Source of the DNA: a virus
Lineage: Duplodnaviria; Caudoviricetes
IMG/VR virus record: IMGVR_UViG_3300036802_000112
Span: 96,001 to 160,000 of that record
Direction: 5' to 3' (one strand)
DNA: 64,000 nucleotides
Below the pieces are notes generated by a model. It was not told the DNA's origin and searched no databases. It worked only from the letters and a program-made list of their open reading frames with translations. The position numbers were made by a program, and so were the translations under genes. Below, piece by piece: positions 1 to 64,000 of the stretch (positions within the stretch are counted from its first letter, which is position 1; every line of letters starts with the position of its first letter).

Positions 1-54
1 AGAGAGTGTTCTACCATCATCACCACCGCTAGCCATTAACATCATATCGAGCAT
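1..54 (-). CDS. Partial ORF (5' end), unknown protein, co-oriented downstream of the sigma gene
   Basis: ATG at 54 preceded by GAGGAG; reads MLDMMLMASGGDDGRTLS and runs off the window edge. Confidence 0.5.
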   Translation of the reverse strand, partial: MLDMMLMASGGDDGRTLS

Positions 55-57
55 GGA

Positions 58-891
58 CTATTTCTCCTCCTCTCCATTTACCATTTTTCTGAAGTCTTTA
101 ACTCTGTTTGCTACTGTAGAACTTGAGGTACCATGAGTTAATGCAACAGAAGCGATTGGGTTTTTGTGTACAAGGACATCTTCAACTATTTTGTTATCCT
201 TGTCGGTGAAGTTAAGTTGTTTCTTTGCAAGATCTTTGAGGTCTTGGAATCCAACATCAAAGCTATTTTCCGCATCATAATCACCAGAGTTATCTCGGAA
301 CATTTCTTTGAATTCCATTTGTTTATCTTCATCTTCACCGTGAGTCGCATCACCAATGTAAGATTTAACATCCGTTCGTTTCAAATCTTCAAATCGGTTA
401 TGGAGTACAGGTTGTAGATGTTTCTTAACTTGTTCATCAGTTGGGTTTGGACCGAATTCCATTTTCGCCATTTTAACTGCATCTTGATATTTACGGAGAT
501 TGTATTTTTCCGTACGGTCAACGAACACGCCATCCATAAACTCACCGGAAAGGTTAGTAAGATTACCAGAGATGCTAGGTGTTAAGAATGTGTTCAACTG
601 AGTGCCTGCTGTCGGATCGAATTTTTTAATATGACCAGGTAACCTACTGTAAGCATCTAGTCCGAAAACCTCTCTCGGTACATGTTTGTGTTTTTGAGCA
701 GCTTTATTTATTTCACTTTCCACCATAGGGCGAAGGGACATTAATAATTTTTGATAAACTAATTTATCCCCTGTCTTTTGGTATTCTAAAGCCAAGTTTT
801 TTTCTTCTTCCCTAGATAGGGTCTGACTGTTATCGAAAGCTTGTTTTTCAATAACATCTTTATTACCGTTCATGATATCTAATAAGCCCAT
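58..891 (-). CDS. Phage RNA polymerase sigma-70-family factor (diverged)
   Basis: Region 1.2-like LSREEEKNLALEYQKTGD, region 2-like KKFDPTAGTQLNTFL, C-terminal HTH-like IASVALTHGTSSSTVANRV; AAAGGAG SD favours start at 891. Confidence 0.8.
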   Translation of the reverse strand: MGLLDIMNGNKDVIEKQAFDNSQTLSREEEKNLALEYQKTGDKLVYQKLLMSLRPMVESEINKAAQKHKHVPREVFGLDAYSRLPGHIKKFDPTAGTQLNTFLTPSISGNLTNLSGEFMDGVFVDRTEKYNLRKYQDAVKMAKMEFGPNPTDEQVKKHLQPVLHNRFEDLKRTDVKSYIGDATHGEDEDKQMEFKEMFRDNSGDYDAENSFDVGFQDLKDLAKKQLNFTDKDNKIVEDVLVHKNPIASVALTHGTSSSTVANRVKDFRKMVNGEEEK

Positions 892-930
892 GACCACTTC
901 TCCTTTCATGTAAAAACATGAAGAGTATTT

Positions 931-3624
931 CTACTCTCCACGGTTTTTACTTGCTTCTCGCGCACCGAGTCCAGCCATTGCTAACGAGCTTAAACCGACC
1001 ATAGCACCAGATGTTTTCTTGTAATCATTTTGTTCTACAGAAGATTTGTTATCAAGAATCGAATTTAATTCCGTTTCTTTCTGTTCAATTTTACCCTTGA
1101 TAGAGTCAACTTTCACTTGAGCAGATGTTTGTTTTGTTTGACTAGGCTTCGGAGAATTCTTGAACGCTCTAAGTTCGATGTTAGCTTCTTGGAACTGTTT
1201 CATCAAATTACCTAGTTCACGTTTTTTCGTTTCAGCTACGTCGCCAATTTCTTTAATTTGTTTAGAGTTGAATAACCCTGCTTCTTTTTCGATACCGCCA
1301 TTTAACTTTTCATTGAAATGAGCGTACGCATAAAGACCTTCTAATTGAGAGATAGCTTGTTTTACAAGTGCAGGTTTAACTACCGGTCTAGCATGTTTCG
1401 TTAATTGCAGACGGTTTAACTGAATTAATTCGTTTGTAGCATCAGCAATATGGCCTTTTACAGAAGCTACTTTTTCTAACGTTTCATTATCAAGTTTAAC
1501 AAATGAACCCTTAGAAATTTCGTGAGCCATTTTATCTAATTGGTATTTCATATTCGTCATCATAGCTAACTCGAACCAATTCGGGCCCGATAACTCATTC
1601 GCTACCTTTTCGATATCCCTTGCAGTTTCGAATGATGTTTTTAAGAAATCATCCCACTCTTTAATCTTACCTGGGACGCTTGGAGCTGCACTGCTAATGA
1701 ATGAAGATAATGTACCAGATACCATGTTTTCAAAGATTGGCATAAAGTTATTAGCGTTTAATGTATGGTTAGCTAACCCCTGGAACTTCTTCTTTCTTTG
1801 TTCTTTTGCAATATCTTCTGGTGTAGTGTTCTGTGCTTTTTGTTTACTTGGCAAATTGAATGTAGCTGATCTACCATTACGCTTCGTAATTTCGAAGAAT
1901 TGTTCGATACGGCGCATATCAAATCCTAACAGTTGTAAAGTCTGTCTAGCGCTATCTTCTGATAAGCTATTCATATTCTTTGTTTGGATTTTGTATTGCG
2001 CTTTTCCATCAGGAGAATCAACCATATCAGTGTATGTCCACTTTATATCATACATTCTTGGTCTAGAATCCTTCTTCACATATAACGTTACTTTGTCCGC
2101 TTGTTCGTAAGCCGCAACTTTATTCATGTGATCTAGGTATCCAGTAGGTTTTTGGAATGAACCTTCAATACGTTTTTTCATTGGATACACTTTGTGATGT
2201 TTAGACATCAGAATATATTCTTCTGCATAGTGAGAAGAGATAAACATATTCGCACGTTTTAAATCGATGTTATCTTTCGCTACATCAACAATCATTGTTT
2301 CTAATTCATCACGAGTAATAACAGAAGGACCTTTAAACGATTCATCTTGCATAATGAAGAAGCATACATCTTTATTACCCTTCACGCCCACGTATCTAGC
2401 GCAGATTACATCTTCGAAAATAGAATTACAGTAATCTGACTTAGAAGGGTTTTTACCACGCTCTGCGCGTTCAGGGACACTAATTACAATACCATTACGT
2501 ACTTCGCTTTGTTTTTGTGAATAACTAATCGTAAACGGATGTACAAGTGTATCTTCTTCTAATTCGTAAGAATACATAGAGCCTTCAGCCATTGACTTCG
2601 CTTCAACAGTTGCAGGTTCAAAGAATCTATCAGCTTCTTGTAATGTTGTCATAAACTTTTCAGTAGTTTTTAACATGCTGTATTCTTTTTTATTATCCAG
2701 AACAACAGCTGCAAAACCAGAATTAACACTATCACCAGTTGCAGTTACTAATTTGTGATATACACGACCTGGACGGTATTCGAATTGGCCTTGATCTAAG
2801 AGAGGGAATACGATATTGTTTCCACTTTTTACACGATTAATCCCTACTAATTTGTCATCATCAAGCTTTTTGAATTCACGTCTAACATCTACTCTTTCAG
2901 CAGTGTCAGGCATTGTTTCAGCTGTTTTCACTTGTTCTACAGCCTTTGTGAATGCTTCTTTCTCTACAGTTTCTAAGAATCCATCTACAACACTTTCTTT
3001 GTAAATTTCAGCACTCGCTAGTTTTTCAGATACGTCACTAAACACTTCTGCAACGTCTACATTTGCACTAGCACGTTTCATCATACGTTCATCATCTAAA
3101 TGACCGAACTCTAATCCATCCCATAACCCTGCGCCTGTAGCGTCCGTAGCTCTATGAGAATCACGAATATCCATAATCGTTCCTAAGAATCCGTTGTGTG
3201 TAGGGATATCTTTGAAATCAACCACTTCTGCAATTTCTCCATCAGAACTATCAGCTTGACTTTCTACCTTTTGTTTAAGCGCGAAAGCTAACTTTTGTAA
3301 TTTACCAATATCATAAGGAACTTCTTGATCACCTAGACGAATCACATCGAACGGGATTAAGTTTTTGTCTTGGATAATGAATGGTAAGTAAAACTTCACA
3401 CCTTTCACATCTAGTTCGATATTACCGAATGCATGTGTGATATTACCTGATAAGTCACCATCTTCTGTATCCACTCGTAACACTGGTCTGATAGTTACGA
3501 ACTCCGCTGCGTCACCTAAATCACTGCGTACTTTATCGACTAAGAATTTTTCAACAGCTGCAGGTCCGGTCTGTTTCAACGGAATCCCAACGATTGTATT
3601 GCTAATCTTATTCAAACTTTCCAC
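931..3624 (-). CDS. Large putative virion head/internal protein with repeated K-x-A motifs
   Basis: 897 aa; EKLAS, EKEAF, VKTAE, NKVAA, EKVAN, DKMAH, EKVAS, EKEAG, like the protease and scaffold genes; hydrophobic Gly/Ala C-terminus. Confidence 0.55.
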   Translation of the reverse strand: MESLNKISNTIVGIPLKQTGPAAVEKFLVDKVRSDLGDAAEFVTIRPVLRVDTEDGDLSGNITHAFGNIELDVKGVKFYLPFIIQDKNLIPFDVIRLGDQEVPYDIGKLQKLAFALKQKVESQADSSDGEIAEVVDFKDIPTHNGFLGTIMDIRDSHRATDATGAGLWDGLEFGHLDDERMMKRASANVDVAEVFSDVSEKLASAEIYKESVVDGFLETVEKEAFTKAVEQVKTAETMPDTAERVDVRREFKKLDDDKLVGINRVKSGNNIVFPLLDQGQFEYRPGRVYHKLVTATGDSVNSGFAAVVLDNKKEYSMLKTTEKFMTTLQEADRFFEPATVEAKSMAEGSMYSYELEEDTLVHPFTISYSQKQSEVRNGIVISVPERAERGKNPSKSDYCNSIFEDVICARYVGVKGNKDVCFFIMQDESFKGPSVITRDELETMIVDVAKDNIDLKRANMFISSHYAEEYILMSKHHKVYPMKKRIEGSFQKPTGYLDHMNKVAAYEQADKVTLYVKKDSRPRMYDIKWTYTDMVDSPDGKAQYKIQTKNMNSLSEDSARQTLQLLGFDMRRIEQFFEITKRNGRSATFNLPSKQKAQNTTPEDIAKEQRKKKFQGLANHTLNANNFMPIFENMVSGTLSSFISSAAPSVPGKIKEWDDFLKTSFETARDIEKVANELSGPNWFELAMMTNMKYQLDKMAHEISKGSFVKLDNETLEKVASVKGHIADATNELIQLNRLQLTKHARPVVKPALVKQAISQLEGLYAYAHFNEKLNGGIEKEAGLFNSKQIKEIGDVAETKKRELGNLMKQFQEANIELRAFKNSPKPSQTKQTSAQVKVDSIKGKIEQKETELNSILDNKSSVEQNDYKKTSGAMVGLSSLAMAGLGAREASKNRGE

Positions 3625-3672
3625 CTCATTTATCGTCTTATTTTTACTGTCTTTAGTATATCATGACACCTT

Positions 3673-3695
3673 AAAAATAGTTATAAGAAAAGTGA
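3673..3695 (+). promoter_or_regulatory. Variant copy of the recurrent phage motif (AAAAATAGTTATAAGAAAAGTGA)
   Basis: Resembles the copies at 5806, 11657 and 23797; lies at the start of the plus-strand block. Confidence 0.55.
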
Positions 3696-3745
3696 AGGTA
3701 GGAAAGCGTGTGCTTCCCTCTCTTTTTATATAAGGAGGAATTGAA

Positions 3746-4336
3746 ATGAAGATGAAAATAACGGAAGGACAAAAGCGATTATCTAAGCATGTGGAAGAGA
3801 ACTATATGAAGTATATCAATTACAATGACAAAAACTTAGATTACGATGCAATTGTCAGCAGAGATAAAGTACTAAGACACTTGAAGAAATTGTACAAGGA
3901 GTTAGACGTTTCATTAACAGATGAGGACTTACCGAACATGTTTTATGCGTACCGAGAATATGCGATAGCTAAGGACAGATACGAGATCTTAAATTTGAAA
4001 TACTATTTAAGAACAGCTTTCTTTTCGTTATTCGAAGGGGAAACATCAGCGGAAGATACATTGGAATGGTGCATGAGATTGTTCGACGGAACTTGGTTTA
4101 GACCGTTCATTGATGAAATGAAGGAGTCAAAAGCATTCCCTGAACTAAAGATCTTCTATGACTATGGGAGAGCATATGTCGATAGAACAGAAGATTGGGT
4201 TTCATACGGTCATTTGTATGAGTACTCAAAGATGGGCGGAAGGATGGATGCGTTTCGTCAAAATGAATTTCAAAGAGTACAAAATGATTATAAAAACGTT
4301 TTAGAAATGTTAGCAGACGAAGGAGGGTCTTTGTAA
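3746..4336 (+). CDS. Hypothetical protein
   Basis: 196 aa ORF with strong AAGGAGG SD. Confidence 0.75.
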   Translation: MKMKITEGQKRLSKHVEENYMKYINYNDKNLDYDAIVSRDKVLRHLKKLYKELDVSLTDEDLPNMFYAYREYAIAKDRYEILNLKYYLRTAFFSLFEGETSAEDTLEWCMRLFDGTWFRPFIDEMKESKAFPELKIFYDYGRAYVDRTEDWVSYGHLYEYSKMGGRMDAFRQNEFQRVQNDYKNVLEMLADEGGSL

Positions 4337-4686
4337 TGAGTAGAATGTCATTACACAACTATGTGTGTTTAGCTATGGTAAGGCCGATTACGGAAAAGGA
4401 TAGAGAACCTTTACGTAAACTTTCTTTTGAACCATACGAGTTAATTGAATTGAAGAACATGAATACAAAAGATTTAAGAGGTCTTATGTGTTTTTGCGGA
4501 ATAAGAGTGTACGAGGATATGCCTGTTATTGCTTGCGAGGATGACGAATTACGTATGGCTTATTTAGTTTGGCGTTCTTACTATTCAAGAGAAAAACGAG
4601 TGGAGTTAAACAAGAAATTAGCGAAGGTGCAAAAGTATGGATTTAAAATATTCGATGAAATTAAAGAAAATTTATCTATCATTTAA
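4336..4686 (+). CDS. Hypothetical protein
   Basis: 116 aa ORF; TAATG overlap with the upstream gene, GGAGG SD. Confidence 0.7.
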   Translation: MSRMSLHNYVCLAMVRPITEKDREPLRKLSFEPYELIELKNMNTKDLRGLMCFCGIRVYEDMPVIACEDDELRMAYLVWRSYYSREKRVELNKKLAKVQKYGFKIFDEIKENLSII

Positions 4687-4699
4687 AGGAGTGAATGCA

Positions 4700-4903
4700 A
4701 TGGTTGGAGATAAAACATTGGAAGAAATGGGTCAGTTTGTATTAGTTTATGACAAGAGAGAAGGCCACGATCATTTAAGAATGGTTTCTTGCCCGAATGA
4801 ATATTGCGAGCATCGTATTGTTGTGTACATCTCGGATAAAACTGAATACGTGGACTGCGTGGGTTGTGATAACAGAATCAAATTAAAAGAGAAAGGGGAA
4901 TAA
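4700..4903 (+). CDS. Small zinc-ribbon protein
   Basis: CPNEYC...CVGC; AAAGGAG SD favours ATG at 4700. Confidence 0.65.
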   Translation: MVGDKTLEEMGQFVLVYDKREGHDHLRMVSCPNEYCEHRIVVYISDKTEYVDCVGCDNRIKLKEKGE

Positions 4904-4906
4904 AAA

Positions 4907-5509
4907 ATGTCAGAAGAAGTATTACCTTTACGAGTTTTATCTTCGGAGGAAGCAGAAAAGATATTAAAGATATCCGTTCCTAAGGCAAAGAAAGTATCAG
5001 AGTTAGTTTCAGCTTCTCAAGCACCTTTAGATGTATACTTAACAACTCCTGTCGATAATGAGGGTACAGAATCGATATTCCAAGAAGGTTTAGCGAAAGC
5101 AGTTACGACACCTCACTTGAGAGCGTCCATTTTGCTTACGTTCGGCGCAGAAGGAACTTGTATGTTTTTATATGAAGCATCAGAACAAAAGTTGTCAGCA
5201 CAAGAAATAAGAGGGGCTTTGATATCTTCCTATGAAAGTTTGAAAGACAACGACAACAGGAAGTTTGTTATACCATGCAGAGAGTTAAATCAAACGCATA
5301 TGATTCATGGTTCTAGTTTTTCTCAGTATCTCATAACGAAGAGAGAAGATATAAAAGATTGCGAGATTGTTATTATTAACATCCACCACGATTACATAAG
5401 AGGCTATGCTAGCTTAGGTGACGAAGAGTTGTTACTACACGCTTTTTACGAATTACATCAATTCCTTCTTAAAGGTACTGATGAGGTCATAGTGTTAGAA
5501 GAAAAGTGA
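4907..5509 (+). CDS. Hypothetical protein
   Basis: 200 aa ORF with SD. Confidence 0.7.
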   Translation: MSEEVLPLRVLSSEEAEKILKISVPKAKKVSELVSASQAPLDVYLTTPVDNEGTESIFQEGLAKAVTTPHLRASILLTFGAEGTCMFLYEASEQKLSAQEIRGALISSYESLKDNDNRKFVIPCRELNQTHMIHGSSFSQYLITKREDIKDCEIVIINIHHDYIRGYASLGDEELLLHAFYELHQFLLKGTDEVIVLEEK

Positions 5510-5561
5510 GGGAGAAGAAGCTATTTCTTCTCTTTACATTTTCTAGGATAGAGGTTGATGA

Positions 5562-5807
5562 GTGTTGGATTATGTAACACCGAAGGTATGGTTAACTACA
5601 AATTGGAAAACATCTTTGCCGACAGCAGTTTATGTAGGGGCAATTACATTTGGTGTGTTCCTACGTAATATTTTACAGAAGGGGGAGAAGTGGACAGTAT
5701 TAATTTCGAATACTAACAAAGTACCAATGGCTGTAAAGGTAGTCTTATGGTTGCCACTTATTTACATCGTTACGCCATATACGGATATTTCATTGTTAGG
5801 CATGTAA
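5562..5807 (+). CDS. Small membrane protein
   Basis: Two hydrophobic segments; GAGG SD, GTG start. Confidence 0.55.
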   Translation: MLDYVTPKVWLTTNWKTSLPTAVYVGAITFGVFLRNILQKGEKWTVLISNTNKVPMAVKVVLWLPLIYIVTPYTDISLLGM

Positions 5808-5828
5808 AACTTGTTATAAGTAAAGTGA
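5806..5828 (+). promoter_or_regulatory. Recurrent phage motif AAAACTTGTTATAAGTAAAGTGA (putative phage-specific promoter)
   Basis: 18-nt core identical at 5811, 11662 and 23802, each about 40-50 nt upstream of a start codon. Confidence 0.75.
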
Positions 5829-5866
5829 TAAACAAATACATATCACTTAAAAAGGAGAGAATAAAA

Positions 5867-6199
5867 ATGACAACAGAACAAAACAAGAATACAGGAAAAA
5901 CAAATACAGAAGTAACGGAGGGTAAAGTAATGCAAAAGGATAACGAAGTATTATCAGCAACAAATCAGTTCGACGTAGAAAGACAAAGATTGATTGTAGA
6001 ACATGAAAAAGCAAAAGAAGCATCATGGGAACAAGTACAAAAGATGAAATTACAAACAGAAGAAAGAATGAACAGATTCAATAAAGTAACAAATATTGTG
6101 GAAAAAGCAGTAGTAGGTGGATTAATATCATTAGTATGCATCAAGAGTTTTGAATACAGTGCAGAAGTACAAAAACATAAGTCGCAATTTGGTGAGTAA
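5867..6199 (+). CDS. A-rich early protein, coiled coil plus hydrophobic segment
   Basis: AAAGGAG SD, ATG 5867; AVVGGLISLVCI segment; followed by a terminator. Confidence 0.75.
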   Translation: MTTEQNKNTGKTNTEVTEGKVMQKDNEVLSATNQFDVERQRLIVEHEKAKEASWEQVQKMKLQTEERMNRFNKVTNIVEKAVVGGLISLVCIKSFEYSAEVQKHKSQFGE

Positions 6200-6207
6200 A
6201 TATGCCA

Positions 6208-6249
6208 AAATATAATAGGACCATTAGGTCCTATTATATTTGTTTTTTT
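6208..6249 (+). terminator. Rho-independent terminator
   Basis: AAATATAATAGGACC-atta-GGTCCTATTATATTT perfect inverted repeat plus T run. Confidence 0.8.
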
Positions 6250-6270
6250 GAAGAGGAGAGGAATATAGAA

Positions 6271-6942
6271 ATGGGATTCGAGTTAAAAGAATTTGATTAC
6301 AAAGAGCATGTTCTATCATTAATGTATTTACATACAGGGGAGGAAAAAGTCGAAAAAGAAATTCGAGTTTCTTTTAAATTCGAATGGGAACAACCGCAAG
6401 AATTTTTCAACAAGCATTTTATGGAAGTGAAAACAGGAAAAGAAGATCAAGCGGCCGATGCATTAAAAGGCGTTTCTTTTGTAGAAGGACAAGTGAGTCA
6501 CGAAGAAATCAAAAAGTTATTATTGGATGCTGTTACAATCCATGTTCCGACTTCTGATACTTTCGGTTTACTTTGGACGATACTTGAAACGTGGAAGAAA
6601 TTAAAAATGTGTCCGTTTCACATTCAAGATTTAGACCACCCTGCTTATCCCGTTATGACTATCGTATACAATAAAGAGGTTTTCCCTTGTATGCGTAAAT
6701 TAGTAGAAACTGTATTAGTAGCAATTGGGAATGCGGAGGTTACAGAGGTTGCGAAGCAGGAAGAAGAAACAAAAGAAGAAGAGATTGATATCTTAAATGA
6801 TGAGGATGCAGAAGTTATCGAACACGAAGTAGATGACGAAGTTGCAGCATTTATGAAGCAAAAGGGAGTAAAGAAGGAAGTAAAGATTGAGCCATTAAAA
6901 GAAGCGATGCCTACATTCGAGCCAGGAGGAGACGAAGAATGA
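6271..6942 (+). CDS. Hypothetical protein with acidic C-terminus
   Basis: Start moved to ATG 6271 (after the terminator, GAGGAGAGG SD). Confidence 0.7.
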   Translation: MGFELKEFDYKEHVLSLMYLHTGEEKVEKEIRVSFKFEWEQPQEFFNKHFMEVKTGKEDQAADALKGVSFVEGQVSHEEIKKLLLDAVTIHVPTSDTFGLLWTILETWKKLKMCPFHIQDLDHPAYPVMTIVYNKEVFPCMRKLVETVLVAIGNAEVTEVAKQEEETKEEEIDILNDEDAEVIEHEVDDEVAAFMKQKGVKKEVKIEPLKEAMPTFEPGGDEE

Positions 6943-7937
6943 TTAGTTATTTATATTTCACAGATCCACATGCAAAAGGGAAATCTCCATCAACAAGAAC
7001 AGATGACTTCCCTGAAACAATCCTAAGAAAAATTGCGAAAGGTTTTGAAATTGGTCATGAGAATAACGTCGATTTCTTTATGTGCGGCGGTGACTTCGTA
7101 GATAGTGCTTATGTATCACCTAAGTTCGTTAGACGTTTAGGGAGGGTTATCAAGGAGAATTTAAAAGGAAAGAAACTCTTCTTCGTTTGGGGCAACCACG
7201 ATATCATCGCATGGAATCCAAAAACCGCAGAAGACACAGCTTTCGGTCTATTCGAAGAATTCTTTGACGATATGATTCCTTTAACACGAGAGCCAACGAG
7301 ATACACATTCAACGGTGAAGATATTTTATTATCGGGTGTTCATTCTTATGCAAACTTAGATAGACATATATTAGATGCAGAAGGAAATATCTTAGAACAT
7401 CGTAGTCGTGATTATGTTATTACAGAAGATTACGACGCTCCAGTTATTCATACAGTGCATGGATATTTATCACCGAAAGCAATCTTAGAAGATATCCCTC
7501 ACACTGTAATTGCAGAGATGTCACATACAAAAGCAACAATTACACAAACAGGTCATGAGCATACTGGATTTGCTCCTATTACACTACCAAATGGTATCGT
7601 TGTAAATCCAGGTGCATTAGGTCGTGTATTTGCATCGCATACAGAAATGAACCGTATGCCTCAGTATACTTTGAATAAAGTGCATGGCATTGGTAACGCA
7701 GAGGTTATCCCTATTCAGTGTCCAATCGCTGAAAAAGGTGATGTGGTTATGGACAGAACTGCACTGGATGAAAAGAAAGCAAGACAAGAAATTCTGTTAC
7801 AAGCAAAAGCAAATATGAACGAAGTGTTAAGTGAAATTAATATTCAAGCTGTTGAGTTACATATTGTTATGCAACGTTTTAAAGACAAAGTTGACGATGA
7901 TGTATATGCAGAAGCGAAACGAAGATTAGGAGTGTGA
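6939..7937 (+). CDS. Mre11/SbcD-like metallophosphoesterase nuclease
   Basis: TDPH, GGDFVD, GNHD, GHEH, NPG phosphoesterase motifs; near SbcC-like genes. Confidence 0.9.
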   Translation: MISYLYFTDPHAKGKSPSTRTDDFPETILRKIAKGFEIGHENNVDFFMCGGDFVDSAYVSPKFVRRLGRVIKENLKGKKLFFVWGNHDIIAWNPKTAEDTAFGLFEEFFDDMIPLTREPTRYTFNGEDILLSGVHSYANLDRHILDAEGNILEHRSRDYVITEDYDAPVIHTVHGYLSPKAILEDIPHTVIAEMSHTKATITQTGHEHTGFAPITLPNGIVVNPGALGRVFASHTEMNRMPQYTLNKVHGIGNAEVIPIQCPIAEKGDVVMDRTALDEKKARQEILLQAKANMNEVLSEINIQAVELHIVMQRFKDKVDDDVYAEAKRRLGV

Positions 7938-7971
7938 TATACACTCCTTTTTCTATTGAGGAGGAAATGAC

Positions 7972-8997
7972 ATGGAAAAGGAAATTATTAACTTTTATGA
8001 AGTATTAGGTATTAAAACAACTGCGGATGCAAAAGAAATTAAGAAAGCATACAGAGATTTAGCGAAGAAATATCACCCTGATGTTAGTGATGTTGTAGAT
8101 GCGAAAGAGAAGTTCCAAGAAATTCAGGAAGCTTATGAGATTCTAGGGAACGAAGAGAGCAGAGAAGATTATGATGCTGCACTAAAGGATCATGAAGCAA
8201 GAGTGGAAAGAAGCAAAGTGAAGTTTACTGATGTATTCCGTTCTTTCTTCACGAGTTCTGCTAATGCATTAAAAGCGTTAGATGGAAAGGATGTTGAAGT
8301 TACCGTACTCTTTACAGTAGAAGATGCATTCAAAGGAACTGAAAAAACCTTTGAATACAATCGTTTTAAATCTTGCCCTGATTGCAAAGGACACGGCGTT
8401 ATCAGTGAAAACTTAACTCCTTGTTCTGATTGTGATGGAAAAGGCGTAACACCAAAAATGATTTTAACACCGTTTGGTAAACTACAGTCTTCCGAAGAAT
8501 GTAAAAAATGCAAAGGTACCACGTATAAGAAACATTCTCCTTGTGAAACATGCATGAGAACAGGGAAAGTAACAAACAAGTCTAAAATCAAAATAGAAGT
8601 TCCAGCGGATGTTTATCATGGCAAGCAAATGATTATACATGGTCGAGGTGAATTAGGTATTCGTGGTGGATCAACAGGAGACTTAATCATCACATTCGAA
8701 CATTCACCAAGCGATGTGTATAAATTGGAATATGATTACGACATTGTTAAGAAGTTGACGATTCCTTTAAAGACAGCACTTTTAGGAGGTGAGGCTCAAG
8801 TAATAAAACCGAATGGCGAAAAAGAAACCGTTAAAATACCAAAGGCTACGTCAAATGGTTCTCGACTTGGACTAGGTAACATGGGATTATTGAATGAGAA
8901 AACAAAGCAGAGAGGGCTATGCTACGCTGAATTGGTAGTAGCGATGCCTACAGATTTATCACAATCGGAACTGAATAAGATTGGTGATATCTTGTGA
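7972..8997 (+). CDS. dnaJ: DnaJ-family co-chaperone
   Basis: J domain with HPD, four CxxCxGxG-type repeats, C-terminal domain. Confidence 0.92.
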   Translation: MEKEIINFYEVLGIKTTADAKEIKKAYRDLAKKYHPDVSDVVDAKEKFQEIQEAYEILGNEESREDYDAALKDHEARVERSKVKFTDVFRSFFTSSANALKALDGKDVEVTVLFTVEDAFKGTEKTFEYNRFKSCPDCKGHGVISENLTPCSDCDGKGVTPKMILTPFGKLQSSEECKKCKGTTYKKHSPCETCMRTGKVTNKSKIKIEVPADVYHGKQMIIHGRGELGIRGGSTGDLIITFEHSPSDVYKLEYDYDIVKKLTIPLKTALLGGEAQVIKPNGEKETVKIPKATSNGSRLGLGNMGLLNEKTKQRGLCYAELVVAMPTDLSQSELNKIGDIL

Positions 8998-9013
8998 TAG
9001 GAGGAAGAGAATC

Positions 9014-10294
9014 TTGACTACAACTTATTTGACGGGTGTGGAATTATATGATTTCCGCACCCACTCTAAAACAAAAATGAAATTCACAAGAGATATGAAT
9101 GCTCTTGTTGGTTCTAGTAGTGCTGGTAAGAGTAATGTTATACGTGGAATCATTTGGAATATTTTGAATGAACCTGCTGGTAATGACTTCATTAAACAAG
9201 GGAAGTCAGAAGCTTGTGTTATTACACATTGGTCCAATGGTTACTCTATTGAACGAGCTAGAAATAAAAGCGGAACAAAAAACGTATACATCGTACACAA
9301 AGATGGTGAAGTAGTTAACGAGTACACTGGTTTCGGAACTGGCGTACCACCTGAGGTTACAGACATTCATGGTATTAGACCTTTAGCGAACGGTGTGTAT
9401 TTCAACTATGCAAACCAATTAGAATCAGCATTCTTATTATCTGAGTCTCCAAAGGTTCGTGCTGAAGTTATTGGTAACTTAGAAGAATTGGGTCGTATTG
9501 ATGAAGAGTTAACGAAAATCAATAGTGACATTAAAGCTGATAAAAAGTTATACAAAGTAATATCAGAAGAAGTTGCTAGTTACAATACTTCTATAGAAGA
9601 GTTAGAAAAGAAAATCGAATTAAAAGCACAGAAAATCGAAGTGCTCAAAGAGTTTTGTGGTAGCGTAGAAGAACAAGAACGCATTCAAAATACGTTATCA
9701 AAACACAACGAACGCTTAGCAACATTAACAGAAGAAATTAATCAAGCAGCTCGCACAGTCATGACAGCGAATAAGATATTAGAAAACTGGGATGACAACT
9801 TAGAGAGCAATATTCAAACGTATCGTAAATTAGAAGGTTACGTAAGTCGATTAGGAGAAATACAAGTTGAAATGAGTTCTATTTCATTCTTAAAAGATGA
9901 GGCATTATCAGAACTAATTAGATTATGCGAGGAAACAGAAGGCTCCATGCAATCGTTCCAAGCATTCTCTAATTACGCAAAACGCTTAGAAGGTATTCAT
10001 GATTCCAGACAACGAATAGAATCTCAAATGCCTTCTGAGAGAATTGCGAGTATGAATTTTGATGCATTAGATAAAGATATCGAACATTTCCGATATGTAC
10101 AAAAACACCTGAGTCGATTACAAGACATCGATTCGGAAGTAGTGCGTAATAAACAAGAAACAGAAAAGGCTACAAACGAAATCGTCAACCTAGTAGATAA
10201 ATTAGTGGAACTACTACATGATGAAAAAGTATGCCCAACTTGTACGCAAACAACAGAAAACATTACAACAGAACAAATCAAACAATTAGTATAA
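9014..10294 (+). CDS. Rad50/SbcC-like ATPase, N-terminal half (Walker A, coiled coil, zinc hook)
   Basis: GSSSAGKSN Walker A, Q-loop-like ANQ, coiled coil, terminal CPTC; GGAGG SD favours TTG at 9014. Confidence 0.88.
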   Translation: MTTTYLTGVELYDFRTHSKTKMKFTRDMNALVGSSSAGKSNVIRGIIWNILNEPAGNDFIKQGKSEACVITHWSNGYSIERARNKSGTKNVYIVHKDGEVVNEYTGFGTGVPPEVTDIHGIRPLANGVYFNYANQLESAFLLSESPKVRAEVIGNLEELGRIDEELTKINSDIKADKKLYKVISEEVASYNTSIEELEKKIELKAQKIEVLKEFCGSVEEQERIQNTLSKHNERLATLTEEINQAARTVMTANKILENWDDNLESNIQTYRKLEGYVSRLGEIQVEMSSISFLKDEALSELIRLCEETEGSMQSFQAFSNYAKRLEGIHDSRQRIESQMPSERIASMNFDALDKDIEHFRYVQKHLSRLQDIDSEVVRNKQETEKATNEIVNLVDKLVELLHDEKVCPTCTQTTENITTEQIKQLV

Positions 10295-10312
10295 ACTAGG
10301 AGGAATTTTATA

Positions 10313-10564
10313 ATGGCTACAGAATATGCAAAAATCAAACAAGCGGTGGAATTACAAAAGACAAAGAAAGCAACAGGAGAAGCTAGACTAGTTTCGTTAA
10401 GTGAAGAAGAAACTCGTATTTATGCAGATATCGAACGTGAAACAGGAAAGAAAGTAACATCGAAAGAAGAATTAGAAGTAATGAACGAACAATCACAAAA
10501 GGACATCGCAGATAAGATTCGTAAAATGAAAGAAATCTTAGATGCGGAAGGAGTGGCGTATTAA
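10313..10564 (+). CDS. Small coiled-coil protein between the SbcC halves
   Basis: 83 aa helical ORF with AGGAGG SD; TAATG overlap with the next gene. Confidence 0.7.
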   Translation: MATEYAKIKQAVELQKTKKATGEARLVSLSEEETRIYADIERETGKKVTSKEELEVMNEQSQKDIADKIRKMKEILDAEGVAY

Positions 10565-11217
10565 TGGAGGTTGCGACGTTACCAACCAACAAGGAAGTGA
10601 TTCGTGCTGCCAAGGATATGATCCAGCAGCACGAACAAGATTTAGTTGAGTTAGAACGATTAAAAGTGGAGTTAGTTAGAAAGACAGCGCAACGTGACGA
10701 AATCACACCTCGTATTGAATTACTAGAAAAGGTACGAGTATTCATGCAATCATTAGCGGAAGCGACTCGTGATGAAATCATGTCAGGTTTACAACACGTT
10801 GTTACGATATGCTTACAAAGTGTATTCGGGCCACACCTTCGCTTTGAAATAGAAGTAGAAACAAAACGAAACAATACAGGAATCGAGTTCTACATTGTGG
10901 ATGAATCAGGAGATGTGCCAGTACGATTAAAACCAGAAGGTAACATGGCTGGTGGAGAATTAGATACAATCTCTATTGGTTTACGATTCGGATTACTGAA
11001 AGTATTAAACCCTTCTCCAGAAGGACCAGTATTCCTTGACGAACCAGCTAAGATGATTTCGGGAGATAGAGTACATTCTATTGCGAATCTCTTAAAAGAG
11101 CTGTCTAAGATGTTTGATAAACAAATCATCATGGTATCTCACCACGAAGCATTAATTGATGTTGTAGACAATTCTATTTATTTCAAAAGAGAAAACGGCG
11201 TAACGGTCTGCGAATAA
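10564..11217 (+). CDS. Rad50/SbcC-like ATPase, C-terminal half
   Basis: Signature MAGGE, Walker B VFLDEP, H-loop VSHH. Confidence 0.88.
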   Translation: MEVATLPTNKEVIRAAKDMIQQHEQDLVELERLKVELVRKTAQRDEITPRIELLEKVRVFMQSLAEATRDEIMSGLQHVVTICLQSVFGPHLRFEIEVETKRNNTGIEFYIVDESGDVPVRLKPEGNMAGGELDTISIGLRFGLLKVLNPSPEGPVFLDEPAKMISGDRVHSIANLLKELSKMFDKQIIMVSHHEALIDVVDNSIYFKRENGVTVCE

Positions 11218-11230
11218 AGGGAGTGCGAAT

Positions 11231-11608
11231 ATGAAGGTCAACGAAACGAAACATTATTATGAAAAAGAAATCGGGGAAGTAAAGGAGTTACTTTCCCGGT
11301 TATTAAAAGGTCAAGCGTTCATAGAGAAAGCTGCAAAAGAAGGTTCAGTTGTTAAATCTTTAGAAGCAGTTCAGTTATACAATAAAATTTCGAAGGAAGT
11401 TTTTGAGAAACTTGAGTTATGTCAATTCTATCACGAATTCTTATGTATGGATAAAACAGTCGTGATTAATAGAAGGGGACGGGCTATTAACTTAGACCCG
11501 TTAATAAGCCAAAGGGAGGTAGAGATTAGTCCTTACCACCTTCGAAGCATGGAAGTTTTAAAAGATGTATTTGGAGAAAACTTCGAAGAGATGGTGGAGT
11601 TTAGGTAG
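11231..11608 (+). CDS. Hypothetical protein
   Basis: 125 aa ORF with SD. Confidence 0.7.
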   Translation: MKVNETKHYYEKEIGEVKELLSRLLKGQAFIEKAAKEGSVVKSLEAVQLYNKISKEVFEKLELCQFYHEFLCMDKTVVINRRGRAINLDPLISQREVEISPYHLRSMEVLKDVFGENFEEMVEFR

Positions 11609-11656
11609 TGAAGAGTGATGATAAAATCACTCTTTTTATTTTGTGGAAATGAGTCG

Positions 11657-11679
11657 AAAAGTTGTTATAAGTAAAGTGA
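11657..11679 (+). promoter_or_regulatory. Recurrent phage motif AAAAGTTGTTATAAGTAAAGTGA
   Basis: Same core as at 5806 and 23797; follows a hairpin at about 11611-11637. Confidence 0.75.
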
Positions 11680-11721
11680 AGAAAGAAACTATACATAAAT
11701 AAAAAATTGGAGGAACAAAAA

Positions 11722-12216
11722 ATGACAAACAATACAATGGATTACAACGAGGAAGTAGTAGAAATGGTAGAAAATGAAGAAGTAGCAGCAACAACAAATA
11801 ACGAAGATGGAGTTGAAGAAGTAGTGGAAACAGGAAACAATAACCAAGGATTAAAATTAATCGGAACAGCAATTGGTTCAGCAGTAGCAGGAGCAGTAAC
11901 AGGATGGTTTGGAAGAGGTGCATTAGAAAAACGCAAAAGAGAAAAAATGTTTGATGAAATACAAAAACAATTATATCTAATTGAAGCATCAGCGCAAGGA
12001 CACGAAGAAGTAGAATGGGATGGAAAACTTTATACAACAAAAGGGATTCATGTAATGACAACAGAAGAATTAAAAGCTTATATCATGGATAGAATTTTAG
12101 GAAACATGAAAGTGAAAGATTACGAAAGACAATTATGGAACAATCTATTAACAACAATAGTGACAGTTGAAGAAAGAATTATTATCAACAGCAAAATTGT
12201 AGTAGACGAGAAATAA
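11722..12216 (+). CDS. A-rich early membrane-anchored protein
   Basis: GGAGG SD, ATG 11722; acidic N-terminus, TM-like LIGTAIGSAVAGAVTGWFG. Confidence 0.75.
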   Translation: MTNNTMDYNEEVVEMVENEEVAATTNNEDGVEEVVETGNNNQGLKLIGTAIGSAVAGAVTGWFGRGALEKRKREKMFDEIQKQLYLIEASAQGHEEVEWDGKLYTTKGIHVMTTEELKAYIMDRILGNMKVKDYERQLWNNLLTTIVTVEERIIINSKIVVDEK

Positions 12217-12220
12217 TACG

Positions 12221-12260
12221 AAACAACAGATACAGTAATGTATCTGTTGTTTACTTTTTT
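12221..12260 (+). terminator. Rho-independent terminator
   Basis: AAACAACAGATACA-gtaa-TGTATCTGTTGTTT plus T run. Confidence 0.8.
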
Positions 12261-12294
12261 AGACCAAAAAAATAAATGAACATATAAAAGGAGA

Positions 12295-13338
12295 ATGAAA
12301 ATGGAACGAGTTAAAGGACTATTATTTGAGGTAGCAAAGAGTAATATGGATACGAGATTACAAGGGTTCTTCATTGATCCAGATAAAGGTATGGCACTTG
12401 CAGGGCACAGAAGAATTTACGGTCATGGCGATTGCTTAGTACGTGCAATGGGTGATTTTGATATGCCACAAAAATACGGATACCGTCCAGGATACTATGA
12501 TTATAGTAAAGATGATTTCTATGCAGATCAACCAGGTCTTTACGGAAAGCAAGTTGAGGGAGACAGATACATGGTTGGACCAGAAGAATCTGATATGATT
12601 TTCGGTCAAGCATTCGAAAAAATCGAAGACGGTTTCTCTGTATTAGTAAACCCAAAAATCATTTGTGAGTTCATTGAGAATTTCACAAAATTCAATGGCT
12701 TTGCAAATAAGAAATTAAATATGCAAGTATTTAACGGAATGTCAAATGTAGGTCATTTCACTGGAAGAATCGAAACGAATCCAAATACAGGTGAAATCGG
12801 AATTGTTATCGCCAATAAATACTTCTGCCATATTGATAAAAAGTACTCTTTACTTAACCCTGACCACATCAGAGAAGGTGCTTATGTAGTTGCGGAAATG
12901 GTAGGAGTTGTGGAAGAGAAACGTGTAGTTAGATTACTTCGTATGTTCAAAAGTGGCATCCGACTTGCGATTCAGGATTTCAGAAATGGATTGATGTTAG
13001 ATAATGCTGCACCGTATTCTTTACATGAAGAAACAGATAACGGAATCACAAAACAAGGAATTATGGATGTTCCGTTCTTAGAAAGACAGTTTGACCCTAA
13101 TGATCCACAAAGCCAAAATGCATACTTGAAAGCTCCTGTATTACATTTTGACTTAGATACATTCTACCGTGCATTAAAACCAATGGAAATGCATAGAGTA
13201 GCTGAAATCCATTTTAAAGATTGTATCTCTCCAGTTATGATGCGAACAATTAACGAAGGAGAACCAGGAGAAATTGCGGTAGAGTCGTTGATAGGAACGT
13301 CGTCTCCGTATAGAAGAGGAAAGGTGTGGACTCCGTGA
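12295..13338 (+). CDS. Putative diverged DNA polymerase III beta (sliding clamp)-like protein
   Basis: DTRLQGFFIDPDKGMALAGHRRI resembles DnaN (TRxxLxG...ATDGHRL); C-terminal FDLDTFYRALKPM...AEIHFKDCISPVMM resembles DnaN domain III. Confidence 0.45.
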   Translation: MKMERVKGLLFEVAKSNMDTRLQGFFIDPDKGMALAGHRRIYGHGDCLVRAMGDFDMPQKYGYRPGYYDYSKDDFYADQPGLYGKQVEGDRYMVGPEESDMIFGQAFEKIEDGFSVLVNPKIICEFIENFTKFNGFANKKLNMQVFNGMSNVGHFTGRIETNPNTGEIGIVIANKYFCHIDKKYSLLNPDHIREGAYVVAEMVGVVEEKRVVRLLRMFKSGIRLAIQDFRNGLMLDNAAPYSLHEETDNGITKQGIMDVPFLERQFDPNDPQSQNAYLKAPVLHFDLDTFYRALKPMEMHRVAEIHFKDCISPVMMRTINEGEPGEIAVESLIGTSSPYRRGKVWTP

Positions 13339-13694
13339 TGAGGTATCAATTAATAACAGGAGAAGGAGATATAAACCGCAAGCTCGGCGTAGACTTACAT
13401 AAAGTCTATAGCCGGGCTTGCGCGGGTTTTAACCCGTTAACGTATCTACCTTCAGATTATGTACCGAATTTTGAATCTCTGTATGAGGAATATTGTGATA
13501 TGTATATCCAAAAAGTAACCGATGCAGATTCATTTTTCGAATCAATCAAAGAGATGGCTACCTCGGAAGGGGGTGATAATGTAAGTGGTAGTATTGTAGG
13601 GAAAGCAGAATTCCTGAACATTTTATTTATGACCAATCACTTGTTTTTCTTAGATGGCGAATTGATGAATTCGATAGTACTGGAGGTATGGTAG
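13338..13694 (+). CDS. EVW-family paralog 1
   Basis: MRYQL...NSIVLEVW*; TGATG overlap with the upstream gene. Confidence 0.8.
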   Translation: MRYQLITGEGDINRKLGVDLHKVYSRACAGFNPLTYLPSDYVPNFESLYEEYCDMYIQKVTDADSFFESIKEMATSEGGDNVSGSIVGKAEFLNILFMTNHLFFLDGELMNSIVLEVW

Positions 13695-13697
13695 GAG

Positions 13698-14066
13698 ATG
13701 GTAAGGAACGATGAGTTAGCGGAATATATGTATGGAATAGAAGAAGCAGAAGCAATAACAATGTTAATTGATATTTATAGAAATATAGCAATATCATCAG
13801 AAATAACAATTCCTGATATTGACATTCTATACAATATTTTTAGAGAGCGATGGGTGGATAAAACATATGACTTCGTGGTTGCAAATGCAGATGCATATGC
13901 ACTCGATTTAACTGAATTTACAAAGACAAATTACATTTACAAACTCGAAGAAGTTGGTTTTGTAATATTAAAAGTAGACGATGTGCACGACATATTGAAT
14001 CGGATGCAATTTTCGTTTCGTAGTAAAGAAGAAATATGGAATACAGCGGTGATAGAAGTATGGTAA
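13698..14066 (+). CDS. EVW-family paralog 2
   Basis: Ends NTAVIEVW*. Confidence 0.8.
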   Translation: MVRNDELAEYMYGIEEAEAITMLIDIYRNIAISSEITIPDIDILYNIFRERWVDKTYDFVVANADAYALDLTEFTKTNYIYKLEEVGFVILKVDDVHDILNRMQFSFRSKEEIWNTAVIEVW

Positions 14067-14461
14067 GTTATGGACTTTCAACAAGAATTGATGAAGAAAT
14101 AAGCTCGAAGATTGACTTCGAGCTTATTTCTTCTATTTACAAAGAATTAACAGCTATGTATTACGTACCTAGTTCCGAGGCTATTTTTAATCATTATAAT
14201 ATGGTATTGGAACATAGATTAACAGAACTACAGGCCACGTTATATCCAGATGATGTTTATGAAGGGAAGCCAGGACAAGCGTATTCTCCAACCGTCCTTC
14301 CTGATTACGTGACAGCAGATTTACAGCAATACATACATATGGAGCCTGTAACTTTAGAAGACGTAGAATCATGTTTAGAATGTTATCACTTGTTCTTCAT
14401 TAGGGAAGAAAGAGATTATCAAAATGAATATATTAACCCAATTATATTAGAGGTGTGGTAG
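14060..14461 (+). CDS. EVW-family paralog 3
   Basis: MVSYGL...NPIILEVW*. Confidence 0.8.
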   Translation: MVSYGLSTRIDEEISSKIDFELISSIYKELTAMYYVPSSEAIFNHYNMVLEHRLTELQATLYPDDVYEGKPGQAYSPTVLPDYVTADLQQYIHMEPVTLEDVESCLECYHLFFIREERDYQNEYINPIILEVW

Positions 14462-14473
14462 GGAGAGAATATT

Positions 14474-14875
14474 ATGTTGCCAAACGTGTTAGTTGAACAT
14501 TCGGAGTTGTTAATTAATGATATGCAAATGTTTATATTTCAAGAATATAAATTGATTTGGGATGAATGTATATCGAAACGAAGAACGGAAGTTCCTTCAA
14601 TATATACGATTGCAGAACGCATTTACGAGGTTCTACAAGACAAAATCACAAAGCTGCTACAGGCTAAGTATACATTTAATATCGATAACTTCAACGAAGA
14701 AGATTTCCAAAAAACCGTGGCAATATATTCATTTTGGTTTGACCAAAAGACAGAAGGTAATGATTACATATTTGAATCTTTACTTCATGAAATGACTAAA
14801 TTTTTCTGTTTGCATCAATTATTTCACGAAAGGGATGGGGAGTTAATAAATCAACCTATCTTGGAGGTGTGGTGA
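14474..14875 (+). CDS. EVW-family paralog 4
   Basis: Ends DGELINQPILEVW*. Confidence 0.8.
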   Translation: MLPNVLVEHSELLINDMQMFIFQEYKLIWDECISKRRTEVPSIYTIAERIYEVLQDKITKLLQAKYTFNIDNFNEEDFQKTVAIYSFWFDQKTEGNDYIFESLLHEMTKFFCLHQLFHERDGELINQPILEVW

Positions 14876-14877
14876 TA

Positions 14878-15243
14878 TTGTATGAACTGATAAACCCATT
14901 GGATGTTATCGGTAACTTAGCTTATGTAGCGCTTAATTCAACGTATTTATTTATCGTTTCGGAAAGATGTTATAACCCAAATCATATACCTACGATTGAA
15001 ATGATTCACAATCACTTTGTGGATCATTTCATTCAAGAGTTAGTGTTAGAAGTTATACAAAGAGAAAGTTTCGAAACATTAGGTGCTGATGATTTAGACG
15101 ACTTCTTACATCAAGTTAAGAACAAAAAATACCATCCGTTTATACCTGACATTATTGAACTACGAAATATGTTAGAAGCATGTTATATGACTTTTATAGA
15201 GGACGGTGAAGTTCATAATCCAATTATTGTGGAGGTGTGGTGA
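14878..15243 (+). CDS. EVW-family paralog 5
   Basis: TTG start, (M)YELI...DGEVHNPIIVEVW*. Confidence 0.8.
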   Translation: MYELINPLDVIGNLAYVALNSTYLFIVSERCYNPNHIPTIEMIHNHFVDHFIQELVLEVIQRESFETLGADDLDDFLHQVKNKKYHPFIPDIIELRNMLEACYMTFIEDGEVHNPIIVEVW

Positions 15244-15662
15244 TGTATCAACTTATACATCAGAATGACCGGAAAAAGAGCGCTTTAGAAGAATCAGCAG
15301 AAGCCATATTTTATTCAGTATACGGAGAGTTAGGAGAAGCAATACTGGATGAATTGTTTGGAGATTACCCGTATATCTTTATAGGGGATTTAGTAGATAA
15401 AGTGTATCAAGAATTGTATTTCGAGGAATACACAAACTTAATAGATGAATCAATCTTGAGAGGTGATCACGAAATATATGCACTATCAAAAGATGATTAT
15501 ACATTACAAGTATACGGAGGAAATATCGGTTTATATTATGAACCTGCTTTTGAAGTGTCTGATATAAAAACAATGATAAGTCAAATGTTGTGCGAACAGA
15601 ACATAGCATACTTAGATTATGACTTCACGATGCAAAATGAAATTATATTAGAGGTGTGGTAA
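15243..15662 (+). CDS. EVW-family paralog 6
   Basis: MYQLI...NEIILEVW*. Confidence 0.8.
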   Translation: MYQLIHQNDRKKSALEESAEAIFYSVYGELGEAILDELFGDYPYIFIGDLVDKVYQELYFEEYTNLIDESILRGDHEIYALSKDDYTLQVYGGNIGLYYEPAFEVSDIKTMISQMLCEQNIAYLDYDFTMQNEIILEVW

Positions 15663-16126
15663 TGGTCAATGTAAATGAATTAATGCTTATGAATCCAGAT
15701 GACATTGTAGGTATTATGGATGCTATGAATTTAATAACAAAGGAGACATTCGATAGGTTCGTCACGTTATTAACACATTGGTACAAAAGAGAATCACTGA
15801 TGGAAGATAACATTCCAAATTTATTTCCAATCTTCCAGATGACAGATCCAATCATAGACGACTTATGCGAAATATTTATAGAGAGTATAGGGTGGAGGGA
15901 GTTGGGAGAACAACAGATGACTCATGAATTCGAACGGAATCCGGAAGACAAACTAATTATCAAGAATCAATTTGTCGATGGTTACGATTCGGTATATTCA
16001 ACAAACATGGTCAGGGATACAGAACGAGTTTTTAATTCTATGAACCTTGTACATAGATGGGATTCTACATATGTAGGAGGTAAAGATAACTTAGTAACAG
16101 GAGGAGTTGTATTAGAAGTATGGTAG
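15662..16126 (+). CDS. EVW-family paralog 7
   Basis: Ends GGVVLEVW*. Confidence 0.8.
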   Translation: MVNVNELMLMNPDDIVGIMDAMNLITKETFDRFVTLLTHWYKRESLMEDNIPNLFPIFQMTDPIIDDLCEIFIESIGWRELGEQQMTHEFERNPEDKLIIKNQFVDGYDSVYSTNMVRDTERVFNSMNLVHRWDSTYVGGKDNLVTGGVVLEVW

Positions 16127-16557
16127 GTACATATGCATTATCAGTAGAAACGGAAGAAATAGAATACGATGTAATCAAACCACAATACGTATCATGGTTT
16201 GAAAGGGTAATTATGAATTGGTATCAAGAGTTCGGTAGGTTAACCCCCAAATACCTACCGACTGTTGTGGATATTTTAGATGATAGCCTTCATCCAATAG
16301 GTGGAACTGCATCAGAAGCATTCGCTCTTTTAGAACAATCTGTTCAAGTTGAGTTTTGTGGTATTGATACATTTCCAGAAGACTTAGGGAATTGGACAGA
16401 TGACCACTACTTATACTTTGAAGACCAAGTGGATTTAACTGATTACGAAGTAGATTTATTTAAAGATATAGAGAAACTGTTAGAAACGAAAGGATTAACA
16501 TACTCTAGATATAACCCCGAAACAGCGCAAGTATCAAGTGTAATCGAGGTGTGGTAA
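16120..16557 (+). CDS. EVW-family paralog 8
   Basis: MVGTYAL...SSVIEVW*. Confidence 0.8.
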   Translation: MVGTYALSVETEEIEYDVIKPQYVSWFERVIMNWYQEFGRLTPKYLPTVVDILDDSLHPIGGTASEAFALLEQSVQVEFCGIDTFPEDLGNWTDDHYLYFEDQVDLTDYEVDLFKDIEKLLETKGLTYSRYNPETAQVSSVIEVW

Positions 16558-17001
16558 ATGTATCAATTAGCGGTTAATAATTACAGTGAAGTGCCATTTA
16601 AAATAGTAGATAAGGACCCGGGAACCGTGCAAGAATTCTTCTTTTTAATTTCTGGATTGTATCATGACTATTGTATGTGCAGAGAAGACCTCCCTAGTCC
16701 AAAAGACATGCTAGAAGAAGATCGTAATTTTTATCCAAAATCAAACGAAACAGTAAACGGATTTTTAGATGGTATGATTCATGAAATGATGCATAGACGA
16801 AATACTTTCTTAGATGATTTTATAGAAGTATTACCAGAAGACGCGGACACTGATTCTTTAGCTGATTTTTTAGATGGATGTTGGGATGATATGAAGCCTT
16901 ACTATGAGGATGAAATACGTATCGCATTAGAAGTACTAGGATACGCATATAAAGGCGAATGGGGAGAAGTAAGAAATACTTATGTAATCGAGGTGTGGTA
17001 A
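16558..17001 (+). CDS. EVW-family paralog 9
   Basis: MYQLA...GEVRNTYVIEVW*. Confidence 0.8.
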   Translation: MYQLAVNNYSEVPFKIVDKDPGTVQEFFFLISGLYHDYCMCREDLPSPKDMLEEDRNFYPKSNETVNGFLDGMIHEMMHRRNTFLDDFIEVLPEDADTDSLADFLDGCWDDMKPYYEDEIRIALEVLGYAYKGEWGEVRNTYVIEVW

Positions 17002-17370
17002 ATGTACGAGATACAAAAGACAGAGGTAGAATTCATCTTTGTGCCGGATGATTTCTACCACACTTTTAAAGATGTTATAAAAACGTGGTATGAAAATTTC
17101 GAATACTGTTTCCCGACACGGATACCAGAGGCACAAATATTTAGTATGGACTACCAAATTGGTTTCGAATTTGAAAGTGGCTTAATATGGTTTGCAGGTG
17201 CAATATTAGAAATTGCGGAACCAGACAATGAATTTGCTTCCATGCATGATTTAAGTGTAATGGAACAGATGTGGTTCGAAGAGGATATGCGTACATTATT
17301 AGATGCAGAAAGTATCACTTATATGTACGACGGTGAACTTAAAAATAGTGTTATTTTGGAGGTATGGTAG
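17002..17370 (+). CDS. EVW-family paralog 10
   Basis: MYEI...DGELKNSVILEVW*. Confidence 0.8.
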   Translation: MYEIQKTEVEFIFVPDDFYHTFKDVIKTWYENFEYCFPTRIPEAQIFSMDYQIGFEFESGLIWFAGAILEIAEPDNEFASMHDLSVMEQMWFEEDMRTLLDAESITYMYDGELKNSVILEVW

Positions 17371-17372
17371 GT

Positions 17373-17906
17373 ATGTATTTAAGTACAGAAGTAGCAAATC
17401 ATGAATTTCAATTTTTCTGTTTAGAAACAAATTCAATAGAAGAAATCACGAAAGATCTTAGAGAAGTTTATAAGGCGATTGTGAAAGAGACTGATAATGT
17501 ACCAAACTTATTCGATATCAGATTGTATAGTTCAAACTTAATCAACTACGTCTTTTTTGAAAGAATCGCCTTAGGGAAGGAAAGTGCCTTAGATTATTAT
17601 ACAGACGGAGAAGGTATTATAGAACACATACAAGATATCATGAAAAGCTATTCGAAAGAAGAATTTCATCATGGAATCGAAAGGTGTATACAAGAATTCC
17701 CAACATTAGAATCTACCGAGGATATAATAGAACTTTTCATGGTTGACGCTTTATATATATTCAATCTGAATCAGTGGAGGTACCACGATATAGAATGGTA
17801 TCCTGCTTACAACATGTTGCTGCTATCGGATAAATTAGGAGACATTTTGAATTCGCAGGGTAAGGTAGAATTCGATGTTAACAATCCAATGATAGAGGTG
17901 TGGTGA
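17373..17906 (+). CDS. EVW-family paralog 11
   Basis: MYL...NNPMIEVW*. Confidence 0.8.
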   Translation: MYLSTEVANHEFQFFCLETNSIEEITKDLREVYKAIVKETDNVPNLFDIRLYSSNLINYVFFERIALGKESALDYYTDGEGIIEHIQDIMKSYSKEEFHHGIERCIQEFPTLESTEDIIELFMVDALYIFNLNQWRYHDIEWYPAYNMLLLSDKLGDILNSQGKVEFDVNNPMIEVW

Positions 17907-17907
17907 A

Positions 17908-18393
17908 ATGAATCAATTAACATTACTTTCGGATGTTAATCAAGTTATAGACTTCGACTTTTTCGAACACAAAGGAAATAAGTTGGAAGAATTCAAAGAA
18001 GAATTGTTGGGTTCCTATGAACAAGCTTGTGAGTATTGGGTTTATGATGAAGGAGAAGAACAACTTCCCACGCTTTCTGTTATAGGCGATATAGCTTGCA
18101 GGATGTATGTAGAAGAAATTGTGTTTAAATGTTATGCAGATGGATCTATAGCAGGGAATATAGATGTCAGAGAAAATATAGATGAACATCAATGCGACCA
18201 ATTAGATGAAATACAAGACTCTATCCATGATGAGTTCCATCATAATAGAAGTTTCGGAATGGGTATCGGTAACATAAGAGATTACTTCAATGACATCGAA
18301 AAGTTATTGAACTTATGTAACTTAACATATAGAAAGGATGATGATAGAGCGAATATATGCAACGTTAATTCACATGTTGTGGAGGTTTGGTGA
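17908..18393 (+). CDS. EVW-family paralog 12
   Basis: MNQL...NSHVVEVW*. Confidence 0.8.
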   Translation: MNQLTLLSDVNQVIDFDFFEHKGNKLEEFKEELLGSYEQACEYWVYDEGEEQLPTLSVIGDIACRMYVEEIVFKCYADGSIAGNIDVRENIDEHQCDQLDEIQDSIHDEFHHNRSFGMGIGNIRDYFNDIEKLLNLCNLTYRKDDDRANICNVNSHVVEVW

Positions 18394-18860
18394 TGTATCA
18401 ATTACAGACTGATGTAAAGGAGTTTCCGTTACATTTTATACCGAAAGAAAAAACAGAAGCATTCATTAAGGCAATACTGTCTGCATACAAACGTATATAT
18501 ACAGTTATGAGTAAAGTGAGTGGAGTGAATTCATTCCATTACATAGAACCCTGGGGAGACATTGGCGTCTTTCTAGGGGATTTTTATGTAATGGGATGTT
18601 GCTATTACGAGACAGGAGAAGAGTATGCATACGAAAAAGCAGTAGCAAAAATAGATGCTATGGGAGATGATGGCGCATTCGAGTTAAGTGCAATGTATAA
18701 CGACGAGTGTTTTGAAGATTGGAGAAGTGAGTTCATTGATGATATCACAGCGGTTCTAGATATGCACAACTATTCATATTTCGATCCAGCTTCCGACCCG
18801 TACGCTGTCAATCTTGATTGTGTAGAAGTGAACAATACTCATATTATATCAGTATGGTAA
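18393..18860 (+). CDS. EVW-family paralog 13 (SVW variant)
   Basis: MYQL...NTHIISVW*. Confidence 0.8.
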   Translation: MYQLQTDVKEFPLHFIPKEKTEAFIKAILSAYKRIYTVMSKVSGVNSFHYIEPWGDIGVFLGDFYVMGCCYYETGEEYAYEKAVAKIDAMGDDGAFELSAMYNDECFEDWRSEFIDDITAVLDMHNYSYFDPASDPYAVNLDCVEVNNTHIISVW

Positions 18861-18874
18861 AGGAGAAGATAAAG

Positions 18875-19348
18875 ATGCAACAATTTATGTTACCACAAAA
18901 CTATGTTAGAGGTTATGATAACGCCCCTTATCGTTTGATATTCAATGTTCCAGAAGATGAGTTTAGAAAAGTTATGCGAGATATTTATATAGCTACTCAC
19001 ACAACGAACAGACCACCATACTTCGAAAGAATTTTATCGGAGCTTATTGAGATAGGTATGTTCTCTCGTGTGTTCTTAGAATACGCCAAAGAGAATCCTG
19101 AAAAATTCGATATGTCTATAAAACGCATAGATGAATTATATTATTGGGTGGTGGAGAAAGGTGTGAATGATGAATCAATTACACAAGAATTATTAAGTTT
19201 TGCAGGGTATTACTTCTGCGAAGAGTTCGAAAACGATATCCGTATCTTCTTGAACGATTTTAATTACAGTTTTTTAGAAAGAGATTATCACCATCAACAT
19301 GCGGATGAAGCTGCAATTAGAAACTCATGTATTATCCCTGTTTGGTGA
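18875..19348 (+). CDS. EVW-family paralog 14 (PVW variant)
   Basis: Own AAGGAG SD; ends NSCIIPVW*. Confidence 0.8.
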   Translation: MQQFMLPQNYVRGYDNAPYRLIFNVPEDEFRKVMRDIYIATHTTNRPPYFERILSELIEIGMFSRVFLEYAKENPEKFDMSIKRIDELYYWVVEKGVNDESITQELLSFAGYYFCEEFENDIRIFLNDFNYSFLERDYHHQHADEAAIRNSCIIPVW

Positions 19349-19397
19349 TATGTGAGTTTTTCTTTTTTAGTAGTGCACAGAGAAGGGGTCTTGCAAA

Positions 19398-20189
19398 ATG
19401 ACATTAGCAATTAAAGACAGTAAATGGATTAAGCGTTTTGACGTCGCTAAACTATTAGAGGATTCTTTAGACATGTCGTATTGGAAAGGGGATGATTGTA
19501 CAAAAGGAGTTTTCTTTACAGATGAATACGGTTACGCATTAAATAAAGTAGTAGCTATACGAGTTCATCATGACGAAGATGCTCCAGAAGTCTTCTACTC
19601 ATTTAATGAGAAGGATGACGAAGAATGTGGACCAGTCGTAACAGAGTATCCATATGAAGAGTTATCGTTATTACCTCGTAAACATCATTTACTATTTGAG
19701 GATACAAAAGTAGAGAAGAAAAATCTAGACAAAGTATTCGAAAGAAAAGAGGTGTTAAAATCAATTCAAATTGAACCGAAAACAATTGTGGAGAAGATCG
19801 AAGAGGAAATTCCAAATAAACGTCAACGTGATCGAACACAGTTGAAAATAAAGGTTCGGGATAACGAAGTGTTGTTTGAAGCACATAAGAAAAAGAAAGT
19901 TACTTTTTCGGAAATCATTAAGTATGATACAATTACAACGCGAGACATTATTGAACTACAACAACCTACATATGATTTAAGTCATTGGGAGACAGATAAA
20001 AAGACCAATGAAATAAACGGGGCAATCAATGCACATACGTTATGCTATTTACTTCATGTGTTTCAGGATTTTAATTCTGTATTTTTGCACTTTGAAGAAA
20101 ATAGAGTTTTTATCGTAGGTAATCCAAATGATGTTAATATAAATGGAACGCCTACAATAGAAGTCGTTGTTAGTTTAATGAAGCTTTAA
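19398..20189 (+). CDS. Second putative beta-clamp-like protein
   Basis: KGVFFTDEYGYALNKVVAIRV; INAHTLCYLLHVF..SVFLHF; C-terminal VVSLMKL resembling DnaN VVMPMRL. Confidence 0.45.
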   Translation: MTLAIKDSKWIKRFDVAKLLEDSLDMSYWKGDDCTKGVFFTDEYGYALNKVVAIRVHHDEDAPEVFYSFNEKDDEECGPVVTEYPYEELSLLPRKHHLLFEDTKVEKKNLDKVFERKEVLKSIQIEPKTIVEKIEEEIPNKRQRDRTQLKIKVRDNEVLFEAHKKKKVTFSEIIKYDTITTRDIIELQQPTYDLSHWETDKKTNEINGAINAHTLCYLLHVFQDFNSVFLHFEENRVFIVGNPNDVNINGTPTIEVVVSLMKL

Positions 20190-20212
20190 TGTGTTTTAGA
20201 GGAGGAAATGGT

Positions 20213-23200
20213 GTGAGTTGGTACAGTAAGGTTAATAAATATATAGATGATAACTTAATGGATTTCATCAAAGAGTTCTTCGGAGCGAATGCAAATACAG
20301 AGAAAATCGCCAGAGCTATTCGTGTTAGTCCTGCGCCATGTTGTGGTCATAACGATTGTTTCTCATTCGCAACTGAGAAAAATGCATTCAACTGTTTCTC
20401 TTGTAGAAAAAGCGGCAACAGAATTAAATCGTTGCAATACTTATTCGGTAATGAAAAAGACGCGAATAAGGCACTTTCTAAATGGGCAGGCGTTGAGTAC
20501 CTAGAAGATCGTGTATATGACGAACAAACGAGAAAGAAAATGGAGAAGGAAGAAAGACTGCAAGAGTTATATAGAATTGCTATTCTCCATTACACGTTCC
20601 AAATGCAAGACGAAACGGAATCTACGGCTTTAGCTATGCAAACAGGGAAAGAGCATGGTTGTCGTAAACACCAACTTGATTTCCTAAAGAAATATAAAGT
20701 TGGGTATTCAAGTGGTTGGGACTTCCTTCGCAATGCATTAGAAAAATCACCGAAGGGCTTCACAAAAGAAGAAATAGAAGAAGCGAAAAGTTTCATCTCT
20801 ATTCCAGAAGGATACTTTGTTTACCCTTATTATGATAAAGCAGGAAACTTAATTCGTATCAATACTAAATTGTTCGAAAGAAAATGTTTAGGTTCTTACG
20901 ATAGAGATACAGGAAGGTATGGTTACGATTGTGGCTATAGAACAAAAGACCTTTCCAAGAAATCACGAGAAACACATGAGCATCTAAAGAAACATAAGAT
21001 GGCCGGAGATGGTTTTTCACGCGGTGAGAAAACAAATGCATTTTACTTTGATCCAGAATCTATACAAAGAAAGCGATTCGCTATTCTTGTGGAAGGTGAA
21101 AATGATGTAATCTCGGCTGACGAAGAAATGGCAAATCTCCCTGAAAGTTATCGAAGAGATTTCGCTATCATCGGTTTAGGCGGTCAAATGGATGAAGAAA
21201 GTTTTGAGAGTCTATTCCTTCGTCAATTCGAAAAGATTTATGAGTGTTTCGACCACGACGATGCAGGAGATAAATACAGAAATTTGTTAGATGAAAAACT
21301 ACCTGACGTTCCTGTATACTCTATCCTATTCGATGACGATATCAATGATATCGATGCATGGCTTAAATCTCATTTGTATAATCCAGGTGATTTCAAAGAT
21401 GCTATTGATAATGCAGCGTACAGAGATACAAAGCATTATATCATCGAACGAGAAACATCAAAGCACCATTGGAGATTAAAGAACAGACAATTCGAAATTA
21501 CTTTCGATGTTTCCAAAGCGAATCATCAGAAAGGTACCATTGATGGAACAATCAGTGTTTACAAAGGCGGTCAACCTACGTTCAAGAAAACTGGAGATTT
21601 AATGAACACGAAGATTGACCCAGCTTTAAACACAACAAAATTGTTATTCGCAGAAGAAGTAGATAAGTATTACAACGATGTTGAGATGGTAGCGGATAAA
21701 CCGAAGCGTTCGTATTGGGAACTGATTAATATATTTAAATACACAAGTAAACAAAACCAAGTCATTAGACAGTTAGCTTGGTACTTACATCAGAAAGATA
21801 TAAAAGAATTCCAAGCTGCAGCATCAAAACTAGGTGCGTTAGGTCAAGAAGTGAAGGCACAAATTCTACAAGAAGTAAATTCTATAGAAAACCAACAGTT
21901 CGACCCAAACATTACACCGCCAATTATTACGTTATCTCAGTTCTTTAACATTCCAAACAATGACGCTTTCTTCTACTTCTCGAAAATTATTAATGAAGAA
22001 GATGTTACGAAAGCTGTTCCTTGTTTAATAACAAACAAGAAAGAAGAAATCCGTTTGGACCTGATGAAGAAGAGTGATCCGCAAAGTATCTTGCTGATTA
22101 AAAATAAATATCAACTTCCAACTGAAGTTCCGATAACAATCATGAACCAAAATGAAGTTTCTTTACAACGTTATTGGGTAGAACGTTGGAAGAATGAACA
22201 ATTAGATCCTGCGGAGTATGACCCGTCTAAATTAATTAAAGAAATTGAAGATTTCATTAGAGGTTCGTATTACCTGCATGATGATACGTTAAAAGTATTA
22301 TCGTTATGGATCTATTCAACATATTTCTATATGTTATTCCAAAGCGGATTCCCTTACTTATTAATCACCGGGGAAAAAGGAACGGGTAAATCAACTGCCG
22401 ATTTCCTAATCTACTTGTTATCTCTTAATCCTAAGTTTGCACTGCACATGTCGGAATCATCATTATTCCGTGCAATCAGTCAGCAGGGCGGAACGTTTAT
22501 CCTGGATGAGTTAGAGAACCTAACAGACAAGAAATCAGTTGATGGAAATGCATTTGCGACAATCCTAAAAGGTGGGTATTCTAACTTCGGTAGAATTTAC
22601 AGAACAAATATGGAAAACGGTATTGCGATGATTGAGGAACATTCAGCGTTTGGCCCGAAAGTAATTTCAAACATCAACGGATTAGATGATGTAATCGGTG
22701 ACCGTTGTATCTTCATTAAAACTGCGCGTGCACCGGAATCGAAATTGAAATTCTTGAAAGACCCGCAAATTTATAGAGAGCAAGAACGTTCCAAAGCACA
22801 CTCAATCACTTCGAGATGTGTAATATCAGCGTTAGAATACTTCCAAACTGTAAACGAAATTTACAACGATGCAAATAACAAAGTAATGACTGGTAATGCT
22901 CGTCTATCGCAAATCATCTTACCGTTAGTAGCGATGGCTAAATTTGTAGGTGGAGATTACGAAGAAGCTTTAATGCGATTCTACCGCGACGATATCGCAC
23001 CTGTAAAAGAAGAGTTATCTGTTTCTACACAAGAGGGTATGGTTAAGAACATCTTGAAAATTGTTGCACAAGAGCTTACAGGTATCAGAGAATCGAAATG
23101 GGCAACGAATGAAAAGATACACACGCATACTGTTCCAATCACATATCATCGTGAAACTGGCATATTTGAAATGGACTTACTGCACTTTATGGTACTTGGT

Positions 23201-23461
23201 GAAGAATCGAATGACGGTATAGAACTTGAATTGAAATCTTTACGCAATACAATTAAGATGATATTCAAAAGCGCAACCGACTTTAAAAACAGTGCGACAC
23301 CAAAGAATTTAACCATCCATGATGAGTCATTACAAAGAAGGTTAAATAATCAGAAGAACATCAGAACAACGTTATTTAGATTTAACGTCAACGATTATCT
23401 GAGTGAATCAGAAAAGCAAACGTTGCATAATAACTCTGTTCCAGAAACATCACTATTCTAA
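20213..23461 (+). CDS. DNA primase-helicase fusion (Zn finger, TOPRIM, P-loop NTPase)
   Basis: CC..H..C...FNCFSC Zn finger; VEGEND and FDHDDAG TOPRIM motifs; GEKGTGKS Walker A, ILDE Walker B. Confidence 0.88.
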   Translation: MSWYSKVNKYIDDNLMDFIKEFFGANANTEKIARAIRVSPAPCCGHNDCFSFATEKNAFNCFSCRKSGNRIKSLQYLFGNEKDANKALSKWAGVEYLEDRVYDEQTRKKMEKEERLQELYRIAILHYTFQMQDETESTALAMQTGKEHGCRKHQLDFLKKYKVGYSSGWDFLRNALEKSPKGFTKEEIEEAKSFISIPEGYFVYPYYDKAGNLIRINTKLFERKCLGSYDRDTGRYGYDCGYRTKDLSKKSRETHEHLKKHKMAGDGFSRGEKTNAFYFDPESIQRKRFAILVEGENDVISADEEMANLPESYRRDFAIIGLGGQMDEESFESLFLRQFEKIYECFDHDDAGDKYRNLLDEKLPDVPVYSILFDDDINDIDAWLKSHLYNPGDFKDAIDNAAYRDTKHYIIERETSKHHWRLKNRQFEITFDVSKANHQKGTIDGTISVYKGGQPTFKKTGDLMNTKIDPALNTTKLLFAEEVDKYYNDVEMVADKPKRSYWELINIFKYTSKQNQVIRQLAWYLHQKDIKEFQAAASKLGALGQEVKAQILQEVNSIENQQFDPNITPPIITLSQFFNIPNNDAFFYFSKIINEEDVTKAVPCLITNKKEEIRLDLMKKSDPQSILLIKNKYQLPTEVPITIMNQNEVSLQRYWVERWKNEQLDPAEYDPSKLIKEIEDFIRGSYYLHDDTLKVLSLWIYSTYFYMLFQSGFPYLLITGEKGTGKSTADFLIYLLSLNPKFALHMSESSLFRAISQQGGTFILDELENLTDKKSVDGNAFATILKGGYSNFGRIYRTNMENGIAMIEEHSAFGPKVISNINGLDDVIGDRCIFIKTARAPESKLKFLKDPQIYREQERSKAHSITSRCVISALEYFQTVNEIYNDANNKVMTGNARLSQIILPLVAMAKFVGGDYEEALMRFYRDDIAPVKEELSVSTQEGMVKNILKIVAQELTGIRESKWATNEKIHTHTVPITYHRETGIFEMDLLHFMVLGEESNDGIELELKSLRNTIKMIFKSATDFKNSATPKNLTIHDESLQRRLNNQKNIRTTLFRFNVNDYLSESEKQTLHNNSVPETSLF

Positions 23462-23464
23462 CGA

Positions 23465-23496
23465 AAAGACCGCTAAGTATACTTAGTGGTCTTTTT
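23465..23496 (+). terminator. Rho-independent terminator
   Basis: AAAAGACCGCTAAG-tata-CTTAGTGGTCTTTTT. Confidence 0.7.
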
Positions 23497-23517
23497 ATAT
23501 TTTAGGAGGATAAAAAT

Positions 23518-23781
23518 ATGAAAAGAAGAACACGATTAGTATACGACGATGCGAGTTTTATCGAGGCGGAATACCTAGACGGAACATGCCCGGGGTGTAA
23601 GATATGGGAAGCACCTACAACTGTAGAAGATTTACGTAAAAGCAAAGAGCTACATGCACACGTAGGTTCAGGTCCTATCTTACAAGAAAAGAACGTTCGG
23701 TATAGAAAGTTAGTTTGGAAAGAATATTTCAAATGCCCTATATGCCAAATGAAATTCTCTATTAAATTTAATGACTTTTAA
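23518..23781 (+). CDS. Small zinc-binding protein
   Basis: CPGC...CPIC; AGGAGG SD. Confidence 0.7.
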   Translation: MKRRTRLVYDDASFIEAEYLDGTCPGCKIWEAPTTVEDLRKSKELHAHVGSGPILQEKNVRYRKLVWKEYFKCPICQMKFSIKFNDF

Positions 23782-23796
23782 TGTCGTTTATAGGCG

Positions 23797-23819
23797 AAAA
23801 CTTGTTATAAGTAAAGTGA
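23797..23819 (+). promoter_or_regulatory. Recurrent phage motif AAAACTTGTTATAAGTAAAGTGA
   Basis: Identical to 5806-5828. Confidence 0.75.
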
Positions 23820-23870
23820 GAGAAGGAAAGAAAAACAAATAAAATATATATAATAAAGGAGAAATGAAAA

Positions 23871-24068
23871 ATGAATGGATTATTAAAAGTAGGTTTACAA
23901 ATAGTAAAAGGTGCAGGGAAATTAATGACAATGGGAGCAATTTATACAGTGTCAAATGAATTACAAAGTATTAACAAACAACAATCAAAACAATTCAATA
24001 GAGATATTAAAGATGGTGTTGAACATTCGGTAAGAAAGTTTAAGTTAATCAAAAACGATGAACAATAA
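23871..24068 (+). CDS. A-rich small early protein with amphipathic N-terminus
   Basis: AAAGGAG SD; followed by a terminator. Confidence 0.7.
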   Translation: MNGLLKVGLQIVKGAGKLMTMGAIYTVSNELQSINKQQSKQFNRDIKDGVEHSVRKFKLIKNDEQ

Positions 24069-24097
24069 TAGTAGCGTATGCTACTATTATTGTTTTT
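24061..24097 (+). terminator. Rho-independent terminator
   Basis: AACAATAATAGTAGC-gtat-GCTACTATTATTGTT plus T run. Confidence 0.8.
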
Positions 24098-24120
24098 CTA
24101 TTTAAGGAGGAAAAAATACA

Positions 24121-24897
24121 ATGACAGAATTTGCAGTAATCACACCGTTCTCATTAAATTGGAAGTTTGTTGTTCCGCATGATTATGAGAGGTTAGAATA
24201 TTTCGTTACACCTCGTGTATCTTTATTATTCCACGAGATCACAAATGGGAAACAAGATTTCGTTATCGGTTCATTCCTTATTAACGAAAGTAACAAAGAT
24301 AAGTTTATGAACGAGATTCTCCCGCAACGTTCTAATCAAAGAATTCAAAAGGCCTTTGAAGATGAAAATGTTTCTGCTTTTCTAAACAGAGAAGATGCAG
24401 AAATTTGCGAACAACTATTTAGAAACGAAGGTTTCTTTTGTCATCGATTAAGTATCTTGTTAGACGGGACACCTGTTGATTTAAGAACATTACCAGCAGA
24501 TGAGTTTTACGAAACGATAGAAACGTTATCTGCATTGAAGGTTGTGTCTGTTATGGACTTTGAAGAGAATGCAACTGAAATAGCTGATATGGTAACAGAA
24601 ACAAGAAAACTCATCGAAGAAGGAATTAGAAAGGAAGAGAGCAGAAAACGTTCGGAGAAAAAGGGATTCACAAAAAGAGTCGCGAACATTCGAGGAGCAT
24701 TAGGAACAGCATCAATGGTTGCATCAGTCGCATGTGGGATAGGAGCAAAGAAGATGGTAAGAAAAGGTGGGTTATTAGGTTTTGCAATAGCAAGCGTTTG
24801 TACAATATTAGGTTTCGGGTTTGCTTCAATTGGTAAGAGTCTAGCCGGAGATAGTATTCAATATTACATGCAAGGGATGGTGAGATTCGGTGTCTAA
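24121..24897 (+). CDS. Hypothetical protein with C-terminal membrane segments
   Basis: GALGTASMVASVACGIG; LLGFAIASVCTILGFGFA. Confidence 0.7.
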   Translation: MTEFAVITPFSLNWKFVVPHDYERLEYFVTPRVSLLFHEITNGKQDFVIGSFLINESNKDKFMNEILPQRSNQRIQKAFEDENVSAFLNREDAEICEQLFRNEGFFCHRLSILLDGTPVDLRTLPADEFYETIETLSALKVVSVMDFEENATEIADMVTETRKLIEEGIRKEESRKRSEKKGFTKRVANIRGALGTASMVASVACGIGAKKMVRKGGLLGFAIASVCTILGFGFASIGKSLAGDSIQYYMQGMVRFGV

Positions 24898-25867
24898 TGA
24901 AATCGTAACAGCTGGACATTACAGCGAAAAGTATTTTAAACGTCCGAACAACAAAAAGAATAGTCCAAATGATTGTCACAAAACGAATGAAGAATTAAAG
25001 TTCATGTGCGATACCGCTTTCGATGCACATATTTCTGCGTTCTTCGGTATAGAAGGTGGGCTTGAAGCATTGACAGATGACAGTGTAGAGTTAACACAAG
25101 CGGCTCAACAAGAAGTTAAGAGTCAAGTCATGCAGGAAAAAGAGTTAAAAACAACAGATGACGCTTTCCACCAAAAGAAATTCGAAAGAGGTAAGGCTAC
25201 TATTACACGAGAATATATCGAGGAAAAGTATGCAGAAGAAAAGGAGAAGATAGCACGAGGTGAATCTATTTCGAATTCAACAGATTTCGTTGTAGAAGAA
25301 CCTAAATCTCCTTATCCTGATGGTTCTCCTTGGAACAGAGATAAACAATCTGGCCCAAGAACTCAAAGTTACTTCGGAGGGAAAGAAAAAGGAATCAACG
25401 GCGAGCGTGTGTATTATAACGATAGAGAAAGAAAAGATACAACTAGCCGTTCAACATCTTCTTATCAAACAGGATCAACAACTAAGGATAGAAGAAAGTT
25501 AGATTCTGTATATGATCATATGGGGCGCATTGCAGATAACACACAAAACGTAGCGATGAAAACGAAACGTTGGAAAGACTACGAAAAAGAAGAAGCAAGA
25601 AACAACACTTCTTGGTCATCAGGAAATGGCAAGCAATCATTATTAGGGCGCATTAAACGTTTCGTACGTAAGCCAAAGTTTAGAGTAACAGCAAAAGTCG
25701 GTATGCTAATGACTCTACAACTCGGAATGGCAATGGTAGGTAAGAAGTACGAATTTGAAGGAATGGGACAAGCTGCTGCATTCCTAGCAATGATGATGGG
25801 AGTATTCTACTTAACAAAAGAATTACAGAACGATGATTTCGATGTTAAGAGTTTCGGAATCTTATAG
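24890..25867 (+). CDS. Hypothetical protein, hydrophilic N-terminus and two C-terminal TM segments
   Basis: 325 aa ORF; VGMLMTLQLGMAMVG; AAAFLAMMMGVFYL. Confidence 0.7.
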   Translation: MSNEIVTAGHYSEKYFKRPNNKKNSPNDCHKTNEELKFMCDTAFDAHISAFFGIEGGLEALTDDSVELTQAAQQEVKSQVMQEKELKTTDDAFHQKKFERGKATITREYIEEKYAEEKEKIARGESISNSTDFVVEEPKSPYPDGSPWNRDKQSGPRTQSYFGGKEKGINGERVYYNDRERKDTTSRSTSSYQTGSTTKDRRKLDSVYDHMGRIADNTQNVAMKTKRWKDYEKEEARNNTSWSSGNGKQSLLGRIKRFVRKPKFRVTAKVGMLMTLQLGMAMVGKKYEFEGMGQAAAFLAMMMGVFYLTKELQNDDFDVKSFGIL

Positions 25868-25868
25868 G

Positions 25869-25897
25869 TTGCAATACCGACCTCCTTATTATATAAT
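25869..25897 (+). promoter_or_regulatory. SigA-type promoter
   Basis: TTGCAA-17 nt-TATAAT. Confidence 0.7.
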
Positions 25898-25926
25898 AGC
25901 CCCATAAGGTAAGGAGGTCGTTGAAC

Positions 25927-26085
25927 ATGAAGGAAGTAGCAAAGAAGGCATTAAAGGAAGTAGCAGTACAAGTTGTAATATTGGTGTGTCAAAAAGCAAT
26001 TGAAGTAGCTGGAAATATACATACAAATAAAACAACAACAGAAGTACCGACACGAGCGTTACCAACACAATCAAAAATTAACTGA
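25927..26085 (+). CDS. Small 52-aa protein missed by the ORF track
   Basis: TAAGGAGGT SD; MKEVAKKALKEVAVQVVILVCQKAIEVAGNIHTNKTTTEVPTRALPTQSKIN*. Confidence 0.7.
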   Translation: MKEVAKKALKEVAVQVVILVCQKAIEVAGNIHTNKTTTEVPTRALPTQSKIN

Positions 26086-26122
26086 TTGTGTTTTCATAAC
26101 ATAAATGAACGAAAAAATAGGC

Positions 26123-26166
26123 AAAGATTATGAGTTCCCTTCGGGGAGCTCATAATCTTTCTTTTG
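26123..26166 (+). terminator. Rho-independent terminator
   Basis: AAAGATTATGAGTTCCC-ttcg-GGGAGCTCATAATCTTT plus T run. Confidence 0.75.
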
Positions 26167-26186
26167 CATAAGAGGGTGGATTATAT

Positions 26187-28184
26187 ATGAGACTGGATTT
26201 AAAGAATAACGAACTTGTCTTCTCGTACATAGAAAAGAATAAGTTAGCGTTATTCCTAGCAGCTTTAGAGAATGGAAAGGGTTTAAAGTACAGAAACTAC
26301 AAAGGAACGATTTACATTCCGTTGAGACACTTTGACGTAGCAAGACAAGTATTAAAAGAGTTTAAAAACGAATTAACTTTCACGCTTAGATACGAAAAGT
26401 TTGCTAGCTTATTCGTATTGAACAAAGATGTTATTAAGATAAAATGGTACCCTTGTGAATGTATCATTACAGGGAGAGTGCCATTTGATTTAATCATTCC
26501 GAATACATCTTACTTTAACAAAGCCGCTTTGCAATCTAAAGCGTACGAGAAGGGGCAATGGGACGGGTTAACGCACATGTTTGATACAATGACAGGTAAG
26601 TTCCCTTCTGGTCTTTTAGAAAGAATTGTGACAGGTCTGAATGAACGCGGTATGCAGTATGATATTGAGAGAATGTTTAATTACCCTGCACCTGAATTAA
26701 CACTGCGTCCTAAATTCGAATTCACGCCTTCTGACGACCAAATAAAAGCGGTTGATGCGTTAGACAGAAGTAACAACGGAATCGCAAAATGCCCAACTGG
26801 ATTCGGTAAAACATCTTACGTAGCAGCTAAGTTAATCAGCCAAAAGGGTGTTAAATCATTATTCTTAGCGAACCAACGTGTACTTATCAATGATGCAAAA
26901 GACGATTTCAAAAAGGTCTTTGCTGATTGTGATATTAAAATCGGAACAATTGGTGACGGTGAGTTTGATCCAGGTGATATTACAGTAGCATCTATCCAAG
27001 GTGTAATTGCAGCACTAACTCCACCATCCCAATTAGAGAAAGATAAGATAGCAAAAGAGTTAATGTTTGCTGAACAACAAGATGACCAACGAACGGTAAA
27101 ACGATTAAAGACAAGAATGAAGAAATTACTAGAAAGAGAAGAAAAATCTCGTTTAATTAAACCATTCCTAGAAGAGGTAGAGTTATTCGTTGTCGATGAA
27201 GGACAAGCGTTAGGCACAGATATGTGGAATAAGTTTTTAAAAGCATGTCCTGCACCTTATCGCTATACATTGTCAGCAACCCCTATCCGTACGGACGGTG
27301 GCGCTTTAGCTATTATAGGAGCAACTGGTGAGCGTAGATTTGAATCTTCTGCTGATGAACAAATTCAAAAAGGAAGACTTTCAGAGTTTAGAAGTTACTT
27401 CCGTAAGTTTGATCATAAAGTTTCTAAAGATGTACAGAAAACATTAACGATGGATTACCACCAAGCATACGAACTATTCATCGTTAACAACAAACCACGA
27501 AACGAATACCTATGTAGTCTTGTGGTTGATTTAGCAAAACAAGGATTCAGTGTGTTAGCCCTTGTTACACGAAAAGCTCATGCTGCAATCATACAACAGA
27601 CACTGTTAGAAATGGGTATGCCTGAGGGAACATTCGCATATGTAGATGGAGATACAGGGAAGAAGAAAAGGAAAACAGCAATCGAAGATTTCCGAGCAAG
27701 TAAGTTCCCTATATTAATCGGTACATCTATTTTCGACGTAGGATTCAATGCTAAGAACGCATCTAAAATTGTCAGATTTAACGGTGGTGGCTCAGAGGTA
27801 CGTGAACCACAAAGGGCAGGACGTACTGTTCGTATGCGTGATGATGGAAGTATAGGGGAAAGTTTCGACTTACTAGACATCAATGTTCCTTTCTTTGAAA
27901 CACAATCTTACAAACGAATTAAAATATTAAAAGAAGAGTTTGGTAATCATCGTGTAGAAGTTATGAGAGATTTACCAATCGAAGGCGAACTAGATATCGT
28001 TGCATTACAAGAGTTCGCAACAAAAGTATCTGAAACAGATGAGCAACGAGGCAAAGAAATCTTAGAACAATTAACGTTTATCAATACAGAATTCGAAGCA
28101 CCGGATGAATTTAGTGAATTAAAAGATGCCTTTGCGGATAGAGATCTACAAGGTATGCTTGCTCAATTAGAATTTAAAGGATAA
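26187..28184 (+). CDS. Superfamily 2 DNA helicase (UvsW-like)
   Basis: PTGFGKT, VVDEGQ, LSATP, FDVGFN, QRAGRTVR motifs. Confidence 0.9.
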   Translation: MRLDLKNNELVFSYIEKNKLALFLAALENGKGLKYRNYKGTIYIPLRHFDVARQVLKEFKNELTFTLRYEKFASLFVLNKDVIKIKWYPCECIITGRVPFDLIIPNTSYFNKAALQSKAYEKGQWDGLTHMFDTMTGKFPSGLLERIVTGLNERGMQYDIERMFNYPAPELTLRPKFEFTPSDDQIKAVDALDRSNNGIAKCPTGFGKTSYVAAKLISQKGVKSLFLANQRVLINDAKDDFKKVFADCDIKIGTIGDGEFDPGDITVASIQGVIAALTPPSQLEKDKIAKELMFAEQQDDQRTVKRLKTRMKKLLEREEKSRLIKPFLEEVELFVVDEGQALGTDMWNKFLKACPAPYRYTLSATPIRTDGGALAIIGATGERRFESSADEQIQKGRLSEFRSYFRKFDHKVSKDVQKTLTMDYHQAYELFIVNNKPRNEYLCSLVVDLAKQGFSVLALVTRKAHAAIIQQTLLEMGMPEGTFAYVDGDTGKKKRKTAIEDFRASKFPILIGTSIFDVGFNAKNASKIVRFNGGGSEVREPQRAGRTVRMRDDGSIGESFDLLDINVPFFETQSYKRIKILKEEFGNHRVEVMRDLPIEGELDIVALQEFATKVSETDEQRGKEILEQLTFINTEFEAPDEFSELKDAFADRDLQGMLAQLEFKG

Positions 28185-28196
28185 GGAGAATGCACA

Positions 28197-28643
28197 GTGA
28201 AAAACACAAAGGTTATTTCAGGATTCCCGGGAGTAGGTAAGACAGTATTATCGAACAAAGAGGGCTTAGTTATCTTAGATTCAGATAGTAGTAATTTTTC
28301 TTGGATTGAAAAAGGAGTAAGAAATCCACACTTCCCTCTAAATTACATGCGACATATCGAAGCAAACTTAGGTGTGGCTGATTACATCTTCGTATCTTCT
28401 CATGATAATGTTCGAAAAGCATTAGAAGACCGCGAGATTGAATACACATTGGTATATCCAAGAATGGATTTAAAAGAGGAATACATTGAACGATATCGAA
28501 ACAGAGGGAATGAAGCAGCATTTATTAACTTCATCGATTCTAAATGGGATGAGTTTATTTCGAACATCGAAAAAGAAACATTCCCTAAACTAGTTGAATT
28601 AACAAATGGAGAATACCTTTCTGACGTTTTAGATACAATATAA
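28197..28643 (+). CDS. Small P-loop (NMP kinase-like) protein
   Basis: ISGFPGVGKT Walker A, DSDSS. Confidence 0.7.
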   Translation: MKNTKVISGFPGVGKTVLSNKEGLVILDSDSSNFSWIEKGVRNPHFPLNYMRHIEANLGVADYIFVSSHDNVRKALEDREIEYTLVYPRMDLKEEYIERYRNRGNEAAFINFIDSKWDEFISNIEKETFPKLVELTNGEYLSDVLDTI

Positions 28644-28669
28644 AAAGAGTGCCCTCGGGCACTCTTTTT
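28642..28669. terminator. Bidirectional terminator between the convergent gene blocks
   Basis: AAAAAGAGTGCC-ctcg-GGCACTCTTTTT. Confidence 0.85.
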
Positions 28670-28931
28670 ATTGTTTGTTTGAAGTTTGCTTAATAACTTG
28701 ATGACCAAGTACAGAAGCACCGCAAACCAAAATACCTTGGATAACAGCTTGAACAGTGAAGCCCATTAATCCTAATGATCCAGCGATACCTAGAACAATT
28801 AGAATCCAAGGAATAATCCAATCAGCAACTTTAGCAGATTGTTTTAAGAAGAAACCAACAACCCATAAAGCGGGAATTAAGATAAGTGCTTCGTCTACGA
28901 TAAATTGTGAAACCATTTCCATTCCATCCAT
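28668..28931 (-). CDS. Holin (Dp-1-type)
   Basis: LILIPALWVVGFFLK...DWIIPWIL...AVIQGILVCGASVLGHQVIKQ; GGGAGG SD. Confidence 0.85.
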   Translation of the reverse strand: MDGMEMVSQFIVDEALILIPALWVVGFFLKQSAKVADWIIPWILIVLGIAGSLGLMGFTVQAVIQGILVCGASVLGHQVIKQTSNKQ

Positions 28932-28997
28932 AATCAAAAACCTCCCTTTTCTTTTGGTATGGTTATATTTTACCACGAGAAAAAGGAGGTTGCCTAT

Positions 28998-29876
28998 TTA
29001 TTCTTTTGCACTTTGTAAGCCGCCATCTTTATTGATAGTCAACTTGAAGGTAGAACCATCAGAAGCTTGCATCCGAATATAGTCCACGCCCACTTCTGTT
29101 GTTTTCGATGTTGCGATTGAACCTTTATCATCTATCCCAATTAAATAGTTACCATTAGGAGAATTTAGAATTTTAGGTTTCATATCAATACCAGTTACAT
29201 CTTTCGCAAGAGAAGTTACAATTTCACCCTTATTGTTAATTTCGACAAGGTATGCTTGTTTACCAGGAGAAGTAACACCCCAGTTCGTTTTATTAACAAG
29301 AGTTGACCAAAGGGCACCATCATCATCTACAGTGATTTCGAATGACGGACCATCTTCAGTAGTAGGTAAAACCCAAGGGCCTGTTTCTGTTTGGTATGTC
29401 GAATCCGTCCAAATACGTCCATCATCATCTACAGATAAACCAAAGCGTTTCAACTGCGGACTCTTCAATATTACAGTAAATGTAGAAGGCGCAAAGCTTG
29501 TTACTGAAGTGCTTAAAATGCCATCTTGGTCTATAAAAATTTCATAATTAATACCGCTTGGAGAGCGTAAAATAAGTTTATCTTTGTAACTTTGTACGAC
29601 TCCAATATCCTCACTAACCACTTGTCCTCTATCTGTAATCGTTAATTCGAAGATGGTTCCGTTAGGAGAAATTAAAACAGGTTTACCATTTTGTAATCCA
29701 CTTGCATCTCGGAATTGACCATCAACGTAAAATCTTGTTTGTCGTGTTGCAGGAGAATACCACATGACACCTTCACGAACACCCGTTACTGGTTCGGTAT
29801 TACTTTTTAAAATTCGAAGATGGCTGCCTGATGACAAACCATGACTACGTAAAATATCTTCCACACTAAAAGACAT
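28998..29876 (-). CDS. Tail fibre/baseplate protein with 7 internal repeats
   Basis: Repeats of approximately L-x-S-P-x-G-x-x-[FY]-x-[LI]-x-[IV]-D-D-x-G-x-[LI]. Confidence 0.65.
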   Translation of the reverse strand: MSFSVEDILRSHGLSSGSHLRILKSNTEPVTGVREGVMWYSPATRQTRFYVDGQFRDASGLQNGKPVLISPNGTIFELTITDRGQVVSEDIGVVQSYKDKLILRSPSGINYEIFIDQDGILSTSVTSFAPSTFTVILKSPQLKRFGLSVDDDGRIWTDSTYQTETGPWVLPTTEDGPSFEITVDDDGALWSTLVNKTNWGVTSPGKQAYLVEINNKGEIVTSLAKDVTGIDMKPKILNSPNGNYLIGIDDKGSIATSKTTEVGVDYIRMQASDGSTFKLTINKDGGLQSAKE

Positions 29877-29894
29877 AAAATTTCAACTCCTTTC

Positions 29895-30587
29895 CTATTT
29901 CGTCGGTCCTTCTGGAACTGTACTAGCTTGTATTAATTGGTCCACTTTATCACTTAGTGTTTTAAGTAATGTTTTATCTGTTGCAGTCATAAATCCTGCT
30001 TTATTAACAGTGGCATAAGAAGAACGGTGAACCGAACCTGATAACTTTACTTCACCTGCTATGTCAACAATACCCCCAACATACACATCACCATGTATCG
30101 TAGCATTACCTTCAACCTTCAATTCTTTCAAACCGTTATTCAAAGGTTTTAAGTGTTCTTCTAGTAACATACGATTAGTAGAAGGAGCGAAAACATAACC
30201 TAATAATGTGTGTGTTTCTTCCGGTTTTACAGGAGCAGCTTCTCCTGTTTCCGCATTACCCGAAACTACAATGTAACTCACAACGTCATTACCGTGTATA
30301 TGAACAGCATATATTGAATCGATACGGTCATTTGTCGCATGATCATTAGGATGAATGTAAATTTCATTCATTTTATCCTCATCTTCAATCATAATACCAC
30401 CATGAGTAACAAGTAGATTCTTCTCATCTGTACCCTTAATCAAACTCACATAACCACTTTTATCACTGACGCCAAATCGGAAGCCCTTCATAATAGAACC
30501 TCCGAAAAAATCAGCGAAGCGATGGTTAAAATCACGAGAAACTAAGTCTGCTTTATATGGGAAACTTATTTTTGCAGTAGACGTCAT
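29895..30587 (-). CDS. Baseplate/tail fibre-associated protein
   Basis: N-terminus paralogous to 30584-31420 (RIDSIY, HTLLGYV); ATVNKAGFMTATDK fibre-type motif. Confidence 0.6.
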   Translation of the reverse strand: MTSTAKISFPYKADLVSRDFNHRFADFFGGSIMKGFRFGVSDKSGYVSLIKGTDEKNLLVTHGGIMIEDEDKMNEIYIHPNDHATNDRIDSIYAVHIHGNDVVSYIVVSGNAETGEAAPVKPEETHTLLGYVFAPSTNRMLLEEHLKPLNNGLKELKVEGNATIHGDVYVGGIVDIAGEVKLSGSVHRSSYATVNKAGFMTATDKTLLKTLSDKVDQLIQASTVPEGPTK

Positions 30588-31420
30588 AGGTCATCACCAC
30601 TGTCTAGGTTAGTGATTTTCTTAGCGAACACCCCGCCATAATCGTCGTATTGAAGTTCCCATTGCATAGTAGATTTAACTCGTTTTCCTGTCGGATCAAA
30701 GTACTTAGCTTCAAGATACTTGTATCGTTTCTCTCCACCTGTTGTATATTCTGGATTTAGTAACCTCGTTTCCATGTGTACAATTTCTTCTGGTGTTGTG
30801 TAGCCTACGTTTGTATAGACACCGATATCTTTATCGTAATCAGAACCAACGATATTTAACTTACCATCTAATGTACCGCCCTGGAATGATACCATTTCGT
30901 TAAATACAACAGGACCATTAAATTCAGCAGTGCCATTAAATTGAGCATGACCAGCTACGTTTAATTTGCTAAATCCGTAAGGTGTAGACTTGATATCTTC
31001 TTCTAAAATATAGTCCGCTCTCTGGCGAATTTTCACATGACCTAATAATAAATGAGTTTTAGGATTAGGGTTAGCAGGTGGAACGTGGGTACCAGTAACA
31101 ATAACGTATCGTGCATTAGATGTTTCACCAAAGATATACTCTAAATAAACTGCATCAATACGTTCTCTCGGGTTATTTTTATTCGATGTAATATTTAGAA
31201 CATCGATTAAATCTTCTGTTTCAGTAACTTTAGCACCAGAAGGAGTTACTGCGGCACTACTCGTAAACTTATCACGAATCAGGTTAAGTGATAGTTTTGT
31301 AGAACCTCTTTTAACACGGAAACCTCTTATGATAGAGGGCCCAGTTATATCTAAATAGCGTTGATTGACAACATCTGACTCAGCTTTTGCTCTATAACGA
31401 ATATCGATATATTGTGTCAT
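30584..31420 (-). CDS. Baseplate/tail fibre-associated protein
   Basis: RIDAVY, HLLLGHV; position in the tail module. Confidence 0.6.
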   Translation of the reverse strand: MTQYIDIRYRAKAESDVVNQRYLDITGPSIIRGFRVKRGSTKLSLNLIRDKFTSSAAVTPSGAKVTETEDLIDVLNITSNKNNPRERIDAVYLEYIFGETSNARYVIVTGTHVPPANPNPKTHLLLGHVKIRQRADYILEEDIKSTPYGFSKLNVAGHAQFNGTAEFNGPVVFNEMVSFQGGTLDGKLNIVGSDYDKDIGVYTNVGYTTPEEIVHMETRLLNPEYTTGGEKRYKYLEAKYFDPTGKRVKSTMQWELQYDDYGGVFAKKITNLDSGDDL

Positions 31421-31433
31421 GTACGACTCCCCC

Positions 31434-32039
31434 TTAGATTACTGTGCCAACAGGGAAAGGTTCCTCTGTCGCTTGATTGAAGTTAAAGCGCCAAATAATT
31501 TCAATTCCAGTTCCTTTATCAACTGTTAAACGAACTGTAGGGAAAGTAATTCGAGCAAACATCATAAGTTTGTTCGTTACATCTTCTTCGAACATCATTG
31601 CAGCTTCGTTTACATCGTCATTGATTTCGTCACAAATTAATGTTTCTCTGTACTCTAATTCAGTACGAGATAACTTTTTAGGCGTTGATAATACTTTGTC
31701 TTTCAAAAAGATACCGATATCGATGTCACTATCTTGCACCGGGATAGCATCTAGTGGATCACCTTTAGGGAATTTTAATGCGCCACCTTGTCCATAGCGG
31801 ATATATTTAAGATGCATCTTTTTAGCACCACTTAAAATATCCAGTAAACCTTCTCGTCCTTGCATAACAATTAAATTGTTTTTCTTAAAATCATCAAAGT
31901 ATTGCTTCTCCCCGTCTACCATCTTAAACTGACGGATACATACCGAACCAACTGCTCGGAAACTTTCTTTTCGAGTTAGAACAGAACCTACTTTTTCTGT
32001 AGCTCCCATACCTACCACTTCATTTTCACTAAATTCCAT
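31434..32039 (-). CDS. Baseplate/tail-fibre collar-type protein
   Basis: NLIVMQGR...VNEAAMM...MFARITFP...IEIIWRF pattern typical of myophage tail collar proteins. Confidence 0.6.
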   Translation of the reverse strand: MEFSENEVVGMGATEKVGSVLTRKESFRAVGSVCIRQFKMVDGEKQYFDDFKKNNLIVMQGREGLLDILSGAKKMHLKYIRYGQGGALKFPKGDPLDAIPVQDSDIDIGIFLKDKVLSTPKKLSRTELEYRETLICDEINDDVNEAAMMFEEDVTNKLMMFARITFPTVRLTVDKGTGIEIIWRFNFNQATEEPFPVGTVI

Positions 32040-32129
32040 TTTGGCACGCCCTTTCAAATGTTTTGTTTATCTATTTCCATGATACACTTTTCTCGATGCC
32101 TTTGCATTACAGACATCGAGAAAAGATTA

Positions 32130-33707
32130 TTAGAATAGCATTTCGAGTGTCTTCATACTATTAGCGATTCCGCCAACAGTTGCTCTCAACCTAACTCCTA
32201 TTATATCACTAGGAACGTCTTTTATAACGCCTTCTGAACGTTCTTTTATTGATACATTAGGTATTTTATCCAACAATACCTCTTCCTTTGTACCAGATTT
32301 AATACCGTACACCTCAACATCAGTCGTACCATCATTACTAGATTCAAACGATACCTTGTAACCAACTTTAGGTACTACCTCTACCTCCGCCTTTCTAGGG
32401 ATGCGCGGAAAGGCGTGTTCAATGATTGTAACTGTCTCCGCAGGCTTATCGATTTCCTGGTCAAACTTTAATCCTGAATCAAACGCAAACCCTCTATCAG
32501 CATGAATGAATCGGTTTTTATCATAGAAAAAGTTCTTTGAATAATGGCCGCTTGTATCATACTTATCTAGTAAGGAACTACCCATCCACAAATGCTCTGC
32601 CATTCCTATAGAAACCTTACTAACTTTAGCTGCATCCAAATGACGAAGTGTTTCTTCCACTGTTTTAATTTGTGTTCGTTGTACACTACTTCCAATTGCA
32701 ATAGGTTCCATTAACGCTTTTACAAACGTAGCTTTTCTTGTATCTTCAAATTTACCTTTCTCTAAAACGGGTAAATGAATAATCTTCCCCGCCTTAAACG
32801 TAACAGGTATTGGATCAGTGCGGACGATATCGAAGAATACTGAGTAATCTGTGCCAGCTTGTTTCGTCTCATCTAATAAGAACAGCAGCATGTTTAGTCG
32901 CATCTTATCTTTGATTAAGACTTCTGGAAGTGTAGCGATAAACTTAGAAGGGGAAATCCATAAGTTATCGTAGTATTTCTTTTTCGCAGGAGATAACGAT
33001 TTAGAATACATATCCTGAATAACGAATGTTTCCCAACCGATAGCTTTACTAATACCTTCAGAGATTTCTTTGATGGTTAAATTACTCATAAGGGCATAAT
33101 CTAATCCTTCTAAGTAGTCTCGGTATTTATACTTCGGAACTAAGCTACCTACTTCTACTTCGTATTCGGTGCCCCAGTTCTTCTCTAGAAGACGTTCATC
33201 TATTTTGATTTGTAGAGCATGTAAATGAGTACGAACACGCTCATGCTGCATAATAAACTCAGGCATTAAATACAATTTATTGTCCCGAACAAAGTAGTGC
33301 TCATATAACTTTAGCGGTTCCTTTGCTATAAACGTAGTTTTCAATACCATCGAAACAACTTTCGCTTTTCTTAGATTTTCATCATGGAATTCGAACGTTG
33401 TGTATTTACCTCTTCGATCTAACGTATTTAACACTTCTTCAAATTCTAACTCACGAAGCAAGAAAGCCTCGTGAGTTGAATAGATGCAGTCAGCGATTTC
33501 GACTTTTGCATAAGGCATTGTGTACAAAGTGTGCGCAGTAGGGACAGAAGTATTAGCCATAACGTAACGATATTCGTATTCCACATATTCTAATATCTTT
33601 TTGTAAATTTCCAACATCCCGCCTAACGACGGATCGTCAGGCATGTACGTTTTATAGAATGAACTCATTTGCCACAATGCATCATCTGTATCGTACGGCT
33701 TTTTCAT
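32130..33707 (-). CDS. Baseplate wedge protein (putative)
   Basis: Directly downstream of the baseplate J-like gene. Confidence 0.5.
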   Translation of the reverse strand: MKKPYDTDDALWQMSSFYKTYMPDDPSLGGMLEIYKKILEYVEYEYRYVMANTSVPTAHTLYTMPYAKVEIADCIYSTHEAFLLRELEFEEVLNTLDRRGKYTTFEFHDENLRKAKVVSMVLKTTFIAKEPLKLYEHYFVRDNKLYLMPEFIMQHERVRTHLHALQIKIDERLLEKNWGTEYEVEVGSLVPKYKYRDYLEGLDYALMSNLTIKEISEGISKAIGWETFVIQDMYSKSLSPAKKKYYDNLWISPSKFIATLPEVLIKDKMRLNMLLFLLDETKQAGTDYSVFFDIVRTDPIPVTFKAGKIIHLPVLEKGKFEDTRKATFVKALMEPIAIGSSVQRTQIKTVEETLRHLDAAKVSKVSIGMAEHLWMGSSLLDKYDTSGHYSKNFFYDKNRFIHADRGFAFDSGLKFDQEIDKPAETVTIIEHAFPRIPRKAEVEVVPKVGYKVSFESSNDGTTDVEVYGIKSGTKEEVLLDKIPNVSIKERSEGVIKDVPSDIIGVRLRATVGGIANSMKTLEMLF

Positions 33708-33723
33708 ACTACTTCACCCCATT

Positions 33724-35802
33724 CTATAATTTTAAATCTATCTCTTTGTTATTGTCGGTAAATTTTCGTAAGAATTCAATTAAGAATCCTATTAAAACAT
33801 CTTCCGTTTTTAAAGTTGCAACGTATGTGATAGCAGCAACGAAGATAGTATAATCTAACCATCGACCACCTTTGAAATCCAAGTCAATATTTGTGATTAC
33901 ATTCCCTTCTTCGTCACGTTCACGAGGTCCATTCACAATATTTTGTGCCGTCCAAAACATTTCCTTCATTTCGTCCATGCTGTATTGTTTGTACTCGTAA
34001 ACATTCATGTTAGCAAGTTCGAAATACTCGTTCTCTTGTATATAAGTGATAGCAGGAGAAAGCATTTCTGGAATTAAACCGTTATTAATTAATCTTCTTG
34101 CCTTTCGTACATAGTCTACCGGAACACTCTCATCTGTAATATCCTCTGCGTCTTTCTTTAATAGAGTTAAGATATCTTCGATGTTATGACCGTAAGTAAA
34201 GGTATGCATAATATCGAAGTAATCATTAACCGTTACTTTATCTTTGTATCTGTCAACAATTTCTCGAAGTGGTTGACTTAATGAACATACAAATTGAATA
34301 ACAGATCTTCGTTTTTCATCTAAAGAATGGTAAAGGAAACGATTGTCGTTCTCCAGTAATAGAAATTGCGGCGGAAGGTGAATGTAATCTATGATTTGTT
34401 CAGTATCATCTACACCGATATTAAATGTATCAACGAATGGACTTAGTACATCACTGTACTGCATTTCTTCACCCATACGTAACTGTTTAACTGCATCGTA
34501 TCCTTGTCTGAACATCAAGTTTTTATCTTTATCTCGAACGCCTGCTCCTGTTTTTAACTTAACAACCATACCGAAATGTAAAAACTTTTTATTCGCTTCT
34601 TTTATTTTAACATCAGTCGCAGGTGGTCTTTCTTCGTATTGATTCATGTGCGAATCAATTCTTTCGATGAGAGAGTTCTTTCTATAACGAACTGTAACTA
34701 ATGAACCATTTTGTAAATCCTCATGTTCCATAACAACATAAGCTTTTTCCTTTAAAGTTCCCATCGTTTCGAAATTCTCATCCTTCTCTAAGTGGAACTC
34801 TTGAATAAATAATTTACTTTGGTTTACATCAGGGTCATCATTAGAACCAAACGGATCATACAACTTTACGCTGATAATATCTGACACTGGTTTTTCTGTT
34901 AACACAGCTTCAAAGTGATTACGTTTCGCATTAAATTTAACCTCTAAATTCTCTTCGAATTCCTCAAGGTCTTTACCGCGAACATAAAGGTCAACCTTTT
35001 GCCCCCAATGTACATCTCGCACCGTTTGGATAAACGGGCCATCAGGTTTATATTGACCGATAATATCTCGTTTCATAAGCGGGTGACCGTACCCAACAAC
35101 TCGAACATCTTCTACATTATCGAAGCTTCTAATGTATTTTTCGTAACCTCTCGTATTACCTAAGTTCGGTGCAGCTATACTTTCTTTTACACGTTGCGCT
35201 AACTCAGCATTCGTCTCTTTGTTTTTACCACCTAAGAACCTAGTTTCGTTTCTCACTTCATCTAAGAACGGCAAATCAGTTCCGCTCGATGTAATGTCCC
35301 CTTCTTCTACATTATAATCTGTACCTGTAGCTTCCGCTTCTGCCTCTACAACGATTTTATATCTAAAGGTTTCACTATCATACATATCGACCAATTGGTC
35401 TTCTGTAAACACTCTCGTCACTGTCGTAACGTATGTTAACCCTTGCTTAGAACGTATTTCTGTTCTTTCAGGTATCGTTACAACACCGCTTTTAGGGATA
35501 TCATTGAAGTAGAAGGCAATATAACCTTTCGCCTTCTCGCCGAGGTTACGGTATACATTCTTTCTAGCAGAAACCTCATCCATTTCTTCTTCAGACATTA
35601 ATTCTGCATTGTCGATACTTTGCATCAATTTAATTCTGTCCGCATAATCAATGAGGGGTAACATCATTTTAATGTGCGGCATACCGAACATTTCCATAAA
35701 AGCTCCATTATCCCGAACATCAACGTTCGGGTAGGAAGCCTTCACTAATTCTTTAATGTAATCTTGCATCATCTTTTCTTTGTTAGATAAATGATTAACC
35801 AT
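33724..35802 (-). CDS. Baseplate J-like wedge protein
   Basis: AEAEATGTDYNV...FLGGKNKETNAELAQR motif. Confidence 0.85.
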   Translation of the reverse strand: MVNHLSNKEKMMQDYIKELVKASYPNVDVRDNGAFMEMFGMPHIKMMLPLIDYADRIKLMQSIDNAELMSEEEMDEVSARKNVYRNLGEKAKGYIAFYFNDIPKSGVVTIPERTEIRSKQGLTYVTTVTRVFTEDQLVDMYDSETFRYKIVVEAEAEATGTDYNVEEGDITSSGTDLPFLDEVRNETRFLGGKNKETNAELAQRVKESIAAPNLGNTRGYEKYIRSFDNVEDVRVVGYGHPLMKRDIIGQYKPDGPFIQTVRDVHWGQKVDLYVRGKDLEEFEENLEVKFNAKRNHFEAVLTEKPVSDIISVKLYDPFGSNDDPDVNQSKLFIQEFHLEKDENFETMGTLKEKAYVVMEHEDLQNGSLVTVRYRKNSLIERIDSHMNQYEERPPATDVKIKEANKKFLHFGMVVKLKTGAGVRDKDKNLMFRQGYDAVKQLRMGEEMQYSDVLSPFVDTFNIGVDDTEQIIDYIHLPPQFLLLENDNRFLYHSLDEKRRSVIQFVCSLSQPLREIVDRYKDKVTVNDYFDIMHTFTYGHNIEDILTLLKKDAEDITDESVPVDYVRKARRLINNGLIPEMLSPAITYIQENEYFELANMNVYEYKQYSMDEMKEMFWTAQNIVNGPRERDEEGNVITNIDLDFKGGRWLDYTIFVAAITYVATLKTEDVLIGFLIEFLRKFTDNNKEIDLKL

Positions 35803-35816
35803 CTTATTCCCTCCTT

Positions 35817-36686
35817 TTAAAATCCTAATCTAAAGTTCCCACTCGTAGCCATAGTGGTAATCAACAACTCAATTACAACGATACGAGGGTTAGTTGGCGG
35901 TTTGTACACTTTCTTCACCCGAAGAGATACAAATGTTTCTTCGTCAGATAATCCATCTCGATAATCTACTTGTTCTTCAAGGTATTTATCTTCTACCTCT
36001 GAAACAATTAGTCTTATATTATCGAATAGATCATCGTCATGTTTCGAGTTATGCATGATTGTAGCATGGAGTGTCGTACCATATTCTTCTTCCAACTGAC
36101 TAGAACCTAACTTAGTTAACAGGTCTTTTACAACCTTCTGTAATACTAAGTGTACACCTTCTGCGTTCGCATATCTTCCTTCTTCGTCGAATAAATCTAT
36201 AAACCATCCTCTTCCTAAACATCTCCGGCATTCGTCTGGTTTATCAAATTCTTGATTACCCGTTGGATAGAATACACGAATCTTTGCATAATACTTCGTA
36301 GGAGGCTTTACATTCCATTTGATTCTGTTGTGTAAGAATCGTTCGTAAAATTTTTTCGGTAAAGGATTAGACATCGCCGCCCCTTCTTGAAAATACTTAC
36401 GATAGTCAACTAAGAACTCATCGTCACCGTCATAAAAACCATCTGTTGGATCAGGGTCATCGTACGTTTGTCTTTCAGAAGTCATATCATATTCGAACTC
36501 TTCGTAGTCGTCGATTCTTTCAAATTCGATAGCTCTGACTTCTAAAATTTCCAGCACTTTCGCCTTATCGATAAGGATATCTCTTTGCGTACCGTTGTTT
36601 ATAATGGTAACCTCTTTCACCATACCGTCCCTATCATCCTGCTTCTTTACATGCGTACAAAAGTGCATGTGTTTTGGTACGTTCAT
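35817..36686 (-). CDS. Baseplate gp25-like/sheath initiator protein
   Basis: LQKVVKDLLTKLGS...YGTTL gp25-like pattern; CRRC; upstream of baseplate J. Confidence 0.6.
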   Translation of the reverse strand: MNVPKHMHFCTHVKKQDDRDGMVKEVTIINNGTQRDILIDKAKVLEILEVRAIEFERIDDYEEFEYDMTSERQTYDDPDPTDGFYDGDDEFLVDYRKYFQEGAAMSNPLPKKFYERFLHNRIKWNVKPPTKYYAKIRVFYPTGNQEFDKPDECRRCLGRGWFIDLFDEEGRYANAEGVHLVLQKVVKDLLTKLGSSQLEEEYGTTLHATIMHNSKHDDDLFDNIRLIVSEVEDKYLEEQVDYRDGLSDEETFVSLRVKKVYKPPTNPRIVVIELLITTMATSGNFRLGF

Positions 36687-37238
36687 TTACTTCACCGCCT
36701 GTCTTGTGTATTGTCCGTAAATCTTTTCCATTTGCTCTTGCGTCAATGTTTCTAGATTTATTCTGTTCTCGGCAATGAAGTTGTATATCTTTTCGCATTC
36801 ATCAAGGCCAAGTATCTCATTGTCTATTTTATCAATTTCTCTAATGACAGACATTAAATTCTTAGCAGAACGAGTCAATTTTAATTTATTTTCTTGTATA
36901 GACTTCTCAAGCATACTGATTTTTTGATTACATTCTGTGATCCTAGCTATTGTAATCTTCTTAGATTGCGTATAAATACTACTACGTTGCTGTTCCATAA
37001 TTACCTTTTGTAACTTAGGAATATCAACCGACATAATAGTTTGTATCTTCTCTTCGTATTTATCGTTCGCTAGATGTACATTTGTATATACACTGTCTAA
37101 TTCAGTACGATAACGTTGTTGTTCTGTTTTTAATTCCTTACGCTGCTCTTTCAATGTATCTCTACTCGTTAATAAATCAGAAAATGTATACCTTTGAAGA
37201 ATGGTGATAGCATCGTAAAACAAAGGTTTAGAAATCAT
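36687..37238 (-). CDS. Coiled-coil hypothetical protein
   Basis: 183 aa heptad-rich ORF in the tail module. Confidence 0.6.
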   Translation of the reverse strand: MISKPLFYDAITILQRYTFSDLLTSRDTLKEQRKELKTEQQRYRTELDSVYTNVHLANDKYEEKIQTIMSVDIPKLQKVIMEQQRSSIYTQSKKITIARITECNQKISMLEKSIQENKLKLTRSAKNLMSVIREIDKIDNEILGLDECEKIYNFIAENRINLETLTQEQMEKIYGQYTRQAVK

Positions 37239-38242
37239 TTCGCATCACCTTTCTTCAATCGATTCACTTGCTCTGTTAATTCATTTACGCTTTCTATTAA
37301 ATTACTAAAAGAAAGGTTCTTTCCATCAATCTTAACTACTACATCATCTTCACCTATCATAAACGATACCTTTTCCCCGATTTCATACTTTAGCGTACCG
37401 TTTTTTGATACCGTTAATTTCGTCGTTTTATCAGCGTGATTAAACGTTGTTTTTAACAACAACTCACTACCGTCATCATCAGACTTTTCTTTGTTATCCT
37501 CATCATCAAATACATTTAGTGCTTGAATCTTTAACTCATCTGTACCTTCCTCTATATTTATCCCTGTTGAGTTATTGGATAATACAGCTTGAGCAAACTC
37601 TTTGTCAGTAAGTTCCGTAACAATTTGAGGAACTTTTGTTTTCGCTTCTAATACGTATGCTTGATCATTTGTTTTTGTTCCATCTTTTTTTACATATTCC
37701 CCTAGTGCGCTTTTCAAACCACCGACTTGCAAGGTAGTTTTATCCACATGCACATTAAAAGAACCATCAGATTCAGAAAGGGTTAGTCGATGTAACTTTT
37801 GTGTTCCTATCTCAATTTCTCCCATGTTCTTAACGAATACATACGAACCACCTAAAGAGCGCAACATGATTTCTCCTAGTTGTATGTTCGATAAATCTAA
37901 CGTGCTATCAAACTTAGATGGCGAAGCATTCTGTTTCATCGAACCATTTTCGACTGTTACATCTGGAAGAATATATTGAGCAGGTAAAACGTAAGGCACT
38001 CTATCCGCCCCCCAAAACGCTAATGCTGTAACATTTCGTGGTGGTGGTGCGATAATACCTGAGTTTAAAAACAAAGCAGGGAAGAGTATAATAACATCTT
38101 CCCTCTTCTGCTTAGAATTAATGAATTGGACAGTTCCGACCATTCTTTGCATATCAAAATCCAAAATTTTACAAGGTTCGAAAATAGAATCTTTATTTGC
38201 GTTGATGATACCATTTAATCTACTGTAGTACTCGTTCTCCAC
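37235..38242 (-). CDS. Baseplate central spike (gpV-like), putative
   Basis: N-terminal OB-like region, LGEIMLRSLGGSYVF beta-rich region; follows the hub genes. Confidence 0.55.
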   Translation of the reverse strand: MENEYYSRLNGIINANKDSIFEPCKILDFDMQRMVGTVQFINSKQKREDVIILFPALFLNSGIIAPPPRNVTALAFWGADRVPYVLPAQYILPDVTVENGSMKQNASPSKFDSTLDLSNIQLGEIMLRSLGGSYVFVKNMGEIEIGTQKLHRLTLSESDGSFNVHVDKTTLQVGGLKSALGEYVKKDGTKTNDQAYVLEAKTKVPQIVTELTDKEFAQAVLSNNSTGINIEEGTDELKIQALNVFDDEDNKEKSDDDGSELLLKTTFNHADKTTKLTVSKNGTLKYEIGEKVSFMIGEDDVVVKIDGKNLSFSNLIESVNELTEQVNRLKKGDAK

Positions 38243-38258
38243 GATTCCATCTCCTTTC

Positions 38259-41200
38259 TTAATATCTTTGCATTAATAAGAACTTAGCGTAATCTTCTAA
38301 CGATTCTTCTAAAGCCTTTTCTAAATTCTTCACACGTTTTGCGATAACTTCGGGACCACCTTTTACATGGCGATTAATGATTGCCTCGATTTCTGTTATC
38401 GTTAAATCCTTATTCCACACCGTACCAAAATTCTCATTAGGTGTTTTGTCGTTTTTGTATAAGTCACGTAATGTTTCGCATTCAGAAGCGTTAATTACTA
38501 CTCCTTCTACTTCGTGCATTTTCTTCAACTTATCTCTGATTCCATTCATGCCAGCACGATCCACAACTTCTCCAAAGTCAGAAGCCTTTACATTCGTTTG
38601 GCCTAGCAATACAGAATCCTCAATATCATTATAACTTTCTGGAGAGCGTAAGTAACCACCTGAAATTTGTGTTCTTGCACCTTTATTGTACTCTCCTTCA
38701 TGAGAAACACCAGTTACGTAGAATACAATGTTTTCTCTAGTTGGTTCGAGCCATGCGTTGAATCCTGGTCTAATCATAGGATTCATCGTTGTCAGGTTTA
38801 CATTGATGGTATGTGCATTCGCTCTACTTAGATGCATAATGTACTTAGCGTATCTTTCTAACATCGTATCGATACTCATTTGACCCTCTGTTACACTTTT
38901 TAAGTCATTACGTATCAATATTTGTTCTTCTACTCTTAAATTCATTTTGTATCTCTTTTCATCATCACTCAGCATCGGTTCATAGTTAGATGTGAACTCA
39001 GGAAGTTCTGTCGGATACCCTTGGACTAATTGATTACCATCCATCGAAGCACCACCGCCACCTGCGTCACCACCACCAGCTCCAGGAACAGTTCCGGTTG
39101 CATTGTCACCAATCGCTTGAACATCTTTACCTTGACTTCCTCTACCGCTACCACGCTGTACAATACGCATTCTAACTGTACGTTTCCCCCAACTATCAGC
39201 TGTCTTTCCATCTGGTTGCAAAAGGTCAATATGTTTTACCTTAATTGCTCCACCTGTATCGAGAGCTACTGCTAAAAATTTAGCTGGAGCAGCTGGATGC
39301 ACATCACCTACTTGTTCGATTTCTACAACTGAATAGTATGGAATATATCTTGGATCTACAGCGATAATTCTATGACCTTTATAAAGAGTAACCCCTCTAA
39401 TAGAGAAACCAACGGCAGTACTGAATCCACCTTCCATCGCATTATCCGCAGCATAGTAAGATGTACATAAAATATTATCCGCCCATCCACCACTATCCAT
39501 AGCCGCTTTCAGTGAAGCACCATCATTTACTTGAGCGCTTGTAGGTGGCCCGAAAGTTTGTGCAGCAACTCTAACTTGCGGTGCTGACATAGCTTTTGGT
39601 GCTGGTAACAGTGGAGGAATCTTTATCGGATTCTTATCCAGATTACTTGTAATAGGTTTTGGACCGAACTTTTCCATAAGGGGTTGCGAAGGAGTTTCTG
39701 TTTTCCCTGGCTTACCTATACAAGCGTTGTATTCAGTGACTACATCTTTCAATAGCATCGCATAACTCTTTCCGATTTTACCTAAAGCATCACCTGGATC
39801 TACACGTCGAGCAGGGTCTAAAATTTGGTGAGATGTTATCGAGTTAGCAGGATTCAATTTAAAGTGATAACAAAGGTAAGCTAGTATCCACACATATCTT
39901 TTGTACGCTTCTTCATTATTACCTGTTCCTTTTACCGAGTAACAAAACTCTACACCTATCGCATTACTGTTAGGTTGTACTCCATATAGTTCCACCGCTT
40001 TCGGACTATCCCTAACATGGTTAGCCGCTTCGGTTGGTCCTGTAACAGCAGGGATGCATTCTAATATATTCTGCCAATCAACAAATATATGAGCAGAAGC
40101 GAAGTCTTCGTTACGACTTCTTTCATAAAAACCTACGTTAGCGTTAGCGAAAGATTCCGGAGAACCTACGTCATGTGCTACGATAAATTTAACTTGTCCT
40201 AGTTTGTTGCCTGATCTACGTTTACTAGGAGCAGTTAAATACTTAGTGGATATTTGATATTTCATATTAAAATTAACACCAGATGGAGGTGTCCAATTGC
40301 TATTATCGACAGCACCACCTCCGCCTTCAGCAGAGCCACTTCCACCTCCACCAACCATTTGTTTTCCATAAACTTTCGCTTCAATGAATTGAGATACGTA
40401 TTTCCCCTTCTCAGGCGTACCTACGTATAATCCCATTGGAACTGAAGCTGCCAATTGTGAACCTACAGTTGCTTGATCTCGAAGTTCTCCGATAATCATT
40501 TCATTCGTGCCACCCTTTACGAGCACACGAGTCGGTTCAGCTTCCCAATTGTTATAATAAGATGCGTTTTCTACAATTGACTCATCTAGTATATGACTCT
40601 TTAAGATGTCATCCTTCCAAGAAGGAGTTTTTATTTTGAATGTGCCATCTCTATCTTGGTAGAATTCAAATGACAGTTGAGATAACAGTTCGTTTAAATA
40701 CGAATAAAACGTATCTATTTTAACTGCCCTAGAGAACGTAACCGCATCGAAATACCCCGATTCCCTAAATACCTTATCAACATCAGCCATAACCTTAAAT
40801 CTGTTCTTTAATCCGGTAAATGAGAAGTTTGTATCTTCTTTTCCGATGTCATAGTACGCTTTGTGTATTTGGTCAAATAAATGAAGAATAAGTTCTTCAA
40901 TACTTTTATCTTTCAGCAATGTATCCTTTTGCGTTTGGAATAATTGAAAGGCTTCTGTAGAGTTAATGTTTTGCGCTTCGTATTCGAACCGTTGTGAGTT
41001 AACATACTCGTCTCCTGGTTTTAAATTAAGCGGTACCGCGATATCTAACCAATGATAAAATCCTTTTACATTGAAAGTTAAAAGCCCTAAATACCCTCGG
41101 CTTTCATTCCACGACTTATTCAGAATTTCTCCTTCAAAAATCATCCCGAATTTACCCGAGAATGGATTTTTACCAAAGATACGAACCTGCGTTAAATATA

Positions 41201-41357
41201 ATTTCAACTTATCTAAAGCAGGTGTCTTTAACATTGTGACGGTACCAGTCGCACCATCAGCGAACAAACCAAGATTCGTTTTCCAATTGATAACGTACGG
41301 ATCAACCCGTACGTTATCAAAATAAATCAGATAGTCTGCTTGTTCTATTAAATTCAT
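38259..41357 (-). CDS. Baseplate hub/tail lysin with Amidase_2 and 3D domains
   Basis: IVAHDVG, SAHIFVD, NSNAIGVEFC, SHQ..DPG (amidase); IAVDPRYIP, DTGGAIK..HIDLL (3D). Confidence 0.85.
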   Translation of the reverse strand: MNLIEQADYLIYFDNVRVDPYVINWKTNLGLFADGATGTVTMLKTPALDKLKLYLTQVRIFGKNPFSGKFGMIFEGEILNKSWNESRGYLGLLTFNVKGFYHWLDIAVPLNLKPGDEYVNSQRFEYEAQNINSTEAFQLFQTQKDTLLKDKSIEELILHLFDQIHKAYYDIGKEDTNFSFTGLKNRFKVMADVDKVFRESGYFDAVTFSRAVKIDTFYSYLNELLSQLSFEFYQDRDGTFKIKTPSWKDDILKSHILDESIVENASYYNNWEAEPTRVLVKGGTNEMIIGELRDQATVGSQLAASVPMGLYVGTPEKGKYVSQFIEAKVYGKQMVGGGGSGSAEGGGGAVDNSNWTPPSGVNFNMKYQISTKYLTAPSKRRSGNKLGQVKFIVAHDVGSPESFANANVGFYERSRNEDFASAHIFVDWQNILECIPAVTGPTEAANHVRDSPKAVELYGVQPNSNAIGVEFCYSVKGTGNNEEAYKRYVWILAYLCYHFKLNPANSITSHQILDPARRVDPGDALGKIGKSYAMLLKDVVTEYNACIGKPGKTETPSQPLMEKFGPKPITSNLDKNPIKIPPLLPAPKAMSAPQVRVAAQTFGPPTSAQVNDGASLKAAMDSGGWADNILCTSYYAADNAMEGGFSTAVGFSIRGVTLYKGHRIIAVDPRYIPYYSVVEIEQVGDVHPAAPAKFLAVALDTGGAIKVKHIDLLQPDGKTADSWGKRTVRMRIVQRGSGRGSQGKDVQAIGDNATGTVPGAGGGDAGGGGASMDGNQLVQGYPTELPEFTSNYEPMLSDDEKRYKMNLRVEEQILIRNDLKSVTEGQMSIDTMLERYAKYIMHLSRANAHTINVNLTTMNPMIRPGFNAWLEPTRENIVFYVTGVSHEGEYNKGARTQISGGYLRSPESYNDIEDSVLLGQTNVKASDFGEVVDRAGMNGIRDKLKKMHEVEGVVINASECETLRDLYKNDKTPNENFGTVWNKDLTITEIEAIINRHVKGGPEVIAKRVKNLEKALEESLEDYAKFLLMQRY

Positions 41358-41372
41358 ACAAACACCACCATT

Positions 41373-44300
41373 CTAGAAGTTCTGCATCAATAAATGCTTC
41401 ACGAAGAACTCAACAGAATTAGAAATTGCCTCGTCCACTTCTTTCGCTCTCTTTTTAACAAACTCAGGAGCCTTAGCAAACGTATCTTGTACTTGCTTAT
41501 GCAATTCATCCTCTGTGAATTCTTTGTTCCATATCGTCGCATAATTACCTACCTTATCGTCAGGTATTGTATACAACTCTTTTAATAATTCTACCTCACT
41601 TGCATCAGAAACAACATCTTCTCGAGCATGAAGTTCCTTCAGTTTATTTTGGATACCCGGTAAAGCATCTTTCTTCAGTGCAATACCGAAATCACTAGCG
41701 CCAGCATTAGGGACACCTACAAATATAGAAGAGTCGATTTTATCATACTTATCTGTTTCCCTAACGTAACCACCACTGATAGACGTTGTACATCCACTAC
41801 CATACGCCCCATTATGACCAAGGCCAGTAATATAAAATACAACATCTTGTCTAGTTGGCTCAAGCCAAGCATTAAATCCAGGACGTAGATTAGGCATACA
41901 AAGGTTTAATGAAACTTGTATGTTGTGCGCTTGGGCTCTAGATACATACATAATGTACTTCGCATAATCTTGAAGTAATTTATCGATTGTATACTGCCCT
42001 TCTTGAATACTCTTCAAATCATTCTTCAGTAGTGTTTGTTCTACTATTTTTAAGTTCATTTTATACATTTTTTCTTCGTCACTTAGCATCGCTCTGTAGT
42101 TAGATTCGAAGTCAGGTAACGTTGCGTTGGTAGCAGATCCAGGGAACATAATACTCTCATTCTCCCCTGGTTTAGATGTGTTATCGAAATCTTTATTCGG
42201 GTCACCTTCAATGTAGTTAGCATCAAATAACCCAGTATATTCTTTGATAACAGAATCAATGAAATTCAATTCGTCTTTGTTATTAACTTTCTTTCTAGCT
42301 AACTTAAAGTTCAATCCATTCAATTGACCTGATTCTTTCGCTACTTCTTGTGCTAGACTTTCAACCGTCCCCATTTCACCACGATAGTAAGCTAATAAAG
42401 CGAATGTAACTTTATTATTAAATCGCTTCATACATTGAGCTAAAAATTCAGAACCAAACTGAATAGAACTAAATCCGAAGTCCTTGTCCTTTCCACCTAA
42501 TACATCCTTACCGTAATGCTCCTTGTTAATCCCTGTCAATCCAATGTGTGTCTTGCTTTCCCAATCCATTTTCCATTTAGAGAAAAAAGCAATGATACAA
42601 GCAATCAAGTTACCCTCTACACCACTCGGATTCTGTGCTAATGCCATTGTATAAAAACTTCCATCCTTTGGAACTGGATATTTGAAAGCTCTACTTGGAT
42701 CGTACTTAACTGGTTTCGGTTTTGGTTTTTGATTCAAACTATTAACCCATTCTAAACCACCTTGTACTTTAATAGGGTTATTTAAGTCAGGAACAAGATT
42801 AGTGTTTGCAAGAGGTGTCGCAGTCGTTCTTTGCATCGGCATTGCCATAGCAGCTGCTTTCGGCTTTAATTTATCCATTGGATTAATAAGGCTGCTATTA
42901 CCACCACCCCCTGTTAACTTGTCCATAGGATTGATAAGGCTACTATTTCCTTTAGGATCATCTTTCTTAGGAGCTGTTGGCTTAACCGGACTTCCTGAAC
43001 CAGCAGGTGGTTCTTGCCCAGCCCCACTTTTCTTCATTCCAGCCAAGAATGGAATAGGATTTAAATTCTTACCACCGTTATGTCTATCACCTTGCCAAAT
43101 TTCAAAGTGAAGGTGAGGTCCCGAAGAATCACCTGTATTTCCTGACACTCCTAATTCTTGTCCAGGTGTAACGTTATCTCCAACTTTTACAGCAAAGGTA
43201 CTCATATGCATGTAAACAAATTGATGCATTTTCCCATTAAGTTGCTGTTCAACAATAATCCAATTTCCTGCTGTCGCTGAACCTTTATTCGCTAATGTAA
43301 CCTTTCCATGTGTACCAATACTTTTAATTGGTTGATATCTAAAACCATAATCGACTCCTCTATGACCCGGGTTACCAGGATTCTCAGCCCCATGTTTCTG
43401 AGTGATTTTGTATTCACCCAAATTATCGAACCATCCACCTGCAACTGTACCCGTAGGCGCAAAACCATCATTACCAACGCCACCAGGAGGGGGAGCGACG
43501 CCGTAATCTTTCAAGAATCGTTGAATCGTTTGAGAGAAGAATTCACCTTCCTCGGGAGTTCCGATGTATAATCCCATAGGCATATCTCCCAACATTTGAC
43601 TAGCACCTGGTGAAATTGGAGTTGTAGTATTATGCAGCAACTCACTTGTACCACCTTTTACAAGAACACGAGTTGGTTCGCCTTCCCAGTTATCAAGACC
43701 CGATACGTTTTGAACTAAGAATTCATCAATGATATGATTCTGCAAAATGTTATCAGCCCATGCAGGAGGTTTTATTTTAAAAGAGCCATCTCTATCTTGG
43801 TAAAATTCAAACATCATTTGAGATAAAAGTTCATTTAAATACACATAAAACGAATTGATTTGAGTTGCTGTTACAAAGGTGGAAATATCTATAAAACCCG
43901 CTTGTCTGAATGACTCGTCTATATCACCAAGTACTTTAAATCGATTCTTAATATCTACAAAATCGAATGCGGTTTTGTTTTCTCCAAGGTCGAAGTACCC
44001 TTTGTGGATTTGTTCAATTAACAAATCGATAACTTGTTGTATTGTCTTTTCTTTTAATAACGCATCTTTCTGAGAAATCATCATTTCTAATACGTTATTT
44101 GTATTTATGTTTTGTGCCTCATACTCAAAACGTTTCGCGTTTACGAATTCATCAAATGTGTTAATCATCATAGGAACCGAGATGTTTAACCAATGATAAA
44201 AACCACGAATTGCAAATGTAACTGTGCCTGTATTCCCTCTACTACTGCTATGATTTCGGTTTATGATTTCACCATCAAAAACCATTGCGAATTTCTTCGT

Positions 44301-44498
44301 GAATACGTTTCTAGCGAAGATTTTTACTTGTGATAAATAAGGTTTTAATTTATCCATCGCAGGTGTTCTAAACATTGTTATTGATGCACTCGCATCAGAA
44401 GCGAATAAACCAAGTTGACTATTCCATTGAATTACATACGGATCTACACGAACGTTATCCATATAAATACGGTAATCGCTTGTTTGTATAAGATTCAC
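41373..44498 (-). CDS. Baseplate hub/tail lysin with M23 peptidase and degenerate SLT-like domain
   Basis: HRGVD, YMHM, GNTGDSSGPHLHFE (M23); hub frame paralogous to 38259-41357. Confidence 0.85.
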   Translation of the reverse strand: MNLIQTSDYRIYMDNVRVDPYVIQWNSQLGLFASDASASITMFRTPAMDKLKPYLSQVKIFARNVFTKKFAMVFDGEIINRNHSSSRGNTGTVTFAIRGFYHWLNISVPMMINTFDEFVNAKRFEYEAQNINTNNVLEMMISQKDALLKEKTIQQVIDLLIEQIHKGYFDLGENKTAFDFVDIKNRFKVLGDIDESFRQAGFIDISTFVTATQINSFYVYLNELLSQMMFEFYQDRDGSFKIKPPAWADNILQNHIIDEFLVQNVSGLDNWEGEPTRVLVKGGTSELLHNTTTPISPGASQMLGDMPMGLYIGTPEEGEFFSQTIQRFLKDYGVAPPPGGVGNDGFAPTGTVAGGWFDNLGEYKITQKHGAENPGNPGHRGVDYGFRYQPIKSIGTHGKVTLANKGSATAGNWIIVEQQLNGKMHQFVYMHMSTFAVKVGDNVTPGQELGVSGNTGDSSGPHLHFEIWQGDRHNGGKNLNPIPFLAGMKKSGAGQEPPAGSGSPVKPTAPKKDDPKGNSSLINPMDKLTGGGGNSSLINPMDKLKPKAAAMAMPMQRTTATPLANTNLVPDLNNPIKVQGGLEWVNSLNQKPKPKPVKYDPSRAFKYPVPKDGSFYTMALAQNPSGVEGNLIACIIAFFSKWKMDWESKTHIGLTGINKEHYGKDVLGGKDKDFGFSSIQFGSEFLAQCMKRFNNKVTFALLAYYRGEMGTVESLAQEVAKESGQLNGLNFKLARKKVNNKDELNFIDSVIKEYTGLFDANYIEGDPNKDFDNTSKPGENESIMFPGSATNATLPDFESNYRAMLSDEEKMYKMNLKIVEQTLLKNDLKSIQEGQYTIDKLLQDYAKYIMYVSRAQAHNIQVSLNLCMPNLRPGFNAWLEPTRQDVVFYITGLGHNGAYGSGCTTSISGGYVRETDKYDKIDSSIFVGVPNAGASDFGIALKKDALPGIQNKLKELHAREDVVSDASEVELLKELYTIPDDKVGNYATIWNKEFTEDELHKQVQDTFAKAPEFVKKRAKEVDEAISNSVEFFVKHLLMQNF

Positions 44499-44526
44499 AT
44501 TATCACTCCTATATTTATAAAAAACC

Positions 44527-45759
44527 CTATCCGCGGATAGGGTTTTTTATAACGTTATTAATATCACTCAGCCATTCAGTCTCCGTCTTACCACCCCTAT
44601 CATGAGTATAAGGGATACTGTTTATTTCTGACGAGTTTAAACCTTTTTCATGAAGAACCATTAGTTGCATTTGGAACTTACGATGTAATGATTCTTCTTG
44701 TCTGTCGCTATAACTAAAACTAGCAATCAGACCTTTGTAGAGTCTTTCTTTATAGAAGAACTCACAAATGGACATAGAATAATGTTGTCCACTCTTTTGA
44801 GGTTCGATAAACTTCTTGTAATGATTTAAGAACTGATCAAACTCTCTATTTGTTTTTGTGTCTAGCCAATAACCAGAGATATTCAGTACAGATAAATTGG
44901 CACCAGATAAATTGAAGAACCAACCACCATTTGATTTTGTAGCGTTTATCGTATTACTGTAACTACCACTGACAGACATAACACGCATTTCCATGCTGAT
45001 AGTCTCCTTGTCATTTTTAACTCTTAGTACAGGTCTTCTGTAATTAGGGTTTTCAAAAGCAGGAAGCGTAGTCGGAACAGATGTATTTTTCACACTACGA
45101 GAAGCGATTGGTAAAGGTATTTCAATATCGCCATGAGCGATTTTTGTTTCTGTGACATTATTAGGCGCGTCTCCAGTAGCGACACTGTAAGCTGAGAAGC
45201 GTGGAAGTACTTCTTCTACAGAAGCCGATTGATTTACACCACCTGTAATTTCCAGTAATTTCTCGGGTAGAGGAGTAAACAATACCGTTTCTTCATTACT
45301 AGCTTCCACCCATTCATTAGGGCCTACAAGCCACTTCTCACCATTAATATCTGATGAACCGAATACATAACGAACCTCTCCCATTTGCATATCACGTACG
45401 CGCATGACGTCTGTTCCGTTTCTTACAGTTCTATAAAGCGGAATCTTTTCTAGTGTTTCCAGTGTTCCGATTTGCCCTATACGAACTAAACGGTTTTTGT
45501 ATTTCGTTTCCTCAATCATATCACTTCTATGATATAAGTCACTTGATTTCAACACACTATCCGCACTTTGTTTCATTGCGATATCAGACTGTTCCTGAGA
45601 ATATTCAGAAACAGTCCTTACTTTTACTTTCGTTAGATCTGGCACACGATGTGGATTTTTAATTGAAGGGTTATCTTTCAACAATATCGATACCTTTGAA
45701 TTAAACTTATACGCAACCGTATATAGATTTTCACCATCTCGTGTAACGTAATTTATCAT
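44527..45759 (-). CDS. LysM-domain baseplate/tube-initiator protein
   Basis: N-terminal YVTRDGENLYTVAYKF...NPSIKNP LysM; tube-like C-terminus. Confidence 0.7.
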   Translation of the reverse strand: MINYVTRDGENLYTVAYKFNSKVSILLKDNPSIKNPHRVPDLTKVKVRTVSEYSQEQSDIAMKQSADSVLKSSDLYHRSDMIEETKYKNRLVRIGQIGTLETLEKIPLYRTVRNGTDVMRVRDMQMGEVRYVFGSSDINGEKWLVGPNEWVEASNEETVLFTPLPEKLLEITGGVNQSASVEEVLPRFSAYSVATGDAPNNVTETKIAHGDIEIPLPIASRSVKNTSVPTTLPAFENPNYRRPVLRVKNDKETISMEMRVMSVSGSYSNTINATKSNGGWFFNLSGANLSVLNISGYWLDTKTNREFDQFLNHYKKFIEPQKSGQHYSMSICEFFYKERLYKGLIASFSYSDRQEESLHRKFQMQLMVLHEKGLNSSEINSIPYTHDRGGKTETEWLSDINNVIKNPIRG

Positions 45760-46049
45760 TTTGCATCACGATCCTTTCTAAAGAGCGGACCGCTTGAAAA
45801 GTGAGCGTACACATCATCAACTTGAGCCTGAAGGGAATACATTGATATAGCTTCTGCTGCATCGTTATCAATCTCAGTTAATATACGCGTTCTTTCATGC
45901 TCGGGCAATCCACCCTCGTTGCGTTCTAAAAATTCTCCCATCTGTTCATTACGCTCAACTAATTCATCGCCGTTTGTTCTGAGCATTCGTTCGATATCAT
46001 GCGCATTGATTTCTTGAAGTCTTAGATTTCTAAACGCCCTTCTGTTCAA
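45756..46049 (-). CDS. Hypothetical protein
   Basis: 97 aa, TTG start, overlaps the next gene. Confidence 0.55.
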   Translation of the reverse strand: MNRRAFRNLRLQEINAHDIERMLRTNGDELVERNEQMGEFLERNEGGLPEHERTRILTEIDNDAAEAISMYSLQAQVDDVYAHFSSGPLFRKDRDAK

Positions 46050-46061
46050 TTATAGCACCAC

Positions 46062-49000
46062 CTATCCCGAATACGTATTTTTCGTTCTGTAAGAACCATT
46101 TTTTATACTATTCGTAGCATCTTTTAATTGCTTCGCTTCTTTTGTCATTGTTTCAACAAAAGTACCGAGTGCTTTTTCATGGTCTTTAGCAGCAGCAGAC
46201 ATCTTCTTATCACCGTCTTTACCTTCTTTTCCGTTGACGATGTTATCAGTCTTATCAGCATGACCTTCACGAACAACGTCATTTGCAATAGCGTTAAATA
46301 CCTTTTGGCTATCGACTGTACCATTAGACATTAACTTGTCCATACTAATTTGACCATTCGATTTTTCTTGCAAACCTTGAGCAACTTTTTTCAATTGTTC
46401 AGGACTCATGTTATCAAAGATTTCTTTACCTTGCTTTAACATAACATCCGACTGTTCTTTTAAATCCGTTACAGAAAGTTTACCTTCTTTTAATTGTTCT
46501 TTAAAGCTATCTCCATAAGCCTTATAGCTTTTGAACATCTTGTTCATACCTTCTTCATCTAATGCACCAGTGATACCAACGAATTCACTGACACCTTCAG
46601 CAAGACGAGCATAGCCTTCTGATTGTCTACCCATATCCTTTGCTGCTTTTAATGCACCTTCTTGGTCATTTTGTTTATCGGTAAACTTTTGGTAATCTTT
46701 TGCCAAGTCTCTCACTTTAGAGTTAGAAGTCATTTTTTCAACTTCGTCTACGTTACCTGATTTAATCAAGCTTTCAAGTTTCGTATAATCCTTTTCATCT
46801 ACATCAGTCAGTTTTTCATTTGAAAATACTTTTTTGATTTTCTTACTTAAATCCTTACCTTCTTTATTTAAATTTTTACCACTTTCTTCAAGAGATGAAA
46901 TGGTGTCATTTAAATTACCACTCATATCAACTTTGCCTCGGTCTAAATCTTTTCCAGAACCCCATATAGGCGTTTCAGGACTTAAAGCAATCATAGATCT
47001 ATCCGCAAACTGACCTACTGTACCTAAGAAACCATCATATTTACCAGAAGCTTTATTAGTTGCATATTCTGCCCTTCTTTTGTCTACGCCTTCTAATTTA
47101 CCTCCAGATATTTTATCTTGTAGCTTCTTCAATTCTGAACCTGTGATAGAGTCATCATCAATTCTATCTACTATGCCAGAGAAGGATTCTTTCGATATAC
47201 GAGTGCGTTTGTCTTCCGCTAATTTATCTAACGAAATAATACCCTTTTCCATCTTATAGGCACTTTCCGCATCAGTAACATCCATACCTTTTTTACTTCT
47301 TAGTTCATCGACATTACCTTTTAAAACTTTATTAATGGCATCGACACCCTTAGTATCTCTTATTTGATCCGCACTGAATTCATCAAGTACTTCTCCACCA
47401 ATAATACTTCTGTCGCCTATTCCTGTTTGCCACTTTTGGAAGTCAGTCGAGAAGTTAGCGATACCGTCACTTACATACTGACCTGCATCTCCAAAGTGAG
47501 AAGAAACATTACGTTTCCACCAATATTTTGCACCTTTCATTATCCCTGTCGCATTAGATTGCGAATAAGAATCCATTTCTTCTCGAATAGATTTGGCAGT
47601 CATTAATTTACCGATATCTTCATTCTTATTCATTTCGAATAAGTTTTCTAAATGCTCGGCTTCAGCAGAGCTTCTAGCTAACCCTAATTGTTGAATTGCG
47701 ACACTCTTATCGTCGATGCCACCTTGTTTCATAGCAGCTTCAACCGCAGCGTTAGCGTACTTATAAATGTCTGCTCCATTAGCTTTGTTAGAGAATGATT
47801 CAGACGCGCTGGATACAATCTTAGCTTGTTCAACGTTAGAGTATTGTTGCAAATTATTAGCTGAACTAGATCTTAAACTATCAAGAGTAAGACTTCCGTT
47901 TTCTACACCTTCCGTCAACTCATTGAATTTTTCCATATTAAATTCGAACTTTTTACCCTTTTGTTCAATAGCTCCGCCAAAAAGACCAATTAAGTTGTTT
48001 CTACCTTCTTGACCATCAAGGTAACCACGCACACTTCTTTCAGTATTCATCGATACTTGATCTGCACCACCATTATTTTTTAAGTAGTGATACATGTCTT
48101 GGTCATCGGATTTTTTATACTTCTCCTCTAACATCGTTCCTAATGTAGCAGAGTAAGTTAAAGTACCCATAACATTTTTAGCATCGAGTGACGTGCCTTG
48201 TGTAATTGCATCAGAAGTACCCATTAATTTTTCGGCAGCCTTAGACGGATCAGTTCCCCAAAGAGAAGAAACTACTTTGATTCTAGCAGACATACTAGAC
48301 ATATCCTGTGAACCAACACCACGACGTTCTAACTCACCCATAAATGCAGTAGCTTCTTCGATAGATTGATTCATTGTTAAAGTGATTTGTTTCACTTGAT
48401 CTACAATGCTATCGAATTTCTTTTTGAAGCCTTCAATGTCAGTCGCACTCTTTAATAACTTATTATCAAGAGCACCACCTAATATTTGTTGCATCTCTTG
48501 GTCTTCTAAGAGCTTCTCAGGGGCTAAGTGTCTGATATGTTTCGCTAAGTCTTGTCGTCCTTCTAAATCAATACCCGCTCCGCCAAACTCCGTTGTAGAC
48601 TCGAATGCGTTAAATGCTTTCGTTCCTTTTTTACGTAAGATTTCTTGTATCTTATTAGAAGTTTCAGCACCATCAGAAACCGCACCCACTGTACCGCCCA
48701 CAGCCGCCCCGACACCAGCTCCAATTGCTAACGAAGGTAATAACCCTGGAATTAAGAAAGAACCAGCAAACGCGGCACCCTGCGCCACCGCAGAGCCGGC
48801 ACCGATCACCTTGTCTTGCACTAATTTCGTTTGTTCAGCGAACATATCCGATGTACTCTCTTTAGAGTTTCGGCTCGGGTCATAATCCAAGTAGTTATTC
48901 ACAGCTTGGCTAATCATACCAGATGATTGTGCAACCTCTTTCTTTCCACTTCCGTATATAGGAGTCGCTTGAGACACTAACGGTTCGTACATTTGATAAC

Positions 49001-49184
49001 CATTATAAGGAGACATCGCAGGCATTGGGCGTTGAGATTGTGAAGCTTGAGCAACAGCAGATGCTAAAACCGCTTTATCACCTTGTGATTGAGCGCCTTG
49101 AACAGCTTGATTACCTTGCATGTTTTGTAACAACATATTTTGCGTGTTGAGCACCTGCATCAACGCGGCGTTATCCATTTCCAT
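46062..49184 (-). CDS. Tail tape measure protein
   Basis: 1040 aa, helical, Ala/Gly-rich hydrophobic segment; follows the tail chaperones. Confidence 0.8.
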   Translation of the reverse strand: MEMDNAALMQVLNTQNMLLQNMQGNQAVQGAQSQGDKAVLASAVAQASQSQRPMPAMSPYNGYQMYEPLVSQATPIYGSGKKEVAQSSGMISQAVNNYLDYDPSRNSKESTSDMFAEQTKLVQDKVIGAGSAVAQGAAFAGSFLIPGLLPSLAIGAGVGAAVGGTVGAVSDGAETSNKIQEILRKKGTKAFNAFESTTEFGGAGIDLEGRQDLAKHIRHLAPEKLLEDQEMQQILGGALDNKLLKSATDIEGFKKKFDSIVDQVKQITLTMNQSIEEATAFMGELERRGVGSQDMSSMSARIKVVSSLWGTDPSKAAEKLMGTSDAITQGTSLDAKNVMGTLTYSATLGTMLEEKYKKSDDQDMYHYLKNNGGADQVSMNTERSVRGYLDGQEGRNNLIGLFGGAIEQKGKKFEFNMEKFNELTEGVENGSLTLDSLRSSSANNLQQYSNVEQAKIVSSASESFSNKANGADIYKYANAAVEAAMKQGGIDDKSVAIQQLGLARSSAEAEHLENLFEMNKNEDIGKLMTAKSIREEMDSYSQSNATGIMKGAKYWWKRNVSSHFGDAGQYVSDGIANFSTDFQKWQTGIGDRSIIGGEVLDEFSADQIRDTKGVDAINKVLKGNVDELRSKKGMDVTDAESAYKMEKGIISLDKLAEDKRTRISKESFSGIVDRIDDDSITGSELKKLQDKISGGKLEGVDKRRAEYATNKASGKYDGFLGTVGQFADRSMIALSPETPIWGSGKDLDRGKVDMSGNLNDTISSLEESGKNLNKEGKDLSKKIKKVFSNEKLTDVDEKDYTKLESLIKSGNVDEVEKMTSNSKVRDLAKDYQKFTDKQNDQEGALKAAKDMGRQSEGYARLAEGVSEFVGITGALDEEGMNKMFKSYKAYGDSFKEQLKEGKLSVTDLKEQSDVMLKQGKEIFDNMSPEQLKKVAQGLQEKSNGQISMDKLMSNGTVDSQKVFNAIANDVVREGHADKTDNIVNGKEGKDGDKKMSAAAKDHEKALGTFVETMTKEAKQLKDATNSIKNGSYRTKNTYSG

Positions 49185-49190
49185 TATTCA

Positions 49191-49715
49191 TCACCCCTCT
49201 TCGTTAATTGGTGTAAATCCTGTTGTACTTGATGAATCCCAACCGCTAACAGGATCTTCTTTAACAAATTTATTTAATGCATCAAATCTGCTTTGCGACT
49301 CCCACCCACTAAAGACTTCATCCATTTCAGGAGATGCTACAGGAATCGAGGCTTCATGATCAGCTTCAATATCACTAACGATACATTCGTTAGGTAAGAT
49401 ATCCATAAGGTCATTCCACATCTCAGGGAAGTCCTCTGCATCGATTTCCCCTCGAAGCCCTTCGATATCTTTCATTTCCTGTACCATTTTGTACGCTTCT
49501 GGATTCGTAAACATCAATAAGTTTTCGAAATGAACATTGAAATTTTCTACCCAAAATTCATTCAACATTTTAATCATTTCCCACTTATCTTCGTTTGTCT
49601 TTTTCTTATCCCGCATAGCTTGTTCGTACAATATCCTTAGTTCAAGGAAGTCCATATCGAGAAATCGCTTCTCCAAGGCGTGTCCGCCATAGTGAGAAGC
49701 GACTGTATTCCTCAT
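49191..49715 (-). CDS. Tail assembly chaperone, frameshift extension (gpT-like)
   Basis: No SD before ATG; frame is open back to the A AAA AAG slippery site at the end of the upstream gene. Confidence 0.7.
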   Translation of the reverse strand: MRNTVASHYGGHALEKRFLDMDFLELRILYEQAMRDKKKTNEDKWEMIKMLNEFWVENFNVHFENLLMFTNPEAYKMVQEMKDIEGLRGEIDAEDFPEMWNDLMDILPNECIVSDIEADHEASIPVASPEMDEVFSGWESQSRFDALNKFVKEDPVSGWDSSSTTGFTPINEEG

Positions 49716-49735
49716 ATGCCAAATAGGGTCGTCTA

Positions 49736-50170
49736 TTACTTTTTTACATTTTCGTCCAAATCTTCAAACATCGCATTACGTTTTTCGATAAGTTTATTGT
49801 ACTCCCCGACGATTTGGTCGTACATTTTACCTTCTAAAGTAGATAACTCTTCACGGAATTCCATTCGTTGTTCAAATTGTTTTTCTACAGGTAGTGTCTC
49901 ATCTACTGGAGATTTACCATTAACCTTTCGAACTGCGTATGCCATTTGAGATAGAGAACGTTGTTTTCCAATGCTATCCCCTAGCACTTGGAAACGATCA
50001 TCAGCACCGAACTTCTCCTTTAACTCTTTAAAATTCACTAACGCATCAGCTAAGAAAAGTTCTTCCGTAGTAAGTAGTTCCATTTCAAACTTAATTCCAC
50101 GAAGTGTGAACTCGTGTGTAATTTTACCTTCTTTTGCTAAACTTTCAATTGCATCTTTAACTAAACTCAT
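49736..50170 (-). CDS. Tail assembly chaperone (gpG-like)
   Basis: Between tube and tape measure; AAGGAGG SD favours start at about 50170. Confidence 0.75.
   Translation of the reverse strand: MSLVKDAIESLAKEGKITHEFTLRGIKFEMELLTTEELFLADALVNFKELKEKFGADDRFQVLGDSIGKQRSLSQMAYAVRKVNGKSPVDETLPVEKQFEQRMEFREELSTLEGKMYDQIVGEYNKLIEKRNAMFEDLDENVKK
49739..49745 (-). other. Programmed -1 ribosomal frameshift site A AAA AAG
   Basis: GTA AAA AAG TAA; the -1 frame reads KKVIDDPIWHMRNTV into the next ORF. Confidence 0.8.
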
Positions 50171-50217
50171 ATTCATATTCCTCCTTAGATTTACTAACTC
50201 CATTATACACAACAAAC

Positions 50218-50251
50218 AAAAAGAAGTGCACTAAGCTAGTGCACTTCTTTT
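50218..50251 (-). terminator. Rho-independent terminator after the tail tube gene
   Basis: AAAAGAAGTGCACTA-agc-TAGTGCACTTCTTTT. Confidence 0.8.
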
Positions 50252-50253
50252 GA

Positions 50254-50829
50254 TTATTGCAGGTTAAATGTAACTTTAGGGATTGTTGTGTACATGATAT
50301 TTAATTGCTCAAATACCACAACTCCACCAGCAGAAATCGATTCTGAACGAGATTGAATCTGACAACCACGGAATAAGATTGTAGATACAGCCTTCGTAGC
50401 TTGCGTTGCATCCTCTAATACTGGATACTTTGCCATCATTAAATCGAATGGATGGTTGACGTCACGAATACTACGTAAGATTTGATCATTCGTTAAGTTC
50501 GTTTTATCAACACCATGATAGATAGCATTCAGTAAGTCTACACCGTTTAATAATACACGTTGTAGACTGATTTGACCTTGTGTTAAGCCCGGGATGATGA
50601 TTGGAGCATCAGAACCTAACTCGAAGATCATTTGCAATTGCTTTGTTTCACTATGTGACATACCTTGAATCAACCCGATAGCTTTCATACTAACTTGAGT
50701 TGATTGAGTTGGTGTAGGGCCTGCATAAATTACCGTACGGTCAGCACGAGTAAAGTTTTTCTCAGCCACACCACCTTGAATATTCTTATCATGGTAGTCC
50801 CACTTTGGTACTGTAATACCGTTTGACAT
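50254..50829 (-). CDS. Tail tube protein
   Basis: IGLIQGMS...IFELGS...IIPG; follows the sheath gene. Confidence 0.8.
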   Translation of the reverse strand: MSNGITVPKWDYHDKNIQGGVAEKNFTRADRTVIYAGPTPTQSTQVSMKAIGLIQGMSHSETKQLQMIFELGSDAPIIIPGLTQGQISLQRVLLNGVDLLNAIYHGVDKTNLTNDQILRSIRDVNHPFDLMMAKYPVLEDATQATKAVSTILFRGCQIQSRSESISAGGVVVFEQLNIMYTTIPKVTFNLQ

Positions 50830-50847
50830 AGTAGCTCACCTCACCTA

Positions 50848-52347
50848 TTAAATTTGGATATAAACATCTAAGTTATTCGCAGGGTATGCAGGAGTCATTT
50901 TTAAACGAGTAACTAAGTTACGTTCGTTTTTACGCTCCGAAGTAGATGGTCCCGTTTGGCGCATCTGCCAGCCTACTACAACCTTGATATCTCGCGCAAG
51001 ACCTAATTCCTTACACTCTTCGATAGCGCTTGTCAGCGTACCGTCTAAGCGTTCCATGAATCCATCAGTGATATTGTTTTTACCGCTGTATGGTTTTAAA
51101 CGGTCACGAAGTCGTTTTACAACAACGTCAAAGTTTTTAATCATAGAATACTCTTGTTCCTCTGCACGTTCACTCTGAGCAGTTGTAAGCTGATGACGGA
51201 TGATTAAAGGACCATTCGTTTCCTCTTGGTACACAATAAACACACCGCGCTTAGCTAACTCATCCCATTGACGAGGACGGTACTTAGGAGCATTTACACG
51301 ATAAAACACACCTGGAATTTCTCGTAAAGAAAGTGGATCTACAGGACCAACAACGGAATCTAAAGCTACAATAGCAGCATTTACGAAGAAACCTGGAAGA
51401 CCACTATACACAACACCACTTTGTAAGATATCAACTGTTTTTGCACAGAAGATGTTGTTTACTCGAACGTTGTTTAGAGACTCCGATAATCCACCAACTT
51501 TATCAATAAGCTCGTCCATATCGTTAAGGTTATTGATTTTGCCCATATCGTACCCAGTGAACCCAACAGTTTCTCGGCGGTCATTCGGATTAGAGATAGC
51601 TGATACAAAAGCATTCAATGCATTCGTAACCTCTTGGTCGTCACTTAGAGGGCATAAACGATACGCATTCTTCTTGTAGTAAACTTTCTCCATAATCTTA
51701 ATGATGTCTTCTTTCGTTGCTTTTTCACCGAATTTACGAGGCACTTCTAAATAGTAGAAATACGGGCAACCGATACGGAAAGCAATCTCTGCTGCAATCG
51801 CAATATCATTTGTGATTTTAACACCGTTTTCTTCTAAAATAAATGAACCAAAAATCTCTTGTGCATAATAACGATCTTCCATTCCAACGATTCGAAGGTC
51901 GAAATCCTCTTCTTTGTTTTCAATGTTTAATGCAACATTGAACATTAAGTCCGCACTTGTTACAGCCGTTTCATTAACGATTTCTAATTCGATGTCTAAT
52001 ACAACAGAATTAGTTGAAATCTTAGTGATGGATGTAACTTTGTAATCTGTATCCTTCTTCAATACAGTTGGTCCATCCGTTTTTACTACGCTGATTTCTT
52101 CCAACGTAAATTCAGTTTCCTTGAACACTTGCAAGTTAACTGCCTTCTGAACAGAAACAGATAACTTTAATTTTGGATAGTCTTTGTTAGCTGCTTTCAC
52201 GTTCTCAATTTTAACGCTACGTTTTAGTGACGTCATACCTGTTCCGATATACACCGGATGGAATTCAGTAATAGCATTTGATTCCGTTTGTGGTTGGCGC
52301 TCGATCATTACATTCGTGCCTGGAGAAATATAATCTTTATATGCCAC
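50848..52347 (-). CDS. Tail sheath protein
   Basis: N-terminal YISPG, IRHQLTT, C-terminal PAYPANNLDVYI. Confidence 0.85.
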   Translation of the reverse strand: MAYKDYISPGTNVMIERQPQTESNAITEFHPVYIGTGMTSLKRSVKIENVKAANKDYPKLKLSVSVQKAVNLQVFKETEFTLEEISVVKTDGPTVLKKDTDYKVTSITKISTNSVVLDIELEIVNETAVTSADLMFNVALNIENKEEDFDLRIVGMEDRYYAQEIFGSFILEENGVKITNDIAIAAEIAFRIGCPYFYYLEVPRKFGEKATKEDIIKIMEKVYYKKNAYRLCPLSDDQEVTNALNAFVSAISNPNDRRETVGFTGYDMGKINNLNDMDELIDKVGGLSESLNNVRVNNIFCAKTVDILQSGVVYSGLPGFFVNAAIVALDSVVGPVDPLSLREIPGVFYRVNAPKYRPRQWDELAKRGVFIVYQEETNGPLIIRHQLTTAQSERAEEQEYSMIKNFDVVVKRLRDRLKPYSGKNNITDGFMERLDGTLTSAIEECKELGLARDIKVVVGWQMRQTGPSTSERKNERNLVTRLKMTPAYPANNLDVYIQI

Positions 52348-52414
52348 TACAATTCAACTCCCTTTCTTAAAATATTTACTATTTAAATTGTAAAACACAT
52401 TGAGAAATAAATCA

Positions 52415-53206
52415 CTACTTATTACTATTTCCTTCAACCCATTCTTGGTAAACTCTTATGCCAGGTGACTCAACTTCATAAGGTAGCATCCCATTCGGGT
52501 TTTCACTTTCTTTTCGATTACCCTCTATATCAAGATAACCTGTTCTTGCATTCTTATCTTGGACAACAGCACCAACTCCCGGAGGTCTGTAATCACTAAT
52601 CTCGTCATCTGGATCTGGCGGTTCTATTTCTGGATTCACAATAATTTCTTCCGTGTCTCCTGTAGACTTCGTATTCTCCCAAGGAACATCGATGATAAAC
52701 TGAACCGTAGTTTGATAGATTCCTTTATCCCCTCTGTATTCATCAGTTTCAGATACTTGTGCACCATTCATGATAAGTCCTAATTCACTGTACATACTCT
52801 TACAAGCAAATAAACAAATGTCTGCTAGTTCGTCAGCTAAGTCACTTGATTCTTCCTCGGTAAAAGCATGAACTAAGACCACAATAGTAGGGGAAATCAT
52901 TTTAAAATACTTCGTACCCACTATCGCCCCAGTAGAATCAGTCGCATAACCTGACATGTTATTATTTAACATATCATTAAATCCTTTTTGGTATCCACCT
53001 GCTTTAATAATAAAACGAGGTTGTTTACCATGATCAGTAGGATTACCATAAGACGGATAAATTTGAAGTCCCGTTTTAGAATCGTCGTCATTATACGTAT
53101 AGACAGGATGATTCTCGTAAATAGCACGAGTCGCTGTAAGGAATCGTTCTGTTAATTCCTTCTTAAATAAATTCAACTCAGGAAAGATTAACCTTTTATT
53201 CCCCAT
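52415..53206 (-). CDS. Tail terminator/completion protein (putative)
   Basis: Position before the sheath gene; HAFTEEESSDLAD pattern. Confidence 0.55.
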   Translation of the reverse strand: MGNKRLIFPELNLFKKELTERFLTATRAIYENHPVYTYNDDDSKTGLQIYPSYGNPTDHGKQPRFIIKAGGYQKGFNDMLNNNMSGYATDSTGAIVGTKYFKMISPTIVVLVHAFTEEESSDLADELADICLFACKSMYSELGLIMNGAQVSETDEYRGDKGIYQTTVQFIIDVPWENTKSTGDTEEIIVNPEIEPPDPDDEISDYRPPGVGAVVQDKNARTGYLDIEGNRKESENPNGMLPYEVESPGIRVYQEWVEGNSNK

Positions 53207-53942
53207 CGTAATCCACCTCGACTTGATATATAGGATCTCCTCTTTCAATCGGTATCAGATTTAGAAGTTGTCTCATTACGTAACGAGACTTCGTTCTAGG
53301 AGTTACCTGATTAATTCTGTAGCGATGATTCATGATATCTACAATTACATCACCCGGCATAACGAGAGGGTAGTTTGCTATCCAAGCATTCACAGGAGTC
53401 GCAGTTACCTCGTCACCATCAAGCATTCCCGATTCATCCACTTGAGAACTAATATCTGTAGAAATCATTGTCTTGATAGGAGGGAAATAACCACCCTTTA
53501 TTATCCCTGTACCATTACAAACTTCGCAATTTGCCCAGCGAACACGTTTTGTAATTGGATTCCAACACTCAGGACATTCCCCTCCATCACGTCTTTGTAT
53601 TAAAACAAAAACAGGAGGATTCTTCATTACCCTCAAGGCAGTACGCGCTTCGTAAATTACTACATCAGCAATCGTATCTTTTGGTTGATAACGTAACGTA
53701 TCCACTTCACTTTCATCAACTTTTTCACCGTTTATATATCCATCGATACGATAGTAATATCTTAACGCATGATTATAAAAGTTAACTGTTTTATCAACAT
53801 AGTGGTTAATCGTGATATCTTCCGCAATCATTTCGAATTCATCTTGAGGGGAAAGGGAACGGAAGACTTTAAATGAGTCTCCTTTTACATCTGACCACTC
53901 TATATATAATTCTCTTGAATGCAGAGGCACTGTCTTTAACAT
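53196..53942 (-). CDS. Neck/head-closure protein with zinc finger
   Basis: CPECW...CEVCNGTG; Ig/FN3-like N-terminus. Confidence 0.55.
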   Translation of the reverse strand: MLKTVPLHSRELYIEWSDVKGDSFKVFRSLSPQDEFEMIAEDITINHYVDKTVNFYNHALRYYYRIDGYINGEKVDESEVDTLRYQPKDTIADVVIYEARTALRVMKNPPVFVLIQRRDGGECPECWNPITKRVRWANCEVCNGTGIIKGGYFPPIKTMISTDISSQVDESGMLDGDEVTATPVNAWIANYPLVMPGDVIVDIMNHRYRINQVTPRTKSRYVMRQLLNLIPIERGDPIYQVEVDYDGE

Positions 53943-53944
53943 AA

Positions 53945-54379
53945 CTAGTACCTCCACCCCATCGGACTACCAAGACCCCTAAAGCGAGGTACTTGTCCTC
54001 TTTTGAAATCACTTAGTTTACGTTGATAGTCAACAATCTCTTGTTGCATCCAACCTTGATAGTGACCTGACTTGTCATTTAAATTGACAGAGAAACCAGC
54101 ATCGCTATAACTTACTTGGTTACGAAGATGAAGAAGTCCTCTTGCTCGGAACATAAATAACGTTGCGCCATCTAATAACAAACTTGTCTTTGGAAATTCT
54201 TCAAGTCTAAAGTTATTACGTGGTTCTTCCTCATTAATGTTAGCTAGTGACTCTAAGATATAACCTTCCAGTTGTTCATCATTAAATTCTAAGTTACCTT
54301 CTAAGATGTTTTTAATCGGATCAGTGTCGTAGATTCGTAAACGAAACCTTTTAATAAGGCCTTCCATTAATTCCGACAT
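53945..54379 (-). CDS. Head-tail adaptor (neck) protein
   Basis: RNQVSYSDAGFSV; position after the capsid gene. Confidence 0.6.
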   Translation of the reverse strand: MSELMEGLIKRFRLRIYDTDPIKNILEGNLEFNDEQLEGYILESLANINEEEPRNNFRLEEFPKTSLLLDGATLFMFRARGLLHLRNQVSYSDAGFSVNLNDKSGHYQGWMQQEIVDYQRKLSDFKRGQVPRFRGLGSPMGWRY

Positions 54380-54390
54380 ACTATCACCCC

Positions 54391-54813
54391 TTATTCAGCT
54401 TCAACAGCAACAGGTTCGAAACCAAAGTGAGTTAATAAAGCATTTGTCACTTCTGGAGCACCCGAACGACTATGCACACCTAAGTCTAATTCATTGTCTT
54501 TCATAAACTTTAATGCATCTTTCTTAGACAGCCCTTTAATTTCTTCTTCTGTTAAAGTTTTTGGTTCTACTTTAACTTCCTCTTTTACCTCTTCAACAAT
54601 TTTGGTTTCCTGTACTTCTTCTACAGTATCTGTAATTGCAGAAATTTCGATTACACCTTGCTTGTGTAAAGAGTTAGCTAAGTCTAAATCTTTTTGTGTC
54701 TTAAATGTAATCGGCTGCGGTATATTCGGCTCTACCACGATACGAGCTAACGCAAGAGCGATTTTCGCCTTATTCGTTACTAATAGTGTTTCTGTAATTT
54801 TTGATTTTGACAT
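54391..54813 (-). CDS. Hypothetical virion-module protein with C-terminal HeH/Rho-N-like motif
   Basis: GGAGGTG SD favours start at 54813; LSKKDALKFMKDNEL. Confidence 0.55.
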   Translation of the reverse strand: MSKSKITETLLVTNKAKIALALARIVVEPNIPQPITFKTQKDLDLANSLHKQGVIEISAITDTVEEVQETKIVEEVKEEVKVEPKTLTEEEIKGLSKKDALKFMKDNELDLGVHSRSGAPEVTNALLTHFGFEPVAVEAE

Positions 54814-54848
54814 AATAAAAAACACCTCCACAGTCATTATAGCATAAG

Positions 54849-54881
54849 AAAAAGCGAGACTCGTCATAAGTCTCGCTTTTT
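54849..54881 (-). terminator. Terminator after the major capsid gene
   Basis: AAAAAGCGAGACT...AGTCTCGCTTTTT. Confidence 0.75.
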
Positions 54882-54898
54882 CAATATATTTATGCAGC

Positions 54899-55816
54899 TT
54901 ACGCTTTTGCTTTACCAATCTCTAGACGAGCGATAGCTTTTGCATCGTGAATGAACATTCCGATGAACTCGTAAGCAAATACTTCTTTATCCTTTGTTTC
55001 AGGGATACGTTGAACATCCATCGTGATGTCACGAAGGATTGGCATACGTCCAAGAACTTCTTTAGGAGAAAGACCATAGATGAATTTTTCATCAACGATG
55101 ATACCAGTAACCATTTTGATGCCGCCCCAAATTGTAGGAAGCTCACCAGTTTCTAATACTGTACGTTGAGAAACTTCATCAAGATCTTCTTCGCCCCATA
55201 GTAAGAAGTCATCGTAAGTAGCAGGGTTCATTAAGTAAGAAGAGAACGCTACGTTGTTACGAGAGAAGATTTTCTTAATTGCAAGTAAACCAGCTTTTGT
55301 AACAGAAGTTTCAGCTTGGAATACTTGTTGAGCAGGAACGCTATCGACAAGTAAGTTAGCAACGCGTAAGAATTCTTTATCTTCCACTTTCGCCATTTCT
55401 TGTCCTGCTTTTTCTTGCGTACGACGCATTAAGTCGTAAGGTTGTGTATCAAGATCCCATTGAGTGATCGTTAAGCGAGGTGTTGCGATTTCATAGAAAT
55501 CAACTTTAACAGTATCGCCTTTGATGATTAAACTTGGAACCTCAGATTCACGAGGCATTACAGCAGCAGTTGCTTCAACGTCTTTAGAGTATACAACGAA
55601 TACTTCTTCGTTAATACGAACTAAGTCTTCTGGAGATACATCTGTTACAGTGATTACGTCACGTACGAAACCTTCGTAGTCACGAACAACTTGGATGAAT
55701 TCAGGCATTTTTTCTTTTGCGTAACGCTCGAATCCTTCCGATTGTTTCAGCAATTCTTTTAAGTCATATTCTTCTTCGCGCATTTCGCGTCCCATGCGTG
55801 GTTCATGTAATGGCAT
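54899..55816 (-). CDS. Major capsid protein (HK97 fold, compact encapsulin-like size)
   Basis: 305 aa; spine-helix-like KAGQEMAKVEDKEFL; C-terminal AYEFIGMFIHDAKAIARL; followed by a terminator. Confidence 0.8.
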   Translation of the reverse strand: MPLHEPRMGREMREEEYDLKELLKQSEGFERYAKEKMPEFIQVVRDYEGFVRDVITVTDVSPEDLVRINEEVFVVYSKDVEATAAVMPRESEVPSLIIKGDTVKVDFYEIATPRLTITQWDLDTQPYDLMRRTQEKAGQEMAKVEDKEFLRVANLLVDSVPAQQVFQAETSVTKAGLLAIKKIFSRNNVAFSSYLMNPATYDDFLLWGEEDLDEVSQRTVLETGELPTIWGGIKMVTGIIVDEKFIYGLSPKEVLGRMPILRDITMDVQRIPETKDKEVFAYEFIGMFIHDAKAIARLEIGKAKA

Positions 55817-55849
55817 TTTTATAGCCCCTTTCCAACTGTTTTATTTTTA

Positions 55850-56296
55850 TTAGCCTTCGTAGCGAAGGAATGGATATTCCTGAGTAGGAATTTTAGTTAC
55901 AGTACCGATAATTAAGTGTGCTTTTGTAGTATCCGTAGCTGGAACTGCAAGGCCTTTTTTACCAGAAGTAATAGGTTGACCGAATGTGAATGATGCTGTT
56001 TTATCATATTGATCTGTACCTAATTCGTAGTTACCTTTTAGACATGTAATCATGCCCACACGACTTACGTTATCGCGACCTTCTAAAAGTTCACCTTGTA
56101 AACCGCGGCCTTTACCTGCGTAACGTGCGTTTAATGTTGGGAATGCAGGGCGAGTACCATCAGCATATTCCCACTCACCTGAATCATTTAAGTGGAATAA
56201 TTGACCAGGTTGTACTTCTGTTACTTTTGCGCTTACTTTGTTACCAGATAAGCGGTGTGCTTTTTGATAATAAATATTCATTCTATCAAGTGCCAT
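55850..56296 (-). CDS. Head decoration/cement protein (putative)
   Basis: 148 aa Gly-rich beta protein immediately upstream of the capsid gene. Confidence 0.6.
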   Translation of the reverse strand: MALDRMNIYYQKAHRLSGNKVSAKVTEVQPGQLFHLNDSGEWEYADGTRPAFPTLNARYAGKGRGLQGELLEGRDNVSRVGMITCLKGNYELGTDQYDKTASFTFGQPITSGKKGLAVPATDTTKAHLIIGTVTKIPTQEYPFLRYEG

Positions 56297-56316
56297 GTTT
56301 CGTATCCTCCCTTTAA

Positions 56317-57537
56317 CTAGTGTTTGTTCAATTCTTTTGCCGCTTCGCCGATAGTTTGTCCTCGTTTGGATAAACCATTTTCAGCGGTGCCAACATAAGA
56401 ATCAACTCCATTACTATTATAATCTACTAAAACGCCCAAACTTGCAAGTCCTTCTTCTTGATTCTGCGCTTGTTTAATTAACATATCGTAAAGTTTCAAT
56501 TGATCTTCACTTGCTGTTTTTAATTCTCCAAAGCGCTCATTGTATTCAGACTGTTTAATCATCTGTAGTTCAAGCATTTTTCCGACCATATCGAAAGCTA
56601 CTTTCTCACGTTTTTCATCAAACATTTGTTGTTTGTAGAAAGAAAAATCAGAAGCAGTTTTATCTAATTCTCTTTGAACCTTAGATAATTCTTTTCGGAC
56701 TCCCATTTTTTCTTCACGTTCGTACGCAGCTTCCTTTTGTAATAAGTGATTCTCACTTGTTAGGCTATCAATTTCAGCAGCACTCTTTTCGAGGTTTTCT
56801 TCAAGTTGAGCAATCTTATTCATAGAAGCTTGCTTGTCCAACTCTAAAGACATAATTTCCTCTTTTAATATACCACGAACTTCCATACCGTCGCTATTAT
56901 TTTCCGCAACTTTCATGGTTTGAGGTTGTTGTTCCTCTTTATTTTCGTTGCCATACATCTTTTCACCGACATATGCAGTAGCTAAGAATGGAGAAACAAC
57001 TTTCGTTGTATTCGTGACAGGACCCATTAATGAAGGTCTTCTATCTTGACCACCAGAGCCTTCGAACAATTGCGAGACACTTCCGTCTGCATTTGTTTTT
57101 TCACCTACCGCTATCCCCCTTCCTTGTTCACCTACTGGTGTAGAGAAGAATTTACCTCTCGCTTTTTCAGGGTTCTTTCCGGCTAGATGTTTACCTGCCC
57201 ATGTATCAGCGGCAATCGTTTTATCTTTTAGATAAGCCATACCATCTTTTGCTTTTTGTTGAATCTTTTCACCTTTAGGAAGAAACTTCATAGCCCCGAT
57301 ACCTGCATCTAAAACAAGTCCATTAGACTCTCTATCCATTTCTTCTCTTTGTATCTTTTTAATCTTGTCTCCATCGTACATTCGAACAGGACCGTTAGCT
57401 TTACCAACTTCCTTTTCAGCGTTCATTACAAATTTACCAAGATTCGTACCATTGCTTGCACCACGTCCTAAAAACCTTCCGAAGAAAGCTTCTTTTTCGA
57501 GAAAGGCGTGATTACTTAAATCTATATTACTCATCAA
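56317..57537 (-). CDS. Scaffold/prohead core protein with K-x-A motifs
   Basis: Coiled coil; EKEAF, DKQAS, EKSAA, QKEAA, DKTAS, EKVAF, LKTAS. Confidence 0.65.
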   Translation of the reverse strand: MMSNIDLSNHAFLEKEAFFGRFLGRGASNGTNLGKFVMNAEKEVGKANGPVRMYDGDKIKKIQREEMDRESNGLVLDAGIGAMKFLPKGEKIQQKAKDGMAYLKDKTIAADTWAGKHLAGKNPEKARGKFFSTPVGEQGRGIAVGEKTNADGSVSQLFEGSGGQDRRPSLMGPVTNTTKVVSPFLATAYVGEKMYGNENKEEQQPQTMKVAENNSDGMEVRGILKEEIMSLELDKQASMNKIAQLEENLEKSAAEIDSLTSENHLLQKEAAYEREEKMGVRKELSKVQRELDKTASDFSFYKQQMFDEKREKVAFDMVGKMLELQMIKQSEYNERFGELKTASEDQLKLYDMLIKQAQNQEEGLASLGVLVDYNSNGVDSYVGTAENGLSKRGQTIGEAAKELNKH

Positions 57538-57567
57538 AGTACCTCCCCTCTTTATACATATTATACG

Positions 57568-58245
57568 TTACTTCAAGTAAGCGCGTAATCCTTCAACTAA
57601 AATCTTAGAATCTTTTATTTCATATGCAAGAGAAGGGTTGTTTCTATCCTTAATCATATTTACAATCGCATCTGCAATTTGTTGCTTATTATAAGGACGA
57701 AGAACTGTTGTTAAATCTCCAGCTTGTTTAATAATAGATAACTTCAAGCGGTCAGCTTCATAAGGACTTAACATCACTTCTTCCACTAAGCGATTCTTAA
57801 TATACTCTGTTAAGTCTTTATTGCTACTCATTCTCATATTAACCATTCCGAGTGGAGATTTTAGAGAACCAGGATTTGTTGCAACTTCACTTCCCATTGC
57901 ATCAACAATACCTTCAATGATTTTCCCTTGATCACCTTGAAAGCGATTTTGGATTCTGTCAGAGTGCGTAATAACACGAGAAGAAAGTTCGTGAGCCATA
58001 CCATCAGAAACCCCTAATCGTTGAGCAATTAAATTCTTTGTGTTATCAAACAAATCAAGACCTCTAGATAAGAAAGCTTCTTTTGTCATATGACTTGCTG
58101 TTTTTTCAAGCGAGTCTGGAATCAGACCCGCTTGTTTTTCTAGGTATTCACGTACACCTTGATTATCTTCTTGTGCCAATTTACCTAAAGATAACTCTTC
58201 TTTTTTAGCACGATTGGAATTCATTAAAATATCATAATTACGCAT
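57568..58245 (-). CDS. Internal head protein with K-x-A motifs
   Basis: GKLAQ, EKQAG, EKTAS, TKEAF clustered in the N-terminal leader. Confidence 0.55.
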   Translation of the reverse strand: MRNYDILMNSNRAKKEELSLGKLAQEDNQGVREYLEKQAGLIPDSLEKTASHMTKEAFLSRGLDLFDNTKNLIAQRLGVSDGMAHELSSRVITHSDRIQNRFQGDQGKIIEGIVDAMGSEVATNPGSLKSPLGMVNMRMSSNKDLTEYIKNRLVEEVMLSPYEADRLKLSIIKQAGDLTTVLRPYNKQQIADAIVNMIKDRNNPSLAYEIKDSKILVEGLRAYLK

Positions 58246-60716
58246 TACAACTTCACTCCATTCTGTTCTAATGTATGTTTTACTCCTTCTGGATTCAATT
58301 GACTCTTAGGTTTAGCACCATTGTTATTCAGTAATTTACCGAATACAAACGCATCTACCATCCGTCCAGGGATAGAACCTGTGAAGGCTCTATTATCAGC
58401 AATTGTATCTAGAACAAGCGTATTTACAAAGTCACTAGATGCTTCTTTTACTTGTCCATGTACATATTCTGCCGCTGACTTTAAGAATAGACCTTTTGCA
58501 TAACTTGGTAAACCTACATGATCCAATAATTCTTGTGCTTCTTTATCCATATTGCCAACTGATAATAACGTAGCTAATTTAAGTCCAGCTACTTCGTCAG
58601 GAGTCATTCCACTTTCAGAAGCAAACTTCGTCATGAATTCTTCGTTGAATGCATTGAAGTTCCCAATCGGATATTCAGATGCTTCTTTTACCAACTCTTC
58701 GAATTCCTGCATTGCACTTAACTTTAACGCACCCTTCGCTTTATTGATTGCTTCAGGGAAATCTTTCATAAGCACTTTGCTAACAGGCTTACCTGCAATT
58801 GCTGCACCTAAAGTTGTAACTCCCGGACGATCCGCAATGAAGTTCTCAGCATCAGAAAGGTTACGACCATTTTCACGACGATTCTTTTCGAACATACTAG
58901 CTCCGTACGCAAGTGGAGCTGTAATACCTAGTAACTTCATCGTTCCTAGACCACCAGCTTTTTTACGTCGAATGATAGCTTCCGCTTCTTCCCGTTGTAG
59001 TCGTTTACCTTCTGAAACACCATTATTATATAACATTTGTTCTTGCATGCCATTGAACGGATTAGAGAATGCAGCAGTCTTTTCTAACTCACTATCTAAG
59101 TATTGAGCCATTTTCACTAGTCTCGTCACTCGGATATTCGGGCGCATGTTTTGGTAGTTACGATAAGCAAGTGTACCTAATATGTCACCTAATGTTTTAG
59201 GGTTAACCATCATATCGATATCTCGTCTTACATCACTTCCACCAATCAATGAATGACCGCCACTTAATACCGCAGATAAACGAGGAATTAAGTACTCAGG
59301 TCCTTGACTTCTCATTTCTAAGAACGGACTCATTGTACGTCTTACAATTTTAACTACTCGTGTAGATGGAACTTCATCTAAGTCATCATGAGTAGGAAGA
59401 CTTCCAATGAATGATAATGGATCACTATTAAAACCACTCATATCATGAGCGCTTTCATCATACAACTCAGTTAATCCAGACGGGTCGTTCATATCAGGTA
59501 ATTGTTCTGTCGCTAAAGAAGTAACCTTAAATGCTTTTGAAACATCAGAAGGATATACCTCTTCATCTCCCGAAGGAGATAGACTTAATTCAGGTCTGAA
59601 ATGCGCATCAGTTAATCCAGATAAAATCGTGTGTAGTTCCCCAGGGAAAAATTCGATACCCATTAATTCAGAAATACCTAAGAACGTAGAGAATACACGA
59701 TGTTCAGAAAGCCCCTCTTCTTCCGCTAACTCTTTTAATGTACCTGCAATACTATTTAGCGATTCATCATCGAAACGCTTCTCAGTAAGGAATTTGATAA
59801 GTCTCAGCATGTTACCTGCATTCTCTGTATCTTCCTCTGTAGGAATTGTAGAAATATTAACTAACTTACCTGTTAGTTCTTTTTCTAATTCCGCTAACTT
59901 TTGCATCATTACGTTTTTGTGTGATGCCACTTTTTCTACATTCTTTTGTACTAGAGGATGCAGTTCTTGTTCGTAGCTAGCCACTTTGTCCATTTCGTAA
60001 TCACTTAAACGAACGAAACGTGTCTTACCATTTTCAGAAGCAACCTTTTTGAATGATGATTTAGATTCACCTGCACCAGAATCAAATACAACCAATGCTT
60101 TCGCTACACGTTCTGCGCCGTTTAATACAGCAGAAGAATCATGGAACTTAGGGCTATGGTTAATCTCGTATACACGCTCACCGTTACCTAAGTACTGCAT
60201 ACGATAATGTCTAACGTGGTCGCAGAATTCTCGTTGTGTACGAGCTTTATTACCACATACAGAACAAATTGTGTATGGTACTCGGCAACCCATTGATACG
60301 TCAGTTAAGTAACCCTTTTCGAAACCTCTTACGATTTCAGGTGCTAACTTCTTATCGATGCTCTTGAAAATCTCTACGCATTTCATGATAGGATTCCAAC
60401 GCACAGAAATGATTTCACCGATAGCTTGCTCAATCTTTTTGTTCTCGTGGTTTTTGAATACATGACCTTCATTGAACGTTTCGTAAGAGTTAACTAATTC
60501 GCTCTCAGGGAAGTAGTCACCGTTTTTGTTCGGGCCATAATACTCACCTGCACTGATGATTCGAACCCACAAGTACATGAAGTCAGGGTCGAATGTGAAA
60601 CCTTCAGGTAAATCCACATGAGAACTTGCTACTTTTTCTAAGTGCTCAGTACTTGCAACATTGTACAATTCGTACTCAGCGATTGTGGAAGGGATTGTTT
60701 TATCAAAACCGTTCAC
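58245..60716 (-). CDS. Prohead (capsid maturation) protease with Zn finger and long C-terminal extension
   Basis: NKNGDYFP, FKNH, DVSMGCRVPYTICSVCGN...CDH. Confidence 0.8.
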   Translation of the reverse strand: MNGFDKTIPSTIAEYELYNVASTEHLEKVASSHVDLPEGFTFDPDFMYLWVRIISAGEYYGPNKNGDYFPESELVNSYETFNEGHVFKNHENKKIEQAIGEIISVRWNPIMKCVEIFKSIDKKLAPEIVRGFEKGYLTDVSMGCRVPYTICSVCGNKARTQREFCDHVRHYRMQYLGNGERVYEINHSPKFHDSSAVLNGAERVAKALVVFDSGAGESKSSFKKVASENGKTRFVRLSDYEMDKVASYEQELHPLVQKNVEKVASHKNVMMQKLAELEKELTGKLVNISTIPTEEDTENAGNMLRLIKFLTEKRFDDESLNSIAGTLKELAEEEGLSEHRVFSTFLGISELMGIEFFPGELHTILSGLTDAHFRPELSLSPSGDEEVYPSDVSKAFKVTSLATEQLPDMNDPSGLTELYDESAHDMSGFNSDPLSFIGSLPTHDDLDEVPSTRVVKIVRRTMSPFLEMRSQGPEYLIPRLSAVLSGGHSLIGGSDVRRDIDMMVNPKTLGDILGTLAYRNYQNMRPNIRVTRLVKMAQYLDSELEKTAAFSNPFNGMQEQMLYNNGVSEGKRLQREEAEAIIRRKKAGGLGTMKLLGITAPLAYGASMFEKNRRENGRNLSDAENFIADRPGVTTLGAAIAGKPVSKVLMKDFPEAINKAKGALKLSAMQEFEELVKEASEYPIGNFNAFNEEFMTKFASESGMTPDEVAGLKLATLLSVGNMDKEAQELLDHVGLPSYAKGLFLKSAAEYVHGQVKEASSDFVNTLVLDTIADNRAFTGSIPGRMVDAFVFGKLLNNNGAKPKSQLNPEGVKHTLEQNGVKL

Positions 60717-60751
60717 AGCATCTCAACTCCTTTTTATATCGTTCTAAAAAA

Positions 60752-60762
60752 AGTATAGCACA
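60752..60762 (-). promoter_or_regulatory. Extended -10 element upstream of the head operon
   Basis: TGTGCTATACT on the minus strand. Confidence 0.45.
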
Positions 60763-60849
60763 CGTTGTATAGCAGGAGAATAAACGAATACAGAAGGCAA
60801 AAAAATAACTGCGCCCCGAAGGGCACAGTATATGTTTTGTTTCCAAATT

Positions 60850-61332
60850 TTAGAAGGGTAAGTCGTCGTCCGAGATATCAATTGGTTGTCCAACATTACT
60901 AAACGGGTCATCGTTTTTGTTTTGATTACCAAAACCGTTACCTTGACCTTGATTGCTAAATCCGCTATTTCCTTGATTGCTGAAATCACCGTTACCACGC
61001 GCTTCAGTTGTATTTCGCGGCTCTAAAAACTGTACGCTCTCCGCAAGAACTTCTGTTACATATACACGCTTGCCATCTTGCCCATCATAGTTACGAGTTT
61101 GAAGACGTCCATCAACACCAGCTAAACTACCTTTCTTTAGATACTTAGCTACGTTCTCTGCTTGTTTACGCCAAATTACACAGTTGATAAAATCAGCTTC
61201 ACGATCACCTTGTTGATTTGCAAATGCACGATTTACAGCTAGTGTAAAAGTAGCCACTGCAATTCCATTTGGTGTGTAACGTAAATCAGGATCTTTCGTT
61301 AGTCGTCCTACTAAAATCACTCTATTCATCAT
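60850..61332 (-). CDS. ssb: Single-stranded DNA-binding protein, bacterial type
   Basis: [23 protein letters not shown]...DISDDDLPF, Bacillus SsbA-like. Confidence 0.95.
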
Positions 61333-61525
61333 AATCAATCTCTCCGTTTCTTTTCTTTAAATGTGGATATTTCGTTGCAAAGTATCTTTCTATTTCTTCT
61401 TTCTCCATGTAGTACGTAACCACTTCGCTCGGCTTAATATTTTGTTCTACACTTCGTTTCCCGACTCCGTACGGTTTCTTGCCATAATGTGTTCGTACTT
61501 GTCTAACCAATTTTTGTAACACCAC
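61322..61525 (-). CDS. Hypothetical small protein
   Basis: 67 aa ORF overlapping the ssb start. Confidence 0.5.
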
Positions 61526-61587
61526 CCATCATTTCGGTATGATTTAATTATTACCACCCAAATGATGAATGCACAAGCTACATATCG

Positions 61588-62118
61588 TTATTTCTTACAC
61601 CAGCGATGAATAACAGTTTGGAGGATATTTGCATTCATTTCAAAATCATCCATATCGTTGTTCGGAATTAACATATCATAGTCCGTAAACTTAGGGAAAA
61701 TTTCACCATCGTGCTTCACTCGTTCTCTTGCATGTTCTTCATTTCGAGACATACGCATACGACCAAAACATACACGCGCATCTACATTTAAGAAAATAAC
61801 AAACAGGTTTCCTCTACCTACTGTTAATTTCAAATCTTCTACGCCAGAAGGATCAACCACGTACAAATCGTTCTTTTCAATTTGTTCCATCGTCGCTCCG
61901 TATTCATGACCAGCAAATTCAGTGTATGCAACTAAATTAGAACGAATGCTTTCGAACTCTTCTTCCGATACGAACGTTCGGCTATTTTCATCTTCGAAAC
62001 GTCTTTCTCGTGTTGTGTAACTCTTTAACACTTTGTAACCTCTACTTGTTAATTCATCCTCAAGCTTCGTTTTACCACTACCACTTGCACCAACTAAACA
62101 CACTATTTTCCTAGACAT
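61588..62118 (-). CDS. gmk: Guanylate kinase-like protein
   Basis: GASGSGKT, SYTTR, F.GHEYG. Confidence 0.8.
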   Translation of the reverse strand: MSRKIVCLVGASGSGKTKLEDELTSRGYKVLKSYTTRERRFEDENSRTFVSEEEFESIRSNLVAYTEFAGHEYGATMEQIEKNDLYVVDPSGVEDLKLTVGRGNLFVIFLNVDARVCFGRMRMSRNEEHARERVKHDGEIFPKFTDYDMLIPNNDMDDFEMNANILQTVIHRWCKK

Positions 62119-62203
62119 AAAAAAACACCCTTTCTGTATTTATACATTTTGCTTTTAACAAAGCAACTTTTTAAAATGCTATTAAAGAGAAAAATGACGA
62201 GTA

Positions 62204-63163
62204 TTACACTTCGTCATTTTTACGGTATAAATATAATTGTACGTTACCTAAACCATAAACTTTATCCGTCCATTCACCATTTGCATTTTCAACAGCTTCA
62301 CGAACCATGTACATTTTCGCATCTAGGTTATCTAAGAAGTGTAAGAATACCGCTTCTGGCATTTGTGGTTGTTTCGGGCTTCCCCACTCAGCTTTGTCGT
62401 GATGACTTACCACTAAATGTTGCAACGCTTCTTTTGTATCTTGAGGTGTGTTGTACTTTGCAGCCATTTGTTCAATCAACATAACGCCTTGTACAAGGTG
62501 TCCAAGTAATTTACCACCTCTTGTGTATTCCGTAACCGAGCCATGATCTGCATTCGTTTCAGTTGTCTTCTCAATGTCATGCAAGATGATACCTGCATAT
62601 ACTAAATCTTTATTTAAGAAAGGATACATCGGTAATAACGATTCAGCTAAACGTAACATAGATAATTCGTGGAATAACAATCCGCCGTAAATAGCGTGAT
62701 GCATACCTTTCGCAGCAGGATATGTTTTCAAATCATCTTGTCGTAATGTCACTGCACCACCAACAACCGAACGGATATCAGTATCCTCGATTTTCTTTCC
62801 AAACTCAATTAGTTCCGTAAACATTTCATCAATCGAAATCGGAGCAGACTTGATGAACTCAGATAACTCTTTTTGTCCTTTTGGAACTGTTTTGATTTGA
62901 GATACTTTCAATTGGATTTTTCCATCCCATTCAGCACCCATCCCAACAACATAAACGATTCTATTATCCAGTAATTCTTTCTCGTTCTTAATAAGTTCAG
63001 CTTCCCAAACTTTCGCTAACACTTCGCCTGTAGCATCTTGTAGCCAAACATCATAGTAATCGGTTTTCTTAACTGTTTGTTGTTTCTCCATACTTTTAAT
63101 CAAATAAAAACCATGTGACTTTTCGCCTACTTTAATGTCTTTTACTTTATCATGCACCGTCAT
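62204..63163 (-). CDS. yhaM: 3'-5' exoribonuclease YhaM (OB plus HD domains)
   Basis: LQDATGEV.AKVW, YPAAKGMHHA..GGL, ILHD, GHL, SHH, LDNLDAKM. Confidence 0.9.
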   Translation of the reverse strand: MTVHDKVKDIKVGEKSHGFYLIKSMEKQQTVKKTDYYDVWLQDATGEVLAKVWEAELIKNEKELLDNRIVYVVGMGAEWDGKIQLKVSQIKTVPKGQKELSEFIKSAPISIDEMFTELIEFGKKIEDTDIRSVVGGAVTLRQDDLKTYPAAKGMHHAIYGGLLFHELSMLRLAESLLPMYPFLNKDLVYAGIILHDIEKTTETNADHGSVTEYTRGGKLLGHLVQGVMLIEQMAAKYNTPQDTKEALQHLVVSHHDKAEWGSPKQPQMPEAVFLHFLDNLDAKMYMVREAVENANGEWTDKVYGLGNVQLYLYRKNDEV

Positions 63164-63173
63164 TTTTATTCAC

Positions 63174-63569
63174 CTATTTCTTTTTATCTTTTTTCTTCTT
63201 CTCTACCTTAACAAGTCTTACGGATGTTCTACGTTCTTCATGCGTATACTTGTTACGTTTATATTGGTCAAAACTATATTTACGTTCATCGATTTTTTTC
63301 ATGATAACTTCTGGCTTAACATTCTCTTCTGTTAAATCCAACTCTTCAGCAATTGCTTCTCTATTTAATTTTGTTTGACGATTTAAGCCACTTTCAACTT
63401 TTATATCATGCGTTTCACTAAATGGATATCTAACAACAGATTCACCGCTATCTCGCATGATTTTATCAATAATTTGTTTTTCTTGATGTATCTTTTCCTC
63501 AAGGCTTTTCTTTTCATTAATAAGATTAATCAACCGTTCAGAGTGAAAATGTAATTTATCTTCTGTCAT
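63174..63569 (-). CDS. Hypothetical protein with basic C-terminus
   Basis: 131 aa ORF with AAGGGG SD. Confidence 0.65.
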   Translation of the reverse strand: MTEDKLHFHSERLINLINEKKSLEEKIHQEKQIIDKIMRDSGESVVRYPFSETHDIKVESGLNRQTKLNREAIAEELDLTEENVKPEVIMKKIDERKYSFDQYKRNKYTHEERRTSVRLVKVEKKKKDKKK

Positions 63570-63721
63570 TGTAATTCCCCTTTCGCTTCGTCTATAAATA
63601 ATACTACTACAAACAAGTTGTTAGGTCTAGAAAAAAATCTTCATTTCTAGTTATAAGCAAATTGACAGATAAACATACTATTTTATAAGGTACCAACCAA
63701 TAAAAAATAGGAGGAATGTTT

Positions 63722-64000
63722 ATGTTAGTTGCAATGACAAGCGGAGAATTACTAGCACTTATAACGCTAGTAATTCTCATATTTTCTATTTACTTTCATG
63801 TAAAGAAGAAAACGAAAGTCATCCCGGTTATCGCAGAGACAGTGGAGGATGTTAATAAAGAAATTGATTACGATTCCGCCCAACAGCATAACGAACGGTT
63901 AAGACGACAACGTAGACATGTAGACGATGTAAAAGTCTACATTTCCTTCCAAGAGCCTTCAGCAAAGATTGAAGAAGCTGAAGAACCAGAAAAGAAAAAG
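63722..64000 (+). CDS. Partial membrane-anchored protein (runs off the window)
   Basis: AGGAGG SD; MLVAMTSGELLALITLVILIFSIYF TM; weak motif copy TAGTTATAAGCAAATTGA at 63648-63665. Confidence 0.65.
   Translation, partial: MLVAMTSGELLALITLVILIFSIYFHVKKKTKVIPVIAETVEDVNKEIDYDSAQQHNERLRRQRRHVDDVKVYISFQEPSAKIEEAEEPEKKK

Follow-up and report, generated by a model that had tools for sequence, protein, structure and literature searches.

The window analysed here, 64,000 nucleotides of an uncultured phage genome of 174,193 bp (~174 kb), carries 14 consecutive plus-strand genes whose products all end in Val-Trp (Table 1). As the earlier note had described, EVW closes 12 of the 14 proteins, SVW the 13th and PVW the 14th, and all 14 reading frames are present. 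With starts as chosen in our analysis, the proteins are 118-177 aa long and have pI values of 4.05-4.76. Chance is excluded as the origin of the shared ends, because Trp and Val make up only 0.9% and 6.7% of residues genome-wide and none of the 165 other ORFs of at least 100 aa in the 174-kb genome ends in Trp.

Table 1. The array of VW-tailed genes and its surroundings (positions in the window)
Feature	Positions	Strand	Remarks
SbcCD-like genes	6939-11217		
Terminator-like hairpin and T run	12221..12252	+	upstream of the apparent unit; AAAGGAG ribosome-binding site and ATG at 12295 follow
347-aa protein, possibly clamp-like	12295..13338	+	first gene of the apparent unit; stop overlaps first array start (TGATG)
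Family member 1	13338..13694	+	118 aa, EVW; ortholog L009_01 at 65% identity
Family member 2	13698..14066	+	122 aa, EVW
Family member 3	14060..14461	+	133 aa, EVW; start ATG within V-W codons of member 2
Family member 4	14474..14875	+	133 aa, EVW
Family member 5	14878..15243	+	121 aa, EVW; TTG start, backed by L009 ortholog beginning MYEV
Family member 6	15243..15662	+	139 aa, EVW
Family member 7	15662..16126	+	154 aa, EVW
Family member 8	16120..16557	+	145 aa, EVW
Family member 9	16558..17001	+	147 aa, EVW
Family member 10	17002..17370	+	122 aa, EVW; member modelled with AF2
Family member 11	17373..17906	+	177 aa, EVW
Family member 12	17908..18393	+	161 aa, EVW
Family member 13	18393..18860	+	155 aa, SVW; member 14 served by an AGGAG site of its own, 14 nt downstream
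Family member 14	18875..19348	+	157 aa, PVW; array-final, no coupled gene after it
Terminator-like hairpin and T run	19319..19361	+	overlaps end of last array gene
263-aa predicted sliding clamp, two-domain, PCNA/gp45 size	19398..20189	+	AF2 model, structure matches
1090-aa primase	20189..23461	+	zinc ribbon and Toprim; invariant SLF-COOH end

A family profile search of the genome returned exactly these 14 proteins and nothing else. One concern raised in advance was that similarity might be limited to the tail, but the homology proved to span the whole protein. With the last 12 residues removed, and with each protein and its L009 ortholog left out, every one of the 14 came out ahead of all 230 decoy ORFs; E was 0.011 for the weakest and <= 6e-5 for the other 13. 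Judged by these sequence comparisons, the 14 proteins are true homologs along their whole length. Mean column identity in the alignment is nevertheless only 13%, and Tyr, Pro, Val and Trp alone are invariant or nearly so. Apart from the tail, these are Y30 and P42, the invariant Tyr in helix 1 and the nearly invariant Pro after it; the shared features that the earlier note had listed are thus real, and starts of the M-Y/N-Q/E-L type and an Asn at position -7 are common. Over 92 family members the median pI is 4.4.

No known domain could be assigned to the family. Pfam gave no match above cut-off for any of the 14 proteins, PHROGs gave none for the ten that were scanned, and with the family profile no PDB sequence reached an E below 0.35. 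An AF2 model of member 10, built from an alignment of 83 sequences, reached a pLDDT of 87.6 and a pTM of 0.80. Its elements are a helix at residues 16-36, a bridge at 43, helices at 55-72 and 86-102, a hairpin at 107-114 and the tail at 115-122, and in the monomer the tail region is modelled with a mean pLDDT of 86 for residues 111-120 and 70 for residues 121-122. Searches with this model produced no fold match in the PDB, BFVD or the ESM Atlas, the best hit (Z 5.2), the winged-helix domains (Z 3.5-4.9) and the Atlas hits (TM <=0.43) all being at noise level. The modelled member looks winged-helix-like by the order of its secondary-structure elements only: H1-strand-H2-H3-hairpin is also the order in winged-helix interaction domains such as the kleisin C-terminal WHD and the SelB WHD. 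However, the helices of canonical winged-helix domains are much shorter, and the acidic surface of the array proteins speaks against DNA binding. A confident model that matches nothing in these five resources points to an undescribed fold family, and in sequence, too, this is an undescribed family, whose ends are constant while its acidic body varies.

The array is not specific to this phage. Five complete arrays contain 14, 14, 14, 14 and 13 genes in identical order, and this collinearity holds down to 24-30% sequence identity. Such a fixed number and order suggests 14 non-redundant roles. We consider the array, on these comparisons, to be an old and fixed cassette of 13-14 distinct orthologs rather than a fast-changing one. 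The proposal of constant ends around a variable core thus holds in so far as the family is real, undescribed and acidic in its variable body, but a fixed ortholog cassette is not an expanding arsenal.

The neighbours of the array are also conserved. In the five complete arrays, a gene for a clamp-like protein of ~350 aa comes before, and genes for a clamp of ~250 aa and a primase of ~1100 aa come after; partial contigs agree with the same flanks where an end is visible. The 263-aa neighbour in our window has, on its model, a two-domain sliding-clamp fold. The AF2 model has a pLDDT of 56.8 overall and 70-85 in the C-terminal half, with the N-terminal domain poorly modelled. VIA-align gives sliding clamps in all of the first 40 places among PDB chains (Z 12.0-7.8), after which the scores drop to 5.0 and 4.5, and between 113 and 172 residues, spread over model residues 12-263, are aligned to beta, PCNA, UL44, 9-1-1 and gp45 chains. 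Foldseek returned 360 PDB hits at E <= 1e-3, and the best 50 of the 360 are all sliding clamps. The upstream 347-aa protein is a lead only. An ESM Atlas model of its exact sequence, a single model of low confidence (pLDDT 0.56), has clusters of PCNA, beta-clamp, Hus1 and Rad9 as its closest neighbours, with TM by target of 0.59-0.63, and the protein gave no Pfam, PHROG or PDB sequence hit. Its homologs precede the array in L009, L010, L030, L031 and L032, and a profile comparison of the 347-aa and 263-aa families found nothing to connect them.

Terminator-like hairpins at 12221 and 19319 would enclose the 347-aa gene and the 14 array genes in a single transcription unit, and translation is tightly coupled. 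The array lies in a replication and recombination module. Pfam searches of the genome found neither a DNA polymerase of type A, B or III alpha nor a clamp loader (PF13177), and among the many large ORFs scanned against Pfam or PHROGs none was named as a polymerase.

Among 92 distinct family members, the final Trp is present in 92, Val at -1 in 90, Val, Ile or Leu at -4 in 85 and Asn at -7 in 81, which gives the consensus N-x-x-[V/I/L]-x-x-[V/I]-W-COOH. In all but one member seen, Trp directly precedes the chain end, and this includes array-final genes that have no downstream start. A chain stop placed right after Trp fits recognition of a free C-terminus.

It seems appropriate to ask how much of this ending is a nucleotide signal. 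At most junctions, GAGGTGTGGTRATG serves as Shine-Dalgarno sequence, stop and start, with GAGGTG lying 5-8 nt upstream of the next gene's overlapping start. The Shine-Dalgarno forms found at the tail codons are GAGGTG, GGAGTG and AAGGTG, with residue -2 being Glu or Gly; where no start is adjacent, this residue is Ser, Pro, Ala, Gln or a GAA-coded Glu, and in L031 it is Lys or Arg (AAG, AGG). Over 41 coupled junctions, GAG accounts for 25 of the 29 Glu codons compared with 24.5% genome-wide, and GTG for 21 of the 41 Val codons compared with 16%. All of this would be expected if the conserved end were only a ribosome-binding site, stop and start that had been copied with duplications and was meaningless for the protein. 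However, [VI]W-stop is kept at 11/11 uncoupled junctions, array-final genes included, the Val codon varies synonymously (GTG, GTA, GTT, GTC), and the conserved Asn at -7 and the aliphatic residue at -4 fall outside the ribosome-binding site of proteins whose homology extends from end to end. As an account of the whole ending, a purely nucleotide-level signal can hardly be right; it is largely refuted for V-W and holds for residue -2. The Glu of EVW is largely the Shine-Dalgarno sequence that serves the coupled gene downstream, and the part maintained at the protein level comprises only [VI]W-COOH, the Asn at -7 and the aliphatic residue at -4. We assign V-W to the protein because its Val codon varies and [VI]W persists at uncoupled junctions. 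The motif as first proposed therefore keeps these residues and loses its Glu to the next gene's ribosome-binding site, and to read ‘EVW’ as one motif is partly misleading, because position -2 and V-W answer to different constraints.

Since the array sits between two sliding-clamp-like genes, the VW proteins may be clamp-plugging adaptors. The reading that we tentatively favour, while considering it far from assured, is that the 14 proteins dock on a clamp. The shared tail would be a common docking peptide that enters the hydrophobic pocket for clients on one of the two phage clamps, in the manner of archaeal PIP-boxes and the C-terminal tails of T4 gp43, gp33 and gp55, and the variable body of each paralog would tether a different cargo or activity to the DNA-bound clamp. 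The outcome would be a phage-specific tool-belt. Two further proteins of the genome have aromatic C-terminal tails, the primase with its invariant SLF-COOH and the SSB with DDDLPF, which also speaks for this reading. A cognate clamp is present beside the array by the model of the 263-aa protein, and the Atlas model adds the 347-aa protein as clamp-like. The earlier note's idea that constant termini share one docking partner is plausible in this form, for the C-terminus and with the two bracketing clamp-like genes as candidates, although Glu has to be excluded from the docking motif. A more ambitious version, which we regard as unlikely, holds that both phage clamps are served by the fixed set of 14 adaptors through [VI]W-COOH, each recruiting a different phage or host enzyme, so that a phage without a recognisable polymerase or clamp loader assembles its replication, repair or transcription machinery on a clamp of its own. 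If clamp docking is right, the phage would have evolved a dedicated family of 14 adaptors whose number and order stay fixed throughout a clade, and the case would show how a large phage that has no recognisable polymerase organises its DNA transactions.

Several known systems offer a comparison. Clamps serve as hubs on which many unrelated clients, with a short motif in common, come together, and T4 gp33 is a small acidic protein with a clamp-binding tail. T4 also has its phage-encoded clamp near Rad50/Mre11-type genes, and SbcCD-like genes are found here (Table 1). On the T4 clamp, gp43, gp55 and gp33 bind through short C-terminal tails that are interchangeable (PMC2988020). Like the array proteins, these clients of gp45 have in common a short hydrophobic tail at the very end of the chain. 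However, the T4 tails are acidic and rich in Leu and Phe, whereas the array has a V-W end, 14 paralogs of one family and two clamp-like genes, and the family shows no sequence or fold match to gp33. The spacing of the tail motif is that of the PIP-box Q-x-x-psi-x-x-theta-theta, and conserved positions 1, 4, 7 and 8 are the same as in PCNA clients (Q-x-x-[LIMV]-x-x-[FY]-[FY]). The match is loose, because Asn replaces Gln and Val replaces the first aromatic residue, both non-canonical, and the last residue is an invariant Trp; the i, i+3, i+6, i+7 pattern of the tail is also simply amphipathic. In archaeal clients every PIP motif sits at the extreme C-terminal end, like the array motif, and 43% of confirmed PIPs are without one aromatic residue (PMC6881253); the 263-aa neighbour has a predicted PCNA/beta-clamp fold. 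In contrast to a typical PIP-box, the array motif directly follows a folded domain and may not be disordered.

A different explanation is that V-W is a keystone inside the fold that packs with the helix 1 Tyr and the conserved Pro, and the 14 proteins are distinct accessory subunits of replication and recombination, possibly of one equimolar hetero-oligomer, with no clamp docking through the tail. Given the fairly high confidence of the tail in the monomer model, and the chance that Y30 and P42 cluster with it, the tail could belong to the internal structure of the protein and not be a free peptide. The near-invariant residues are all of a typically structural kind, tight coupling across all junctions together with fixed number and order would suit stoichiometric subunits, and the cassette lies within a replication module. 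Even so, a core Trp should sometimes become Phe, Leu or Tyr in so divergent a family, yet it never does among the 92 members, and extra C-terminal residues should be tolerated, yet the stop stays in place. The PIP-like register and the clamp bracketing are also left unexplained. We find this explanation doubtful.

Less probable still is the host-takeover or anti-defence arsenal that the earlier note had suggested, in which the acidic paralogs would be inhibitors, each aimed at a different host protein and some perhaps mimicking DNA, while the constant ends would serve a shared host partner or folding. The array proteins are small and acidic and belong to no known family, and they diverge faster than the primase (24-27% identity against 50% in L012). 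However, arms-race arrays usually vary in copy number, whereas here copy number is stable and 13-14 one-to-one orthologs keep their order across deep divergence. No member matches an anti-defence structure, an anti-CRISPR fold hit for member 10 (Z 3.4) being noise, and the array forms one unit with a clamp-like gene in the replication module, not in an early or terminal-repeat region. The fixed ortholog set and this location argue against an anti-defence or accordion reading; host takeover remains compatible with them. A quite improbable variant would direct the tails at a host hub, either the pocket of the host beta clamp or those pockets that recognise the SSB tip (DDDLPF-COOH), so that host proteins of replication and repair are diverted or blocked. 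A chain that ends in an aromatic residue with its free carboxylate, preceded by a hydrophobic one, does resemble the SSB tip and C-terminal beta-clamp motifs, and a phage protein that inhibits the host beta clamp (7evp) is among the PDB hits of the 263-aa model. The phage's own SSB retains DDDLPF. However, the primase end fits the bacterial clamp motif QL[SD]LF better than VW does, and one host pocket hardly explains fourteen conserved paralogs.

The array offers a clean example of dual coding, in which residue -2 (Glu, Gly, Lys or Arg) is set by the next gene's ribosome-binding site and V-W by protein function. Other coupled operons also place a Shine-Dalgarno sequence in the last codons of the upstream gene, with stop/start overlaps such as TGATG and TAATG. 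The array differs in using the same three codons again and again, over 13-14 consecutive junctions, and in that these codons also coincide with a conserved protein terminus, such that two constraints are superimposed.

The 14 genes of the array lie back to back, and their products end as the earlier note had described, with EVW in 12 of them, SVW in the 13th and PVW in the 14th. When the most plausible starts are assigned, these proteins span 118-177 aa and have pI values of 4.05-4.76. The VW endings are not a chance pattern, given that W terminates none of the 165 other non-overlapping ORFs of at least 100 aa in the 174,193-bp genome, which has direct terminal repeats according to its IMG/VR record and of which the window covers bases 96001-160000, and that W accounts for only 0.9% and V for 6.7% of the residues encoded by the genome. 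Furthermore, a profile built from the 14 members recovers exactly these 14 proteins in the genome, with E values from 1e-35 to 2e-17.

Member-versus-member BLAST matches are weak (best E value, 4e-6), and the mean identity per column is 21% for the 14 array members and 13% for 83 family members. The earlier note had called for an all-versus-all comparison and a profile, and these reveal homology that extends past the last codons. Specifically, after the last 12 residues had been cut, each of the 14 proteins outranked all 230 decoy ORFs of this genome when searched with a profile of other family members that excluded the tested protein and its ortholog in L009 (a related locus in another uncultured phage contig). 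The E values were ≤6e-5 for 13 members and 0.011 for the weakest, compared with 0.045-1.4 for the best decoys, with the caveat that the training sets still contained orthologs from further relatives. Judged by these profiles, the 14 proteins form a real family and do not merely have a tail in common. The alignment positions that are invariant or nearly so comprise a Tyr within helix 1, a Pro that follows this helix and the terminal V-W.

Relative to the databases searched, this is a new family. None of the 14 members in Pfam, nor any of the ten compared with PHROGs, scored above cut-off, and the family profile gave no match to PDB sequences. The AF2 model of member 10, based on an 83-sequence alignment (pLDDT 87.6, pTM 0.80), has helices at residues 16-36, 55-72 and 86-102, a bridge at 43, a hairpin at 107-114 and an 8-residue tail. 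The order of these elements is that of the winged-helix topology, with all fold matches at noise level. As the earlier note had suggested, the model was searched with Foldseek, and no characterised fold was matched: Foldseek returned nothing from the PDB, VIA-align against 48,161 chains peaked at a Z of 5.2, and some winged-helix domains scored 3.5-4.9 (noise-level values), the ESM Atlas gave nothing beyond noise (TM 0.43 or less), and BFVD gave nothing.

When 1.84 billion representative proteins were searched exhaustively with HMMER (E ≤ 1e-3), 55 matched, and with the exception of one spurious 468-aa protein all have the ending [E/G/S/K/R/N]-[V/I]-W. The contigs that encode these matches are uncultured phage fragments with a common layout, in the order SbcC-like genes, ~350-aa protein, array, ~250-aa protein, ~1100-aa primase and UvsW-like helicase. 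Complete arrays carry 14 genes in the window, L009, L030 and L031 and 13 in L032, and the best matches between arrays are collinear. Members in the window and L009 pair one to one at 39-65% identity, a divergence at which synonymous sites would be saturated for a dN/dS analysis, and positions 1-3, 5-7 and 13-14 are recognisable in L030, L031 and L032 at 24-32% identity. Because the counts are constant and the order is collinear across diverged arrays, the cassette is old and fixed. The 13-14 collinear orthologs in complete arrays show that it is neither expanding recently nor turning over rapidly, and the expanded module of the earlier note is thus not borne out as one that is expanding, since all five complete arrays hold to this size and order. 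Members evolve faster than the primase, as judged from the identities to L012 (24-27% for array members versus 50% for the primase). The clade is rare. IMG/VR holds one relative (175,348 bp), the array matches no GenBank phage at the DNA level, nor does the primase by tblastn, and GTDB genomes lack the clade and any relative of the 263-aa protein discussed below. A pattern search of IMG/VR for close relatives of the 347-aa protein encoded upstream of the array returned none, and family members are absent from the distant primase loci L016-L023.

The E of EVW is mostly the ribosome-binding site of the next gene. Junction DNA reads GAGGTGTGG-TRA-(0-2 nt)-ATG, in which a core Shine-Dalgarno sequence, GAGGTG, precedes the next start by 5-8 nt, and this start often overlaps the stop (TGATG, TAATG). 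We surveyed 52 junctions at six loci and classed as coupled those in which the next start falls within -8 to +4 nt of the stop, while uncoupled junctions have their own downstream site or a distant overlap, or are array ends. Numbering W as 0, residue -2 at the 41 coupled junctions is E in 29, G in 11 and Q in 1, with GAG as 25 of the 29 E codons and GTG encoding V in 21 of 41. Among the 11 uncoupled junctions, E occurs five times, Q twice and S, P, A and G once each, with GAA as three of the five E codons and GTG in three of 10 (the 11th is ATT). Genome-wide codon usage is 24.5% for GAG and 16% for GTG. Both the enrichment at coupled junctions (p = 4e-12 for GAG, p = 2e-7 for GTG) and the difference between coupled and uncoupled junctions in E or G versus other residues at -2 (Fisher p = 0.001) are optimistic values, since orthologous junctions are not fully independent. 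An acidic residue at -2 is not required, because L031 has K, R, G or S there, several encoded by AAG, AGG or GGN, which keep the purine-rich site, and others by CGC or TCG.

In contrast to residue -2, which is largely a translation signal, the V-W of the constant end noted earlier is kept at the protein level. [V/I]-W followed immediately by a stop is found at every surveyed junction, coupled or uncoupled, with V encoded by different synonymous codons. Conservation also extends beyond the ribosome-binding site to the upstream positions -7 (N in 81/92) and -4 (V, I or L in 85/92). The only exception among members seen is L030:8078-8530, at position 11 of the L030 array beside a second copy resembling position 12, which ends in FWSPQV and lacks the N-x-x-aliphatic motif. 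The 347-aa protein ends in GKVWTP, and its AAGGTGTGG is the ribosome-binding site of the first array gene, as at array junctions. Its counterparts in relatives end in GMVYTK or GKVYTE, or in GRVCLP in L010, and W is not conserved there.

Features of the array region and of the wider genome (window positions unless marked as genome)
Feature	Position	Strand	Remarks
DnaJ homolog, full length	7972-8997	+	J domain, CXXCXGXG zinc-finger domain, C-terminal domain; between SbcD-like and SbcC-like genes
SbcC/Rad50-like ATPase, N-terminal ORF	8981-10294	+	437 aa
SbcC/Rad50-like ATPase, C-terminal ORF	10564-11217	+	217 aa; ~270 nt from N-terminal ORF
Terminator-like hairpin and T run	12221-12252		Before 347-aa gene
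347-aa protein	12295-13338	+	
Array of 14 genes	13338-19348	+	Member 10 at 17002-17370
Terminator-like hairpin and T run	19319-19361		Array end
263-aa protein	19398-20189	+	
Primase	20189-23461	+	
Terminator-like hairpin and T run	23463-23496		After primase
SSB	60850-61338	-	phrog_44, E 8e-66; canonical bacterial tip DDDLPF
Three proteins ending in E-L-F-COOH	Genome 61140-61394, 67890-68420, 69318-70223	+	KEELF, NRELF, NKELF; outside window (L027)
2244-aa ORF	Genome 75381-82115	-	Outside window, in head region

The 263-aa protein encoded downstream of the array has no Pfam or PHROG match, and its AF2 model has a pLDDT of 56.8 overall and 70-85 in the C-terminal half. With VIA-align, the top 40 PDB representatives are all sliding clamps (beta clamps, PCNAs, herpesvirus processivity factors, 9-1-1 subunits and T4 gp45) at Z 12.0-7.8, after which values drop to 5.0 and 4.5. 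Foldseek produced 360 matches at E ≤ 1e-3, and all 50 of those listed are clamps. By its modelled fold, this protein is a sliding clamp. The 347-aa protein has no family match, and the ESM Atlas model of its exact sequence (pTM 0.64, pLDDT 0.56) has PCNA, beta-clamp, Hus1 and Rad9 clusters as its closest neighbours (TM by target 0.59-0.63), which provides a lead that it may be clamp-like. PDB sequence profiles found nothing for either family, nor did an hhalign profile comparison between the two. The positions of the hairpins suggest that the 347-aa gene and the 14 array genes form one transcription unit and the clamp and primase genes the next.

We tentatively propose that the 14 proteins are putative clamp-docking adaptors, in which the common C-terminal plug of each member would dock on a clamp and the bodies would differ around this plug. 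This proposal draws on PIP-like spacing, T4 precedent, the flanking clamp-like genes, the strict stop after W and the common transcription unit. The array is bracketed by clamp-like genes in every relative, and the tail N-x-x-[VIL]-x-x-[VI]-W-COOH has the spacing of the PIP box (Q-x-x-psi-x-x-theta-theta). Archaeal PIP motifs likewise end the protein chain, and many of the confirmed PIPs have no Q or are missing one aromatic residue (PMC6881253). Similarly, the T4 clamp gp45 takes up the C-terminal tails of the polymerase, gp55 and gp33, which are hydrophobic and acidic and can replace one another (PMC2988020). We hold clamp docking to be possible rather than probable, because binding is inferred, the tail is modelled with fairly high confidence in the monomer and the motif match is loose.

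The main rival is that the tail V-W may be a structural keystone, packed on the domain together with the invariant Tyr and Pro, and the fairly high confidence that the AF2 monomer model of member 10 assigns to the tail favours this explanation. A complex prediction for the 263-aa clamp and member 10 gave ipSAE values of 0.00 and 0.21 against a mark of 0.32 and, having been run without controls, counts neither way. As part of the putative transcription unit of the array, the 347-aa protein is just as good a candidate receptor. The earlier note had proposed an anti-defence arsenal, a view that is weakened by a cassette that is fixed, syntenic and located in a replication module. Its broader proposal, in which constant ends dock and the cores vary, is plausible, and the clamps are now a candidate partner. 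The constant end is in part a translation signal. The phage DnaJ homolog, considered as the tail receptor, was set aside, since nothing speaks for it except that it is encoded 4 kb upstream.

The ~1100-aa primase could carry a second putative clamp-docking tail. Its terminal S-L-F-COOH is invariant in every relative (L009, L012, L030, L031 and L032), with ends of PETSLF, TEGSLF and TDTSLF, and is similar to QL[SD]LF, the motif with which bacterial proteins bind the clamp. Together with the ELF endings (see table), this suggests a second class of common C-terminal tails. The apparent split of the SbcC/Rad50-like ATPase may be conserved in relatives, because in L030 and L032 small genes come after a 426-aa AAA_23 gene.

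The phage has a myovirus-type genome, with matches to tail sheath and baseplate, and also carries SbcCD-like genes, the DnaJ homolog, helicases, SSB and primase. Across the 174-kb genome, the Pfam models for DNA polymerase A, B and III alpha, for the beta clamp and for the clamp loader had no match, and none of the many large ORFs scanned with Pfam or PHROG was identified as a polymerase. The phage nonetheless has both clamp-like genes, along with the primase, helicases and SSB. Finally, the heavy use of Shine-Dalgarno sites hints at a host among the low-GC Gram-positive bacteria.

Follow-up and report, generated by a model that had tools for sequence, protein, structure and literature searches.

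Do the last codons of a tandemly repeated phage gene serve the protein that they end, the gene that follows, or both? The question is raised by a stretch of 64,000 nucleotides (the window) of a phage from a soil metagenome, in which 14 tandem co-directional paralogs of an unannotated family (13338-19348) encode small acidic proteins. Every C-terminus reads VW-stop, 12/14 of them EVW, and among 181 ORFs the VW end belongs to these 14 and no others. The original prediction held that the EVW codons double as the Shine-Dalgarno (SD) sequence of the next gene and that the motif is also selected as protein.

Architecture of the array

As predicted, the conserved ends coincide with tight stop/start junctions: 11/13 junctions between paralogs overlap or abut, with gaps from -7 to +3 (in order, +3, -7, +12, +2, -1, -1, -7, 0, 0, +2, +1, -1 and +14). 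Gaps do not exceed 4 nt at 11/14 array junctions vs 49/170 in the rest of the genome (p = 3e-4). The features of the locus are as follows.

12221..12252, plus strand, terminator-like hairpin, 14-bp stem then T-run (consensus scan only)
12295..13338, plus strand, gene of predicted sliding-clamp fold, 347 aa; end AAG GTG TGG ACT CCG TGA
13338..13694, plus strand, paralog 1, 118 aa; LEVW end; abutting, CTG GAG GTA TGG TAG GAG ATG
13698..14066, plus strand, paralog 2, 122 aa; IEVW end, GAA GTA TGG TAA
14060..14461, plus strand, paralog 3, 133 aa; LEVW end; 12-nt spacer with GGGAGAG SD for paralog 4
14474..14875, plus strand, paralog 4, 133 aa; LEVW end; TTG GAG GTG TGG TGA TA
14878..15243, plus strand, paralog 5, 121 aa; VEVW end; TGATG overlap into paralog 6
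15243..15662, plus strand, paralog 6, 139 aa; LEVW end; TAATG overlap into paralog 7
15662..16126, plus strand, paralog 7, 154 aa; LEVW end, GAA GTA TGG TAG
16120..16557, plus strand, paralog 8, 145 aa; IEVW end; TAA abuts ATG of paralog 9
16558..17001, plus strand, paralog 9, 147 aa; IEVW end; TAA abuts ATG of paralog 10
17002..17370, plus strand, paralog 10, 122 aa; LEVW end; GAG GTA TGG TAG GT ATG
17373..17906, plus strand, paralog 11, 177 aa; IEVW end; TGA A ATG
17908..18393, plus strand, paralog 12, 161 aa; VEVW end (GAG GTT); TGATG overlap into paralog 13
18393..18860, plus strand, paralog 13, 155 aa; ISVW end (TCA GTA); 14-nt spacer with its own AAGGAG
18875..19348, plus strand, paralog 14, 157 aa; IPVW end (CCT GTT); without a coupled partner
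19319..19361, plus strand, terminator-like hairpin over the last codons of paralog 14, then T-run (consensus scan only)
19398..20189, plus strand, conserved 263-aa gene after the array and before the primase-helicase gene (20189-23461)

Seven of the 14 paralogs end in GAG GTG TGG and 3/14 in GAG GTA or GAG GTT TGG; the remaining ends are GAA GTA TGG (paralogs 2 and 7), TCA GTA TGG (13) and CCT GTT TGG (14). The terminal Glu is GAG in 10/12 cases vs 24.6% genome-wide (p = 3e-5), and the terminal Val is GTG in 7/14 vs 15.6% (p = 0.003). Before all the array starts, duplexes with a Bacillus-type anti-SD, which may differ from that of the host, range from -8.5 to -14 kcal/mol. Just 8% of random coding 22-mers attain -8.5 kcal/mol or stronger, and the array values are ordinary for the genes of this phage (genome median -11.1; 92% at -8.5 or stronger). 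Paralog 3 has a spacer-type junction in the window yet still carries GAG GTG, and paralog 5 starts at TTG, its orthologue starting at ATG with the same MYE N-terminus. The GAA GTA of paralogs 2 and 7 had been taken for a weakened SD; GTA TGG actually holds the next ATG there, the starts of paralogs 3 and 8 lying inside GT[ATG]G with an overlap of 7 nt.

The two hairpins listed bracket 15 genes, the clamp-like gene plus the array, and a further one falls within paralog 13 (18549-18578), all of them from a consensus scan only. The 263-aa gene is always behind the array, with synteny in the related genomes L003, L009, L010, L012 and L013. A likeness to clamps is suggested by an Atlas feature lead only; hhalign against the clamp family gave a probability of 0.3%. 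Pol A/B/C were searched for and are absent.

A clamp-like protein encoded upstream

The product of the upstream 347-aa gene is, in its AF2 model (pLDDT 79.7), a true sliding-clamp fold. Foldseek returned 124 matches at E<=1e-3, and among the matches listed all were sliding clamps. Using VIA the model aligned with beta-clamp domains II-III over 196 residues (Z 14.7, rmsd 3.7), and its Pfam-bearing Atlas structure matches were PCNA, beta clamp, Hus1 or Rad9, the rest being unannotated viral clusters. Its sequence had no match in Pfam or PHROG at E<=0.01, nor among PDB sequences. The protein resembles the beta clamp (DnaN), PCNA and T4 gp45 in its two clamp domains, which superpose on domains II-III, but differs from them in having two domains with large insertions and no clamp Pfam sequence match.

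This gene ends with the SD AAGGTG 8 nt before the ATG of paralog 1, in a TGATG overlap that shares the A of TGA. It had been proposed to give the first paralog the same signal as the array. The SD does persist in relatives as a purine-rich stretch, but KVW is not the family motif there, its W being replaced by Y, V or L.

Junctions in related arrays

The comparison drew on 97 junctions in 8 related arrays, which share ancestry (the arrays of the window and L003 are 1:1 orthologues) and in which the relatives' start codons are automatic gene calls. Codons -4 to -2 (9 nt) pair with the anti-SD at -5.5 kcal/mol or stronger at 59/62 abutting junctions (gap -4 to +6) vs 2/35 others (Fisher 4e-20; Mann-Whitney 6e-15), the class limits and the energy cut having been chosen post hoc. 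Synonymous choice follows the same division: NNG:NNA at -3 Glu/Lys/Gln is 43:2 in abutting junctions vs 1:8 in others (p = 4e-7), and 15:3 vs 2:7 at -4.

The residue itself changes with junction type. At abutting junctions the -3 codon is one of GAG, GGA, GGG, AAG and AGG, encoding E, G, K or R. If a separate SD serves the downstream gene, or that gene begins within GT[ATG]G, the residue at -3 drifts to S, N, D, Q, A or P, or to an E encoded by GAA. At this position the orthologues of paralog 2 carry D (GAT) or S (AGC), and those of paralog 7 G (GGC). Wherever the overlap is -7 (16/16 junctions), the codon at -2 is GTA or ATA, which makes ATG, or GTT, which makes TTG, and family members ending in NVW, TVW and AVW, predicted in advance to be non-abutting, proved to be -7 overlaps in 3/3 cases. 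Lineages have their own dialects at -4 and -3, all spelling an SD: L-E in the window, V-K, V-G and K-G in L009, Q-E in L012, and G-K, G-E and G-Q in L015. One uncoupled copy in L012 retains Q-E but writes it CAA GAA, not CAG GAG. L010 mostly has separate spacer SDs; its -3 residue is S, N or D and its -2 residue I or V, with W retained. The terminal Trp codon is TGG at 97/97 junctions, and at -2 there is V or, in rare cases, I or L, from six codons (GTG, GTA, GTT, ATT, ATA, TTG).

The codon and residue pattern is thus dependent on junction class and [V/I]W is invariant. The E of EVW, originally held to be selected as protein, instead follows SD need. Glu remains the commonest single -3 residue even in non-abutting junctions (5/35, as GAA), and there may be a weak protein-level preference for it.

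The protein family and its tail

HMMER gave 118 matches to the family, all full length. The C-terminus of 122 family proteins is VW in 120 and IW in 2, and E is the commonest residue at -3 (82/122). In an alignment of 128 sequences with a mean column identity of 12%, W is the sole invariant residue, with Y30, P42, N(-8) and V(-2) at least 90% conserved. The arrays of two close relatives differ by 50 synonymous vs 21 non-synonymous codons. Only the terminal Trp, the residue before it, Asn -8 and hydrophobic -5 behave as protein-selected, and the real protein motif is [V/I]W-COOH with Asn at -8. Protein-level selection on VW, as originally proposed, is borne out by the six codons at -2 and by retention in terminal and uncoupled copies, including paralog 13, whose downstream gene has AAGGAG, and paralog 14, which has no partner. 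Of the dual-use tail as first conceived, the two messages and the selection of VW stand, but for the most part the SD dictates the E.

The AF2 model of paralog 1 is moderate (mean pLDDT 71.7; 14-sequence alignment) and gave no Foldseek match at E<=0.001. The best VIA comparison of the paralog body with winged-helix proteins (ORC/Cdc6, Stn1 and cullin WH domains) reached Z 5.6, below the safe level for a shared fold.

A probable two-code junction

These observations make it likely that the junctions are compact two-code cassettes, each combining a protein tail with the SD or the start of the next gene. In the protein code, all family members end in N-x-(P)-hydrophobic-x-x-[V/I]-W-COOH, with -4 and -3 free. 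In the mRNA code at overlapping or abutting starts, codons -4 and -3 plus a G-initial Val codon spell the SD (for example GAGGTG, GGAGTG, AAGGTG, CAGGAGGT and GGGAAGGTG), so that SD selection would set the codon and residue at -3 and sometimes at -4; the spacer of 5-8 nt to the next start is made up of the Trp codon and the stop. In a second junction type the next ATG lies inside GT[A TG]G, which requires GTA as the Val codon and makes the next protein begin with M-V. The clamp-like gene and the 14 paralogs would probably share one transcript and be translated by coupling or re-initiation; from the architecture we infer translational coupling, a single mRNA and balanced (stoichiometric) output.

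Alternative explanations

A pure RBS effect, in which GAGGTGTGG is conserved purely as an RNA signal and EVW, its passive translation, has no role in the protein, is scarcely credible. It accounts for a -3 residue that follows SD need and for GAG and GTG being enriched over genome codon usage, but VW or IW is retained at 35/35 junctions where the codons are not an SD, last copies included, and in 122/122 family proteins. The -2 residue comes from six different codons, Asn -8 and hydrophobic -5 are conserved outside any SD, and the RNA motif in another frame occurs in no homologue (none has GAGGTG in a shifted frame without VW), which already contradicts this reading. The converse, that E-V-W is a functional tripeptide whose likeness to an SD is incidental, is highly improbable; the dependence of synonymous choice at -3 on junction type argues against it in spite of the prevalence of E in the wider family, and so does the replacement of E by G, K or R solely through SD-compatible codons and, at junctions without need of an SD, by S, N, D, Q, A or P. 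Orthologous positions change E to G or D among close relatives, which contradicts this reading for E.

It is also unlikely that the junctions are DNA-level cassettes providing microhomology for recombination, by which copies are gained, lost and shuffled (an 'accordion'). The same 24 nt at the 8/9 and 9/10 junctions (16539-16562 and 16983-17006), an exact repeat on both sides of paralog 9, would suit such a process, as would the copy numbers of distant lineages (11, 12, 14 and 17). Against it, four relatives have 14 copies with 1:1 or positional orthology, which argues that the copies are old and individually retained, and the best match of each window copy in L003 is at the same position. In L009, whose clamp-like protein is 37% identical, at least seven positions are clearly matched and a further two are shifted by one place. 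Array copies are about 21% identical to one another, which indicates no recent duplication or homogenisation, and the junction nucleotides vary exactly as SD and start-codon needs predict. The conservation of copy order down to 37% clamp identity likewise tells against the earlier suggestion that a dual-use element favours array expansion.

Why VW is conserved can be read in two ways. The tail may be an internal structural element, its Trp and the hydrophobics at -5 and -2 packing into the protein's own core without docking, a reading to which we give somewhat less than an even chance. The last 8 residues of the paralog 1 model have a mean pLDDT of 77 (93 for the preceding block), above that of a usual free tail, but the model as a whole is of moderate confidence. 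This reading concerns solely the conservation of VW and is compatible with the two-code explanation. Docking peptides, too, typically have a conserved aromatic residue at the extreme C-terminus and hydrophobic residues spaced i, i+3, i+4. PIP-box and other clamp-binding C-terminal peptides follow Qxxhxxaa, or QL[SD]LF in bacteria. The array tail is alike in its extreme C-terminal place and in its polar residue, hydrophobic at +3 and two hydrophobic or aromatic residues at +6 and +7 (N-x-x-[IVL]-x-x-V-W), and the array lies directly behind, and overlapping, a gene of sliding-clamp fold; it differs in having Asn for Gln and Val-Trp for the aromatic pair, and the resemblance is one of sequence only. 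It is conceivable, though rather doubtful, that N-x-P-hydrophobic-x-x-V-W-COOH is a PIP-like peptide docking 11-17 different, individually conserved acidic proteins on the phage's own two-domain clamp, whose gene lies directly ahead of theirs and would be translationally coupled to them, the array then supplying interchangeable clamp adaptors or competitors in fixed proportion to it.

Comparison with known systems

Downstream SDs are said, for example in Eyre-Walker's work of 1996, to affect codon and residue choice at the 3' ends of bacterial genes. The array is alike in that, close to the stop, selection for an RNA signal skews the choice of synonymous codons and even of amino acids; it differs in being nearly deterministic and internally controlled by paralogs with and without SD need. 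In most prokaryote groups an overlapping start is as a rule preceded by an intragenic SD, and in E. coli pairs removal of the SD lowered re-initiation by 60-90% in three of five and abolished it in a fourth (PMC6728339). The array resembles such termination-reinitiation systems (PMC6728339, PMC10666635, PMC12548453) in its co-directional genes with TGATG, TAATG and TAAATG junctions, in a strong SD in the last upstream codons 5-8 nt before the start, and in the Bacillota-like heavy SD use throughout the phage genome. Unlike them, it repeats the solution at nine abutting junctions among 14 genes and conserves it over eight lineages, its coupling is predicted from architecture, and its SD is written in the same final codons as a conserved protein tail, which makes visible the residues that RNA dictates.

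SDs embedded in coupled genes are already well known, and the array is a clean natural example in an uncharacterised family. It amounts to a natural controlled experiment, in which paralogs of the same family either have or lack the duty to carry the next SD: at a tolerant site the residue (E, G, K or R) can be fixed by an RNA signal, and the neighbouring Val-Trp stays protein-selected. 'Conserved' C-terminal residues in tight phage operons should therefore be checked for an SD before they are called a functional protein motif. The family is widespread, and the clamp-like gene, array and primase form a conserved module in uncultured soil phages, for which the delimited tail motif offers an exact starting point in the search for the tail's partner.

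An array of acidic paralogs with a conserved Val-Trp end

The virus record, assembled from a soil metagenome, is a complete genome of 174,193 bp with direct terminal repeats, of which the window is a part, and the phage encodes a tail sheath, a helicase and a primase. No match was found among the 50,697 deposited phage genomes of INPHARED for the region (blastn) or for the clamp-like protein and the primase (tblastn), and the sequencing runs listed with this phage comprise one of soil-metagenome DNA and none of RNA. The array and the elements around it are the following:

12221-12252, terminator-like hairpin from a consensus scan
12295-13338 (+), clamp-like gene of 347 codons
13338-19348, 14 co-directional paralog genes of 118-177 codons each
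19319-19361 (+), terminator-like hairpin from a consensus scan

With pI values of 4.05-4.76 every paralog product is strongly acidic; the products share about 21% mutual identity, and the family profile searched against the genome matches exactly these 14 ORFs. Against 1.84 billion representative proteins the profile returned 118 full-length relatives at E <= 0.001 which, with four from a first search, gave 122 family proteins, several of them the window's own; 120 end in Val-Trp (VW) and two in Ile-Trp. In an alignment of 128 sequences whose columns average 12% identity, the terminal Trp is the sole invariant residue; conservation is 90% or higher for Y30, P42 and, with negative numbers counted from the C-terminus, Asn at -8 and Val at -2. 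Pfam and PHROGs gave nothing significant for the window paralogs, no consistent Pfam match appeared across the 128 members, the family profile matched no PDB sequence, and no relevant description of a VW-tail family was found in the literature. The paralog protein family is itself new.

DNA was available for seven further arrays: the L003/L004/L005 group, whose members are close to one another and on average share 51% protein identity with the window, and loci L006, L009, L010, L012, L013 and L015, the last identical to L016. A third close relative (SRR11835592 contig) was compared by its gene table only. Where upstream sequence exists the gene order is constant, with the 347-aa homologue followed by 11-17 paralogs, a gene of 235-266 aa and a primase-helicase of about 1,090 aa. 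In L013 (NCBI assembly GCA_050273475.1) the array is split into 14 + 3 copies by a 229-aa gene (L013:11953-12642) with a weak Sigma70_r2 match.

Terminal codons and gene junctions

The Glu-Val-Trp (EVW) ends and tight junctions of the original prediction were borne out. Val-Trp-stop terminates all 14 paralogs and no others among 181 ORFs; Glu precedes it in 12, and seven carry GAG GTG TGG. The terminal Glu codon is GAG in 10 of 12 cases, compared with 24.6% genome-wide (p = 3e-5), and the terminal Val codon is GTG in 7 of 14, compared with 15.6% (p = 0.003). Gaps at 11 of the 13 internal junctions fall between -7 and +3, and the median gap in the array is 0.5 nt vs 20.5 nt elsewhere in the genome (p = 3e-4). 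Ahead of each downstream start lies a sequence that can form a duplex of -8.5 to -14 kcal/mol with a Bacillus-type anti-Shine-Dalgarno (anti-SD), which may not be that of the host. This strength is ordinary for the phage (median -11.1, with 92% of genes at -8.5 or stronger), whereas among random coding 22-mers just 8% pair as strongly.

Paralogs 1 and 2 lie in a common reading frame with only TAG GAG between them (window 13692-13700), so that one protein would result if the single intervening stop were read through. The two junctions of paralog 9 are identical over 24 nt, as an exact direct repeat of TGTAATCGAGGTGTGGTAAATGTA (window 16539-16562 and 16983-17006); it is accounted for by tail codons and start context, and local gene conversion may also have acted.

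We sorted 97 phylogenetically related junctions from eight lineages, using automatic start calls for the relatives and class limits set after inspecting the data, into type A (62), in which stop and next start overlap or adjoin; type B (16), in which the next ATG lies within the GT[ATG]G of the Val-Trp codons in a 7-nt overlap; and type C (19), comprising spacers of at least 9 nt carrying their own SD and the last copies of arrays. Codons -4 to -2 (9 nt) pair with the Bacillus-type anti-SD, possibly not the host's, at or below -5.5 kcal/mol, a cut likewise set after inspection, in 59 of 62 type A junctions vs 2 of 35 of types B and C. The difference in pairing is pronounced for these related junctions (Fisher 4e-20; Mann-Whitney 6e-15). 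The -3 codon of type A is GAG, GGA, AAG, GGG, AGG or CAG in 58 of 62 cases, and in types B and C the residue is S, N, D, Q, A, P, R (CGC), G (GGC/GGT) or E (GAA).

Two-fold Glu, Lys and Gln codons at -3 are NNG rather than NNA in a ratio of 43:2 in type A and 1:8 in the others (p = 4e-7), a bias that protein selection cannot explain; the same test at -4 gave 15:3 and 2:7. The -4/-3 residue pair is specific to the lineage, and at the RNA level it is always an SD: L-E in the window, V-K, V-G and K-G in L009, Q-E (CAG GAG) in L012, and G-K, G-E and G-Q in L015. One spacer-type copy of L012 retains Q-E, encoded CAA GAA. In L010 most junctions have a spacer SD or a -7 overlap; E and G are both absent from -3, V and I alternate at -2, and W is kept. 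The type B codon at -2 is in all 16 cases GTA or ATA, giving ATG, or GTT, giving TTG. Copies ending in NVW, TVW and AVW had been forecast as non-abutting, and all three proved to be -7 overlaps.

Protein selection and the Shine-Dalgarno requirement

The terminal Trp codon is TGG at all 97 ends and the beta-branched residue before it is kept through six different codons, on which grounds a pure ribosome-binding-site effect was rejected. A purely protein-level EVW motif was also rejected, the -3 codon and residue depending on the junction type. The pattern instead indicates that Trp, the beta-branched -2 residue, Asn at -8 and a hydrophobic residue at -5 are held by protein-level selection, and that positions -4 and -3 tolerate almost anything. 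Wherever the next gene lacks the space for a separate SD, the -4 and -3 codons have been recruited to form it, with the Val codon supplying the 3' part of the SD (G-GTG) and the Trp and stop codons acting as the spacer before the next start. The proposed dual code thus stands insofar as the terminal codons serve the SD and VW is protein-selected; the Glu at -3 tracks the need for an SD.

GAA GTA TGG at paralogs 2 and 7 had been read as a weakened SD, and both are type B; because their GTA-TGG pair contains the next ATG, the Glu codon is too near the start for an SD role, and orthologues carry D, S or G at these -3 positions. The end of the clamp-like gene is as described, its stop overlapping the ATG of paralog 1, but its KVW is not the family tail, since relatives have KVY, MVY, KVV or ILEV while an SD persists. 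At the other end of the array, the hairpin covers the last codons of paralog 14 (CCT GTT TGG TGA), which would be a third overlap of tail codons with an RNA signal.

The clamp-like protein and the paralog model

The 347-aa protein has no sequence-level family match, and its AF2 model (pLDDT 79.7) has a sliding-clamp fold. Foldseek gave 124 matches at E <= 1e-3, all clamps among the matches listed, and VIA gave Z 14.7 to beta-clamp domains II-III. The clamp alignment found nothing in GTDB genomes. Comparison of the 263-aa family downstream of the array with the clamp family gave an hhalign probability of 0.3%, and a PDB profile search also gave nothing, so that the description of two clamp-like genes bracketing the array holds for the upstream gene only. 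The two hairpins, found by consensus scan only, bracket the clamp-like gene and the array, and a single 15-gene transcript would be compatible with them.

The paralog model (pLDDT 71.7) consists of four helices, a beta-hairpin and the tail, with a weak resemblance to winged-helix domains (VIA Z 5.6) and nothing in Foldseek at E <= 0.001. With its N-x-x-h-x-x-V-W arrangement at the very C-terminal end, encoded just downstream of a clamp gene, the tail is reminiscent of PIP-type clamp-binding peptides, and by this analogy a clamp-docking role for it is a lead. The AF2 placement of the tail, moderately confident (pLDDT 77), would fit an internal anchor equally well, and a complex prediction of the clamp-like protein with paralog 10 (score 0.00) speaks neither for nor against binding.

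None of the Pfam families DNA_pol_A, DNA_pol_B and DNA_pol3_alpha is matched in the 174-kb genome, which has SbcCD-like genes and helicases as well as the clamp-fold gene and a primase-helicase; either the phage polymerase is very divergent or that of the host is used. The primase-helicase (window 20189-23461, +) ends in PETSLF, which loosely resembles the bacterial beta-clamp-binding pentapeptide QL[SD]LF; the L010 counterpart ends in EEPF, so the end is not conserved there. A 160-aa ORF (window 60850-61332, -) has an acidic C-terminal tip of the DDD(I/L)PF type typical of bacterial SSB C-termini, so the phage probably has an SSB of its own, whose tail would dock partners. A full-length DnaJ-like protein (window 7972-8997, +) matches phrog_14336, and its orthologues in related contigs match the DnaJ, DnaJ_C and DnaJ_CXXCXGXG families.

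Array history and coupling

Every window copy best matches the L003 copy at the same position, with identity of 0.51 at matching positions vs 0.26 elsewhere. Even with L009, whose clamp-like protein is only 37% identical to that of the window, positions 1, 2, 3, 5, 6, 7 and 14 pair clearly after removal of the tails (E 8e-18 to 4e-7); positions 11 and 13 match L009 one place earlier, and the remaining positions gave no significant match under the same treatment. Four relatives have 14 copies and distant lineages 11, 12 and 17. Across the array, two close relatives differ by 50 synonymous vs 21 non-synonymous codon changes. Given this positional orthology and the excess of synonymous changes, the copies are old, individually retained and under purifying selection. 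Recent accordion-like expansion was rejected on the same orthology, and nothing suggests the current expansion that the dual-use codons had been thought to favour.

In most groups of prokaryotes, overlapping gene pairs as a rule carry an SD motif near the 3' terminus of the first gene, and strong SDs in Bacillota serve both de novo initiation and re-initiation; of five E. coli pairs from which such SDs were removed, three lost 60-90% of re-initiation and a fourth lost all of it (PMC6728339). Genes must overlap or lie very close together to be tightly coupled, and they often encode subunits of complexes (PMC10666635; review PMC12548453). In their sequence the array junctions resemble such coupled pairs, with an SD in the last codons of the preceding gene. 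Since this placement is already the rule for overlapping genes, the array would represent a new, unusually clean instance of a known mechanism, in a new protein family.
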